DNA of 32,000 nucleotides from Candidatus Arthromitus sp. SFB-mouse-Japan (GTDB lineage: Bacteria > Bacillota > Clostridia > Clostridiales > Clostridiaceae): NCBI RefSeq assembly GCF_000270205.1, contig NC_015913.1:1140001-1172000 (forward strand), read 5' to 3'. Both the position numbers and the translations under genes were made by a program. Below are positions 1 to 32,000 of this stretch, piece after piece. Numbering within the stretch: the stretch's first letter is position 1; every line of letters begins with the position of its first letter. The notes under the pieces are model-generated. The model saw nothing but the letters and a program-made list of their open reading frames with translations. It made no database searches and was not told the origin of the DNA.

Positions 1-452
1 AAGTTATTATCCATTGTAAAAGCTTCTCTTGAGAAATCACAAGACGTCCCTATCGTTTCAATTTGCTTACGTATTTTTGCCCTATATTCATCTGTCCATT
101 CCCAAACTCTATCTAAAAACTTTTCACGTCCCAAATCATATTTCTTTATTCCATTCTTTAAAAGTTCATTATCAACTCTTACTTCAGTTGCAATGCTCGC
201 ATGGTCTTCTCCTGGAACCCATAAAGCCTCAAAGCCTTGCATCCTTTTAAAACGTATCAAAATATCTTGCAACGTTAAATCCAAAGCATGACCCAAGTGC
301 AACTTGCCTGTTATATTTGGAGGAGGCATTGATATAACATAAGGCCTTTTATCTTCATTAACCCTAGCCCTAAACAAATCATTTTTCTGCCAAGTATCAA
401 AAATATCTTTTTCAAACTCTACGGGACTATACTTACCTAATTCTTCTCTCAT
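1..452 (-). CDS. valS: Valyl-tRNA synthetase, N-terminal ~150 codons (gene continues past window start)
   Basis: Absent from the ORF track because it runs off the edge. Minus-strand translation from ATG (452-450) gives MREELGKYSPVEFEKDIFDTWQKNDLFRARVNEDKRPYVISMPPPNITGKLHLGHALDLTLQDILIRFKRMQGFEALWVPGEDHASIATE...GREKFLDRVWEWTDEY. This has the class-I HIGH motif (HLGH) in the PPPN(I/V)TG context and is collinear with ValS N-termini. GGAGGG RBS at 462-457. Confidence 0.9.
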   Translation of the reverse strand, partial: MREELGKYSPVEFEKDIFDTWQKNDLFRARVNEDKRPYVISMPPPNITGKLHLGHALDLTLQDILIRFKRMQGFEALWVPGEDHASIATEVRVDNELLKNGIKKYDLGREKFLDRVWEWTDEYRAKIRKQIETIGTSCDFSREAFTMDNN

Positions 453-508
453 TTAACCCTCCGTAAACTTCATAATTATCACTAATTTTTTTCTTCTACA
501 TTATCAAT

Positions 509-536
509 ATTTTATCACATAGTATATCATTGTCAA
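509..536 (-). promoter_or_regulatory. Candidate sigma-A promoter for valS
   Basis: Minus strand reads TTGACA (536-531), a 16-nt spacer, then TGaTAAAAT (extended -10, hexamer 514-509). Sequence match only. Confidence 0.35.
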
Positions 537-614
537 AAATATTTATATGTTAAACTGAATAATCAAGGTAATTTTTGGAATAATAATATTAAGTTTAACA
601 AGAGGTGATTAATT

Positions 615-977
615 TTGGATTTTTACTTTAAAAAGGCGAATGATTATTACAATAAAAAAGATTACAAGAAGGCAATCTCATTATATAAAAAATCTATTCA
701 ACACCAAGGAAGTGAAGCATGCTCACTTTATAATTCTGCAGTTTGCTACATAAAATTAAAAGAATATGATGAGGCAATTAATTTATTAAAACAGGCTCTT
801 GAAATAAAACTTGACCATAAGTACCTATTTAATTTGGCTTATTGTTACTCACTACTTGGTGATAATGCAAAAGCTCTTACATATTTTAATTGGTCATGGG
901 CTATTAATAATGATGACTATGAATGCAAAAAAGCAATATCTATGATTTTAGATTCATTCGATAAAACTAAAAAATAA
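615..977 (+). CDS. Small TPR-repeat protein (120 aa, TTG start)
   Basis: Repeated A..Y......Y..A...Y..A 34-residue pattern (YYNKKDYKKAISLYKKSI, YIKLKEYDEAINLLKQAL, YSLLGDNAKALTYFNWSW). AGAGGTGA RBS at 602-609, 5 nt before TTG. Confidence 0.7.
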   Translation: MDFYFKKANDYYNKKDYKKAISLYKKSIQHQGSEACSLYNSAVCYIKLKEYDEAINLLKQALEIKLDHKYLFNLAYCYSLLGDNAKALTYFNWSWAINNDDYECKKAISMILDSFDKTKK

Positions 978-984
978 AAATAAA

Positions 985-1018
985 AGGGTAGTCTTAATCC
1001 CCCAATTAAAACTACCCT
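985..1018. terminator. Hairpin between convergent genes (possible bidirectional terminator)
   Basis: AGGGTAGT (985-992) pairs with ACTACCCT (1011-1018). A/T-rich flanks on both sides. The loop is long (18 nt). Confidence 0.45.
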
Positions 1019-1029
1019 ATAATTATATT

Positions 1030-2190
1030 TTAAACTGAAAATTCCCATATAACTCTTTCCCTTATGTGATCTTGTTCAAAATTATTAATATCAAAATAGT
1101 TGCCTGTCTCACCAAATGTAGTATCAACTTCAATCCAAGAATCTGATTCATCAATGTAAACCTCATTCCAAGCATGGTTTATCCAACTAGTTCCATTGTA
1201 TCCTTTACCAACCACAATACGAGTTGGCAACTGTATACTTTCTGCAAGTACAGAATAAAGGCTCGCATAGTCAAAACAAATTCCCAATTTGCTTTCAAAT
1301 GCAGAAATAGCTCCAGATAAATTACTGAAATCTTCATTTAATATATCATTTGATTTTTCCTCATCATATTCAAGCATATTTATCACATCATCATATAATT
1401 TTCTCGCCTTATCATAAGAGTTAACTAGTCCTTTCGTACTTTGTACAGCAAATTCTACAATTTCATCAGTACTTCTTGTTGCCTCATCTATCGTAACTCC
1501 ATTATACAAATACTTTATGTTATTTGACCTAATATCATTAAATGTATCTAAAATAGGATTAAAAATATTAAGCATGATCTCATTTAAATCATACTTAAAT
1601 GGAACTATAATTCTATTAGATATACTTTTATATAAGTTAGATGAATTTATAAGTTTATTAATCTTATTATTCTCTGTCAAAAACATGGAAAATGTATTAA
1701 GAGCGAAAATAAAAATTAATACAATAAGAATTGCTTTTGGAGCTTTTATAATTCCAAATACTACATATCTAAATATATTTGGAAGTTGAAATAAAAACTT
1801 ATGAGATTTAATAACCATGTTTTTAAACAATATAATATGAATACACCTACATATTAAATTATAAATCATAAATACTAAAACGAATAATCCTACCTTCAAT
1901 ATAAATCCAATCAATGTATTATCTGCACGATTTATATTAAAAACATTCAAAACCAAATAATATAATTCATAAGCAATAATATCATAAGATAAATAAACAA
2001 GATAAATAGAAATTACATTTATATAAAATCCAATATCACGAAAAATATATTGTAACTTATTATACTTAACAATTCCTCTAAACAAAGTAAAAATAAACAA
2101 TACCACAATAAAAATAGATATAATACCATTGTCTAAGGTATCTATTAATAAATTAAACAACCCGTAATCCCCTTTAAAGTAGACATCCAA
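1030..2190 (-). CDS. Polytopic membrane protein with C-terminal transglutaminase-like (Cys-His-Asp) core
   Basis: The N-terminal half has several hydrophobic helices. The C-terminal part reads GICFDYASLYSVLAESIQLPTRIVVG...WINHAWNEVYIDESDSWIEVDTT, the ordered Cys / His / Asp signature of transglutaminase-like domains. Confidence 0.8.
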   Translation of the reverse strand: MDVYFKGDYGLFNLLIDTLDNGIISIFIVVLFIFTLFRGIVKYNKLQYIFRDIGFYINVISIYLVYLSYDIIAYELYYLVLNVFNINRADNTLIGFILKVGLFVLVFMIYNLICRCIHIILFKNMVIKSHKFLFQLPNIFRYVVFGIIKAPKAILIVLIFIFALNTFSMFLTENNKINKLINSSNLYKSISNRIIVPFKYDLNEIMLNIFNPILDTFNDIRSNNIKYLYNGVTIDEATRSTDEIVEFAVQSTKGLVNSYDKARKLYDDVINMLEYDEEKSNDILNEDFSNLSGAISAFESKLGICFDYASLYSVLAESIQLPTRIVVGKGYNGTSWINHAWNEVYIDESDSWIEVDTTFGETGNYFDINNFEQDHIRERVIWEFSV

Positions 2191-2204
2191 TGTAACAAAA
2201 TCAT

Positions 2205-2669
2205 CTAATTTTTCAAATAAACTTGATCTATTATTTTAGTCGCTAAGTCATAATCATATCCTTTTCCAATTAGGTGACAAAATAGCTTGTGTCTAATTTT
2301 AAATACCTCAAATTTATCTTTAATTACATCATACTTCTTTTGACATATCTTAACGCCTATTTCTATCTTTTGTTCATCAGATATTTTTGAAAATTCCGCC
2401 TTTAAAAATTCATTATCTAATCCCTTAAGAATTAAATCAAAAAATATTTTCTTTTCACCATACTTTAATAAGTTCTTATTTATGTAATTTCTAGCATATC
2501 TGTAATCATTTATAAAGTTGTACTCCAACAAGTATTTGATTACATCATCTGCTACATTTGGATCAACACATTTATCCAAAAGATACTTTTTCATTTCTTT
2601 TTGCGTTTTGTCATACCGATTTAATAACTTTAATGCTAAGTTTTTCGCAATTATAAATTCTCTACTCAT
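2205..2669 (-). CDS. recX: RecX-family regulatory protein
   Basis: 154 aa, all-helical repeat character. AKNLALKLLNRYDKTQKEMKKYLLDK...DDVIKYLLEYNFINDYRYARNYI is typical of RecX three-repeat proteins. Starts 3 nt after the upstream peptidase stop (operon). Confidence 0.7.
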   Translation of the reverse strand: MSREFIIAKNLALKLLNRYDKTQKEMKKYLLDKCVDPNVADDVIKYLLEYNFINDYRYARNYINKNLLKYGEKKIFFDLILKGLDNEFLKAEFSKISDEQKIEIGVKICQKKYDVIKDKFEVFKIRHKLFCHLIGKGYDYDLATKIIDQVYLKN

Positions 2670-2671
2670 AA

Positions 2672-3913
2672 CTATTTTCCTTTAAGAATATGAACTGTTG
2701 GATTATTAAAATACTTTTTGCAAACTTCCATTATTTGTCGCTTATTAATATTCCCTATTTTTTCCAAATCTTCCATATATGATTCAATATTTTTATCATA
2801 AAGTAGTTTATCTATTAAATACAATCCAAGTTTTCTATTATCTTCAAGAATTGAATATATAGCTATCAATTGTAGCTTTTTCATCAAATTTAAATTATAA
2901 TAATCAAAATTATAACTGCAATTCTTTATTTCTAATATACATTCATCTATAATTTTCCTAGCTCTATCTATGTTCTCCTTACCAGTCGTACAAAAAATAT
3001 ACATCCCCTTAAATTCGTCACTAATTTCTAATTGTGTATAAATATCATAAGCCAGCCCTTCTTCATCTCTTACTTTCTTAAATAATATAGAATTTGAGCC
3101 TCCTCCAAGTTTATACTCTGCTAATTTTAAAAGTATTTTCTCGCCTTGTTGTAAATCTTTAAACACAAACAAATATGTAACAGTACTTATTTCTAAATCG
3201 CTCTTTTCACTAACTATAGTCTTGGAAATATTTACCTCTTCAATCAATTTTTTATGTGAAATATGTTTTCTTTGCCAGGAGTTAAAATATTTTTTTAATA
3301 AACTAACTATGTACTCTTCACTGTATGAGCTAATAACAACCGCATACGCATTATTCGGAACATAATATTTATTATAAAATTTAATTAAATCATCAGTAGT
3401 TACACTTTCCAATAATTTTCTATCACCTGCTATGTCATACCTTATATGAGATTTTTCAAAAGCTTGTTCATTTAGCTTTAAAAAACTAAACTCCTCATAA
3501 TTTGCATAACATGAATCTAATTCCGAAATTATTATATCTCTCTCAATGTCCATCTCTTCACTATCAAATTTAGGACTCATAACCATGGATGAAATTAATT
3601 CTATACATTTTTCTAAATCATCATCCAATCCATTTATAGATACTACAGTTGAACCATAATCAGTAAATGCATCATAATCCCCACCCAAAAATTCAATAAT
3701 ATTGTTTACTTCATAGTCTTTAAATTTACAATTTGATCTAAATAACATATGTTCAATAAAATGACTAAATCCTCTTTCATTGTCCGTTTCATATGCACTT
3801 CCAATTTTAATTCCAAGATTAAAATTAAAAAATTTACATTGCTTATTTAAAACAAGAATTTTAAATCCATTATCTAAAATAAATTCTTTAAAATTAATTT
3901 TTAAATTTTCCAT
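2672..3913 (-). CDS. M16 (pitrilysin/insulinase) family zinc peptidase
   Basis: Inverted zinc motif HxxEH in GFSHFIEHMLFRS. Start moved to MENLKINF (ATG 3913-3911) because GGAGAAAG (3922-3915) sits just upstream; the track's 3943 start would place the RBS inside the coding sequence. Confidence 0.85.
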   Translation of the reverse strand: MENLKINFKEFILDNGFKILVLNKQCKFFNFNLGIKIGSAYETDNERGFSHFIEHMLFRSNCKFKDYEVNNIIEFLGGDYDAFTDYGSTVVSINGLDDDLEKCIELISSMVMSPKFDSEEMDIERDIIISELDSCYANYEEFSFLKLNEQAFEKSHIRYDIAGDRKLLESVTTDDLIKFYNKYYVPNNAYAVVISSYSEEYIVSLLKKYFNSWQRKHISHKKLIEEVNISKTIVSEKSDLEISTVTYLFVFKDLQQGEKILLKLAEYKLGGGSNSILFKKVRDEEGLAYDIYTQLEISDEFKGMYIFCTTGKENIDRARKIIDECILEIKNCSYNFDYYNLNLMKKLQLIAIYSILEDNRKLGLYLIDKLLYDKNIESYMEDLEKIGNINKRQIMEVCKKYFNNPTVHILKGK

Positions 3914-4023
3914 ACTTTCTCCTAACATTAGATAATAATACAATGTTTTGTAAAAATTTTCCAGTTCATAGGCTATAAATTTATAACTTTTTAATATGTG
4001 AATTTTTATTTAACTTTACGATA

Positions 4024-4060
4024 TAAAAAAACTATGATCTAAAATTAATTAAATCATAGT
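4024..4060 (-). terminator. Rho-independent terminator after the 361-aa DUF4214 protein gene
   Basis: Minus strand: ACTATGAT (4060-4053), loop, ATCATAGT (4038-4031), then T7 (4030-4024). Confidence 0.6.
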
Positions 4061-4066
4061 CAAATT

Positions 4067-5152
4067 CTAAACTTTCAAACCTATTTCTTGCATCAATCTT
4101 AAGTATTCATCACATGTTAACATTTGTTTCAAAACAGCATCACGTGACGTTTTTTTAACTTCACCAACCCAATAATTTTTTCCATCATCATCAGGATCAC
4201 GATCCAATATAACCTTATAAACCTTAGTAACAAAATCTTGATCAGATATTTGTTTGTTTTGGAACTCATTACTATGTATGATTTTTATGATCAAAGTGCT
4301 AACTGATAATGTTTTATCTATTAATTCCTGAGTATTATTTTTAAGTTCTGCACTTGACGGCTTTCTTCCTAATAAAGTTGTATAAATATTTTGTACAAGA
4401 TTCTCTACAATATTTTTCTTCTGAAAATTATGTAAAAATATTTTAGTTACTTTATTAATAGATCCATCATTTAAACTCTTCTGGAATAACAAATTCAAAG
4501 TAATTTTAAGTGGATTATTTGATGGAAATCCTTCAAGATATATGTATGCATATTGTTTAAGCTCTCCAGATACTAAAATATATTTCACTTCAAAGGTAGT
4601 ATTGAAATTACTCCTTAATTCTGGATACACAAGCATGGCTTGTACACTTTTAAGCATATCCCAAGGATCATCTATTTCAACTGCTAAAACTATTTGATTT
4701 TGGTTGTAATACAAAAGTCTTGGATCTCCAACCACTTTTGCAGCTCTAAATTTCTCATTCTTAGCAGTTAAACTTGCTATTCCCTTTATACTTTCCTGAG
4801 ATCTATTCACAATAACATTTACACCCAATTTTACATTATTTATGTTATAAGATTTTGTATTTTGGTTAACAATTATAATGTATTTGTTTTCAGAAATCTG
4901 ATATGTACTTACAGGAACAATCTTATTATCAATTTCAATGAAGAACTCTTTAATAACTCCATTGATATTCTTTTCAACATCCACACTAAATATAAATCTA
5001 TTCTTACCAGATAATTCTCCCAAAAATTTAGTCTTAACGGTAATACTGTTACTATCAATGGTGTTCGCATTTGGTCTTACGGTGAAAATAGATAGTACTA
5101 AAAACATAGCAATAAATAAGGTAAATACTTTATGTTTACATTTAGACAACAA
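4067..5152 (-). CDS. Secreted protein with C-terminal tandem DUF4214-type repeats
   Basis: N-terminal signal-like KVFTLFIAMFLVLSIFTV. The C-terminal ~115 aa (about 4067-4415) carries two copies of the DUF4214-like pattern (IYTTLLGRKPSSAEL..., VYKVILDRDPDDDGKNYWVGEV). TTG start; GGAGGG at 5161-5156 fits the first (5152) or second (5149) TTG. Confidence 0.7.
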   Translation of the reverse strand: MLSKCKHKVFTLFIAMFLVLSIFTVRPNANTIDSNSITVKTKFLGELSGKNRFIFSVDVEKNINGVIKEFFIEIDNKIVPVSTYQISENKYIIIVNQNTKSYNINNVKLGVNVIVNRSQESIKGIASLTAKNEKFRAAKVVGDPRLLYYNQNQIVLAVEIDDPWDMLKSVQAMLVYPELRSNFNTTFEVKYILVSGELKQYAYIYLEGFPSNNPLKITLNLLFQKSLNDGSINKVTKIFLHNFQKKNIVENLVQNIYTTLLGRKPSSAELKNNTQELIDKTLSVSTLIIKIIHSNEFQNKQISDQDFVTKVYKVILDRDPDDDGKNYWVGEVKKTSRDAVLKQMLTCDEYLRLMQEIGLKV

Positions 5153-5290
5153 ATTCCCTCCATTTACTCATTGTTTGATTACAATTATATAACATTCGTG
5201 ACAATTTTTCTATAAATACTTTACAAATTAAGTATTGCTCATAAAACTTATAATTACTTTAAAATTAATTTATTATTTTAAAATATTATC

Positions 5291-5319
5291 TTGAAATTCA
5301 ATAATCTTTCCGATATAAT
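5291..5319 (+). promoter_or_regulatory. Sigma-A promoter of the rubrerythrin gene
   Basis: TTGAAA (5291-5296), exact 17-nt spacer, TATAAT (5314-5319). Lies 68 nt upstream of the ATG. Confidence 0.5.
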
Positions 5320-5324
5320 AATAA

Positions 5325-5361
5325 TTGTTAATTGATAATTGAGTTGTTAATTGATAATTAA
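5325..5361 (+). promoter_or_regulatory. Duplicated Fur/PerR-like operator
   Basis: The 16-nt TTGTTAATTGATAATT occurs twice (5325-5340, 5344-5359; 19-bp period). Each copy holds the Fur-family heptamer TGATAAT. The second copy extends to a 7-1-7 near-palindrome TTAATTG-A-TAATTAA (5347-5361). Position is immediately downstream of the -10. Confidence 0.4.
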
Positions 5362-5386
5362 TTTTTACATTTTGGAGGGTTTTATA

Positions 5387-5929
5387 ATGAAGAAATTTGT
5401 TTGTACTGTTTGTGGATATATAGCTGAGGGGTCTGTTCCTGAAGTTTGTCCTATATGTAAAGCACCAGCTGATAAATTTAACGAACAAACTGGTGATATG
5501 AATTGGGCTGATGATCATGTAATTGGTGTTGCTAAAGGTGTTGATCCTAGAATTGTTGAAGGATTAAAAATGAATTTTGAAGCTGAGTGTACAGAAGTTG
5601 GTATGTACTTAGCAATGTCAAGACAAGCTGATAGAGAAGGTTATCCAGAAGTTGCTGAAGCTTATAAAAGAATAGCTATTGAAGAAGCTGAGCACGCTTC
5701 TAAATTTGCTGAACTTTTAGGAGAAGTTGTTGATAACTCTACTAAGATTAACTTAGAGAAAAGGGTTGCTGCTGAGTATGGAGCTTGTCAAGGTAAGAAA
5801 GATTTAGCTACATTAGCTAAACAATTAAATTTAGATGCTATTCATGATACAGTTCATGAAATGTGTAAAGATGAAGCTAGACACGGAAGGGCATTTAAAG
5901 GGCTTCTTGAAAGATATTTTAAAGCATAG
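5387..5929 (+). CDS. rbr: Reverse rubrerythrin (N-terminal rubredoxin-like Cys4 domain + C-terminal diiron ferritin-like domain)
   Basis: [27 protein letters not shown] (CxxC...CxxC) comes first, then the diiron ligand motifs [26 protein letters not shown]. Start set at ATG 5387, with GGAGGG at 5374-5379 and a 7-nt spacer. The track start 5351 lies inside the operator. Confidence 0.9.
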
Positions 5930-5942
5930 TTTTATTTGAGAA

Positions 5943-5970
5943 CTCATTGATTAAATCAATGGGTTTTTTT
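5943..5970 (+). terminator. Rho-independent terminator of rbr
   Basis: CTCATTGAT (5943-5951) pairs with ATCAATGGG (5955-5963), 8 of 9 bp, followed by T7. Confidence 0.7.
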
Positions 5971-6115
5971 ATTTTTTTGGTATCTTCCATTTAATACTTC
6001 ATTTATAAATTTTATGAAATCTGTATATTAAGTTTTAAAATTCTATTTCGATATAAATCCATATATCTCGAGTTTAAATTATTTGGAATTCACTACTTTT
6101 ATGGGAGAAATCAAT

Positions 6116-7045
6116 ATGAAAAATTCAAAAAATAATAATGATAAAAAACAAAAAAATTATAGAGACAAATCTTATAAAGCAATATCACTTGCTTCTTTAT
6201 CTACTATAGCGTTAACTTTAGGATTAAGTAACTTTAAAGAAGTTAAATCTCTAATGACTAAAGGAGGAACTATTAGATGGTTTGGATCATCTGTTCAAAA
6301 AGTTATACAGCCTGGAAATATGGGGTCTACTGGAAATACAGGAGCTAAAGTTGTAGCTGCAAAGAGTGGTGCTGTTGCTAACGCTACTACAAAAGTTACT
6401 GGTGGTATTAATACTACTAGCCGTGGATTTGCAAAATTCAATCAACAATGGCATAATCCATTTGCTAAACCTTATTTAGATTCTCTTAAAAATCCTTCAA
6501 TAGGAAGTACATCTTCAGTTAAAAAACCTACTAGTGGTACAACTTCATCCAGTACAAAAAATAATTCTAATAGCTCGACAGGAGCTACTGGTAGTTTAAA
6601 ATTACCTGCTACTAATGGATCAACATCAGGATCCCTAAAATTACCAAATAATAACACTACAGAAACACCAAATAGTGGTAACACTACACTGGTAAAAAGA
6701 CCTTCATCTAGTAGTACTTCTAGTAATACTTCTTCTAATGGTGCTGTTAAATTACCTATTGGAGAATACGAAGATGTAACACAAAATCAAAACACAAATA
6801 ATCCAAATACAGGAATGTCAACTGCTAAAAAAGTAGGAATCGGTGTAGCTGCTGTAGCTGGAGCTGGAGCAATCGCTGGTATTATCGCAGGTATAATTAG
6901 TGCTACAAACAGTGCTGGAGGACAATCCTCAGGATCTAACGGTACTAAAGGTCCTACTGTTGTACCAACACCACAGACTCCAACAAATACAAATAAAGTA
7001 ATTAACTCTGGATTAGGAAATCAATATACAGATACAAAAGCATAA
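6116..7045 (+). CDS. S/T/N/G-rich low-complexity protein with N- and C-proximal hydrophobic helices (309 aa)
   Basis: Start at ATG 6116, with GGGAGA at 6103-6108. Basic N-terminus then AISLASLSTIALTLGL. Long polar region with GSLKLP/GAVKLP repeats and VKKPTSG/VKRPSSS motifs. Gly/Ala-zipper helix KKVGIGVAAVAGAGAIAGIIAGIISA near the C-terminus. Confidence 0.7.
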   Translation: MKNSKNNNDKKQKNYRDKSYKAISLASLSTIALTLGLSNFKEVKSLMTKGGTIRWFGSSVQKVIQPGNMGSTGNTGAKVVAAKSGAVANATTKVTGGINTTSRGFAKFNQQWHNPFAKPYLDSLKNPSIGSTSSVKKPTSGTTSSSTKNNSNSSTGATGSLKLPATNGSTSGSLKLPNNNTTETPNSGNTTLVKRPSSSSTSSNTSSNGAVKLPIGEYEDVTQNQNTNNPNTGMSTAKKVGIGVAAVAGAGAIAGIIAGIISATNSAGGQSSGSNGTKGPTVVPTPQTPTNTNKVINSGLGNQYTDTKA

Positions 7046-7096
7046 TAAAATCTAGTTTAATAATTCTCCTTCAATACGAAAAGAGGTGTAATTGTT

Positions 7097-7477
7097 ATGA
7101 ATAATTCTAAAAAAAATGATCACAAAGAACTTACTAAAAAAGCTGTAGCTATTGGTACTGCACTCGGAGTAGTCGCAACAATCGGAACAAATTTAAATAT
7201 TAAAGAAGCTGAAGCTAGAAATCGTAATACTAAATCAAATAAAGAATCTAGAATAAATTCAGATAAAAAATTCTCGCACACTAAGAGACCTTATACAAAT
7301 GCAGATAAAGCAAATCTTGATGAATATAAAGACCAACATATTACAAAGGATTTTATTCCTGAAAATACAGTCACTAAAGATACAAAAGATAATGGATTAG
7401 AAAATAAAAGTTCAAATAGAACTTCAAATAGAACTCCAAAAGTTATTCCTGTTAGTGTTTCAACTGCTAGAAAATAG
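7097..7477 (+). CDS. Small anchored/secreted disordered protein, family member 1 (126 aa)
   Basis: AGAGGTG RBS. N-terminus MNNSKKNDHKELTKKAVAIGTALGVVATIG, polar basic body with TKRPYTN, C-terminal KVIPVSVSTARK. No terminator after the upstream gene, so it is probably co-transcribed. Confidence 0.7.
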   Translation: MNNSKKNDHKELTKKAVAIGTALGVVATIGTNLNIKEAEARNRNTKSNKESRINSDKKFSHTKRPYTNADKANLDEYKDQHITKDFIPENTVTKDTKDNGLENKSSNRTSNRTPKVIPVSVSTARK

Positions 7478-7487
7478 TTTTATATAA

Positions 7488-7525
7488 GGGGATACCTCTC
7501 TAAGGTCTCCCCTATCTTATTTTTT
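7488..7525 (+). terminator. Rho-independent terminator
   Basis: GGGGAtACCT ctct AAGGTcTCCCC hairpin, followed by a TATCTTATTTTTT tail. Confidence 0.75.
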
Positions 7526-7656
7526 GTCAATACCTTTTAAAATTTTTTGTTAATAAAATATAAATCTTCCCACATTTTCAACGAAATATATGATTGTAAA
7601 GCTTACAACTTAAAATTTTTATAGGATGTTTTCTAAAAACAAGGAGGTATTTTCAA

Positions 7657-8181
7657 ATGAGTAATTCAAACAAAAAAAATAATAAAAAAGAGGTTGCTAA
7701 AAAAGCTGTAGCTCTTGGTGCTGCTCTTGGTGTTGTTGCTGGTATCGGTGCTACTATGGCTGGAGGGGCTGAAGAGGCTCACGCTGCTAGAAGACCTTCT
7801 CAATCAACTTCTTCTACAACTAATGCTGAGCAAAACACAACTACTTCAACTAAAAGACCAGCTTCTAATGCTTCTTCTACAACTTCATCAGGTACTTCTA
7901 GAAGTGCTAGAAGTGCTGGAAACAGAAAAGTTTCTGGTAAGGTAGCTGATGCTAAAACTACAGTAAATGAAAATGAAACTAATACAAGTGGCGGTAGAAC
8001 TTCTGGAAGAAATACAACAACTAACAAAAAAGAGGAAACTAAAAAGACTACATCTCACTCATCTGTAAGTGCTAAAAAATCTAAATCTAAAGCTCAACAA
8101 AATAAAGATATGGCGTCAAGGTCTTCAGGCACTGAAAAAACAAATAAAGTTGTTGTTAGTGTTTCAACTGCTAGAAAATAA
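7657..8181 (+). CDS. Small anchored/secreted disordered protein, family member 2 (174 aa)
   Basis: Perfect SD AAGGAGGT (7641-7648) 8 nt before the ATG. N-terminus MSNSNKKNNKKEVAKKAVALGAALGVVAGIGATMAGGAEEAHA, S/T/N/K/R-rich body, C-terminal KVVVSVSTARK. Strong GCT/ACT/TCT/AGA codon preference. Confidence 0.75.
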   Translation: MSNSNKKNNKKEVAKKAVALGAALGVVAGIGATMAGGAEEAHAARRPSQSTSSTTNAEQNTTTSTKRPASNASSTTSSGTSRSARSAGNRKVSGKVADAKTTVNENETNTSGGRTSGRNTTTNKKEETKKTTSHSSVSAKKSKSKAQQNKDMASRSSGTEKTNKVVVSVSTARK

Positions 8182-8192
8182 TTTTAATATAA

Positions 8193-8230
8193 GGGGATAC
8201 CTCTCTAAGGTCTCCCCTATCTTATTTTTT
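8193..8230 (+). terminator. Rho-independent terminator (duplicate of 7488-7525)
   Basis: Identical hairpin and T-tract, offset by 705 bp. Confidence 0.75.
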
Positions 8231-8361
8231 GCAAATACCTTTTAAAATTTTTTGTTAATAAAATATAAATCTTCCCACATTTTCAACGAAATATATGATT
8301 GTAAAGCTTACAACTTAAAATTTTTATAGGATGTTTTCTAAAAACAAGGAGGTATTTTCAA

Positions 8362-8886
8362 ATGAGTAATTCAAACAAAAAAAATAATAAAAAAGAGGTT
8401 GCTAAAAAAGCTGTAGCTCTTGGTGCTGCTCTTGGTGTTGTTGCTGGTATCGGTGCTACTATGGCTGGAGGGGCTGAAGAGGCTCACGCTGCTAGAAGAC
8501 CTTCTCAATCAACTTCTTCTACAACTAATGCTGAGCAAAACACAACTACTTCAACTAAAAGACCAGCTTCTAATGCTTCTTCTACAACTTCATCAGGTAC
8601 TTCTAGAAGTGCTAGAAGTGCTGGAAACAGAAAAGTTTCTGGTAAGGTAGCTGATGCTAAAACTACAGTAAATGAAAATGAAACTAATACAAGTGGCGGT
8701 AGAACTTCTGGAAGAAATACAACAACTAACAAAAAAGAGGAAACTAAAAAGACTACATCTCACTCATCTGTAAGTGCTAAAAAATCTAAATCTAAAGCTC
8801 AACAAAATAAAGATATGGCGTCAAGGTCTTCAGGCACTGAAAAAACAAATAAAGTTGTTGTTAGTGTTTCAACTGCTAGAAAATAA
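8362..8886 (+). CDS. Small anchored/secreted disordered protein, family member 3 (174 aa, protein identical to member 2)
   Basis: Translation is identical to 7657-8181. The two shadow ORFs in the other frames are also identical between copies, which implies nucleotide identity. Confidence 0.75.
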   Translation: MSNSNKKNNKKEVAKKAVALGAALGVVAGIGATMAGGAEEAHAARRPSQSTSSTTNAEQNTTTSTKRPASNASSTTSSGTSRSARSAGNRKVSGKVADAKTTVNENETNTSGGRTSGRNTTTNKKEETKKTTSHSSVSAKKSKSKAQQNKDMASRSSGTEKTNKVVVSVSTARK

Positions 8887-8898
8887 TTTTAATATAAC

Positions 8899-8922
8899 AA
8901 GGACACTGCGAAGTGTCCTTTT
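8899..8922 (+). terminator. Probable terminator after family member 3
   Basis: AAGGACACT gcga AGTGTCCTT hairpin with a short T4 tail. Confidence 0.5.
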
Positions 8923-8967
8923 AACATAATTAAATGGAATTTTGGAATTAACATGGAGGTGTACTAA

Positions 8968-9549
8968 ATGTCTAAGCAGAAAAACAAAAAAGATATTGCT
9001 AAAAAAGCTGTAGCTCTTGGTGCTGCTCTTGGTGTTGTTGCTGGTATCGGTGCTAATATGGCCGGAGGAGCTGAAGAAGCTCACGCGACTACTAGAAGAC
9101 CTTCTCAAACTAGATCAACTAAAAGTCAATCTAGCTCAACTTCTACATCTAAAAGACCAACTTCAAATGCTAAAACTACTGTAAAACAAGAGAATAGTGG
9201 AACAAATGAAAATACAAGAAACTCAAGAACAAACTCATCAGAAGAAAAACAAGAATCTACAAAAACAACAAGAAGAGGTAGGGGAGATAGCTCTACTGAA
9301 AGAAGAAAGAGCCAAGCTAAAGTTATGTCAAATTCTAATGTTGAAAGCGAAGAAGTAGACATAGATAATGAAGAAACAACTGAAGAGACTACAACATCTA
9401 AAAGACCAACTACAAACACAAGTAAATCATATAGAAGTATAAATGAGAAAAAACAAAAATCAAGAGCACTCGTTGAACAAAATAGATCTACTACATCAAC
9501 AGATAGTACTTCACAAAATAAAATTGTTGTTAGAGTATCTACAAAATAA
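8968..9549 (+). CDS. Small anchored/secreted disordered protein, family member 4 (193 aa)
   Basis: GGAGGTG RBS. N-terminus MSKQKNKKDIAKKAVALGAALGVVAGIGANMAGGAEEAHA. The 60 nt at 8996-9055 are identical to 7694-7753 and 8399-8458. The body is divergent, with three (K/R)RP(S/T)xx motifs. C-terminal KIVVRVSTK. Confidence 0.75.
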   Translation: MSKQKNKKDIAKKAVALGAALGVVAGIGANMAGGAEEAHATTRRPSQTRSTKSQSSSTSTSKRPTSNAKTTVKQENSGTNENTRNSRTNSSEEKQESTKTTRRGRGDSSTERRKSQAKVMSNSNVESEEVDIDNEETTEETTTSKRPTTNTSKSYRSINEKKQKSRALVEQNRSTTSTDSTSQNKIVVRVSTK

Positions 9550-9560
9550 TAACTCTTTAG

Positions 9561-9595
9561 AAACAGCAAGATTTTAACTTGCTGTTTATTTTTTT
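9561..9595 (+). terminator. Rho-independent terminator after family member 4
   Basis: AAACAGCAAG (9561-9570) pairs with CTTGCTGTTT (9578-9587), followed by a T-run. Confidence 0.7.
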
Positions 9596-9596
9596 G

Positions 9597-9632
9597 CAAA
9601 AAAATAAAATGGAGAGGAAATTAACCCTCTCC
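9597..9632 (-). terminator. Rho-independent terminator of the 1432-aa protein gene
   Basis: Minus strand: GGAGAGG, loop, CCTCTCC (9632-9611), then ATTTTATTTTTT. Confidence 0.6.
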
Positions 9633-9638
9633 AAAAAA

Positions 9639-12600
9639 TTAATATTTTAATCCCATTCCAACTACCATCTTCATAAACTCTTCTTCATTAATCATTCTAT
9701 CTACAATATATTTCTTTGCATTAAATACATCACCATTTGCATTATTAAGTGCCTCATTGTTGTAGAAGTTTATCCAGAAATTTAATCCTTCTGCATCTGG
9801 ATCTCTATCCACAACTATAGAATAAAGTATCTCAATTAATTTTTCTGTTGTATATTCAAGTTCTGAAAACTCCTTTTCAGCAAATAGTAAATTAATTAGA
9901 AAATCCCTTGCCCCAATATCATGGGTATTTAATCGATTAATCCAATAATCATAACCAACCTCGTCTGGATCTCTTAAAAATGCTCTTCCATAAACATTAT
10001 ATAAGAATGCTTGCCTAGGATTTTCTGCCTCTAAAGTTATATTTTGTATATTAAATGTAATTTCTTTTCCGGTTTCTATTATAATCTTAATTTCTATTGA
10101 AGGATATTCTTTCCCTGGTACAAGTCCCATAACTCCAATATTTCCATTATCATCAATTTGAGCAGATATTCCTTCGATATCACATGATATATTCATCTCT
10201 TTTGTCAAACTAATATCCCCCAAATCTGGAACAGAAAATGCGAATTGATTGCCTTTACCATTAAACTCTTCAATTTCAACAGGATGTTCAAAGATAGTTT
10301 CTTCTACTGGTTTGGTATGAACAATTTTATCTACAGAGAATTTTGTCTTTCCTCCTCCTATTGTAAATTTCTCACTAACAGGCTCTATCATAACGCTATA
10401 ATCCATATTTTCACTTACAAAATTATCTAAATTAAAACTTGTAACCGATATTATATCCGTTTCAATAGTATGAATTTTTACATACTCGCTACTAGTTGTA
10501 GTATTAGATTCTTTTTTCTTATCTGTTTCCTCTGTATTATCCTCACTATCTTCTGGCTTTTTAGTTCCTTTTAAATAAATATTTAATTTATCGCCTTCTG
10601 AAAATTTCGTGTCTAATCCATAAGACCATTTAAGATCAAATGTACTCTTTTTTACCCCTTCTTCTTCTTTTTCACCCTCCTCAACGGTAGCTTTAATACC
10701 TCGATACTCTAATTCAAAATCTATAAAATAAACTTCATTAAAATATCCATGAGGATTATAAGAAATCAACAAGTCGTAATCTTCTGTATAATCTGGAATT
10801 TTACATTCAAAATCAAAAATATCATAGCTAGAAGCACTTGCAATAATTTTATCACTATATTGTTTGTGTTCTGGAAGTTTATAAAACACATCTACATATG
10901 TTTCTAAATACTTAATTACTTCCATATCATTAACAAGATCACTCTTTATTCTTAAAGTATTTCCATTCCTAGAATCTATCCTACAATTCTTAATTTCCAA
11001 TTTTTTTGATCTAAAATCTATAGTTGTATCTGCAATATCATTCGCTTTCGTCTTATAAGTAAGAAGAACATCATACTCTATATCCGGTAAAATCGGAAGT
11101 ATATTAAATTTAGTCAGGTCTTCTAATTTATTCCCTCCATCATGATATGTTATTATATTAGGCTCTTTAGGATAATTTTTTTCACTTTTATGTTTAGTAT
11201 ATATTTCCAATGAATCCCCATCAGAAAATATATAATCTTTTGGATGATGAATATCTACAATAGCATAATACTCAGTTACATCACCTATATTTAGAGACGA
11301 ATTTGCAGAAATTGTTTTAAACTCCAAAGTCTTTTCAAATTTTACATTACTTATTGTATAAACAAGTTTAGCTGTATAATCCATATCCATATAAGTTACA
11401 ATTCCTTCACCTTTCAACACACCACTAACTTCAGATCCAATTCTTGAAAAAGAAGACCCAGCAGGATATCCATTGATAATTTTTCTCTTAATATAAATCT
11501 CAACTTTATCTTTTTCATCAAAGTTTATAAATTCTTCAGATACTTTCCATTCAAAACTAGCACTATTAGGTCTAATCGCTGTTGTTTTAAATTCATCTAT
11601 AGTAAATTGGTTAGTCTTTTGATTTTCAAATTTCTTTTCCAAAGTTTTTATTCCATCTCCATTTGTAGAACTCTCTCTCGTCTTAATATTCCTTGTAACT
11701 AAATTTTGTGTTTCTTCTGTTCCTTCTTCTTCCTCAGATGAATCTCCACTATCTACATCTTCTGATGTCTCACCATCTCCGCTACCTTCAACAGTTTCAC
11801 CAGATCCATTACCACTACCTGATTCACTATTATCTTCTCCTCCAGTACCAGTTCCATTATCTCCTCCCTCAGATGAACCTGTATCACCTTCGCCAGATCC
11901 TTCAGTACCAGTTCCACCATCTTCTCCTTCAGATGAAATAGTATCTTTATCTTTTAGCTCATTCTTTGTCTTAAACTCAATTTTAAAATCATATTCTTTA
12001 TCTGGAACCAAGTACCCAATAATTACCTCGTTTAAACTCAACAAATTAACTGGATTATCTCCACTATTACTATGAATATATTCTTTATCTGGATCAGTAG
12101 AAAAAGTCTTACTAGTTCCATTCCTAAGTTTCTTAAATAACCTTATACTGTCTCCTTCTTCAAACTTAAAATTTTCTGAATATTCCAATTGAAATATAAC
12201 TTCATTTACTTTCTTATCTTTAATTGAAATTTTCACTGTATCACTAGTGCTAGTATTTGATCCACTGCCTTCTCCACCCTCTGAATCTGTTGAATCTTCT
12301 TGCGAATTATCACTTGCACTATCTGATTCACCTTCTTTAATCAATTGGTATCTAACAAATGAATTATTAGTCAAATCACTATAACTTACATATTCTCTGC
12401 CATCAATGTAATAGACAAATTTGAAATCATATTCCTTACTTATATCTCTTCCTAAAGTCAAAATACATGATCTTAACTTATTTAAATCTCTATTTGCATA
12501 AAATTGTGGCTCATTTGGATATTCTGAACTCTCTTTTTCCTTGATAAAAATCTTAAAAGAATCATCATTTCTGAAATTAAAATTAGGTGCTATCAATTCC

Positions 12601-13937
12601 CATGTAAATTTCACATTTACATTATTATCACTATCCACTATAGGTTCAACATAAATATCCTTTATACTAAATGGAAGAGTCATAAAACTTTCACTTTTAA
12701 TCGCCAAAGATCTCCCATCTGAATATTCAATTTCATAATCAATATTGTATTTTGTATTTGCTTTCAAATCTTTGTACTCAAACACATATTTATCTATTTT
12801 TGAAAAATTCATTAAATCCTTAGAAAAAACTTTTTTCCTAGACAATTTATCATTCTGCTCTTCAATATAAATATTTAGCTTATCTTCAAATTTAAAATTT
12901 ACATCATTTATAAAACTAAATTGGATCAATAAATCTTTCAAATTAATTACGCTTACATCTGTATATAAAGTAAAAAAATCATTAATCTGTCTTATTTCTC
13001 TCTCAATTGTTCTTCCTCCGAACATATACAAGAGCTTTATATCGTATAGCTCAGATAATTCTTTCAATTCGACCAAACTTAATTTAGCTTCCTCATCAGT
13101 TATCTTAACATCGGGGATAATCGAATAATTTATATCATTTTTTCCCTTAATATAAATATTAATTGAATCATTATCAATAAATTTAAAATCATTTGATGTA
13201 GTATCCCATTTTACTTCAATCAAATTGTTGTTAATCATCATTGAACTCATATTTGAGATATCAAAATCTTTGCTCCTTATAACCTTATCAAATACTAAAC
13301 TAACATTATCCTTTAAATTAATGACATATCTAACATCGTATGTGGTAGCTGGGTGTAATGAAATATCTTTGAATTTAAAAATATTTCGAAGATTGTTTAT
13401 TTCCTTATTTGATTTCTTAATATGAAAATCAAATTTTCCTTTCTCATCATTTTCCAATCTTTTACCATAAATTTCAATTCCATCTATAAAAATTAAATTC
13501 TTTCTATCATACCTAAATATAACATCGCAAGAATTAATTCCAATATCATGAACTCCAAAACTATTTTCCAAATATTTAAACTTCGATATTTGACTAGTTA
13601 TTTCATGTGATGATATATCAATTAGTGAAACTTTTAATTCGTACCCAACATTATTTTGCAATTCATCATATATAAAAAATTGTTTATCAATTTTATTAAT
13701 TTTAACCTCATCTCCAGAGATCAAATTTTTCAAACTCACATTATCTATTTCATATCTATCATTACCCGATACAATTTGCAAAAAATTTCCACCATTAACT
13801 ATGTAAATAGGAACACCTATATTATCTGATGCATAACTCAGTTTAACACTTAAATTAAAACAGGACATCATAAATAAAAAAACGAACAATCCAAAATATA
13901 TCATAAATTTCATTGTTGTCTTAAATAAATTATTCAC
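9639..13937 (-). CDS. Giant secreted multi-repeat (Fn3/Ig-like beta-sandwich) protein with acidic G/S/E/D linkers and C-terminal tandem DUF4214-type repeats
   Basis: GTG start preceded by GGTGGGGGG. Signal-like MKFMIYFGLFVFLFMMSCF...SYA. At least 7 repeats share the pattern xF(K/N/I)Fxx(D/E)Dx(L/I)x(I/L)(Y/F)(I/T/L)K ... YD(I/F/V)K(L/F)xY. Acidic low-complexity linkers at about 12230-12320 and 11705-11945. C-terminal NVYGRAFLRDPDEVGYDYWINRL and ILYSIVVDRDPDAEGLNFWINFY. Confidence 0.85.
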   Translation of the reverse strand: MNNLFKTTMKFMIYFGLFVFLFMMSCFNLSVKLSYASDNIGVPIYIVNGGNFLQIVSGNDRYEIDNVSLKNLISGDEVKINKIDKQFFIYDELQNNVGYELKVSLIDISSHEITSQISKFKYLENSFGVHDIGINSCDVIFRYDRKNLIFIDGIEIYGKRLENDEKGKFDFHIKKSNKEINNLRNIFKFKDISLHPATTYDVRYVINLKDNVSLVFDKVIRSKDFDISNMSSMMINNNLIEVKWDTTSNDFKFIDNDSINIYIKGKNDINYSIIPDVKITDEEAKLSLVELKELSELYDIKLLYMFGGRTIEREIRQINDFFTLYTDVSVINLKDLLIQFSFINDVNFKFEDKLNIYIEEQNDKLSRKKVFSKDLMNFSKIDKYVFEYKDLKANTKYNIDYEIEYSDGRSLAIKSESFMTLPFSIKDIYVEPIVDSDNNVNVKFTWELIAPNFNFRNDDSFKIFIKEKESSEYPNEPQFYANRDLNKLRSCILTLGRDISKEYDFKFVYYIDGREYVSYSDLTNNSFVRYQLIKEGESDSASDNSQEDSTDSEGGEGSGSNTSTSDTVKISIKDKKVNEVIFQLEYSENFKFEEGDSIRLFKKLRNGTSKTFSTDPDKEYIHSNSGDNPVNLLSLNEVIIGYLVPDKEYDFKIEFKTKNELKDKDTISSEGEDGGTGTEGSGEGDTGSSEGGDNGTGTGGEDNSESGSGNGSGETVEGSGDGETSEDVDSGDSSEEEEGTEETQNLVTRNIKTRESSTNGDGIKTLEKKFENQKTNQFTIDEFKTTAIRPNSASFEWKVSEEFINFDEKDKVEIYIKRKIINGYPAGSSFSRIGSEVSGVLKGEGIVTYMDMDYTAKLVYTISNVKFEKTLEFKTISANSSLNIGDVTEYYAIVDIHHPKDYIFSDGDSLEIYTKHKSEKNYPKEPNIITYHDGGNKLEDLTKFNILPILPDIEYDVLLTYKTKANDIADTTIDFRSKKLEIKNCRIDSRNGNTLRIKSDLVNDMEVIKYLETYVDVFYKLPEHKQYSDKIIASASSYDIFDFECKIPDYTEDYDLLISYNPHGYFNEVYFIDFELEYRGIKATVEEGEKEEEGVKKSTFDLKWSYGLDTKFSEGDKLNIYLKGTKKPEDSEDNTEETDKKKESNTTTSSEYVKIHTIETDIISVTSFNLDNFVSENMDYSVMIEPVSEKFTIGGGKTKFSVDKIVHTKPVEETIFEHPVEIEEFNGKGNQFAFSVPDLGDISLTKEMNISCDIEGISAQIDDNGNIGVMGLVPGKEYPSIEIKIIIETGKEITFNIQNITLEAENPRQAFLYNVYGRAFLRDPDEVGYDYWINRLNTHDIGARDFLINLLFAEKEFSELEYTTEKLIEILYSIVVDRDPDAEGLNFWINFYNNEALNNANGDVFNAKKYIVDRMINEEEFMKMVVGMGLKY

Positions 13938-14016
13938 CCAAATTAACCCCCCACCGAATTTATTAAAACCATAGATATTAGTTTTAAAAATTTTTTAATA
14001 ATTTATTCATATTAAC

Positions 14017-14053
14017 AAAAAAGAGATCCTTAAACCAAATGGCTAAAGATCCC
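14017..14053 (-). terminator. Probable terminator after the solute-binding protein gene
   Basis: Minus strand: GGGATCTTT (14053-14045) pairs with AAGGATCTC (14031-14023), including 2 G-U pairs, then T6. Confidence 0.45.
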
Positions 14054-14067
14054 TGTCAATATTAATT

Positions 14068-15525
14068 TTATGTTATATTATTTATTACAATTGTTCCATT
14101 ACCATCAATGTTATCGCTCAAAGTTATATTTGATAATATCAAATTCGGCTTATCAAAATTTATACTCTTTACATCTGATACGATATCTTCCTTAGAAATT
14201 AAAATATCATAGCTATCTTCAGTTAAATTATTTTTTATATATTCATCATCAAATGCAATAACATTGCTTGACAAATTAAACTCCTCATACAAAAAGTTTT
14301 TCAAACTCCTAGCAAGCTCTATATAATTATCATCAGAATACGTAACTATTTTTAAAGTCGTCTTCTCTTCAAAATTATATTTCTCAAGTTCCTTCCTCAA
14401 ATACTCAACATTAAATTTATATTTATTTAAACTATCTCCATTAATTCCATTTATGTGTCTTATATCCTTAACATCAACTATAAAATTCAAGAAATTTCCT
14501 TTTTCAATCTTCTCTTCCTCATTTTTAATTACATTGCCATCTTCATCTTTTTGCTCATCTTCAATATTTTTTGATACCTCTGCTATACTTTCATCACTTA
14601 TATATTTATCCAAATCAAAAATCATTTTAGAATCCTCATTATGTACATAATAAATTTGGTCAGAATCAAAATAATCAGAAATAGAATTGTACGCCGTATC
14701 AAGTACAAAATTCAGTTTACCAGATTTATAAGATTCAAGTGCAAACTCTCGAGTTGGAAACGCTTCAATTACTACATCTTTATCTCTTGAAATAGAATAC
14801 AATTTTCCATCCGATGTCTTGTAATTATTTAAATAATAATATTCATTCGGACTTAAGACTATTTTTAAATTCCCATTATGATCATTCTTAACAGAGGATA
14901 TCTTATACGCACCTGAATAAGATATGTACTCATAGAAATCTTTATAATTATACAAATATTTAAAATTTTCCCTCAAAGAAAATTTATCCTTTGTTAAATT
15001 TTTCAAAAATAATTCATCCATCTGTTTAAGCTTAATAACAAGAACATTATCTTTTAAAGACTCAATTCCAACATGCTCAAAAAGTATTTCACCTTTATAG
15101 TATTCATCCACGCCAACAATAAATTTTAATTCATCATAATAAAATTTATCTTTATCCTTATCTAAAATATCCTTAAAGAAATTCAAAAAATCCTGTGATG
15201 TTATTTGCTTACCCGTACTCATATAAGCATCATTTCTTATATAAAATCTATACTCAAGTCCATCACTAGAAATTGTATATCTCTCTGCAAGTCCAGATGA
15301 AATATCCCCATCGGGTGTAAGATTCACAAGCCCCTCAAATAAATTCCCAAGCATAACATTACTCACATAATTATTATCAGATAGATATACTAAATTTTCA
15401 GGAAGATTAACAACTCCAATAGATAAACCTGTCTTATCTAATATTAAATCTTTCTTCTGAAAAACATTAAACGCTAAATTAAAAATCAAAAAAACTATTA
15501 ACAAAATTACTTTTATTATCCTCAT
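14068..15525 (-). CDS. Extracellular solute-binding protein, family 5 (Opp/Dpp-type), orphan
   Basis: The N-terminal region LFEGLVNLTPDGDISSGLAERYTISSDGLEYRFYIRNDAYMSTGKQITSQDFLNFF matches the hallmark family-5 SBP pattern. It has an N-terminal hydrophobic anchor and no lipobox Cys. No permease or ATPase genes are nearby. Confidence 0.75.
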   Translation of the reverse strand: MRIIKVILLIVFLIFNLAFNVFQKKDLILDKTGLSIGVVNLPENLVYLSDNNYVSNVMLGNLFEGLVNLTPDGDISSGLAERYTISSDGLEYRFYIRNDAYMSTGKQITSQDFLNFFKDILDKDKDKFYYDELKFIVGVDEYYKGEILFEHVGIESLKDNVLVIKLKQMDELFLKNLTKDKFSLRENFKYLYNYKDFYEYISYSGAYKISSVKNDHNGNLKIVLSPNEYYYLNNYKTSDGKLYSISRDKDVVIEAFPTREFALESYKSGKLNFVLDTAYNSISDYFDSDQIYYVHNEDSKMIFDLDKYISDESIAEVSKNIEDEQKDEDGNVIKNEEEKIEKGNFLNFIVDVKDIRHINGINGDSLNKYKFNVEYLRKELEKYNFEEKTTLKIVTYSDDNYIELARSLKNFLYEEFNLSSNVIAFDDEYIKNNLTEDSYDILISKEDIVSDVKSINFDKPNLILSNITLSDNIDGNGTIVINNIT

Positions 15526-15578
15526 AAAACACCCACTAAAACTTTAAGATATATAAGGATAATTCCATATTTCAAATT

Positions 15579-17573
15579 TTATATTCCTATTTTTTCAATG
15601 ATCTCATTAAATTCATCTTCAGAAATCATATTTAAATTTAATGATTTTGCTTTAGATAATTTACTTCCCGCATTCTCACCAAAAATTACATAATCAGTTT
15701 TCTTACTAACAGATTCTGAAATTCTCGCACCTAATTTCTCCAAAAGTTCTTTAATATCTTTTCTAGATAAATTTTTAATCGTTCCTGTAACAACAACTAT
15801 TTTCCCATTAAATAAATTATCTTGAACTTCAACTTCTTCCTCATATTTAAATTTAACTCCAAGCTCAATTAGCCTTCTAATTTCTTCTCTAACTCCCTCA
15901 TTATTTAAAAATTTAAATATGTCATCCAAAATAACATCACCAATTCCATATATTTTATCTAGCTCTTCTCTTGTTACACTCATTATTCTATCAAGTGTCT
16001 TATATTCCTTAACTATATCTTTTGAAGTTTTAAGCCCAACATTTTTAATCCCAAGTGCATAAATAAAATTATATAAATTACATTCCTTACTCTTCTCAAT
16101 CGATCTTAAAATATTATTTGCTTTCTTCTCTTTAACTTTATCAAGAGTCAATAGATCATCAAATGTTATTTCATAAAGATTTGAAATTCTTTTAACACAC
16201 AATTTCTCATAAAATTGATCAGCAAGTTTCTCACTAAATCCTTCAATATTCATTGCATCTCTTGAGGCAAAATGAACAATAGATTTAACAATTTGAGGTC
16301 TACAAGAAATAGTATTCGTACAATAAAGATGAACTCCATCACGACTAAGAGGAGATTTACAAGACGGACAAATCGTTGGTATTTCTATTTCCTCCAAACC
16401 TTCTCTGCCTAATCCTTTAATAATCTCTGGAATAACATCATTTGATCTTCTTATTAATACATCACAATTAAGTTTTACATTTTTCCTTACAATATCATCT
16501 ATATTATTCAAGGTTGCACGCTTTATTGTGATTCCAGAAACATCAGTAGGCTCAAGTATGGCAGTGGGCGAAACCCTCCCACTACGTCCAACATTCCATT
16601 CAACTCCAATAAGCTTAGTCATAACCTCTTCAGCCTCAAACTTGTACGCTATAGAAAATTTCGGATGCTTAACTGTATATCCAAGTATACTTCGAAGATC
16701 CAATTCATTTACGGAAACTACAACACCATCAATATCATAATTTAGATTATCCTTCAAAGACTCAATCCTTTTTATTTCTTCCTTTACCTCATCAAGAGTC
16801 TTACATAATTTAAATTCAGGATGCTTAAACTTATTGTCCTTTAAAAAGTTTAGTATCTCAAAATATGTAGAAAATTTCCCCTCATCATAATAAGCAACAT
16901 CATAAATAAATGTATCTAATTTCCTTTTCTTTGTTTCATTAACGTCTAAATTCCTCAAAGCTCCTGATGCACCATTTCTTAAATTCTTAAGAGGTATATT
17001 AGCAACCCTATTGTATTTTTCAAACTCTTCTTTTGTCATAATAACTTCTCCACGAATCTCAAAAGACCCCATATCATTTATTGATAATGGAATACTTTTT
17101 ATAGTTTTCGCTTGTTCAGTTACATTTTCTCCGATTTCACCATTTCCTCTCGTAGACGCCTTTATAAATTCTCCATTTTCATAAATAAGATTTATACTTA
17201 CCCCATCAAATTTTTGTACAACTATATAAGAAGGACTCCCCAAATTATTTTCATTTGATGCCTTAAGGTTCTTATTGTGCCAAAGCTCCAAACTTTCAAA
17301 TGATGTAACCTTATCAAGACTCCACATTTTTGCTTTATGTACTGACTTTTCAAATTTATCTAGAACAACATCTCCTACTCTTTGCGTGGGAGAATTTTTT
17401 AAAATATACTTAGTTTCATTTTCAAGTTCTCTGAGTTCATCATAGAGCTTATCATATTCACTATCCTCAATTTTAGGATCATCAAGCACATAGTACGCAT
17501 AGGAACTTTCATTTAAATATAAAACAAGTTCATGTATCCTCTCTATTTTATTTTTCAAAATCTCCTCTCCCAA
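15579..17573 (-). CDS. ligA: NAD-dependent DNA ligase
   Basis: Adenylation motif VQKFDGVS (KxDG), Cys4 zinc finger CPSCKSPL...CTNTISC, HhH region, and C-terminal BRCT (GKIVVVTGT...SVSKKTDYVIFGENAGSKLSKA). Confidence 0.95.
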   Translation of the reverse strand: MGEEILKNKIERIHELVLYLNESSYAYYVLDDPKIEDSEYDKLYDELRELENETKYILKNSPTQRVGDVVLDKFEKSVHKAKMWSLDKVTSFESLELWHNKNLKASNENNLGSPSYIVVQKFDGVSINLIYENGEFIKASTRGNGEIGENVTEQAKTIKSIPLSINDMGSFEIRGEVIMTKEEFEKYNRVANIPLKNLRNGASGALRNLDVNETKKRKLDTFIYDVAYYDEGKFSTYFEILNFLKDNKFKHPEFKLCKTLDEVKEEIKRIESLKDNLNYDIDGVVVSVNELDLRSILGYTVKHPKFSIAYKFEAEEVMTKLIGVEWNVGRSGRVSPTAILEPTDVSGITIKRATLNNIDDIVRKNVKLNCDVLIRRSNDVIPEIIKGLGREGLEEIEIPTICPSCKSPLSRDGVHLYCTNTISCRPQIVKSIVHFASRDAMNIEGFSEKLADQFYEKLCVKRISNLYEITFDDLLTLDKVKEKKANNILRSIEKSKECNLYNFIYALGIKNVGLKTSKDIVKEYKTLDRIMSVTREELDKIYGIGDVILDDIFKFLNNEGVREEIRRLIELGVKFKYEEEVEVQDNLFNGKIVVVTGTIKNLSRKDIKELLEKLGARISESVSKKTDYVIFGENAGSKLSKAKSLNLNMISEDEFNEIIEKIGI

Positions 17574-17575
17574 TC

Positions 17576-19771
17576 CTAAACAAATTCAATCGGTGCATTA
17601 TTTAATGCAAGTTTCTTAATTCCATTATTATCGAAAGCAACTATAACTTTTGGACTTTCTGGATCATCTTCAACCTTGACAACCATACCCAATCCAAAAT
17701 TTTTATGTTTAATTTTCATCCCTATCTTAACATCATCTTTTGAGACATCATTACATTTTTTTGAAATATCATTATCAAGTGGATTATAACTAAATTTCCC
17801 AAAACTTCTTGATGGCATAGACTGAGAAAGAGTAATCTCTTCACCTTTAAAATTAATATTCAACATCAAATCACTCGGAACTTCTCCTAAAAATTTAGAT
17901 TTAGTTCTAAATCCAGTTTCACCATAAACCATTCTCATATTCGCATATGTAAAATAAAGTATATCTTTAGCTCTCGTTATACCAACATAACAGAGTCTTC
18001 TTGATTCCTCCATCTCATCAATTTCATCAAAACACTTATTACTTGGAAAAATTCCATTTTCCATACCAACCATAAACACAACGGGAAACTCTAATCCTTT
18101 TGATGAGTGAATCGTCATAAGCGTAATTGAAGAGGATTTTTCATCATATTTATCGGTTTCACTAACAAGTGAAATATTCTCAAGAAAATCTTCAATATTA
18201 CTTCCAATATTCAATTGTTCAAAATTTACAGAAGCATTTATAAACTCCTGAATATTTTCAAAACGAGTATCTATATCAGAATCTTTCGACTTCTTCAAAG
18301 CATCAATGTAACCAATTTTATCAAGCATTAAACGAATAAATTCCGACGGATTTAAATCAATATATTTTCTAATTTCTTCAATAGATTTAGCAAAATTCTT
18401 TATAATATCTTGTGTTCTAAGGCTAATAGTTTCAATATCAGCACATGCAACCATTGAATCAAACAAACTAATACCATTTCTCTCAGCATATTCTAATAAT
18501 TTGGACAAAGTTGTATCACCAATACCTCTTTTCGGTTCATTTATAATTCTCCTAAGACTTATCTCATCACTAGGATTAACTATTGTTTTTATGTACGCAA
18601 TTACATCTTTAATTTCTTTTCTTTCATAAAAACGCATAACTCCTACAAGCTTATAGGGTATTTGATTCTTAACACATATTTCTTCAAACATTCTTGATTG
18701 TGAATTTGTTCTATACAAAATTCCAAAATCACGATATTCATATCCTCTTGAATTAATAATCCTAAAAATTTCATTAATAACAAATAAAGCTTCTTCTTCT
18801 GCACTACTTGCTTTAAATAATTTAATCTTCTCTCCCTCGTTATTTGTCGCCTTTAAAATTTTCTTCTTCCTTTTAATATTATTTAAAATTACTTTATTCG
18901 CAGCATCTAATATATTTGACTTCGATCTATAGTTTTTTTCAAGCTTAATTATCTTAGTATTCTTGTAATCTTTTTCAAAATCCAAGATATTATTTATATC
19001 TGCACCCCTCCACTGATAAATACATTGATCATCATCCCCAACAACACAAATATTCTTATTCATATCTGCAAGCATCTTAACTAAATAATATTGAGCATAA
19101 TTTGTATCCTGATACTCGTCAACCATAATATATTTAAATTTGGACTGATAAAAACTCAGAATTTCGGGAAACCTTTCAAATAATTCAATCGTTTTAAAAA
19201 TCAAATTATCAAAATCTAATGAATTATTTTCGAATAATTTTTTCTCATAAATTTCATAAATTTGTGCAATTAATTTCTCTCTGTAATTATCTGTATTAGA
19301 AATAGCTTCAATTGGTTTTATAAATTGATTTTTGTAATTAGAAATCCTTCTCAAAACTTCTGATGGTTCAATATTCTCCTGATTAATCTTAAGAATATCC
19401 ATACACTGTTTAACAAGAGTTTTTTGATCTGAAAAATCATAAATAGTAAATGAACTTGTATAACCAAGCTTATCAATTTCTCTTCTTAAAATACGAACAC
19501 ACAAAGAATGAAAAGTTGATATCCACATATTATCAGAAATTTCACCAATCAATGATCTAACTCTGTCCTTCATTTCCTTTGCTGCCTTATTTGTAAAAGT
19601 GATAGCAAGTATTTGATAACTATTAATTCCTAAATTTTTTACCATATGAGCAATTCTATATGTAATTGTTCTAGTCTTACCTGAACCTGCACCGGCTAAA
19701 ATAAGTAATGGCCCATCTATAGTTGTAACAGCACTATATTGCTCCTCATTTAATAACTCCCTTAACTCCAT
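17576..19771 (-). CDS. pcrA: ATP-dependent DNA helicase PcrA (UvrD/Rep family)
   Basis: Walker A AGAGSGKTRT, motif II VDEYQDTN, motif III VGDDDQCIYQWRGA, and the C-terminal VAFDNNGIKKL tail. The conserved pcrA-ligA order has only 2 nt between the genes. Confidence 0.95.
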   Translation of the reverse strand: MELRELLNEEQYSAVTTIDGPLLILAGAGSGKTRTITYRIAHMVKNLGINSYQILAITFTNKAAKEMKDRVRSLIGEISDNMWISTFHSLCVRILRREIDKLGYTSSFTIYDFSDQKTLVKQCMDILKINQENIEPSEVLRRISNYKNQFIKPIEAISNTDNYREKLIAQIYEIYEKKLFENNSLDFDNLIFKTIELFERFPEILSFYQSKFKYIMVDEYQDTNYAQYYLVKMLADMNKNICVVGDDDQCIYQWRGADINNILDFEKDYKNTKIIKLEKNYRSKSNILDAANKVILNNIKRKKKILKATNNEGEKIKLFKASSAEEEALFVINEIFRIINSRGYEYRDFGILYRTNSQSRMFEEICVKNQIPYKLVGVMRFYERKEIKDVIAYIKTIVNPSDEISLRRIINEPKRGIGDTTLSKLLEYAERNGISLFDSMVACADIETISLRTQDIIKNFAKSIEEIRKYIDLNPSEFIRLMLDKIGYIDALKKSKDSDIDTRFENIQEFINASVNFEQLNIGSNIEDFLENISLVSETDKYDEKSSSITLMTIHSSKGLEFPVVFMVGMENGIFPSNKCFDEIDEMEESRRLCYVGITRAKDILYFTYANMRMVYGETGFRTKSKFLGEVPSDLMLNINFKGEEITLSQSMPSRSFGKFSYNPLDNDISKKCNDVSKDDVKIGMKIKHKNFGLGMVVKVEDDPESPKVIVAFDNNGIKKLALNNAPIEFV

Positions 19772-19783
19772 AACTCTACTCTC

Positions 19784-20500
19784 CTAAACCATTTTTAATA
19801 GATTAATCTCTTCAATCGTTAAATGCCTATACTCTCCTTCTTTTAAATTTTCATCAAGCCTTATTCCACCAAACTCTATTCTCTTCAAATATGTAACCAT
19901 GAATCCAAAAACTCCAAACATCCTCTTAATTTGATGAAACTTACCCTCAATCAAAATAAGTTCACACTCTGACTCACCCTCATAAACTTTAAGTATTTTT
20001 AACTTCGATGATTTACACTTTATACCATCTTCTAAAACTATACCATCACTAAATATTCCAACAAATGAATCGTTTAAACATCCATTTACCCTTACAAAAT
20101 ATTTCTTTTCAACATGACGTTTAGGAGATAAAACCCTATGACACATATCTCCATCATTTGAAATAATTAAAAGTCCAACTGTATCCTTATCGAGTCTTCC
20201 TATTGGATAAGGATCTAGAATCTTATCTCTTTCATCTATAATTTCCAAAACTGTCCTATCAAATTTATCGTAAACTGCTGAAACAAATCCAGAAGGTTTA
20301 TTCATCATCAAATAAACAAACTCTTTATACAAAACCTCTTCACCTAGCACACAAACCTTATCATTATCTACATCAATATGTACAGATGGCTTATTTACAA
20401 TTTCTCCATTAACACTAACACTATTTTGATGTATCAACTTTTTAACTTCTTTCCTACTGCCATAACCATTATTAACAAGAAAATTATCTAATCTCTTCAT
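19784..20500 (-). CDS. RsuA/RluB-family rRNA pseudouridine synthase with N-terminal S4 domain
   Basis: S4-like MKRLDNFLVNNGYGSRKEVKKLI, catalytic-Asp motif GRLDKDTVGLLIISNDG, and KKYFVRV...GKFHQIKRMF. Confidence 0.85.
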   Translation of the reverse strand: MKRLDNFLVNNGYGSRKEVKKLIHQNSVSVNGEIVNKPSVHIDVDNDKVCVLGEEVLYKEFVYLMMNKPSGFVSAVYDKFDRTVLEIIDERDKILDPYPIGRLDKDTVGLLIISNDGDMCHRVLSPKRHVEKKYFVRVNGCLNDSFVGIFSDGIVLEDGIKCKSSKLKILKVYEGESECELILIEGKFHQIKRMFGVFGFMVTYLKRIEFGGIRLDENLKEGEYRHLTIEEINLLKMV

Positions 20501-20562
20501 AAATCCATTACTCCTATTTATTTCTAGAGAATATTTTACTACAACAGAAGTAAATTTTTAAT

Positions 20563-20596
20563 AAAAAATTAAAAGTAGCCTTTATAAGGCTACTTT
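20563..20596 (-). terminator. Rho-independent terminator after the SLT gene
   Basis: Minus strand: AAAGTAGCC (20596-20588) pairs with GGCTACTTT (20580-20572), then TTAATTTTTT. The stem overlaps the stop codon. Confidence 0.6.
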
Positions 20597-21239
20597 AAAA
20601 ACCATTATTATAATAGTGAATAATATTTGTAACATGTATACGAGTTTCCTTAGGAAGCATAGAAACATCTTCCAAAGACCTAAATCCACTTTTATCTAGA
20701 GCATTTCCACCACAATTATAGGCTGCAACTGCTCTAACTATATCCCCACTATACCTCTCTATCATTCCTTTTAAATGCTTAGTACCTGCATCAATATTCT
20801 CATAAATATCATACGGATCTTGAACATTAAATTTTTTTATAGTATTTGGCATAATTTGCATAAGTCCGATAGCCCCAGCATGTGAAACGCATCTGGGATT
20901 AAAATTTGATTCTTGCTTAATAAGAGATCTTATAAGTTTATCATCAACACCATATTTCTTAGAAGCTATCATTATCGCACTATCTACCTCATTATATATC
21001 GTGTTTTTATCATTCTCCTGATATGAATCACAATCAATCTCAACACATTCAAAATTCTTAGTTATATTAACCCTATAAAATTTTTTTGATAAATAAGATT
21101 GGCTCACCTCATCATTTGCCTCAACTACAACACTATTATAAGTCATATCTGATGCTGAAGTATTATGTACATTATTAAAAGCCACTTGTGATATTAAAAG
21201 TCCCACGGCACAAGCTACTTCAATGCTCTTCGCACCCAT
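20595..21239 (-). CDS. Secreted lytic transglycosylase (SLT domain)
   Basis: Signal-like N-terminus. SLT motifs IKQESNFNPRCVSHAGAIGLMQIMP (catalytic Glu-Ser) and AAYNCG. Confidence 0.85.
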   Translation of the reverse strand: MGAKSIEVACAVGLLISQVAFNNVHNTSASDMTYNSVVVEANDEVSQSYLSKKFYRVNITKNFECVEIDCDSYQENDKNTIYNEVDSAIMIASKKYGVDDKLIRSLIKQESNFNPRCVSHAGAIGLMQIMPNTIKKFNVQDPYDIYENIDAGTKHLKGMIERYSGDIVRAVAAYNCGGNALDKSGFRSLEDVSMLPKETRIHVTNIIHYYNNGF

Positions 21240-21307
21240 ATATAGAAAATTCCTCCTAAATAATTTATATTAGTTTAGTCATTTAGGAAGAATTTATTCA
21301 TTTATTT

Positions 21308-23338
21308 TTAAGTTACATTAAATTCATATATATCATAATCTTCATAGTTGCAATTCTTATACTCACTCTTTGTGAGAACAAGTAACTTATATTGACCTTC
21401 TTTAAACGGAATAAAACTATAAGTATTCTTCCTACTATAGGTCTGTACTCTCCTCCACATGCCTTGTTCCATTAAATAAAATTCATATCCAATATCACGT
21501 CCACCCTTTGTATTTACAACAAAGAATATAGAATTATTGACAAGTAAATAATCATCTTTGGCCTCACAAATAATTTTTGTATTAGTAATTGGAAATGAAT
21601 CCTGAACATATATACGAGCTTCTTTTAATGTATCGTACTCTAACTTTGAACTTTTATTTTTAGCCATAACAGAAAGCGTATACTTTCCTTTAACTGTAGG
21701 AACATAATCAAAAGATATATCATCTTTAAATTGAGTTTCAACTATTACTTGATCATCAATAGACAAAACATATTTAAATAAAGTTTGTTTAGTATTCTGA
21801 GCGATTACATTAAATATTATCGGTTCTCCTACAACGTAGCACTCCTGATTTTTATAGAGAATATAATCTATCTTCGCAGGATAATAATCCCATACCTTAA
21901 AGTGAAGTATTGTAGATACATCATACTCCTGAACTGAGAACATATCCTTAACCCTTATTTCAAGCTCATAATACCCTTGCTCTTGGGGCATAAAAGTCAA
22001 AAAGTTTTTATCACTATACTCTATATATCCAACTTCTCTATTCTCTTTTGTAATTATAAAACTATATTGTAATTTCAACCCGCCCTCAGCTTTAACAATA
22101 ATACCTATAGGTTTATTCTTCACGTGCTTATTATACGAATCTATTTGTACATCCAAAATTTTCACTACTTGAGAAATGTATGGCAATACCTCAAAATTCA
22201 TTTCAGTATACACATCATAACCTTGTGGTGTACTTTCATCTCTTACATAAACCTTAACATTGTAATTACCCGAAATTTTTGGTACCCATTGATAAAAATT
22301 TTCTCTTAAATAACCACTTTCTTCAATAAAAGGTTCATCATCACTGCTTGGCCCATTTATTACATACTTGTACAATAAATTCTTTCCACCTTCAACCTGA
22401 ATATTAAAAGTTATAGGATGCCCTGTATAGTGTGGAGAACTTAAATTAGCAGATAGTTCTATTATTTTTATCTCATTATAGGGTTTAACATCATATATAA
22501 TAATTGCCCTATCATCGTAATTATTTATGGAGTAAAGATCCTTTACAAGCACAAGCAATCTAAACTTACCGTACCCATTTTCAATAAATGAAACTATACT
22601 TTTAGTGGAATAATCCTGTACTACTTCTGCTTTACCTTCTTCATTAACCACTAAAAATTTGTATAAAACAGTTTTATTCTCTTCATTACTTACATCACAC
22701 TGAAAGATTAGTTCTTCACCCGAAATAAGTTCCTTGCTTAAACTTTTCAAAGACTGTATCTCAATCTTACCGACATCATTAACATAAAACTTTACAGTTG
22801 CAAAATCATCAAAATTATTTTCAGAATCCTGCTTCCTACACTGCACAAGTATCTCTTTTTCTCCTACCTCATTCAGAGTCAAAATAAGCTTATCATCATG
22901 TGTATATTCTTTTAATAATTCCCATCCATATTGACCATTTATCCAAAATTTATAAAGACTTGGTGAGTATGACGAGTCAACACTCAAAACTAATTGTTCA
23001 CCAACTGAATAAATATCTTTATCCAAATGTAGTGATTTTATTATTTTTTCATCTTCAAAATCTTTACCAATTATATAATTTTCTCTAGCTATATAATCAA
23101 ATGCTTTCTTACTTGAAATATTTTTAGCCTGAACCATAACTATATAATTTCCATACTCTGAAGGAATCCACACGGCCTCTTGTTTCGTAGAAAAATCCTG
23201 TATAGTATACCAAACACCATTAATTCCCACACAAAACCTGTATACTAATTCCTCATCTAATCCCGAAACCTTTATATTTATTGACACATTCTTATCTTGT
23301 GGAGACGCTAAGCTAAAATCTATCAATAATTCATTCAC
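21308..23338 (-). CDS. Seven-repeat triple-tyrosine (Y_Y_Y-like) beta-sandwich protein
   Basis: GTG start with GGGGGA 6 nt upstream. About 95-aa units recur 7 times: Y(K/R/E)F...G.W...(D/E/T)Y(S/T)......(W/F).P...G.Y.(L/V).V..K.....(Y/F)D. Examples: YRFCVGINGVWYTIQDFS, YKFWINGQYGWELLKEYT, YEFYLMEQGMWRRVQTYS. No N-terminal signal peptide is evident. Confidence 0.75.
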   Translation of the reverse strand: MNELLIDFSLASPQDKNVSINIKVSGLDEELVYRFCVGINGVWYTIQDFSTKQEAVWIPSEYGNYIVMVQAKNISSKKAFDYIARENYIIGKDFEDEKIIKSLHLDKDIYSVGEQLVLSVDSSYSPSLYKFWINGQYGWELLKEYTHDDKLILTLNEVGEKEILVQCRKQDSENNFDDFATVKFYVNDVGKIEIQSLKSLSKELISGEELIFQCDVSNEENKTVLYKFLVVNEEGKAEVVQDYSTKSIVSFIENGYGKFRLLVLVKDLYSINNYDDRAIIIYDVKPYNEIKIIELSANLSSPHYTGHPITFNIQVEGGKNLLYKYVINGPSSDDEPFIEESGYLRENFYQWVPKISGNYNVKVYVRDESTPQGYDVYTEMNFEVLPYISQVVKILDVQIDSYNKHVKNKPIGIIVKAEGGLKLQYSFIITKENREVGYIEYSDKNFLTFMPQEQGYYELEIRVKDMFSVQEYDVSTILHFKVWDYYPAKIDYILYKNQECYVVGEPIIFNVIAQNTKQTLFKYVLSIDDQVIVETQFKDDISFDYVPTVKGKYTLSVMAKNKSSKLEYDTLKEARIYVQDSFPITNTKIICEAKDDYLLVNNSIFFVVNTKGGRDIGYEFYLMEQGMWRRVQTYSRKNTYSFIPFKEGQYKLLVLTKSEYKNCNYEDYDIYEFNVT

Positions 23339-23444
23339 AGTTTATCCCCCTTGCAGCACGTAAGCATAAATATAACCATCATATATTTCGTATTTCTTAA
23401 AATTTTCAAATTTATTTTACTAAAACTATAATATATTTAAGTCA

Positions 23445-23474
23445 ATTATACTTTATTTAATATTATGTATTCAA
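23445..23474 (-). promoter_or_regulatory. Candidate sigma-A promoter for the Y_Y_Y-repeat gene
   Basis: Minus strand: TTGAAT (23474-23469), 18-nt spacer, TATAAT (23450-23445). Sequence match only, in AT-rich DNA. Confidence 0.3.
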
Positions 23475-23513
23475 CTAAAAACATAGTAAATTTACCAAAA
23501 TTTAGCATTATAA

Positions 23514-26500
23514 TTATTTAAATATATTTTGATTATAAAAATCACCCTCCTTTTGTAATTTTTCGTAAATATTTGAGATCCCATCCTCCAAATTTATCTC
23601 TATAAATTTTTCACTTATACATTTAATTATTTGATTATATTTCTTACATTCTTCAAGTTTTAAAATTAAAGTTTCTTTATATTTCTTAGATTTCAAAAAT
23701 TTCTCATTTTCATATATATTTTCAAATCTTAATATTTCCTCTTCATACTTATGTTCTATAATATCTAAGTAATTTATCTTAAATTTTAGAAAATCTTCGC
23801 TCGAAAACCTATGAATATAAGTTAAAGCATTAATACCATTATTTTTACCTGAACAAAATTCAAAATAAATCGGACATTTGTTATAAATCTTTGAATGATT
23901 TTTAAAAAAATCCTTTAAGAAATACTGAACAATATTTTCTCTATAACTTCCACCCTTAAATCCAAGAGAGCTACAAACAAATCTTAAATTCTCATCAATA
24001 AACTCCTTATCAAATACAATTTCTAAAAACTTCAAAAATAAATTGTAAATATCATTTTTAAAATATTCCTCTGTAGAAATTATTAAAATATTATCTTTTT
24101 CTGGGTAAAATTTTTCATAATCCCTTTTAAAAATATTATCTACATTATCTATAACCTTCTCATAATCAAGCGAATATCTTCCAAACACACATCCAACAAA
24201 ATAACTCAAGAAACTCTCAACAAATTTTTTCTCATCAATCTTTCTTATAGATACATTTCCATCTTCAACTTCGTAAGAAACCTCATCTGAAAATCCATAA
24301 ATTTCTTTGAAAATAAAATTTATTCTCTCCTCATTTCTCTTAACCTCCTCGAACATGGTTTCAACTTCTCTATAAAAATTATCATAAGAATCTTTAAGTC
24401 TTCCACTTATCTTAAATTCAATTGATGGATGAACTTTAAAATCCCAAGATGTTTCATAAAAATCCCATTCTTTTTTGCACAAATAAATATTTCTATTAGC
24501 AAGCTTTGTTATATCATCTAAATATGAATCATCCATTATAATCGGAAGATCTCCAATATTACCTATTTGAAAATTAACTGTCGGTGCTATAGAAGATAAT
24601 AGATAAAAACAAACATTTGAACACAAAAAAGCTAAAATATATTTTTCATACTTTTTATCTGGAAAAAGAGAAGATCCAGAAACATCAAAAATAAATCCAT
24701 AATCTTTATACCTAACACCAAAATTTTTAAAACCAAATAAAGACCATGTAATTCCTTTTTTGAAATAATACTTTCTATTTTTAATCACAAACTCTGGATC
24801 AGTTATTCGAGGATATTTCGCCTTCACAAAATTTATAAGATTTTCTCCAGAATTCTCATATTTAATTATGTACTCATTATTTCCATACCATTTCCTATAG
24901 TCCCCACCTTTGTTATATGGAAACCATTTCTTATCTATATTCTTCACATCATTATGATTTTTAGAGCAAAATTCTATATCACTTTTGTTAAGTTCATACC
25001 AATATCTAACAAAAGTTTTATTATCAGTTGTTGCCATACCTTGTTTTGGCTCAAAATATTCTTTAAGAGGTTTAAACTCTCTAAAAATTTCTCTTGCCCT
25101 CTCACTTATCCAATAATTTATTGGAGATCCTGGAACATCATCAAATGATTTCAATTTTATCCTTGAGTTCCTATTATGCGATATTGGAAAATTAGTAGGC
25201 TCACCACTTGCATTAATATCTTCATATTTAACATAGTTGTATATTCCTTCATAATCTTCAATCGATTTCTTCTTAAATATGGTAGCACTCGTTCCAAAAG
25301 CAATTGACATTACATTATTGTCCATATGTAAAAGTGAAACTATCGTATTACTTTCTGATATAGATTTTCTAAGTTTCTCAAATTTATAAAGAAACATCCA
25401 AGATTGCATAGTGAGCATTACATTAAATCCATTATCATGTGTTAACTCAAATCCCCTCTCAATAAATACGGAAAATAAATCCATTTTACTATTTGGATAA
25501 TTCTCTTTTAAATAAAGTGCAAGTTTTTCCCCCATTCCACGACTACTCATGTATGGAGGATTTGTTACAACAATGTGATACTTACTACTCAAAAGTCTTG
25601 AGAGATTAATTAAGTTTTTCATACAATAAAGCTCTTCTTCATTTAAATAAGGATATATAGCATCTTCTATTGAATCAAAATCAAGTTTCTTCACAGATAA
25701 AAGAGAACCATATTCCTTTGAATCTCTAAATGAATCCAATATATATTTAACATCATAAAATTTATCATGCTCAAGAATACTTGCCTTCGCAAGTACACTA
25801 TCATATATTTCATTACTCTCAATAATCGGATAAAGATTGAACTTAATATTATTATTCCTTAAAAATTTCCTAAATCTACTTCTACCTTTCATCATAAGAG
25901 CAAAGTATGCAAGTTCATACGCCCTATCATCAATATCAATTCCAAACAAATTATTTTCAAATATTAAATACGGAATCTCACTCTCTAAATATCCGTACTC
26001 CTTATAGATCTCAAAAAGAAGATCGAATGCATAAACCAAAATATGGCCACTACCCATACATGGATCAATTATTTTTATATCTTCTGGTGAAATATTTTTA
26101 AAGTCAGGTTCCCCAATCTCTGCATCAACAAAATATTTAAGTTTTACTGGAAATTCACTTTCTCCACTATTTTCTATGTAGAATCTCCCAAGAGAATTTT
26201 CGACCATATACTTAACAATCCATTTAGGTGTAAAAATTTGAGTTACAGAAGGTATATTTTCTTTAGATATCTTTATATTTTGCTTAAGTCTCCTAAAAAT
26301 TTCATCCTTCTTTTCTGTTATGTAGTATTGATAAAGCCAACCAATAATTTCAACGTTATTGAAAAAATATTTTTCATCAATTTCCTCTATAATTTTTCTA
26401 ATAAAACTATTCTCATTAGAAAGATTAACTGGAAAAAGTAAATTTCTATAATCATTTGTCTTTTTAAAAATTCCAGGAAGAATTTCATTTAAAGCATTGC

Positions 26501-26981
26501 ATTGCTCAATAAACAAATACTTAAATAATTCATCAATTTTATTCTCGCTTTTAAGCTTAAGAATATATTCTCTATCGACATAAAAATCCAAATCATCAAA
26601 ATATGTAACTATATCAGGATCAATCTTATTCTTATTTAAAGACGACAAAACCCTAATACCAGATGGAAGATAATTATTAATTTCCATAAATCTTATAGCA
26701 ATTACACGATTGAACCAAGTATAAGCAGCTTCCTCAACAATAGAATCAAATCCTCTTTCACTAATTTTCTTAACTAAAATTTCTCTTTTCTCTATATCTT
26801 GTCCAAAAATTCTATATACCCTATCTGCTCCTATTTTATACTCCTCATACTCATTCCCATCTCTTACACCTTCTTGTACATGATCTTTCGTAATACCAAG
26901 TAAAAGAAGCTTATCAGTTACTTCCTTTATTAAACTTTTCCTCGCCCAAACAGCAAAATTTTTAATTACATTCTTATTCAT
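23514..26981 (-). CDS. pglX: BREX-type adenine-specific DNA methyltransferase PglX
   Basis: About 1155 aa. N-terminus MNKNVIKNFAVWARKSLIKEV is typical of PglX. SAM-binding motif IIDPCMGSGHIL (about 26047-26076). Catalytic VVTNPPY (NPPY = 25551-25562). Long C-terminal extension. ATG at 26981 overlaps the brxC stop within ATGAATAA. Confidence 0.9.
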   Translation of the reverse strand: MNKNVIKNFAVWARKSLIKEVTDKLLLLGITKDHVQEGVRDGNEYEEYKIGADRVYRIFGQDIEKREILVKKISERGFDSIVEEAAYTWFNRVIAIRFMEINNYLPSGIRVLSSLNKNKIDPDIVTYFDDLDFYVDREYILKLKSENKIDELFKYLFIEQCNALNEILPGIFKKTNDYRNLLFPVNLSNENSFIRKIIEEIDEKYFFNNVEIIGWLYQYYITEKKDEIFRRLKQNIKISKENIPSVTQIFTPKWIVKYMVENSLGRFYIENSGESEFPVKLKYFVDAEIGEPDFKNISPEDIKIIDPCMGSGHILVYAFDLLFEIYKEYGYLESEIPYLIFENNLFGIDIDDRAYELAYFALMMKGRSRFRKFLRNNNIKFNLYPIIESNEIYDSVLAKASILEHDKFYDVKYILDSFRDSKEYGSLLSVKKLDFDSIEDAIYPYLNEEELYCMKNLINLSRLLSSKYHIVVTNPPYMSSRGMGEKLALYLKENYPNSKMDLFSVFIERGFELTHDNGFNVMLTMQSWMFLYKFEKLRKSISESNTIVSLLHMDNNVMSIAFGTSATIFKKKSIEDYEGIYNYVKYEDINASGEPTNFPISHNRNSRIKLKSFDDVPGSPINYWISERAREIFREFKPLKEYFEPKQGMATTDNKTFVRYWYELNKSDIEFCSKNHNDVKNIDKKWFPYNKGGDYRKWYGNNEYIIKYENSGENLINFVKAKYPRITDPEFVIKNRKYYFKKGITWSLFGFKNFGVRYKDYGFIFDVSGSSLFPDKKYEKYILAFLCSNVCFYLLSSIAPTVNFQIGNIGDLPIIMDDSYLDDITKLANRNIYLCKKEWDFYETSWDFKVHPSIEFKISGRLKDSYDNFYREVETMFEEVKRNEERINFIFKEIYGFSDEVSYEVEDGNVSIRKIDEKKFVESFLSYFVGCVFGRYSLDYEKVIDNVDNIFKRDYEKFYPEKDNILIISTEEYFKNDIYNLFLKFLEIVFDKEFIDENLRFVCSSLGFKGGSYRENIVQYFLKDFFKNHSKIYNKCPIYFEFCSGKNNGINALTYIHRFSSEDFLKFKINYLDIIEHKYEEEILRFENIYENEKFLKSKKYKETLILKLEECKKYNQIIKCISEKFIEINLEDGISNIYEKLQKEGDFYNQNIFK

Positions 26982-29900
26982 CAATAATCCCTCTATCTTT
27001 TAAAAATATGCCCTCCATTTTAATTCCATAAATATCAAACAAACTAGAACAACCATTAAGCTTATCTTTCAACTCATACAATAAATCTTCACATATAAAA
27101 TCAGCAATCTCTTTATCCAAAAATTCATCAACATACTTAATATTTTGATCCAAATATAAACTATGTATCTCAAAAAAAGAATTAACATATCCTTTTAATT
27201 TTGAAATACTACGATATGGATCATCACTATGTAAAACTTCTTTAATTTTTAATGCACACTCATATACACCATTTTTATTAGGAATAAAATTCTTATCTTT
27301 ATTAAAAATTTCTATAGAAACAATAGCCCTCTTAAATATTTCAAACTGAACACTCGTATAAAAATTATGAACAAGTTCAAATTTTTCAAATTTTGATAAT
27401 ATTAGATTTTCATCTAAATCACATAAATTAGCATCCTTAAACTCGAATATAAAATTCTCAAATTCATTTACAAAATCAATATTCAAATAAACATTATTAC
27501 TTTTTGAAATATTTTTAATCAAATTAATACGCTCTAAAATCTCATTAAAATCATCAGATGAAGTCACCTTAAGTTCATCAATACTATTAACAAAATATTT
27601 CTTACCAAATATCTCTTCAAATAATTTTTTATAAATATTGAATTTATGTTTTCCTCCATTATCCAAAAATTCAACGTAAATTTTATTTAAACTTCCTTTA
27701 ACCTCTACAAACTCCTTAAGCTTATCAAAACTATAATCACAAAATAATTTTCCTTCTTTTACAAAACACAAAATCCCAAATAAAACATCATGTCTATTAA
27801 ATCCATAAGGTATTTGTTTAAAATGAGAAATGATGTCAGAAATTTTTATCTTCCCAACATTGCTCAAAAAATTAAAAAGTTCTTTCATAAATAAAGAATT
27901 ACAAATCAATATTTCATTTAACATTTTATCATCATTCAAAGCTACAAGCATATCTTTTGTGGAATCCAAAACCCTTTCAATATAAAAAAACTTATTAAAT
28001 CTACATGAAATAATATCATTTAAAGCTATTCTAAAAATCTCCCCTACACTTGAAAATTTTTTACATAAAATTTCTCCATTTACAAATATCTTTGCACTCT
28101 TAATATTATCAAGTATTAAAACCTTAACTCTCTCTAAACGATTATTATGTTCAACTTCCTTTTGCTTAATAATTTCATAGAATGAATCCTTATAAGAATC
28201 CTTATTATACTTTAAAAATTTATCTAACTTTAGATATAAATTTATCTCCTCGACTAAACTTTTATCATTATCCAAATAAACGATAACATTGTTCTCTATA
28301 CTAGATATAACCCTTATCAAATCCAAATTAAAATTCTCATCGTAATTGGTCATAAGAACTTTAATTCCAATAAGATTTGCCTTTGAAACCCTATATTCTC
28401 CGTTATCAAAAAATTGGTTAATACCGAAGTAACCCTTTCCTTGATACTTAAACTTGACAATCCCTATAACTTCATCAAATATTTCCCTGCATAACAAGTT
28501 ATTTATATCATGTGAATTAACATTACTCCTAATTATTTTATAATTTATATCTCTCTCATTCTTTGACAAAAAATAAAATTTATCGCCATCTCTACTAACA
28601 AATCCTTCGTTAATAAGCTTAGATAAAGAATTCTTAATTTTATTTATTATATTACTCTCTAAACTAATATTGGAAATAATTAATGATAATATAGTATCCA
28701 TGTTCCCAACCATATTCGGAACATACTTAATCAAAAATAATACCTTCAATATGTTAATATCAAATTCATCAAGCATCGTATAATCTTTTAAAATCAAAAA
28801 TATGTACTGATGATTATAATCAATAAAATCACTAATCGCATCATAGAACATATAAAACGGAACAATACAGTTAATATCATAATCCTTAAAATTAATTAAA
28901 ACCTTTTGAAAACAATTAATAATACTTCTTTCACCTTTTGATATATCCCTACTTATAACATTGTTCTTAATCATATAAAATATAATTTCCCTTAAAAGCT
29001 CAAGCTGATAAGGAAGAAAAGGATAATAATTTACAAATTGATCTCTATTTATACTATTTTGATGATTACTTATAACTAGATCTGATCCAAACTTCGTCTT
29101 TATAAAAAACTTTTTCTCATCATAAAACTCTCCTATCAGATCTATGAACTCATCCTTTTTAAGTAACAATCTCCTATTCAAAACTTCTCCAATATTAATG
29201 CTCGATAAATGAAACTTATTTTTAAATCTACTTTGAATTTTTGAAAAATCATAGCTTTTATCATTTACCATATTTAAAATATCAACATGACTTGTAACAA
29301 TAACAAACGCCCTTCCTAAACATTTAATAGAAAGTTCCTCAACAATCGTCTGAAGATTTAAAATCTTATTCACATCATCAGCTATAAATTGAGAAACTTC
29401 ATCTATCATAAACACAATACTATGGTCCTTACCTTTTTTCTCTATATACTCGTTAACTTTACGAGCAAAAATATCAACATTCATTTTATAATTCTTTTCA
29501 ATATTAACAAAATAATCTTGTGCTACATCTAAACTAAAATTCTTACACACACTCAACGCCTTAATTAAATGCTCTTTATAAAAATAAAACTTCTCTCTTC
29601 CTTCTTCCCAACTAATATTAGAAATATCTAAAAACTCTCGTCTAAAATCATCAAAAATATTTTCATCAGATAGTTGTTCCTCAAGTTCACATACAAATCC
29701 ATGACAAGATGAAAATCCCCTCATAGAATTAAACTCATTAACAAATACATCAAGCATTAATTCTTCTTTAATATTTTTTGAATCTATATTAAAGATGATA
29801 ACATCCTTGGAGATACCTGCTACAAATTCAAGATCGTTTTTAATTTTAAGCAGACAATCATTATTTTTAATTAATAAATCCAAATTAATTTGCCTAAGTA

Positions 29901-30153
29901 TGTAATATAAAATCTTAAGAAAATGCGATTTACCACTACCAAAAAAACCTGAAATCCAAAATCCGATTTCATCATTTCTAGTAACAAAAGTATTTTTATA
30001 CGCTTCAATAAATTTACTTATGTAATTAAAAATCTCATGAGTAATAACATACTCGTCTATCTCAACTATCTCTCTCCCCATATTTTCTGAAACTTTAACT
30101 ACACTTTGTATATCTCTCTCAACATCTTTTAAAAAAATATCTTTGATAAACAT
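26974..30153 (-). CDS. brxC: BREX P-loop ATPase BrxC/PglY
   Basis: About 1059 aa. N-terminus MFIKDIFLKDVERDIQSVVKV. Walker A GFFGSGKSHFLK (29926-29949). Walker-B-like SIVFMIDEVSQF. Start set at ATG 30153 with GAGGTG (30164-30159) 5 nt upstream; the track's TTG at 30165 overlaps the RBS. Confidence 0.9.
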   Translation of the reverse strand: MFIKDIFLKDVERDIQSVVKVSENMGREIVEIDEYVITHEIFNYISKFIEAYKNTFVTRNDEIGFWISGFFGSGKSHFLKILYYILRQINLDLLIKNNDCLLKIKNDLEFVAGISKDVIIFNIDSKNIKEELMLDVFVNEFNSMRGFSSCHGFVCELEEQLSDENIFDDFRREFLDISNISWEEGREKFYFYKEHLIKALSVCKNFSLDVAQDYFVNIEKNYKMNVDIFARKVNEYIEKKGKDHSIVFMIDEVSQFIADDVNKILNLQTIVEELSIKCLGRAFVIVTSHVDILNMVNDKSYDFSKIQSRFKNKFHLSSINIGEVLNRRLLLKKDEFIDLIGEFYDEKKFFIKTKFGSDLVISNHQNSINRDQFVNYYPFLPYQLELLREIIFYMIKNNVISRDISKGERSIINCFQKVLINFKDYDINCIVPFYMFYDAISDFIDYNHQYIFLILKDYTMLDEFDINILKVLFLIKYVPNMVGNMDTILSLIISNISLESNIINKIKNSLSKLINEGFVSRDGDKFYFLSKNERDINYKIIRSNVNSHDINNLLCREIFDEVIGIVKFKYQGKGYFGINQFFDNGEYRVSKANLIGIKVLMTNYDENFNLDLIRVISSIENNVIVYLDNDKSLVEEINLYLKLDKFLKYNKDSYKDSFYEIIKQKEVEHNNRLERVKVLILDNIKSAKIFVNGEILCKKFSSVGEIFRIALNDIISCRFNKFFYIERVLDSTKDMLVALNDDKMLNEILICNSLFMKELFNFLSNVGKIKISDIISHFKQIPYGFNRHDVLFGILCFVKEGKLFCDYSFDKLKEFVEVKGSLNKIYVEFLDNGGKHKFNIYKKLFEEIFGKKYFVNSIDELKVTSSDDFNEILERINLIKNISKSNNVYLNIDFVNEFENFIFEFKDANLCDLDENLILSKFEKFELVHNFYTSVQFEIFKRAIVSIEIFNKDKNFIPNKNGVYECALKIKEVLHSDDPYRSISKLKGYVNSFFEIHSLYLDQNIKYVDEFLDKEIADFICEDLLYELKDKLNGCSSLFDIYGIKMEGIFLKDRGIIDE

Positions 30154-30163
30154 ATTACACCTC

Positions 30164-30206
30164 AAAAAATAACAACTTATAATTCAAAAAACCAAATTAT
30201 AAGTTG
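30164..30206 (-). terminator. Rho-independent terminator of pgi
   Basis: Minus strand: CAACTTATAATT (30206-30195) pairs perfectly (12 bp) with AATTATAAGTTG (30184-30173), then TTATTTTTT, which runs directly into the brxC RBS. Confidence 0.7.
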
Positions 30207-30224
30207 CTATAAAATCATTTTAAA

Positions 30225-31577
30225 TTATAATCTTTTTTCAAGTTCATTCTTCAAACTTTCAAATCCTTTTTTACCAAGAAGTGCAAACATATTTCTCTTA
30301 TAATTTTCAACACCCTCCTGATTGAATGGATTCACAGCAGCCAAGTGACCACTTATACCACAAGCTTTTTCAAAGAAATAGATCATATATCCAATATGAT
30401 AAGCATCAATCTTAGGTATAGTAACAACCATATTAGGAACTCCGCCATCTAAATGAGCAAGAAGCGTCCCTGCAAAAGCTTTTTTATTAACAAAATCAAC
30501 TGTCTTACCATTTAAATAATTAAGACCATCAATATCTCCATCCATGTTCTTAATTGTAAGATCTTTTAATGGATTTTCTACATTTATAACAGTCTCCATA
30601 ATATTTCTCATTCCATCTTGTATATACTGACCAAGTGAATGCAAATCTGTAGACAAATTAACAGAAGACGGATAAATTCCTTTTTTATCCTTTCCTTCAC
30701 TTTCTCCATATAATTGTTTCCACCATTCAGCAAAGAAAGTAAGTGATGGCTCATATGATGCTAAAATTTCTGTACTATAACCCTTTCTATAAAGAATATT
30801 TCTTGTTGCAGCATATCTGTAACAAGCATTTTCATCTAAATTGTCGCTTCCAAAATCTTTTATAGCATCTCTAGCACCCTGCATGAGAGCATCAATATCT
30901 GCACCAGAAACAGCTATAGGTAAAAGTCCAACTGGAGTTAATACAGAAAATCTTCCTCCAACGTCATCTGGTATTACAAAAGTTTCATATCCCTCACTAT
31001 CAGCAAGACCTTTCAATGCCCCTCTTGCCTTATCAGTTGTGGCTATTATTCTATCCCTCGCACCATCTTTTCCATATTTTTCTTCCAAAAAACTTTTGAA
31101 AAATCTAAATGCAAGAGCTGGTTCTGTAGTAGTTCCAGATTTAGATATAACATTCACATAAACACTTTTATCTTTAATTAACTCTAATAAATCAATTAAA
31201 TAAGTAGAGCTTATACTATTTCCTGCAAAAAATATCTGAGGGGCTTTTCTATCTTCTGGACTTAAATAATTAAAGAAAGTACTATTTAAAGATTCGATAC
31301 AAGCTTTAGCTCCTAAATATGAACCTCCTATACCTATAACTATTAAAACATCCGCATTATCCCTTATTTTCTGTGCTGTAATCTTAATTCTATTATACTC
31401 TTCTCTATCATAATCATTTGGCAGGTTTATCCAACCCAAAAAGTCACTTCCAGCTCCCGTATTACTTTTAAGTAATTCATGAGCAAGCTTAACCTGAGGT
31501 GTTATCAAAGCCAACTCTTCACTATTTATATAATTTCCTAATTTTGAATCATCAAATTTCAACTTACATGTAGACAT
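30225..31577 (-). CDS. pgi: Glucose-6-phosphate isomerase (short bacterial type, 450 aa)
   Basis: [29 protein letters not shown] and LYGESEGKD motifs in canonical order. Noticeably higher GC than its neighbours. Confidence 0.95.
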
Positions 31578-31632
31578 TAAATACCCTCCTTAAGATTTTT
31601 TTAAATTTATGAAAAAACAAATCTCTATAAAA

Positions 31633-31821
31633 TTATTTTAAAATAACTTTAGTTAAAAATAAAGTAAATAAAAAATAAACCAAAATTATAATAAATACAA
31701 AAGGCAAAATAGCCTTATATGCACTCTTAACTAATAACCAAAAATCTTGCTTGTCTATTTCTATCTTTTTATTAATTTCATCTTTACCATCATCTTTTTT
31801 ATTATTCCTATTAAACAACAT
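31633..31821 (-). CDS. Hypothetical small membrane protein (62 aa)
   Basis: Lys/Asp-rich N-terminus followed by one hydrophobic helix (AILPFVFIIILVYFLFTLFL). Weak AAGGA 12 nt upstream. No recognisable family. Confidence 0.35.
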   Translation of the reverse strand: MLFNRNNKKDDGKDEINKKIEIDKQDFWLLVKSAYKAILPFVFIIILVYFLFTLFLTKVILK

Positions 31822-31876
31822 ATTTCAACTTTATCCTTCTAACATAACTGATACCTTAATTATAAATTTTGAGCAT

Positions 31877-31921
31877 AAAAAAAACAATAAAAAGCGTTAA
31901 CAAATTCGCTTATTTATTGTT
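31877..31921 (-). terminator. Rho-independent terminator for a gene entering from beyond the window end
   Basis: Minus strand: CAATAAATAAGCG, loop, CGCTTTTTATTG (31919-31885, one bulge), then T8 (31884-31877). Confidence 0.6.
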
Positions 31922-31930
31922 TCCTAAAAA

Positions 31931-32000
31931 TTATATAATATCTATAACACTTAAAATATTTTTACATGTAATATTAATAGTCTTATATACTCCATCTACT
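31931..32000 (-). CDS. Possible 3' end of an unidentified gene (last 22 codons)
   Basis: This is the only open minus frame at the edge: ...VDGVYKTINITCKNILSVIDII*, with stop at 31933-31931 just upstream of the terminator at 31921-31877. Too short to identify. Confidence 0.25.
   Translation of the reverse strand, partial: VDGVYKTINITCKNILSVIDII

Follow-up and report, generated by a model that had tools for sequence, protein, structure and literature searches.

The 32,000-nucleotide stretch of Candidatus Arthromitus sp. SFB-mouse-Japan DNA analyzed here (the window) is 99.87% identical to AP012209 (strain Yit). It contains four consecutive plus-strand genes, labeled only 'hypothetical protein' in GenBank, that share one architecture, as a first-pass annotation had proposed: the proteins are basic at the N-terminus, contain a hydrophobic segment rich in Gly and Ala, an A-x-A site and (K/R)RP motifs, and have a common C-terminus of the V-x-V-S-T-K type. 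The features of the locus are the following, numbered from the first letter of the window:

6116-7045, plus strand: context gene, 309-aa S/T/N-rich protein, not a family member
7082-7088, plus strand: Shine-Dalgarno of member 1, AGAGGTG
7097-7477, plus strand: member 1 (type 1; SFBM_1069), ORF of 126 aa
7471-8897 (about), plus strand: two 705-bp tandem repeat units
7487-7513, plus strand: terminator hairpin 3' of member 1 with a U-rich tail, -15.1 kcal/mol
7641-7648 and 8346-8353, plus strand: Shine-Dalgarno of members 2 and 3, AAGGAGGT
7657-8181, plus strand: member 2 (type 2), ORF of 174 aa
7694-7753, 8399-8458 and 8996-9055, plus strand: 60-nt block encoding the predicted signal-peptide core, exactly identical
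8192-8218, plus strand: terminator hairpin 3' of member 2, the same as that of member 1, -15.1 kcal/mol
8362-8886, plus strand: member 3, nucleotide-identical second copy of member 2, ORF of 174 aa
8899-8920, plus strand: different hairpin 3' of member 3 with a poor U-tract, -13.3 kcal/mol
8955-8961, plus strand: Shine-Dalgarno of member 4, GGAGGTG
8968-9549, plus strand: member 4 (type 4), ORF of 193 aa
9280-9288, plus strand: RGD tripeptide in member 4
9561-9587, plus strand: terminator 3' of member 4
9639-13937, minus strand: context gene, 1432-aa protein with a C-terminal DUF4214 domain

The individual motifs that had been read from the sequence were recovered to the letter: KKAVA(L/I)G(A/T)ALGVVA(G/T)IG in the helix, GGAEEAHA in members 2-4, TKRPYTN, ARRPSQS, TKRPASN, SKRPTSN and SKRPTTN in the bodies, and the ends KVIPVSVSTARK, KVVVSVSTARK and KIVVRVSTK. 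A family HMM run against the 368 six-frame ORFs of the window matched the four members only, with E-values from 1e-29 to 1e-46; the next-best ORF scored E = 0.9. Furthermore, all prolines of the mature chains of member 2 (2/2) and member 4 (3/3) sit in [KR]RP motifs, a confinement reached in 16 and 1 per 100,000 shuffles, respectively. Taken together, these two results put the pattern far beyond chance.

The four paralogs counted earlier represent only three distinct types, because members 2 and 3 form an identical 705-bp tandem duplication. Each unit holds the VSVSTARK-encoding 3' end, the terminator, the upstream region and the type-2 gene. Type 2 is single-copy in L006 and L019, two-copy in the window, Yit, NYU and Ca. 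Dwaynia, and present as three identical copies in L016. This recurrent tandem amplification looks like a dosage effect. Identical tandem copies break short-read assemblies exactly at this locus, so that SFB genomes derived from metagenomes, and protein databases as well, contain too few or truncated versions of the family. The 60-nt block, also described earlier, is indeed identical at its three positions and is the longest exact run common to members 2 and 4. Over this 5' block, mouse member 4 has no synonymous difference from mouse member 2 in 19 shared codons, versus three in 18 codons from its own L019 orthologue. This comparison supports the suggested gene conversion, and the block in mouse member 4 is read as a gene-conversion tract.

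The family could not be placed by the earlier reader, and it indeed has no match in Pfam, NCBIfam or PDB. With hmmscan against Pfam at E<=1, members 2 and 4 gave none, and member 1 gave only sub-threshold unrelated matches. A profile search of 1.84 billion (1.84e9) representative proteins returned 14 clusters only, a second profile search brought no additional paralog type, and the scan of JGI metagenomes yielded a single short locus. As far as these collections reach, the searches show a family restricted to segmented filamentous bacteria (SFB) and to one locus. Types 2 and 4 had no exact entry in the protein collection, though their genes are called in public genomes; this is treated here as a database gap.

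The syntenic order is the same in all SFB-lineage contexts examined: rubrerythrin, a membrane-anchored S/T-rich protein, the family and a giant DUF4214 protein. The S/T-rich protein, of 309 aa in the window, carries a signal peptide; a Gly/Ala-rich transmembrane segment lies in its C-terminal part, and its tail is conserved. Its gene is always directly 5' of the family. The protein was considered as a distant fifth member and excluded, because hhalign aligned only 15 columns, those of the Gly/Ala-rich transmembrane segment. We take its gene to encode a probable T-cell antigen (the second Th17 antigen); literature searches by peptide and by locus tag gave no support for this assignment. On the other side, the 1432-aa DUF4214 gene is always directly downstream and convergent. 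DUF4214 genes flank the locus on both sides (4067-5152 and 9639-13937), and PF13946 is matched by these flanking genes and not by the family members.

Members 2 and 3 have the perfect Shine-Dalgarno AAGGAGGT that had been annotated, and member 4 has GGAGGTG. Every type 2 copy carries its own perfect Shine-Dalgarno and a hairpin downstream. The strong terminators claimed after members 1-3 hold for members 1 and 2, which end in the GGGGAUACC hairpin of -15.1 kcal/mol, but not for member 3 (-13.3 kcal/mol, poor U-tract); transcription may read through from member 3 into member 4. A codon bias does exist: GCT, AGA and AAA reach 0.83, 0.91 and 0.90 in the family and 0.42, 0.59 and 0.63 in the other genes. 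However, the high expression once deduced from it does not follow, because the only other plus-strand genes share the bias, in a strongly strand-asymmetric window where strand confounds codon usage. Alignment of the regions 5' of type 2 revealed a conserved block, CGA[AC]AT[AT]T, some 55-70 nt upstream of the ATG, to which no sigma factor could be assigned. The promoter scan found 16 sites where 13.8 were expected, with no enrichment over shuffles, and the Rfam scan of 5900-9700 gave no match. The literature search found no mention of the family genes in searchable papers.

The bodies of the proteins had been described as hypervariable and antigen-like. This description does not hold for orthologues: the dN/dS of the disordered body is 0.24 in type 2 and 0.35-0.36 in type 4, and type 2 orthologues are 63-80% identical across SFB species, when the neighboring surface protein reaches 36-55% in the same species. 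By type, dN/dS is 0.24 for type 2, 0.36 for type 4 and 0.45 for type 1, compared with 0.06 for rubrerythrin and 0.46 for the neighboring surface protein. As judged from these substitution ratios, which show purifying selection on the family, the sequence variation is between ancient paralog types, and orthologues are conserved.

The low-complexity composition of this AT-rich DNA, the several long overlapping ORFs in other frames and the missing exact entries for types 2 and 4 would fit spurious ORFs. The conservation data refute this reading, and its probability is practically nil: frame, start, stop, Shine-Dalgarno and terminators are conserved in at least six SFB species, dN/dS lies at 0.24-0.45, and public genomes call these genes.

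The N-termini have the features of the Sec/signal-peptidase I class: a basic n-region followed by a hydrophobic h-region, and small neutral residues at -3 and -1 (A-x-A rule). The predicted signal peptide covers codons 1-40 in member 1 (ending ...KEAEA before RN), 1-43 in member 2 (...EEAHA before ARRPS) and 1-40 in member 4. These cleavage-site calls are rule-based (A-x-A rule), the site of the L016 member 1 (SEEVNA before R) having been set by eye. There are five to seven Lys in the n-region of the window members, and the Gly/Ala/Val/Leu-rich core has a Kyte-Doolittle 12-residue maximum of 1.85-2.67 in the 23 sequences. In the alignment of these 23 sequences, only five columns are invariant: Met1, the Ala at -1 and the three fixed residues of R-P-x-x-N. 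All 23 have A, V or T at -3 (alignment read by eye). Sec is present in SFB and Tat is absent (PMC3158464). Regarding other export classes, the first 50 residues of the window members contain no Cys that could form a lipobox L-x-x-C. The family also differs from double-glycine-leader bacteriocins or peptides, which have a conserved GG and a C39-peptidase ABC exporter nearby: a GG at the end of the leader is seen in the mouse and L019 proteins only, with NG, DG or GA in other orthologues, and no ABC exporter was found in the window.

The invariant Ala at -1 and the R-P-x-x-N speak for a Sec signal peptide that is cleaved rather than for a membrane anchor. The oligomerizing glycine-zipper anchor, previously put forward as the main reading, is therefore set aside in that role, the -1 Ala being invariant in an A/V/T-x-A site across the 23 sequences, as would be predicted for a functional signal-peptidase I site. 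An uncleaved signal-anchor is nevertheless a credible, if doubtful, alternative, since the c-region, of about 11-13 residues, is a long one and a reading of the hydrophobic stretch as 19-22 residues is possible, with a Kyte-Doolittle 19-residue mean of 1.5-2.2 and GxxxG-type spacing. The products would then be type II membrane proteins whose Gly/Ala-rich helix may self-associate; a cationic chain of 90-150 aa would thread the wall, and its C-terminal strand would dock near the outer surface. As signal peptides go, the segment is unusually well conserved, both between mouse SFB and L019 (75-84% identity) and across all three types, and the compositionally similar Gly/Ala-rich segment of the neighboring protein is a genuine C-terminal anchor. 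However, gene conversion accounts for part of this conservation, and the AlphaFold helix stops at residue 21-25, ahead of the Gly-rich stretch. Moreover, an anchor leaves unexplained why the Ala at -1 and the A/V/T at -3 are kept amid a varying c-region.

Precursors across the family measure 95-211 aa. After the predicted cleavage, the chain of member 1 has 86 aa (pI 10.05), that of member 2 131 aa (pI 11.3, net charge +18) and that of member 4 153 aa (pI 10.3), with two additional KRP motifs. The mature family proteins have a pI of 10-11.3, a net charge of +9 to +18 and hydrophobic residues under 10-16%; internal tandem repeats were not found in them. The first [KR]RP lies +16 to +25 past the predicted site in 22/23 sequences (computed). 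AlphaFold predicts the mature chains to be mostly disordered: the models are of low confidence, with a mean pLDDT of 56 (type 2) and 53 (type 4) and a pTM of 0.17-0.19, and the sole element outside the signal is a basic helix at 137-156 in type 2 and 158-173 in type 4 (pLDDT 70-82). Each chain ends in a conserved amphipathic strand-like tail, (K/R)-(I/V)-(I/V)-(I/V)-x-(V/I)-S-T-K; neither an LPXTG nor a transmembrane segment is present in the C-termini (...NKVVVSVSTARK or ...NKIVVRVSTK).

Cleavage, location, abundance and function of these proteins we infer as follows, in a reading to which we give somewhat less than an even chance: they would be abundant, polycationic, Sec-exported proteins of the SFB envelope or surface, disordered and held non-covalently. 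The Lys-rich n-region, the Gly/Ala-rich core and the (A/V/T)-x-A site would act as a signal peptide, and signal peptidase I would release a polycationic, intrinsically disordered chain of 86-153 aa. This chain would carry three conserved elements: R-P-x-x-N, 16-25 residues from the new N-terminus; a basic helix of about 20 residues in types 2 and 4; and the terminal amphipathic strand-like tail. Retention would be non-covalent because SFB lack sortase (PMC7474095), and it could come from the charge acting on anionic wall polymers and from the terminal elements docking to partner proteins. Three ancient paralog types persist at one surface-protein locus, exchanging 5' sequence through gene conversion. 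A Lys/Arg-rich disordered chain is presumably trypsin-sensitive in the ileal lumen, which argues against free exposure unless the proteins are shielded or glycosylated.

This presumed lability also weighs on a second alternative, host-directed secreted factors: adhesins, or cargo entering epithelial cells at the SFB attachment site, which would contact host molecules through conserved short linear motifs and, in some members, through RGD. The family is confined to an epithelium-attaching lineage, short conserved motifs do occur within its disordered cationic chains, and SFB proteins are transferred into enterocytes (PMC7027583). Mouse type 4, L019 type 4 and P0023 share an RGD at one aligned position, while RGD arises by chance in about 1% of shuffles. 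As a conserved integrin motif it was rejected: only 3/10 type-4 orthologues have it, and RGN, RGS or GRE stands in the other 7/10. A bipartite-NLS-like pattern near the second KRP of type 4 was likewise discarded; the strict regex fails in the mouse proteins, and the pattern arises in 16-22% of shuffles. Furthermore, a sign of host-driven diversification is missing, with dN/dS below 1 and type 2 better conserved than neighboring surface proteins. A host-directed role is thus considered unlikely.

Protease sensitivity would suit a protected compartment. The family could be imagined to form the matrix or the envelope of the intracellular offspring or of the spore: its proteins would be exported between offspring and mother cell, out of reach of luminal proteases, and would work like cationic Ser/Lys/Arg-rich spore-coat proteins. 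The offspring bear a stage-specific S-layer of unknown composition (PMC12780176), and the composition of the family is similar to that of the CotG-like basic Ser/Lys/Arg-rich coat proteins. Such coat proteins, however, are internally repetitive and lack a signal peptide, no sporulation-type promoter could be assigned, and neither sporulation genes nor a CotH domain were found in the locus or the window. This makes a role in offspring or spore quite improbable.

Since each protein runs from a signal peptide through a variable middle to a conserved C-terminal end, that end might also be a pheromone cut from a secreted precursor, in the style of Phr, NprX or PapR. At 4.5 kb from the family lies a conserved orphan solute-binding protein of the oligopeptide type. 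On the other hand, no receptor of the RRNPP type adjoins the family, since the one TPR ORF (615-977) is six genes away, and the precursors are 2-4 times the known length, with middles that are under purifying selection and have their own conserved motifs. Three paralog types and a dosage amplification do not fit a signaling role, and a signaling peptide is very improbable.

Within the preferred reading of surface-held cationic proteins, a further step can be sketched. Cryo-electron tomography of SFB has revealed a 'hair-like layer' on the filament, with roughly 5-nm spacing, and hair-like structures at the tip that are implicated in attachment (PMC12780176). The family may supply the subunits or the tethers of such structures, to which no molecule has been assigned so far, although the likelihood of this is small. 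Each 'hair' would be one cationic disordered chain, the N-proximal R-P-x-x-N and the C-terminal helix-strand module would dock to wall or S-layer partners, and the tandem amplification of type 2 would provide the needed mass. If this were true, the locus, with its probable T-cell antigen, would have a core part in determining the surface that SFB present to the host.

SFB are the model commensal for Th17 and IgA induction, effects that require them to attach closely to the gut epithelium. To our knowledge, no molecule has been assigned to the building of their surface layers and holdfast, and SFB are not known to be genetically tractable. The family represents a compact, lineage-specific set of predicted exported proteins, and its members are candidates for antibodies, immuno-EM, surface proteomics and antigen screens. 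What remains of the first-pass annotation is an unrecognized exported paralogous family with gene conversion; hypervariability, the anchor as main reading and high expression were given up.

Several known systems share part of these characteristics. Serine-rich repeat glycoproteins of Gram-positive cocci, exported by the accessory Sec pathway (GspB, Fap1, SraP), are also Ser/Thr-rich exported surface proteins, and their signal peptides likewise have a long basic n-region and a glycine-containing hydrophobic core. Unlike the family, they measure 1000-5000 aa, carry KxYKxGKxW, an LPXTG anchor and extensive dipeptide repeats, and are encoded in a secA2/secY2-glycosyltransferase locus; the KxYKxGKxW motif is absent from the family, and secA2/secY2/gtf neighbors are absent from the 32 kb window. 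The variable surface (lipo)proteins Vsp/Vlp of Mycoplasma are likewise tandem paralogs with conserved, recombining 5' signal-peptide regions, charged low-complexity bodies and copy-number variation, but the family lacks the lipobox Cys and the promoter phase-variation repeats, and its orthologues are under purifying selection. CotG-like spore-coat proteins of Bacillus are small, strongly basic, disordered and Ser/Lys/Arg-rich, and they too belong to a spore-forming Firmicute. They possess tandem repeats, adjoin the kinase gene cotH and lack a signal peptide, whereas the family has a signal peptide and none of the rest. Phr, NprX and PapR of RRNPP quorum sensing are Sec-exported small proteins in which the C-terminal end is the most conserved mature part, as here. 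Their pro-peptides of about 40-60 aa are shorter, and the family differs in having conserved middle motifs, three paralog types and no adjacent receptor: its neighbors in all loci are a membrane protein and a DUF4214 protein, not a TPR receptor. Finally, the SFB-specific secreted 'Cluster.1/Cluster.3' proteins have a C-terminal DUF4214 (PF13946) domain (Pamp et al. 2012, PMC3371716). Like them, the family is lineage-restricted, predicted to be secreted and thought to supply surface components; on the other hand, it lacks DUF4214, is 10 times smaller and disordered, and ends in a strand-like tail instead of a helical domain. The undescribed 'Cluster.4 hypothetical proteins' of Pamp et al. might be this same family.

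The array at 7097–9549 comprises four plus-strand open reading frames, as the first-pass annotation had described, and every motif quoted there is found in them as written. A family HMM matched only these four among the 368 six-frame ORFs of the window.

7097–7477 (+), member 1, 126 aa
7657–8181 (+), member 2, type 2, 174 aa
8362–8886 (+), member 3, type 2, 174 aa
8968–9549 (+), member 4, 193 aa
7694–7753, 8399–8458 and 8996–9055 (+), exact 60-nt block
~7471 to ~8897, 705-bp tandem duplication
8899–8920, hairpin after member 3, −13.3 kcal/mol, poor U-tract
9561–9587, hairpin after member 4

The 60-nt block is exact at its three positions and is the longest exact run common to members 2 and 4. 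Four paralogs had been announced; however, members 2 and 3, held by a duplication that starts in the 3′ end of member 1, are identical at the nucleotide level, and the window therefore contains three distinct paralogs. The same GGGGAUACC...CCCC hairpin, with −15.1 kcal/mol and a U-rich tail behind it, is indeed present 3′ of members 1 and 2, but the one after member 3, also counted as a strong terminator, is different. Every type-2 unit comes with a AAGGAGGT/GGGAGGT ribosome-binding site, a terminator and an upstream region of its own. In the alignment, the family sequences group into three orthologous types.

Lengths and characteristic motifs of the orthologous types
Type 1: 95–126 aa
Type 2: 155–186 aa; R(S/T)AG(N/S)R(K/R)VSGK; SHSSV..KK..SKA..NK..ASR...NKVVVSVST
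Type 4: 164–211 aa; second KRP motif in SKRP..KSYKS(I/V)(E/D)(E/D)KK..SK; RRKSQ.KV; NKI(I/V)(I/V).VSTK

Gene conversion of the 5′ block, proposed earlier from its identity, is supported by the synonymous sites of the 20-codon signal-peptide core. Mouse types 2 and 4 have 0 synonymous differences in 19 shared codons, and mouse type 4 has three in 18 codons with the type 4 of L019, a locus from another SFB-lineage genome. The mouse type 4 core is 95% identical in nucleotides to L019 type 2, versus 88% to L019 type 4. At another such locus (L016) and in Ca. Dwaynia, the signal peptides of the two types are still distinct. This pattern supports a recent transfer of sequence by gene conversion from type 2 into type 4 on the branch of mouse SFB. 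Type 2 is single-copy in L019 and in AFXW01, an assembly in which copies may have collapsed; the window, Yit, NYU and Ca. Dwaynia each have two copies, and L016 has three, all identical. Many metagenome contigs stop inside the array. The first NYU copy (L007, AGAG01000001, 6561–7085) has a stop at codon 7, and the annotated gene therefore begins further on and is 141 aa long; either an A-run was misread in sequencing or the copy has become a pseudogene.

The N-terminus has the make-up expected of a substrate of Sec and signal peptidase I: Lys abound in the n-region, the core is rich in Gly, Ala and Val, and helix-breaking Gly/Asn precede (A/V/T)-x-A. NKVVVSVSTARK is a conserved peptide. The only residues invariant in 23/23 aligned sequences are Met1, one Ala and, in the first (T/S)(K/R)RPxxN motif, R, P and N. 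This Ala occupies position −1 of the (A/V/T)-x-A site past the hydrophobic core; the −3 residue, read by eye from the alignment, is A, V or T in all 23 (in L016 member 1, SEEVNA followed by R). The c-region differs between species (GGAEEAHA, TNGQEAQA, DNGQEVQA, MGGEDASA). A functional cleavage site predicts such an invariant Ala within a variable c-region and an uncleaved anchor would not, so the glycine-zipper membrane anchor suggested before is not favoured, and the predicted signal peptide is probably cleaved. Retention of the segment as a type II anchor is less likely. The conservation of the segment is above that usual for signal peptides; concerted evolution accounts for part of this conservation, and a specialised targeting role is possible. 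SFB possess Sec and lack Tat (PMC3158464), and they are devoid of sortase (PMC7474095).

If cleaved, the three paralogs would give mature proteins of 86, 131 and 153 aa, with pI values of 10.05, 11.3 and 10.3, net charges of +9, +18 and +11, and 9–14 hydrophobic residues each. The first [KR]RP lies 16–25 residues past the (A/V/T)-x-A site in the 22 sequences computed (L016 member 1 left out). All prolines of mature members 2 and 4 fall within [KR]RP motifs, an arrangement obtained by shuffling in 16/100,000 (member 2) and 1/100,000 (member 4) cases. AlphaFold2 with family alignments reached a mean pLDDT of 56 for type 2 and 53 for type 4. Besides the N-terminal helix, the only structured element is a basic helix (pLDDT 70–82; residues 137–156 in type 2, 158–173 in type 4), located ~10–18 residues ahead of the terminal V-x-V-S-T tail.

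An RGD is present in member 4 (9280–9288, residues 105–107, inside RRGRGDSS) and, at the equivalent aligned position, in L019 type 4 (RRGDEN) and in the family protein P0023 (SRGDGN); its chance rate is ~1% per shuffled sequence. Its presence in three type 4 orthologues would suit host-directed factors, but it is not conserved across the type, the remaining seven orthologues having RGN, RGS or GRE.

The genes around the family are chromosomal. The segment 1097–13478 is 99.87% identical to SFB-mouse-Yit (AP012209), and the member 1 protein has the same sequence as 'hypothetical protein SFBM_1069' of SFB-mouse-Japan and as the proteins of strains Yit, NYU and SU. Minus-strand genes for a transglutaminase-like membrane protein, recX, an M16 peptidase and a DUF4214 protein are followed by the plus-strand rubrerythrin gene, the upstream S/T/N-rich gene and the family. 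Beyond it, on the minus strand, are a giant DUF4214 protein, SBP_bac_5, ligA, pcrA, pseudouridine synthase, an SLT lytic transglycosylase, a Y_Y_Y protein, PglX, BrxC (BREX-like) and pgi.

615–977 (+), small TPR ORF
4067–5152 (−), 361-aa secreted protein ending in DUF4214
6116–7045 (+), 309-aa S/T/N-rich upstream protein
9639–13937 (−), 1432-aa secreted protein ending in DUF4214
14068–15525 (−), orphan SBP_bac_5 (oligopeptide-type) solute-binding protein
23514–30165 (−), Eco57I-type methylase (PglX-like, 1156 aa) and BrxC-domain ATPase (1063 aa), adjoining and overlapping

One DUF4214 protein lies on either side of the locus; in the giant one, modules of ~100 aa recur and there are long low-complexity inserts of acidic character (Gly/Ser/Glu/Asp). 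The SBP_bac_5 gene, without adjoining permease genes, lies beside it in all SFB loci examined. The PglX-like/BrxC pair looks like part of a BREX phage-defence system amid housekeeping genes.

The first-pass annotation had not recognised the family, and searches of Pfam, NCBIfam and PDB likewise gave no match. A word-indexed search of 5.8 billion clusters returned two matches, and an HMMER profile run exhaustively against 1.84 billion representatives clustered at 50% identity returned 14 clusters; a second search with a 14-sequence profile added only two further sequences of the same kind. When one genome per GTDB species was scanned, a Ca. Arthromitus MAG and Ca. Dwaynia gallinarum carried the family. 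Every context fetched (L001–L004, L016–L019, L023–L025) shares one gene order: rubrerythrin, a ~280–440 aa membrane-anchored S/T-rich protein, the family, the convergent giant DUF4214 protein and SBP_bac_5. The family is limited to a single locus of a single lineage. Its members have database entries as 'hypothetical proteins' and may correspond to the undescribed 'Cluster.4' of Pamp et al.; as a family, they are uncharacterised in the literature searched, where no transcript or peptide data on them were found. Databases systematically under-represent the family: types 2 and 4 have no exact match in the protein collection, yet are called in public genomes. Short-read contigs end within or beside the array (L001, L002, L004, L008–L014, L017, L018, L023–L025), and some protein calls are chimeric or truncated (P0001, P0026, P0028).

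The bodies had been taken as hypervariable and antigen-like. This did not hold: the large differences separate ancient paralog types, and orthologues are conserved compared with their neighbours.

Identity of mouse SFB proteins to L019 / L016 / Ca. Dwaynia, and dN/dS (Nei–Gojobori, mouse SFB vs L019)
Type 2: 80 / 66 / 63%; dN/dS 0.24, disordered body alone 0.24
Type 4: 66 / 46 / 47%; dN/dS 0.36, body 0.35
Type 1: dN/dS 0.45, body 0.83 (only 56 codons)
Upstream surface protein: 55 / 36 / 39%; dN/dS 0.46
Rubrerythrin: 94 / 93 / 93%; dN/dS 0.06

These values indicate purifying selection on the disordered bodies of types 2 and 4, which behave as strings of conserved short motifs rather than as a diversifying antigen. 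The giant DUF4214 protein evolves fast as a whole, with 44% full-length identity between mouse SFB and L016, but its C-terminal ~260 aa are kept (58–79%).

The upstream protein contains IRWFGSSVQKV (6275–6307), which is probably the second SFB Th17 epitope, reportedly described for SFBNYU_004990 by Yang et al. in 2014. The peptide sits in the best-conserved stretch of the upstream-protein family, T(I/V)RFYGSNG.RVI. A review gives the second Th17 antigen as SFBNYU-004940; gene order would put either in the family locus. Compared with SFB-mouse Yit, NYU and SU, six substitutions fall within 31 nt (6443–6473) and alter five residues of the upstream protein (Q110K, H113P, A117T, P119I, Y120H); the rest of the compared 12 kb has ~10 differences. 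Such clustering suggests that a short patch of a probable antigen has been replaced locally.

The codon bias noted earlier is real, but as a sign of high expression it is inseparable from strand composition. It is common to the family, rubrerythrin and the upstream gene, the latter two being, apart from the TPR ORF, the sole further plus-strand genes of the window. Comparisons with other genes are strand-confounded, because nearly all genes outside the 5.3–9.6 kb island lie on the minus strand (save the TPR ORF) and GC skew differs (−0.2 to −0.5 outside, near 0 inside). Promoter-like sites showed no enrichment. A block conserved in five SFB species, ~55–70 nt 5′ of type-2 starts (7583–7600 and 8288–8305; consensus TTCGAAATATATAACATAAT, mouse sequence AACGAAATATATGATTGT), is a candidate promoter or operator.

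In the family, the architecture of an exported protein and a disordered, polycationic chain come together with conserved terminal elements, purifying selection, dosage amplification and a fixed place in the surface-protein locus of a sortase-free organism. On the most likely reading, its proteins would be abundant components of the SFB envelope or surface, kept non-covalently: anionic wall polymers would retain them by charge, and they would dock to partners through the R-P-x-x-N motif as well as the C-terminal helix-strand module. SFB structures recently seen by cryo-ET and lacking a molecular identity are the S-layer specific to offspring, the 'hair-like layer' of filaments, spaced at ~5 nm, and hair-like structures at the tip (PMC12780176); the family is a reasonable, though unproven, candidate for these. 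A rival reading gives the proteins a matrix role in the compartment of the intracellular offspring or of the spore, which would shield trypsin-labile chains. Pheromone precursors are unlikely.

The organism and the locus make these putative envelope proteins worth experiment, and their sequence gives no sign of an unprecedented mechanism. The family is without the defining features of lipoproteins, LPXTG proteins, DUF4214 proteins, serine-rich-repeat/accessory-Sec substrates, double-glycine peptides, RRNPP pro-peptides or CotG-like coat proteins. With variable surface protein families, it has in common a tandem array with a recombining 5′ end, but not their diversification. As a general class, it resembles the Sec-exported, basic, non-covalently bound surface proteins of Gram-positive bacteria.

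What the first reader, a model, noticed from the sequence alone, without database searches (positions are those of the whole stretch)
23514..30165. Intact, translationally coupled brxC-pglX pair with no pglZ, brxL, brxA or brxB: a minimal BREX-derived two-gene module
Seen in sequence:
- Two very long uninterrupted minus-strand ORFs of about 1059 and 1155 codons overlap by 8 nt (ATGAATAA).
- The first has the BrxC-type N-terminus and Walker A GFFGSGKSHFLK.
- The second has the PglX N-terminus, the SAM motif IIDPCMGSGHIL and catalytic NPPY.
- Both flanks lie inside the window. Upstream is pgi with its own terminator 59 bp away. Downstream, after 175 bp, comes a triple-tyrosine repeat protein, then an SLT transglycosylase and a terminator.
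- No alkaline-phosphatase-like PglZ, Lon-like BrxL, BrxA/BrxB or helicase is present.

Established knowledge: in the original six-subtype BREX classification, pglZ and brxC/pglY are the shared core genes, and type 1 is brxA-brxB-brxC-pglX-pglZ-brxL.

Inference: in DNA this AT-rich, off-frame ORFs inside these genes reach only about 60-70 codons. Two intact frames of more than 1000 codons therefore argue for purifying selection rather than a decaying remnant. Three readings are possible:
- an undescribed ATPase + methyltransferase defence or epigenetic module;
- a split system whose partners sit elsewhere in the genome;
- a system that has recruited the adjacent non-BREX genes.
Basis: partly seen in the sequence, partly recalled or inferred. 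Interest (0 to 1): 0.78.

Follow-up and report, generated by a model that had tools for sequence, protein, structure and literature searches.

The report
Two-gene BREX remnant fixed in SFB
In the gut symbiont "segmented filamentous bacteria", only the ATPase (BrxC) and the DNA methyltransferase (PglX) of a six-gene BREX anti-phage system survive; every sampled lineage keeps them intact at the same chromosomal spot, with an unchanging DNA-recognition domain, so they look like a domesticated DNA-marking module, not a decaying or ordinary defence system.

Summary
brxC (1059 aa) and pglX (1155 aa) are intact, overlap by 8 nt, and pass the curated BrxC and BREX-1 PglX cut-offs. No BrxA, BrxB, PglZ or BrxL, not even fragments, lies in the window.

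The window is mouse SFB (Candidatus Arthromitus). RefSeq already names both genes, but no held paper describes the architecture.

New findings:
- Nine SFB lineages carry the same pgi-brxC-pglX-Y_Y_Y-SLT-rluB-pcrA-ligA order. In non-SFB Clostridium the pgi/Y_Y_Y gap holds DUF188 instead, so the pair was inserted into a housekeeping block.
- Both genes are under purifying selection. Mouse-rat dN/dS is 0.07 for pglX (the same as pcrA) and 0.19 for brxC.
- The PglX target-recognition domain is the best-conserved region, whereas it is scrambled in canonical BREX.
- Regions that contact partners in canonical BREX are relaxed, and BrxC lacks the C-terminal dimerisation motif.

Best reading: a restriction-less, BrxC-assisted, fixed-motif adenine methyltransferase module (confidence about 0.5).

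Not testable here: whether pglZ/brxB sit elsewhere in the genome, and whether methylation occurs.

Verdict: a new variant of a known kind, of moderate-to-high interest.

The parts
26974..30153 (-). brxC: AAA+ (ORC/Cdc6-clade) ATPase, 1059 aa, a C-terminally shortened BrxC (SFBM_1081 / BAK56845.1). The stop codon is at 26974-26976.
   Evidence: PADLOC BrxC 713 bits, covering profile positions 1-1057 of 1190. NCBIfam NF033441 683 bits against a cut-off of 400, covering profile 2-1066 of 1173. PDB 9zdx_C at E = 4e-111. Identity to the NCBI records by exact look-up.
29926..29949 (-). BrxC Walker A, GFFGSGKS (residues 69-76, K75).
   Evidence: Seen in the translation. Aligns with the Acinetobacter Walker A lysine K78. 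Invariant in 14 clade proteins and in 9 lineages.
29398..29412 (-). BrxC Walker B, FMIDE (residues 248-252, D251/E252).
   Evidence: The arginine-finger equivalents K305/R309 and sensor-2 R409 are also invariant.
23514..26981 (-). pglX: gamma-class N6-adenine DNA methyltransferase of BREX-1 type, 1155 aa, with no nuclease domain (SFBM_1080 / BAK56844.1). The stop codon is at 23514-23516.
   Evidence: PADLOC PglX 1240 bits, full length. NCBIfam NF033452 1160 bits against a cut-off of 500. PDB 8c45 (Salmonella PglX) at E = 1e-180, residues 1-1141 aligned to 1-1206.
26974..26981 (-). The 8-nt brxC stop / pglX start overlap, ATGAATAA.
   Evidence: Present in the window, L001 and L091. Replaced by gaps of 4-20 nt in six other lineages.
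26046..26066 (-). PglX motif I (SAM binding), DPCMGSG (residues 306-312).
   Evidence: Invariant in 9 lineages. Aligns with the Salmonella GxG motif at 315-317 (PMC11341690).
25551..25562 (-). PglX motif IV (catalytic), NPPY (residues 474-477).
   Evidence: Aligns with Salmonella NPPY at 509-512.
24552..25109 (-). PglX target-recognition domain, residues about 625-810. It is the most conserved part of the protein across SFB.
   Evidence: Mapped from the Salmonella TRD, residues 662-849 (PMC11341690; alignment). 82-96% identical in 36 SFB pairs, against about 36% in canonical pairs. dN/dS 0.042. 69% of positions are invariant in 9 lineages.
30164..30210 (-). A 19-bp AT-rich RNA hairpin (30169-30210) plus a U-run (30164-30168). 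It acts as the pgi terminator and/or the brxC leader, and it abuts the brxC ribosome-binding site.
   Evidence: Fold energy -17.2 kcal/mol, z = -4.1. Kept in 6 species through G.U changes and 2 compensatory pairs.
30158..30163 (-). brxC Shine-Dalgarno sequence GAGGTG, 4 nt before the ATG.
   Evidence: Nearly invariant in six species; SFB-rat has GGGGTG.
23339..23513 (-). The 175-nt pglX / Y_Y_Y intergenic spacer. It marks the downstream boundary of the module. It has promoter-like hexamers for the Y_Y_Y gene and no detected terminator.
   Evidence: No PglZ or BrxL remnant is found here.

Best explanation
The pair is the 'modification half' of a type 1 BREX system, domesticated in the ancestor of segmented filamentous bacteria.

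Origin (inferred): a BREX element was inserted between pgi and the Y_Y_Y gene of a conserved clostridial housekeeping block. brxA-brxB on one side and pglZ-brxL on the other are now absent, and so is the BrxC C-terminal dimerisation motif.

What remains works as follows (inferred):
- BrxC, an ATP-hydrolysing, DNA-binding AAA+ protein, loads or activates PglX on DNA.
- PglX N6-methylates the adenine of one fixed, probably asymmetric, roughly 6-bp motif across the chromosome.
- No restriction arm follows.

The mark therefore serves the cell itself rather than an arms race with phage. Possible uses are gene regulation during the complex SFB life cycle, a replication or repair cue, or protection from some unlinked factor.

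Shown here: gene identity, intact active sites, genus-wide synteny, purifying selection, a frozen TRD, relaxed partner-contact regions, and the absence of partners at the locus.

Inferred only: that methylation occurs, that BrxC is needed for it, and what the mark is used for.
For: Identity:
- Both proteins pass the curated cut-offs and align with solved BrxC and PglX structures.
- The ATP-site residues and motifs I and IV are invariant in 9 lineages.

Core-genome fixation:
- pgi-brxC-pglX-Y_Y_Y-SLT-rluB-pcrA-ligA is identical in 9 lineages, with BrxC down to 47-51% identity.
- Non-SFB Clostridium genomes have pgi-DUF188-small ORF-Y_Y_Y-SLT-rluB-pcrA-ligA, with no BREX gene.
- No SFB-type BrxC is found on viral contigs.

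Selection:
- Mouse-rat dN/dS is 0.072 for pglX, against 0.074 for pcrA and 0.078 for pgi. It is 0.186 for brxC, against 0.193 for rluB.
- Every region of both genes is below 0.43.

Fixed specificity:
- The TRD/MTase identity ratio is 1.04-1.23 in all 36 SFB pairs. In 217 canonical pairs the mean is 0.54 and the maximum 0.96.
- The residues aligned to Salmonella specificity positions 802 and 838 are invariant.
- There are no SSRs or homopolymers of 8 or more bases.

Partner loss:
- BrxA, BrxB, PglZ and BrxL are found in 0 of 11 SFB loci. Among canonical loci with adequate flanks, BrxA is in 57/59, BrxB in 58/59 and PglZ in 51/59.
- Relative to the MTase core, the BrxC AAA+ domain scores 0.81 against 1.15 in canonical pairs, BrxC overall 0.70 against 1.04, and the PglX C-terminal region 0.85 against 1.11.
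- The BrxC C-terminal dimerisation motif is deleted in the whole clade.

Mechanistic precedent: in MANTIS, a BrxC-homologous AAA+ ATPase recruits and activates its methyltransferase in an ATP-dependent way.
Against: - In every type 1 BREX system tested, PglX methylation in vivo needs BrxB and PglZ as well as BrxC. Removing the BrxC C-terminal 80 residues abolishes methylation in Acinetobacter (PMC13326643). The SFB pair would therefore have to have evolved independence from these partners.
- MANTIS also needs a second factor, MtsB.
- No methylome data for SFB were found in the held literature.
- I could not scan the rest of the SFB genome for pglZ or brxB.
- SFB does meet phages: it has 4 prophages and 3 CRISPR loci. 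A defence role is therefore not excluded.
- The canonical comparison set is horizontally distributed, whereas the SFB genes are vertical orthologues. Part of the TRD contrast reflects that difference in history.
Confidence: 0.5

Rival explanations
1. Split but otherwise ordinary BREX. pglZ, brxB and perhaps brxA and brxL are encoded elsewhere in the 1.5-1.6 Mb SFB chromosome, and act with this pair as a normal methylation-plus-exclusion system.
For: Canonical PglX and BrxC need BrxB:PglZ for activity. I could not examine the whole genome.
Against: - BREX genes are described as lying in a single operon (PMC13326643). BrxB sits directly upstream of brxC in 58 of 59 canonical loci.
- No partner lies within 10 kb on either side in any SFB locus with full flanks.
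- The BrxC AAA+ domain, which binds BrxB:PglZ, and the PglX C-terminal region are relaxed relative to the MTase core.
- The BrxC dimerisation motif, which canonical function needs, is deleted.
- A frozen TRD is atypical for an active defence system.
Confidence: 0.15
2. A minimal two-protein defence system. PglX marks self DNA. On unmethylated incoming DNA, PglX bound at its motif triggers BrxC to oligomerise on the DNA and block replication, without any nuclease.
For: - BREX is reported to block phage DNA replication without wholesale degradation.
- BrxC forms DNA-dependent oligomers.
- The ATPase site is strictly conserved.
- SFB carries prophages and CRISPR, so phage pressure exists.
- The BrxC C-terminal third evolves fastest, at dN/dS 0.33-0.42.
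Against: - Restriction needs PglZ in all systems studied.
- The TRD is frozen across lineages whose synonymous sites are saturated.
- The locus is a fixed core-genome position rather than a variable island.
- There is no phase variation.
- dN/dS never approaches 1.
Confidence: 0.17
3. A module that recruited its neighbours. The Y_Y_Y protein and the SLT transglycosylase replace the lost BREX components.
For: They lie on the same strand with no detected terminator after pglX. Both are conserved next to the pair in all nine lineages.
Against: - Y_Y_Y-SLT-rluB-pcrA-ligA exists in the same order in Clostridium sp. MSJ-4 and C. putrefaciens, without BREX genes.
- The Y_Y_Y protein belongs end-to-end to the ubiquitous clostridial family PRK14081.
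- It has its own promoter-like sites in a 175-nt spacer.
Confidence: 0.03
4. A catalytically silent or moonlighting remnant. The proteins are kept for a DNA-binding or structural role, such as chromosome organisation, and methylation is irrelevant.
For: Canonical PglX alone is nearly inactive, with kcat about 1e-3 per minute. The BrxC dimerisation motif has been lost.
Against: The SAM-binding and NPPY motifs, Walker A and B, the arginine fingers and sensor 2 are all invariant across 9 lineages. The MTase core and the TRD are the most constrained regions.
Confidence: 0.1

Closest known systems
Type 1 BREX (brxA-brxB-brxC-pglX-pglZ-brxL), e.g. the systems of E. coli HS, Salmonella StySA and Acinetobacter
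   Same: BrxC and PglX are clear homologues. They pass the NCBIfam BrxC and BREX-1 PglX cut-offs and align with 9zdx and 8c45. The gene order brxC then pglX is the same, the junction is tight, and the ATPase and gamma-class MTase motifs are intact.
   Different: - No PglZ, BrxB, BrxA or BrxL at the locus in any of 9 lineages.
- BrxC lacks the C-terminal dimerisation motif.
- The TRD is frozen instead of diversified.
- The locus is a core-genome position, vertically inherited, not a defence island.
- The closest canonical proteins are only 32-35% (BrxC) and 43-45% (PglX) identical.
[quoted passage not shown] 2026 preprint)
   Same: These are PglZ-less systems (BR types 1-2). A BrxC-related AAA+ ATPase is needed to load and activate an adenine methyltransferase that hemimethylates an asymmetric 6-bp site. 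This is the best mechanistic analogy for an ATPase + MTase pair.
   Different: - Their ATPase is DUF499 (MtsA), not BrxC.
- Their MTase is alpha-class, not PglX.
- They always include a helicase-nuclease effector, and in type 2 also a DUF3780 co-factor.
- None of these is present here.
Orphan (solitary) DNA methyltransferases conserved across a clade, such as Dam and CcrM (comparison from general knowledge, not tested here)
   Same: A methyltransferase without a cognate restriction activity. It is conserved at one chromosomal position across a whole clade, has a fixed specificity, and is under strong purifying selection.
   Different: Those enzymes are small and act alone. This one is a 1155-aa BREX-type enzyme, kept together with a 1059-aa AAA+ ATPase that is itself under selection.
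Type IIL / IIG MmeI-family restriction-modification enzymes
   Same: PglX shares the MTase-TRD core. It gives a weak Pfam MmeI_Mtase hit, and the PADLOC REase_MTase_IIG model scores 1045 bits.
   Different: PglX has an N-terminal helical bundle instead of a nuclease domain; the alignment with Salmonella PglX starts at residue 1. The PglX-specific models score higher.

Membership tests
BREX system (any type) | A PglZ (alkaline-phosphatase-fold) gene in the cluster | tested here: not met
   No PADLOC or Pfam hit in any window ORF. The PglZ profile finds nothing in the window or in the other 10 SFB loci, with best E-values of 0.8-9, but hits 51 of 59 canonical loci. Presence elsewhere in the genome could not be tested.
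BREX system (any type) | A BrxC/PglY P-loop ATPase | tested here: met
   NF033441 683 bits against a cut-off of 400. PADLOC 713 bits. PDB 9zdx at E = 4e-111.
BREX system (any type) | BrxA-like and BrxB-like components (a universal core according to PMC12839542) | tested here: not met
   Found in 0 of 11 SFB loci, against BrxA 57/59 and BrxB 58/59 in canonical loci. No domain is embedded in BrxC or PglX either; the best E-value is 0.5.
Type 1 BREX | A PglX gamma-class N6-adenine methyltransferase with the BREX-1 architecture | tested here: met
   NF033452 1160 bits against a cut-off of 500, covering profile 1-1209 of 1210. Full-length alignment to 8c45. Motifs I and IV present.
Type 1 BREX | The BrxL Lon-like AAA+ protein | tested here: not met
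   No hit in the window or in the SFB loci.
BrxC protein family | An intact AAA+ ATP site: Walker A and B, arginine fingers and sensor 2 | tested here: met
   K75, D251/E252, K305/R309 and R409 align with Acinetobacter K78, E269, K326/R330 and R430. All are invariant (PMC13326643).
BrxC protein family | The C-terminal dimerisation motif (last ~80 residues), needed for function in Acinetobacter | tested here: not met
   The profiles end at position 1057 of 1190 and at 1066 of 1173. MAFFT against 12 canonical BrxC sequences shows that P0016 residues ~1104-1189 have no counterpart. The whole clade is 1046-1064 aa long.
BREX-type function (methylation of a non-palindromic 6-bp motif; phage exclusion) | Demonstrated m6A motif and phage resistance | not testable with these tools
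   No methylome or phenotype data for SFB were found.
DUF499-centred BREX-related (BR) / MANTIS systems | A DUF499 ATPase plus an N6-MTase plus a helicase(-nuclease) | tested here: not met
   The ATPase matches only BrxC models. The only helicase nearby is the housekeeping PcrA, which sits in ancestral synteny. The system definition is from PMC12839542.
Clade-conserved orphan methyltransferase | No linked restriction gene, vertical conservation across the clade, and a fixed specificity domain | tested here: met
   Synteny in 9 lineages. TRD 82-96% identical, with dN/dS 0.04. No nuclease domain in PglX. Activity itself was not tested.

The most novel reading that the evidence does not exclude
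A BREX ATPase-methyltransferase pair has been domesticated as a core-genome epigenetic writer in segmented filamentous bacteria.
- BrxC alone, without BrxB:PglZ and without its dimerisation motif, would suffice to load PglX.
- The resulting fixed-motif m6A mark would serve SFB physiology, for example its filament, holdfast and spore differentiation programme, rather than immunity.

If so, this would be the first natural 'minimal methylation complex' of BREX, and an example of a defence system converted into a housekeeping function.
Probability: 0.4. Interest if true: 0.75.

Novelty: new variant of a known kind. Interest (0 to 1): 0.62.

Why it matters
1. BREX mechanism. How PglX is activated, and why it needs BrxB, BrxC and PglZ, is unresolved. 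A naturally selected pair that has done without BrxB:PglZ and the BrxC dimerisation motif for a whole genus's history would be a ready-made minimal system. It could be used to dissect ATPase-dependent methyltransferase loading.

2. Evolution of immunity. It would be a clear case of a defence system stripped to its modification half and fixed in the core genome of a reduced-genome symbiont. The constraint pattern is inverted relative to canonical BREX: the TRD is frozen and the partner-contact regions are relaxed.

3. SFB biology. SFB are key immunomodulatory commensals (Th17 and IgA induction) that are hard to culture and to modify genetically. Knowing that they carry a conserved m6A writer, apparently without a matching BREX restriction arm, bears on DNA-delivery design and on possible epigenetic control of their life cycle.

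If pglZ turns up elsewhere in the genome, the finding shrinks to an unusual split BREX.

Tried and rejected
- Genome-contig scan with the short-BrxC alignment. I reused the 80 loci as a canonical control set.
- Whole-genome test for pglZ in SFB. No tool gives a whole genome. The protein searches list only the best 120 hits, so a PglZ query would be uninformative, and I did not run one.
- Supplements and full text searched for Arthromitus, BREX, PglZ or the locus tags: Rakesh & Krishnan 2026, Tesson 2022, and six SFB genome papers. Nothing was found. Goldfarb 2015 is not held.
- MetaEdit SFB-editing paper. It makes only generic remarks about restriction-modification.
- Recruited-neighbour idea. 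Rejected because of the outgroup synteny.
- Phage-borne origin. No relative was found on IMG/VR contigs.
- Phase variation. No SSRs, homopolymers or convincing tandem repeats.
- BrxB-contact residue. BrxC D204 in Acinetobacter aligns with SFB E187, a conservative change. This is uninformative, because the same face also mediates BrxC-BrxC contacts.
- Promoter for brxC. The consensus scan gives no more sites than shuffled sequence (59 found, 54 expected). A TATAAT inside the 5' arm of the hairpin is only a lead.
- Structure prediction. Not run. The C-terminal region is unresolved in the solved BrxC structures, and three independent alignments already define the truncation.

Full report
**1. The observation**

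The window holds two long minus-strand ORFs at 26974-30165 and 23514-26984.
- From their ATG codons they encode proteins of 1059 aa and 1155 aa.
- The genes overlap by the 8 nt ATGAATAA.

Profile searches confirm the identities.

| Source | BrxC | PglX |
|---|---|---|
| PADLOC | 713 bits | 1240 bits |
| NCBIfam | NF033441, 683 bits (cut-off 400) | NF033452 BREX-1 PglX, 1160 bits (cut-off 500) |
| Pfam | BREX_BrxC_4th, BrxC_wHTH | Eco57I |
| Solved structures | Acinetobacter BrxC 9zdx, E = 4e-111 | Salmonella PglX 8c45, E = 1e-180, full length |

The rest of the window:
- No other ORF of at least 80 aa hits any BREX component.
- The neighbours are housekeeping genes. pgi lies upstream. A Y_Y_Y protein, an SLT transglycosylase, rluB-like, pcrA and ligA lie downstream.

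Both BrxC profiles stop about 110-130 positions before their ends.

**2. Source organism and public status**

- Exact-sequence look-up shows that the window is Candidatus Arthromitus sp. SFB-mouse, the segmented filamentous bacterium.
- BrxC is SFBM_1081 / BAK56845.1 and PglX is SFBM_1080 / BAK56844.1.
- The sequences are identical in several mouse isolates, and RefSeq/UniRef already name them BrxC and BREX-1 PglX. The gene-level annotation is therefore public.
- No held paper mentions these genes or a BrxC+PglX-only architecture. I checked:
  - the most comprehensive BREX survey, which discarded unassigned hits;
  - six SFB genome papers;
  - a search by locus tag.

**3. A discrete clade, fixed in the core genome**

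- BrxC homologues fall into a short clade of 14 clusters, 1046-1064 aa long and 49-100% identical. Identity then drops abruptly to canonical BrxC of about 1185 aa at 30-35%.
- PglX shows the same break: 15 clusters at 69-96% identity, then 45% or less.
- I retrieved the genomic context of nine lineages: the window, SFB-rat-Yit, two NCBI MAGs, and five ENA/Logan metagenome lineages.
- All nine have pgi-brxC-pglX-Y_Y_Y-SLT-rluB-pcrA-ligA, and nothing BREX-like within the 10 kb of flank retrieved on each side, less where a contig ended.
- In Clostridium sp. MSJ-4 and C. putrefaciens the same block reads pgi-DUF188-small ORF-Y_Y_Y-SLT-rluB-pcrA-ligA.
- The Y_Y_Y protein belongs end-to-end to the ubiquitous clostridial family PRK14081.

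So the pair was inserted into an ancestral housekeeping block in the SFB ancestor and has been inherited vertically since. The neighbours are not recruits. No relative of this BrxC occurs on IMG/VR viral contigs.

**4. Partners are absent at the locus, with a working control**

- I annotated a textbook type 1 locus, L031: brxA-brxB-brxC-pglX-pglZ-brxL.
- From the 80 canonical loci I built profiles for each component.
- I searched these against stop-to-stop six-frame ORFs of at least 30 aa.

| Component | Canonical loci with adequate flanks | SFB loci |
|---|---|---|
| BrxA | 57/59 | 0/11 |
| BrxB | 58/59 | 0/11 |
| PglX | 57/59 | present |
| PglZ | 51/59 | 0/11 |
| BrxL | 27/59 | 0/11 |

- Most PglZ misses are loci where insertions push pglZ beyond the flank.
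- In the 11 SFB loci, the window included, the best E-values are 0.5-9, which is noise.
- No BrxA- or BrxB-like domain is embedded in BrxC or PglX.

**5. Selection**

On the unsaturated mouse-rat pair (dS about 0.6-0.7), dN/dS values are:

| Gene | dN/dS |
|---|---|
| Y_Y_Y | 0.042 |
| pglX | 0.072 |
| pcrA | 0.074 |
| pgi | 0.078 |
| brxC | 0.186 |
| rluB | 0.193 |
| SLT | 0.278 |

By region:

| Gene | Region | dN/dS |
|---|---|---|
| pglX | TRD | 0.042 |
| pglX | MTase core | 0.059 |
| brxC | AAA+ domain | 0.127 |
| brxC | C-terminal third | 0.33-0.42 |

- All nine lineages have uninterrupted ORFs.
- Walker A and B, the arginine-finger equivalents K305/R309, sensor-2 R409, the GSG motif and NPPY are invariant in all nine.
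- The 'decaying remnant' reading is excluded.

**6. An inverted pattern of constraint**

The Salmonella PglX structure defines these regions (PMC11341690):
- an MTase domain at residues 227-661;
- a TRD at 662-849, holding the specificity residues;
- spacer helices;
- a conserved C-terminal region, proposed to bind other BREX components.

Mapped onto SFB PglX, the TRD covers about residues 625-810.

| Measure | SFB pairs | Canonical pairs |
|---|---|---|
| TRD identity | 82-96% (36 pairs) | about 36% |
| TRD / MTase ratio | 1.04-1.23 | mean 0.54, maximum 0.96 (217 pairs, MTase identity >= 60%) |
| PglX C-terminal region / MTase | 0.85 | 1.11 |
| BrxC AAA+ / MTase | 0.81 | 1.15 |
| BrxC overall / MTase | 0.70 | 1.04 |

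- No canonical pair reaches a TRD/MTase ratio of 1.
- 69% of TRD positions are invariant across nine lineages, at alignment columns where canonical proteins show nine or more different residues.
- The BrxC AAA+ domain is the part that binds BrxB:PglZ in canonical systems.
- The whole clade lacks the last roughly 85-100 residues of BrxC. In Acinetobacter these form the C-terminal dimerisation motif, and their removal abolishes both methylation and defence (PMC13326643).
- No SSRs or long homopolymers occur in the pair, although phase variation is common in canonical pglX (PMC11341690).

My reading: specificity has been frozen while constraints from lost partners have relaxed. That pattern fits a real loss of BrxB, PglZ, BrxA and BrxL better than their relocation.

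Caveat: the canonical proteins are horizontally distributed, whereas the SFB proteins are vertical orthologues. The pairs are also not statistically independent.

**7. How it most likely works**

Established background:
- In all type 1 systems tested, PglX methylation needs BrxB, BrxC and PglZ. BrxB:PglZ docks on the BrxC AAA+ domain (PMC13326643).
- E. coli BrxX alone is motif-specific but almost inactive in vitro (PMC11317158).
- In the BREX-related MANTIS system, a BrxC-homologous AAA+ ATPase recruits and activates the methyltransferase in an ATP-dependent way.

By analogy I propose the following, all inferred:
- SFB BrxC uses ATP to load or activate PglX.
- PglX writes m6A at one fixed asymmetric motif.
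- No BREX restriction follows, because the nuclease PglZ and BrxL are missing.
- The core-genome position and the frozen TRD point to a cell-intrinsic use of the mark, as with clade-conserved orphan methyltransferases.

Rivals and their weights:

| Explanation | Confidence |
|---|---|
| BrxC-assisted, fixed-motif methylation module (main model) | about 0.50 |
| Minimal nuclease-free exclusion system | 0.17 |
| Split BREX with partners elsewhere | 0.15 |
| Non-catalytic role | 0.10 |
| Recruited neighbours | 0.03 |

**8. Expression signals**

- The pgi-brxC spacer holds a 19-bp AT-rich hairpin (-17.2 kcal/mol, z = -4.1) followed by a U-run. The U-run directly abuts the brxC Shine-Dalgarno sequence GAGGTG.
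- The hairpin is kept in six species through G.U-compatible changes and two compensatory pairs.
- brxC is therefore transcribed either by read-through from pgi or from a promoter overlapping the hairpin. A TATAAT lies in the 5' arm, but the consensus scan is no better than shuffled sequence.
- The brxC-pglX junction is an 8-nt overlap in three lineages and a 4-20 nt gap in six.

**9. Limits**

- I could not scan whole SFB genomes for pglZ or brxB.
- No methylome, expression or phenotype data were found.
- The control set comes from two peptide patterns and is dominated by Firmicutes type 1 systems.

**10. Verdict**

- The feature is a new variant of a known kind: a PglZ-less, BrxC(delta-CTD)+PglX module derived from type 1 BREX, fixed in the core genome of a prominent gut symbiont.
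- It fails the defining BREX membership criteria (PglZ, BrxA and BrxB), while its two proteins are bona fide family members.
- Interest is moderate to high. It depends on two simple checks: a whole-genome PglZ search and an SFB methylome.

Noticed in passing
window 7657-8181 (+), 8362-8886 (+), 8968-9549 (+): Two 100% identical 174-aa ORFs lie in tandem, 705 bp apart, and a third paralogue is 39% identical. All share an N-terminal KKAVALGAALGVVAGIGAxMAGGAEEAHA segment that looks like a signal peptide or membrane anchor. The rest of each protein is S/T/K/N-rich and of low complexity. They have no Pfam or PADLOC hits, and may be an SFB-specific surface or secreted family.
   Followed up: partly
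window 9639-13937 (-) and 4067-5152 (-): A 1432-aa protein and a 361-aa protein both end in a DUF4214 domain. The larger protein has no other recognisable domain.
   Followed up: no
window 30164-30210 (-): A conserved 19-bp hairpin plus U-run lies between pgi and brxC and directly abuts the brxC ribosome-binding site. A TATAAT hexamer sits inside its 5' arm. This could be a terminator and promoter overlapping each other, or read-through control of brxC-pglX.
   Followed up: partly
L058 10001-13534 (Clostridium moutaii): A canonical-length brxC (1177 aa) has no BrxA, BrxB, PglX or PglZ within 10 kb on either side. It is a true orphan brxC, of a different kind from the SFB pair.
   Followed up: partly
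L007 277-1569 and 20491-23168 (Logan ERR12378332): In this SFB-lineage contig an ORF for a group II intron maturase lies upstream of the block. pcrA is split into pieces of 227 aa and 475 aa, separated by about 800 bp. This may be an intron insertion or an assembly problem.
   Followed up: no
L006 12776-14729 (ENA ERZ1764591): The Y_Y_Y gene is split into 548 aa and 106 aa in an assembly of about 3x coverage. The otherwise identical loci L004 and L005 have it intact, so this is probably a sequencing error.
   Followed up: no
L002 19540-21319 (GCA_964271565.1): One SFB lineage has an aldehyde dehydrogenase (minus strand) and a 2TM protein inserted between SLT and rluB. This is the only break in the otherwise rigid synteny.
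   Followed up: no
L033, L069, L016, L039, L040, L059 (canonical BREX loci): Several canonical type 1 loci carry extra genes, either between brxC and pglX or after pglX, so that pglZ falls outside a 10-kb flank. These may be insertions or shufflon-like modules, and they are typical of variable defence islands.
   Followed up: no
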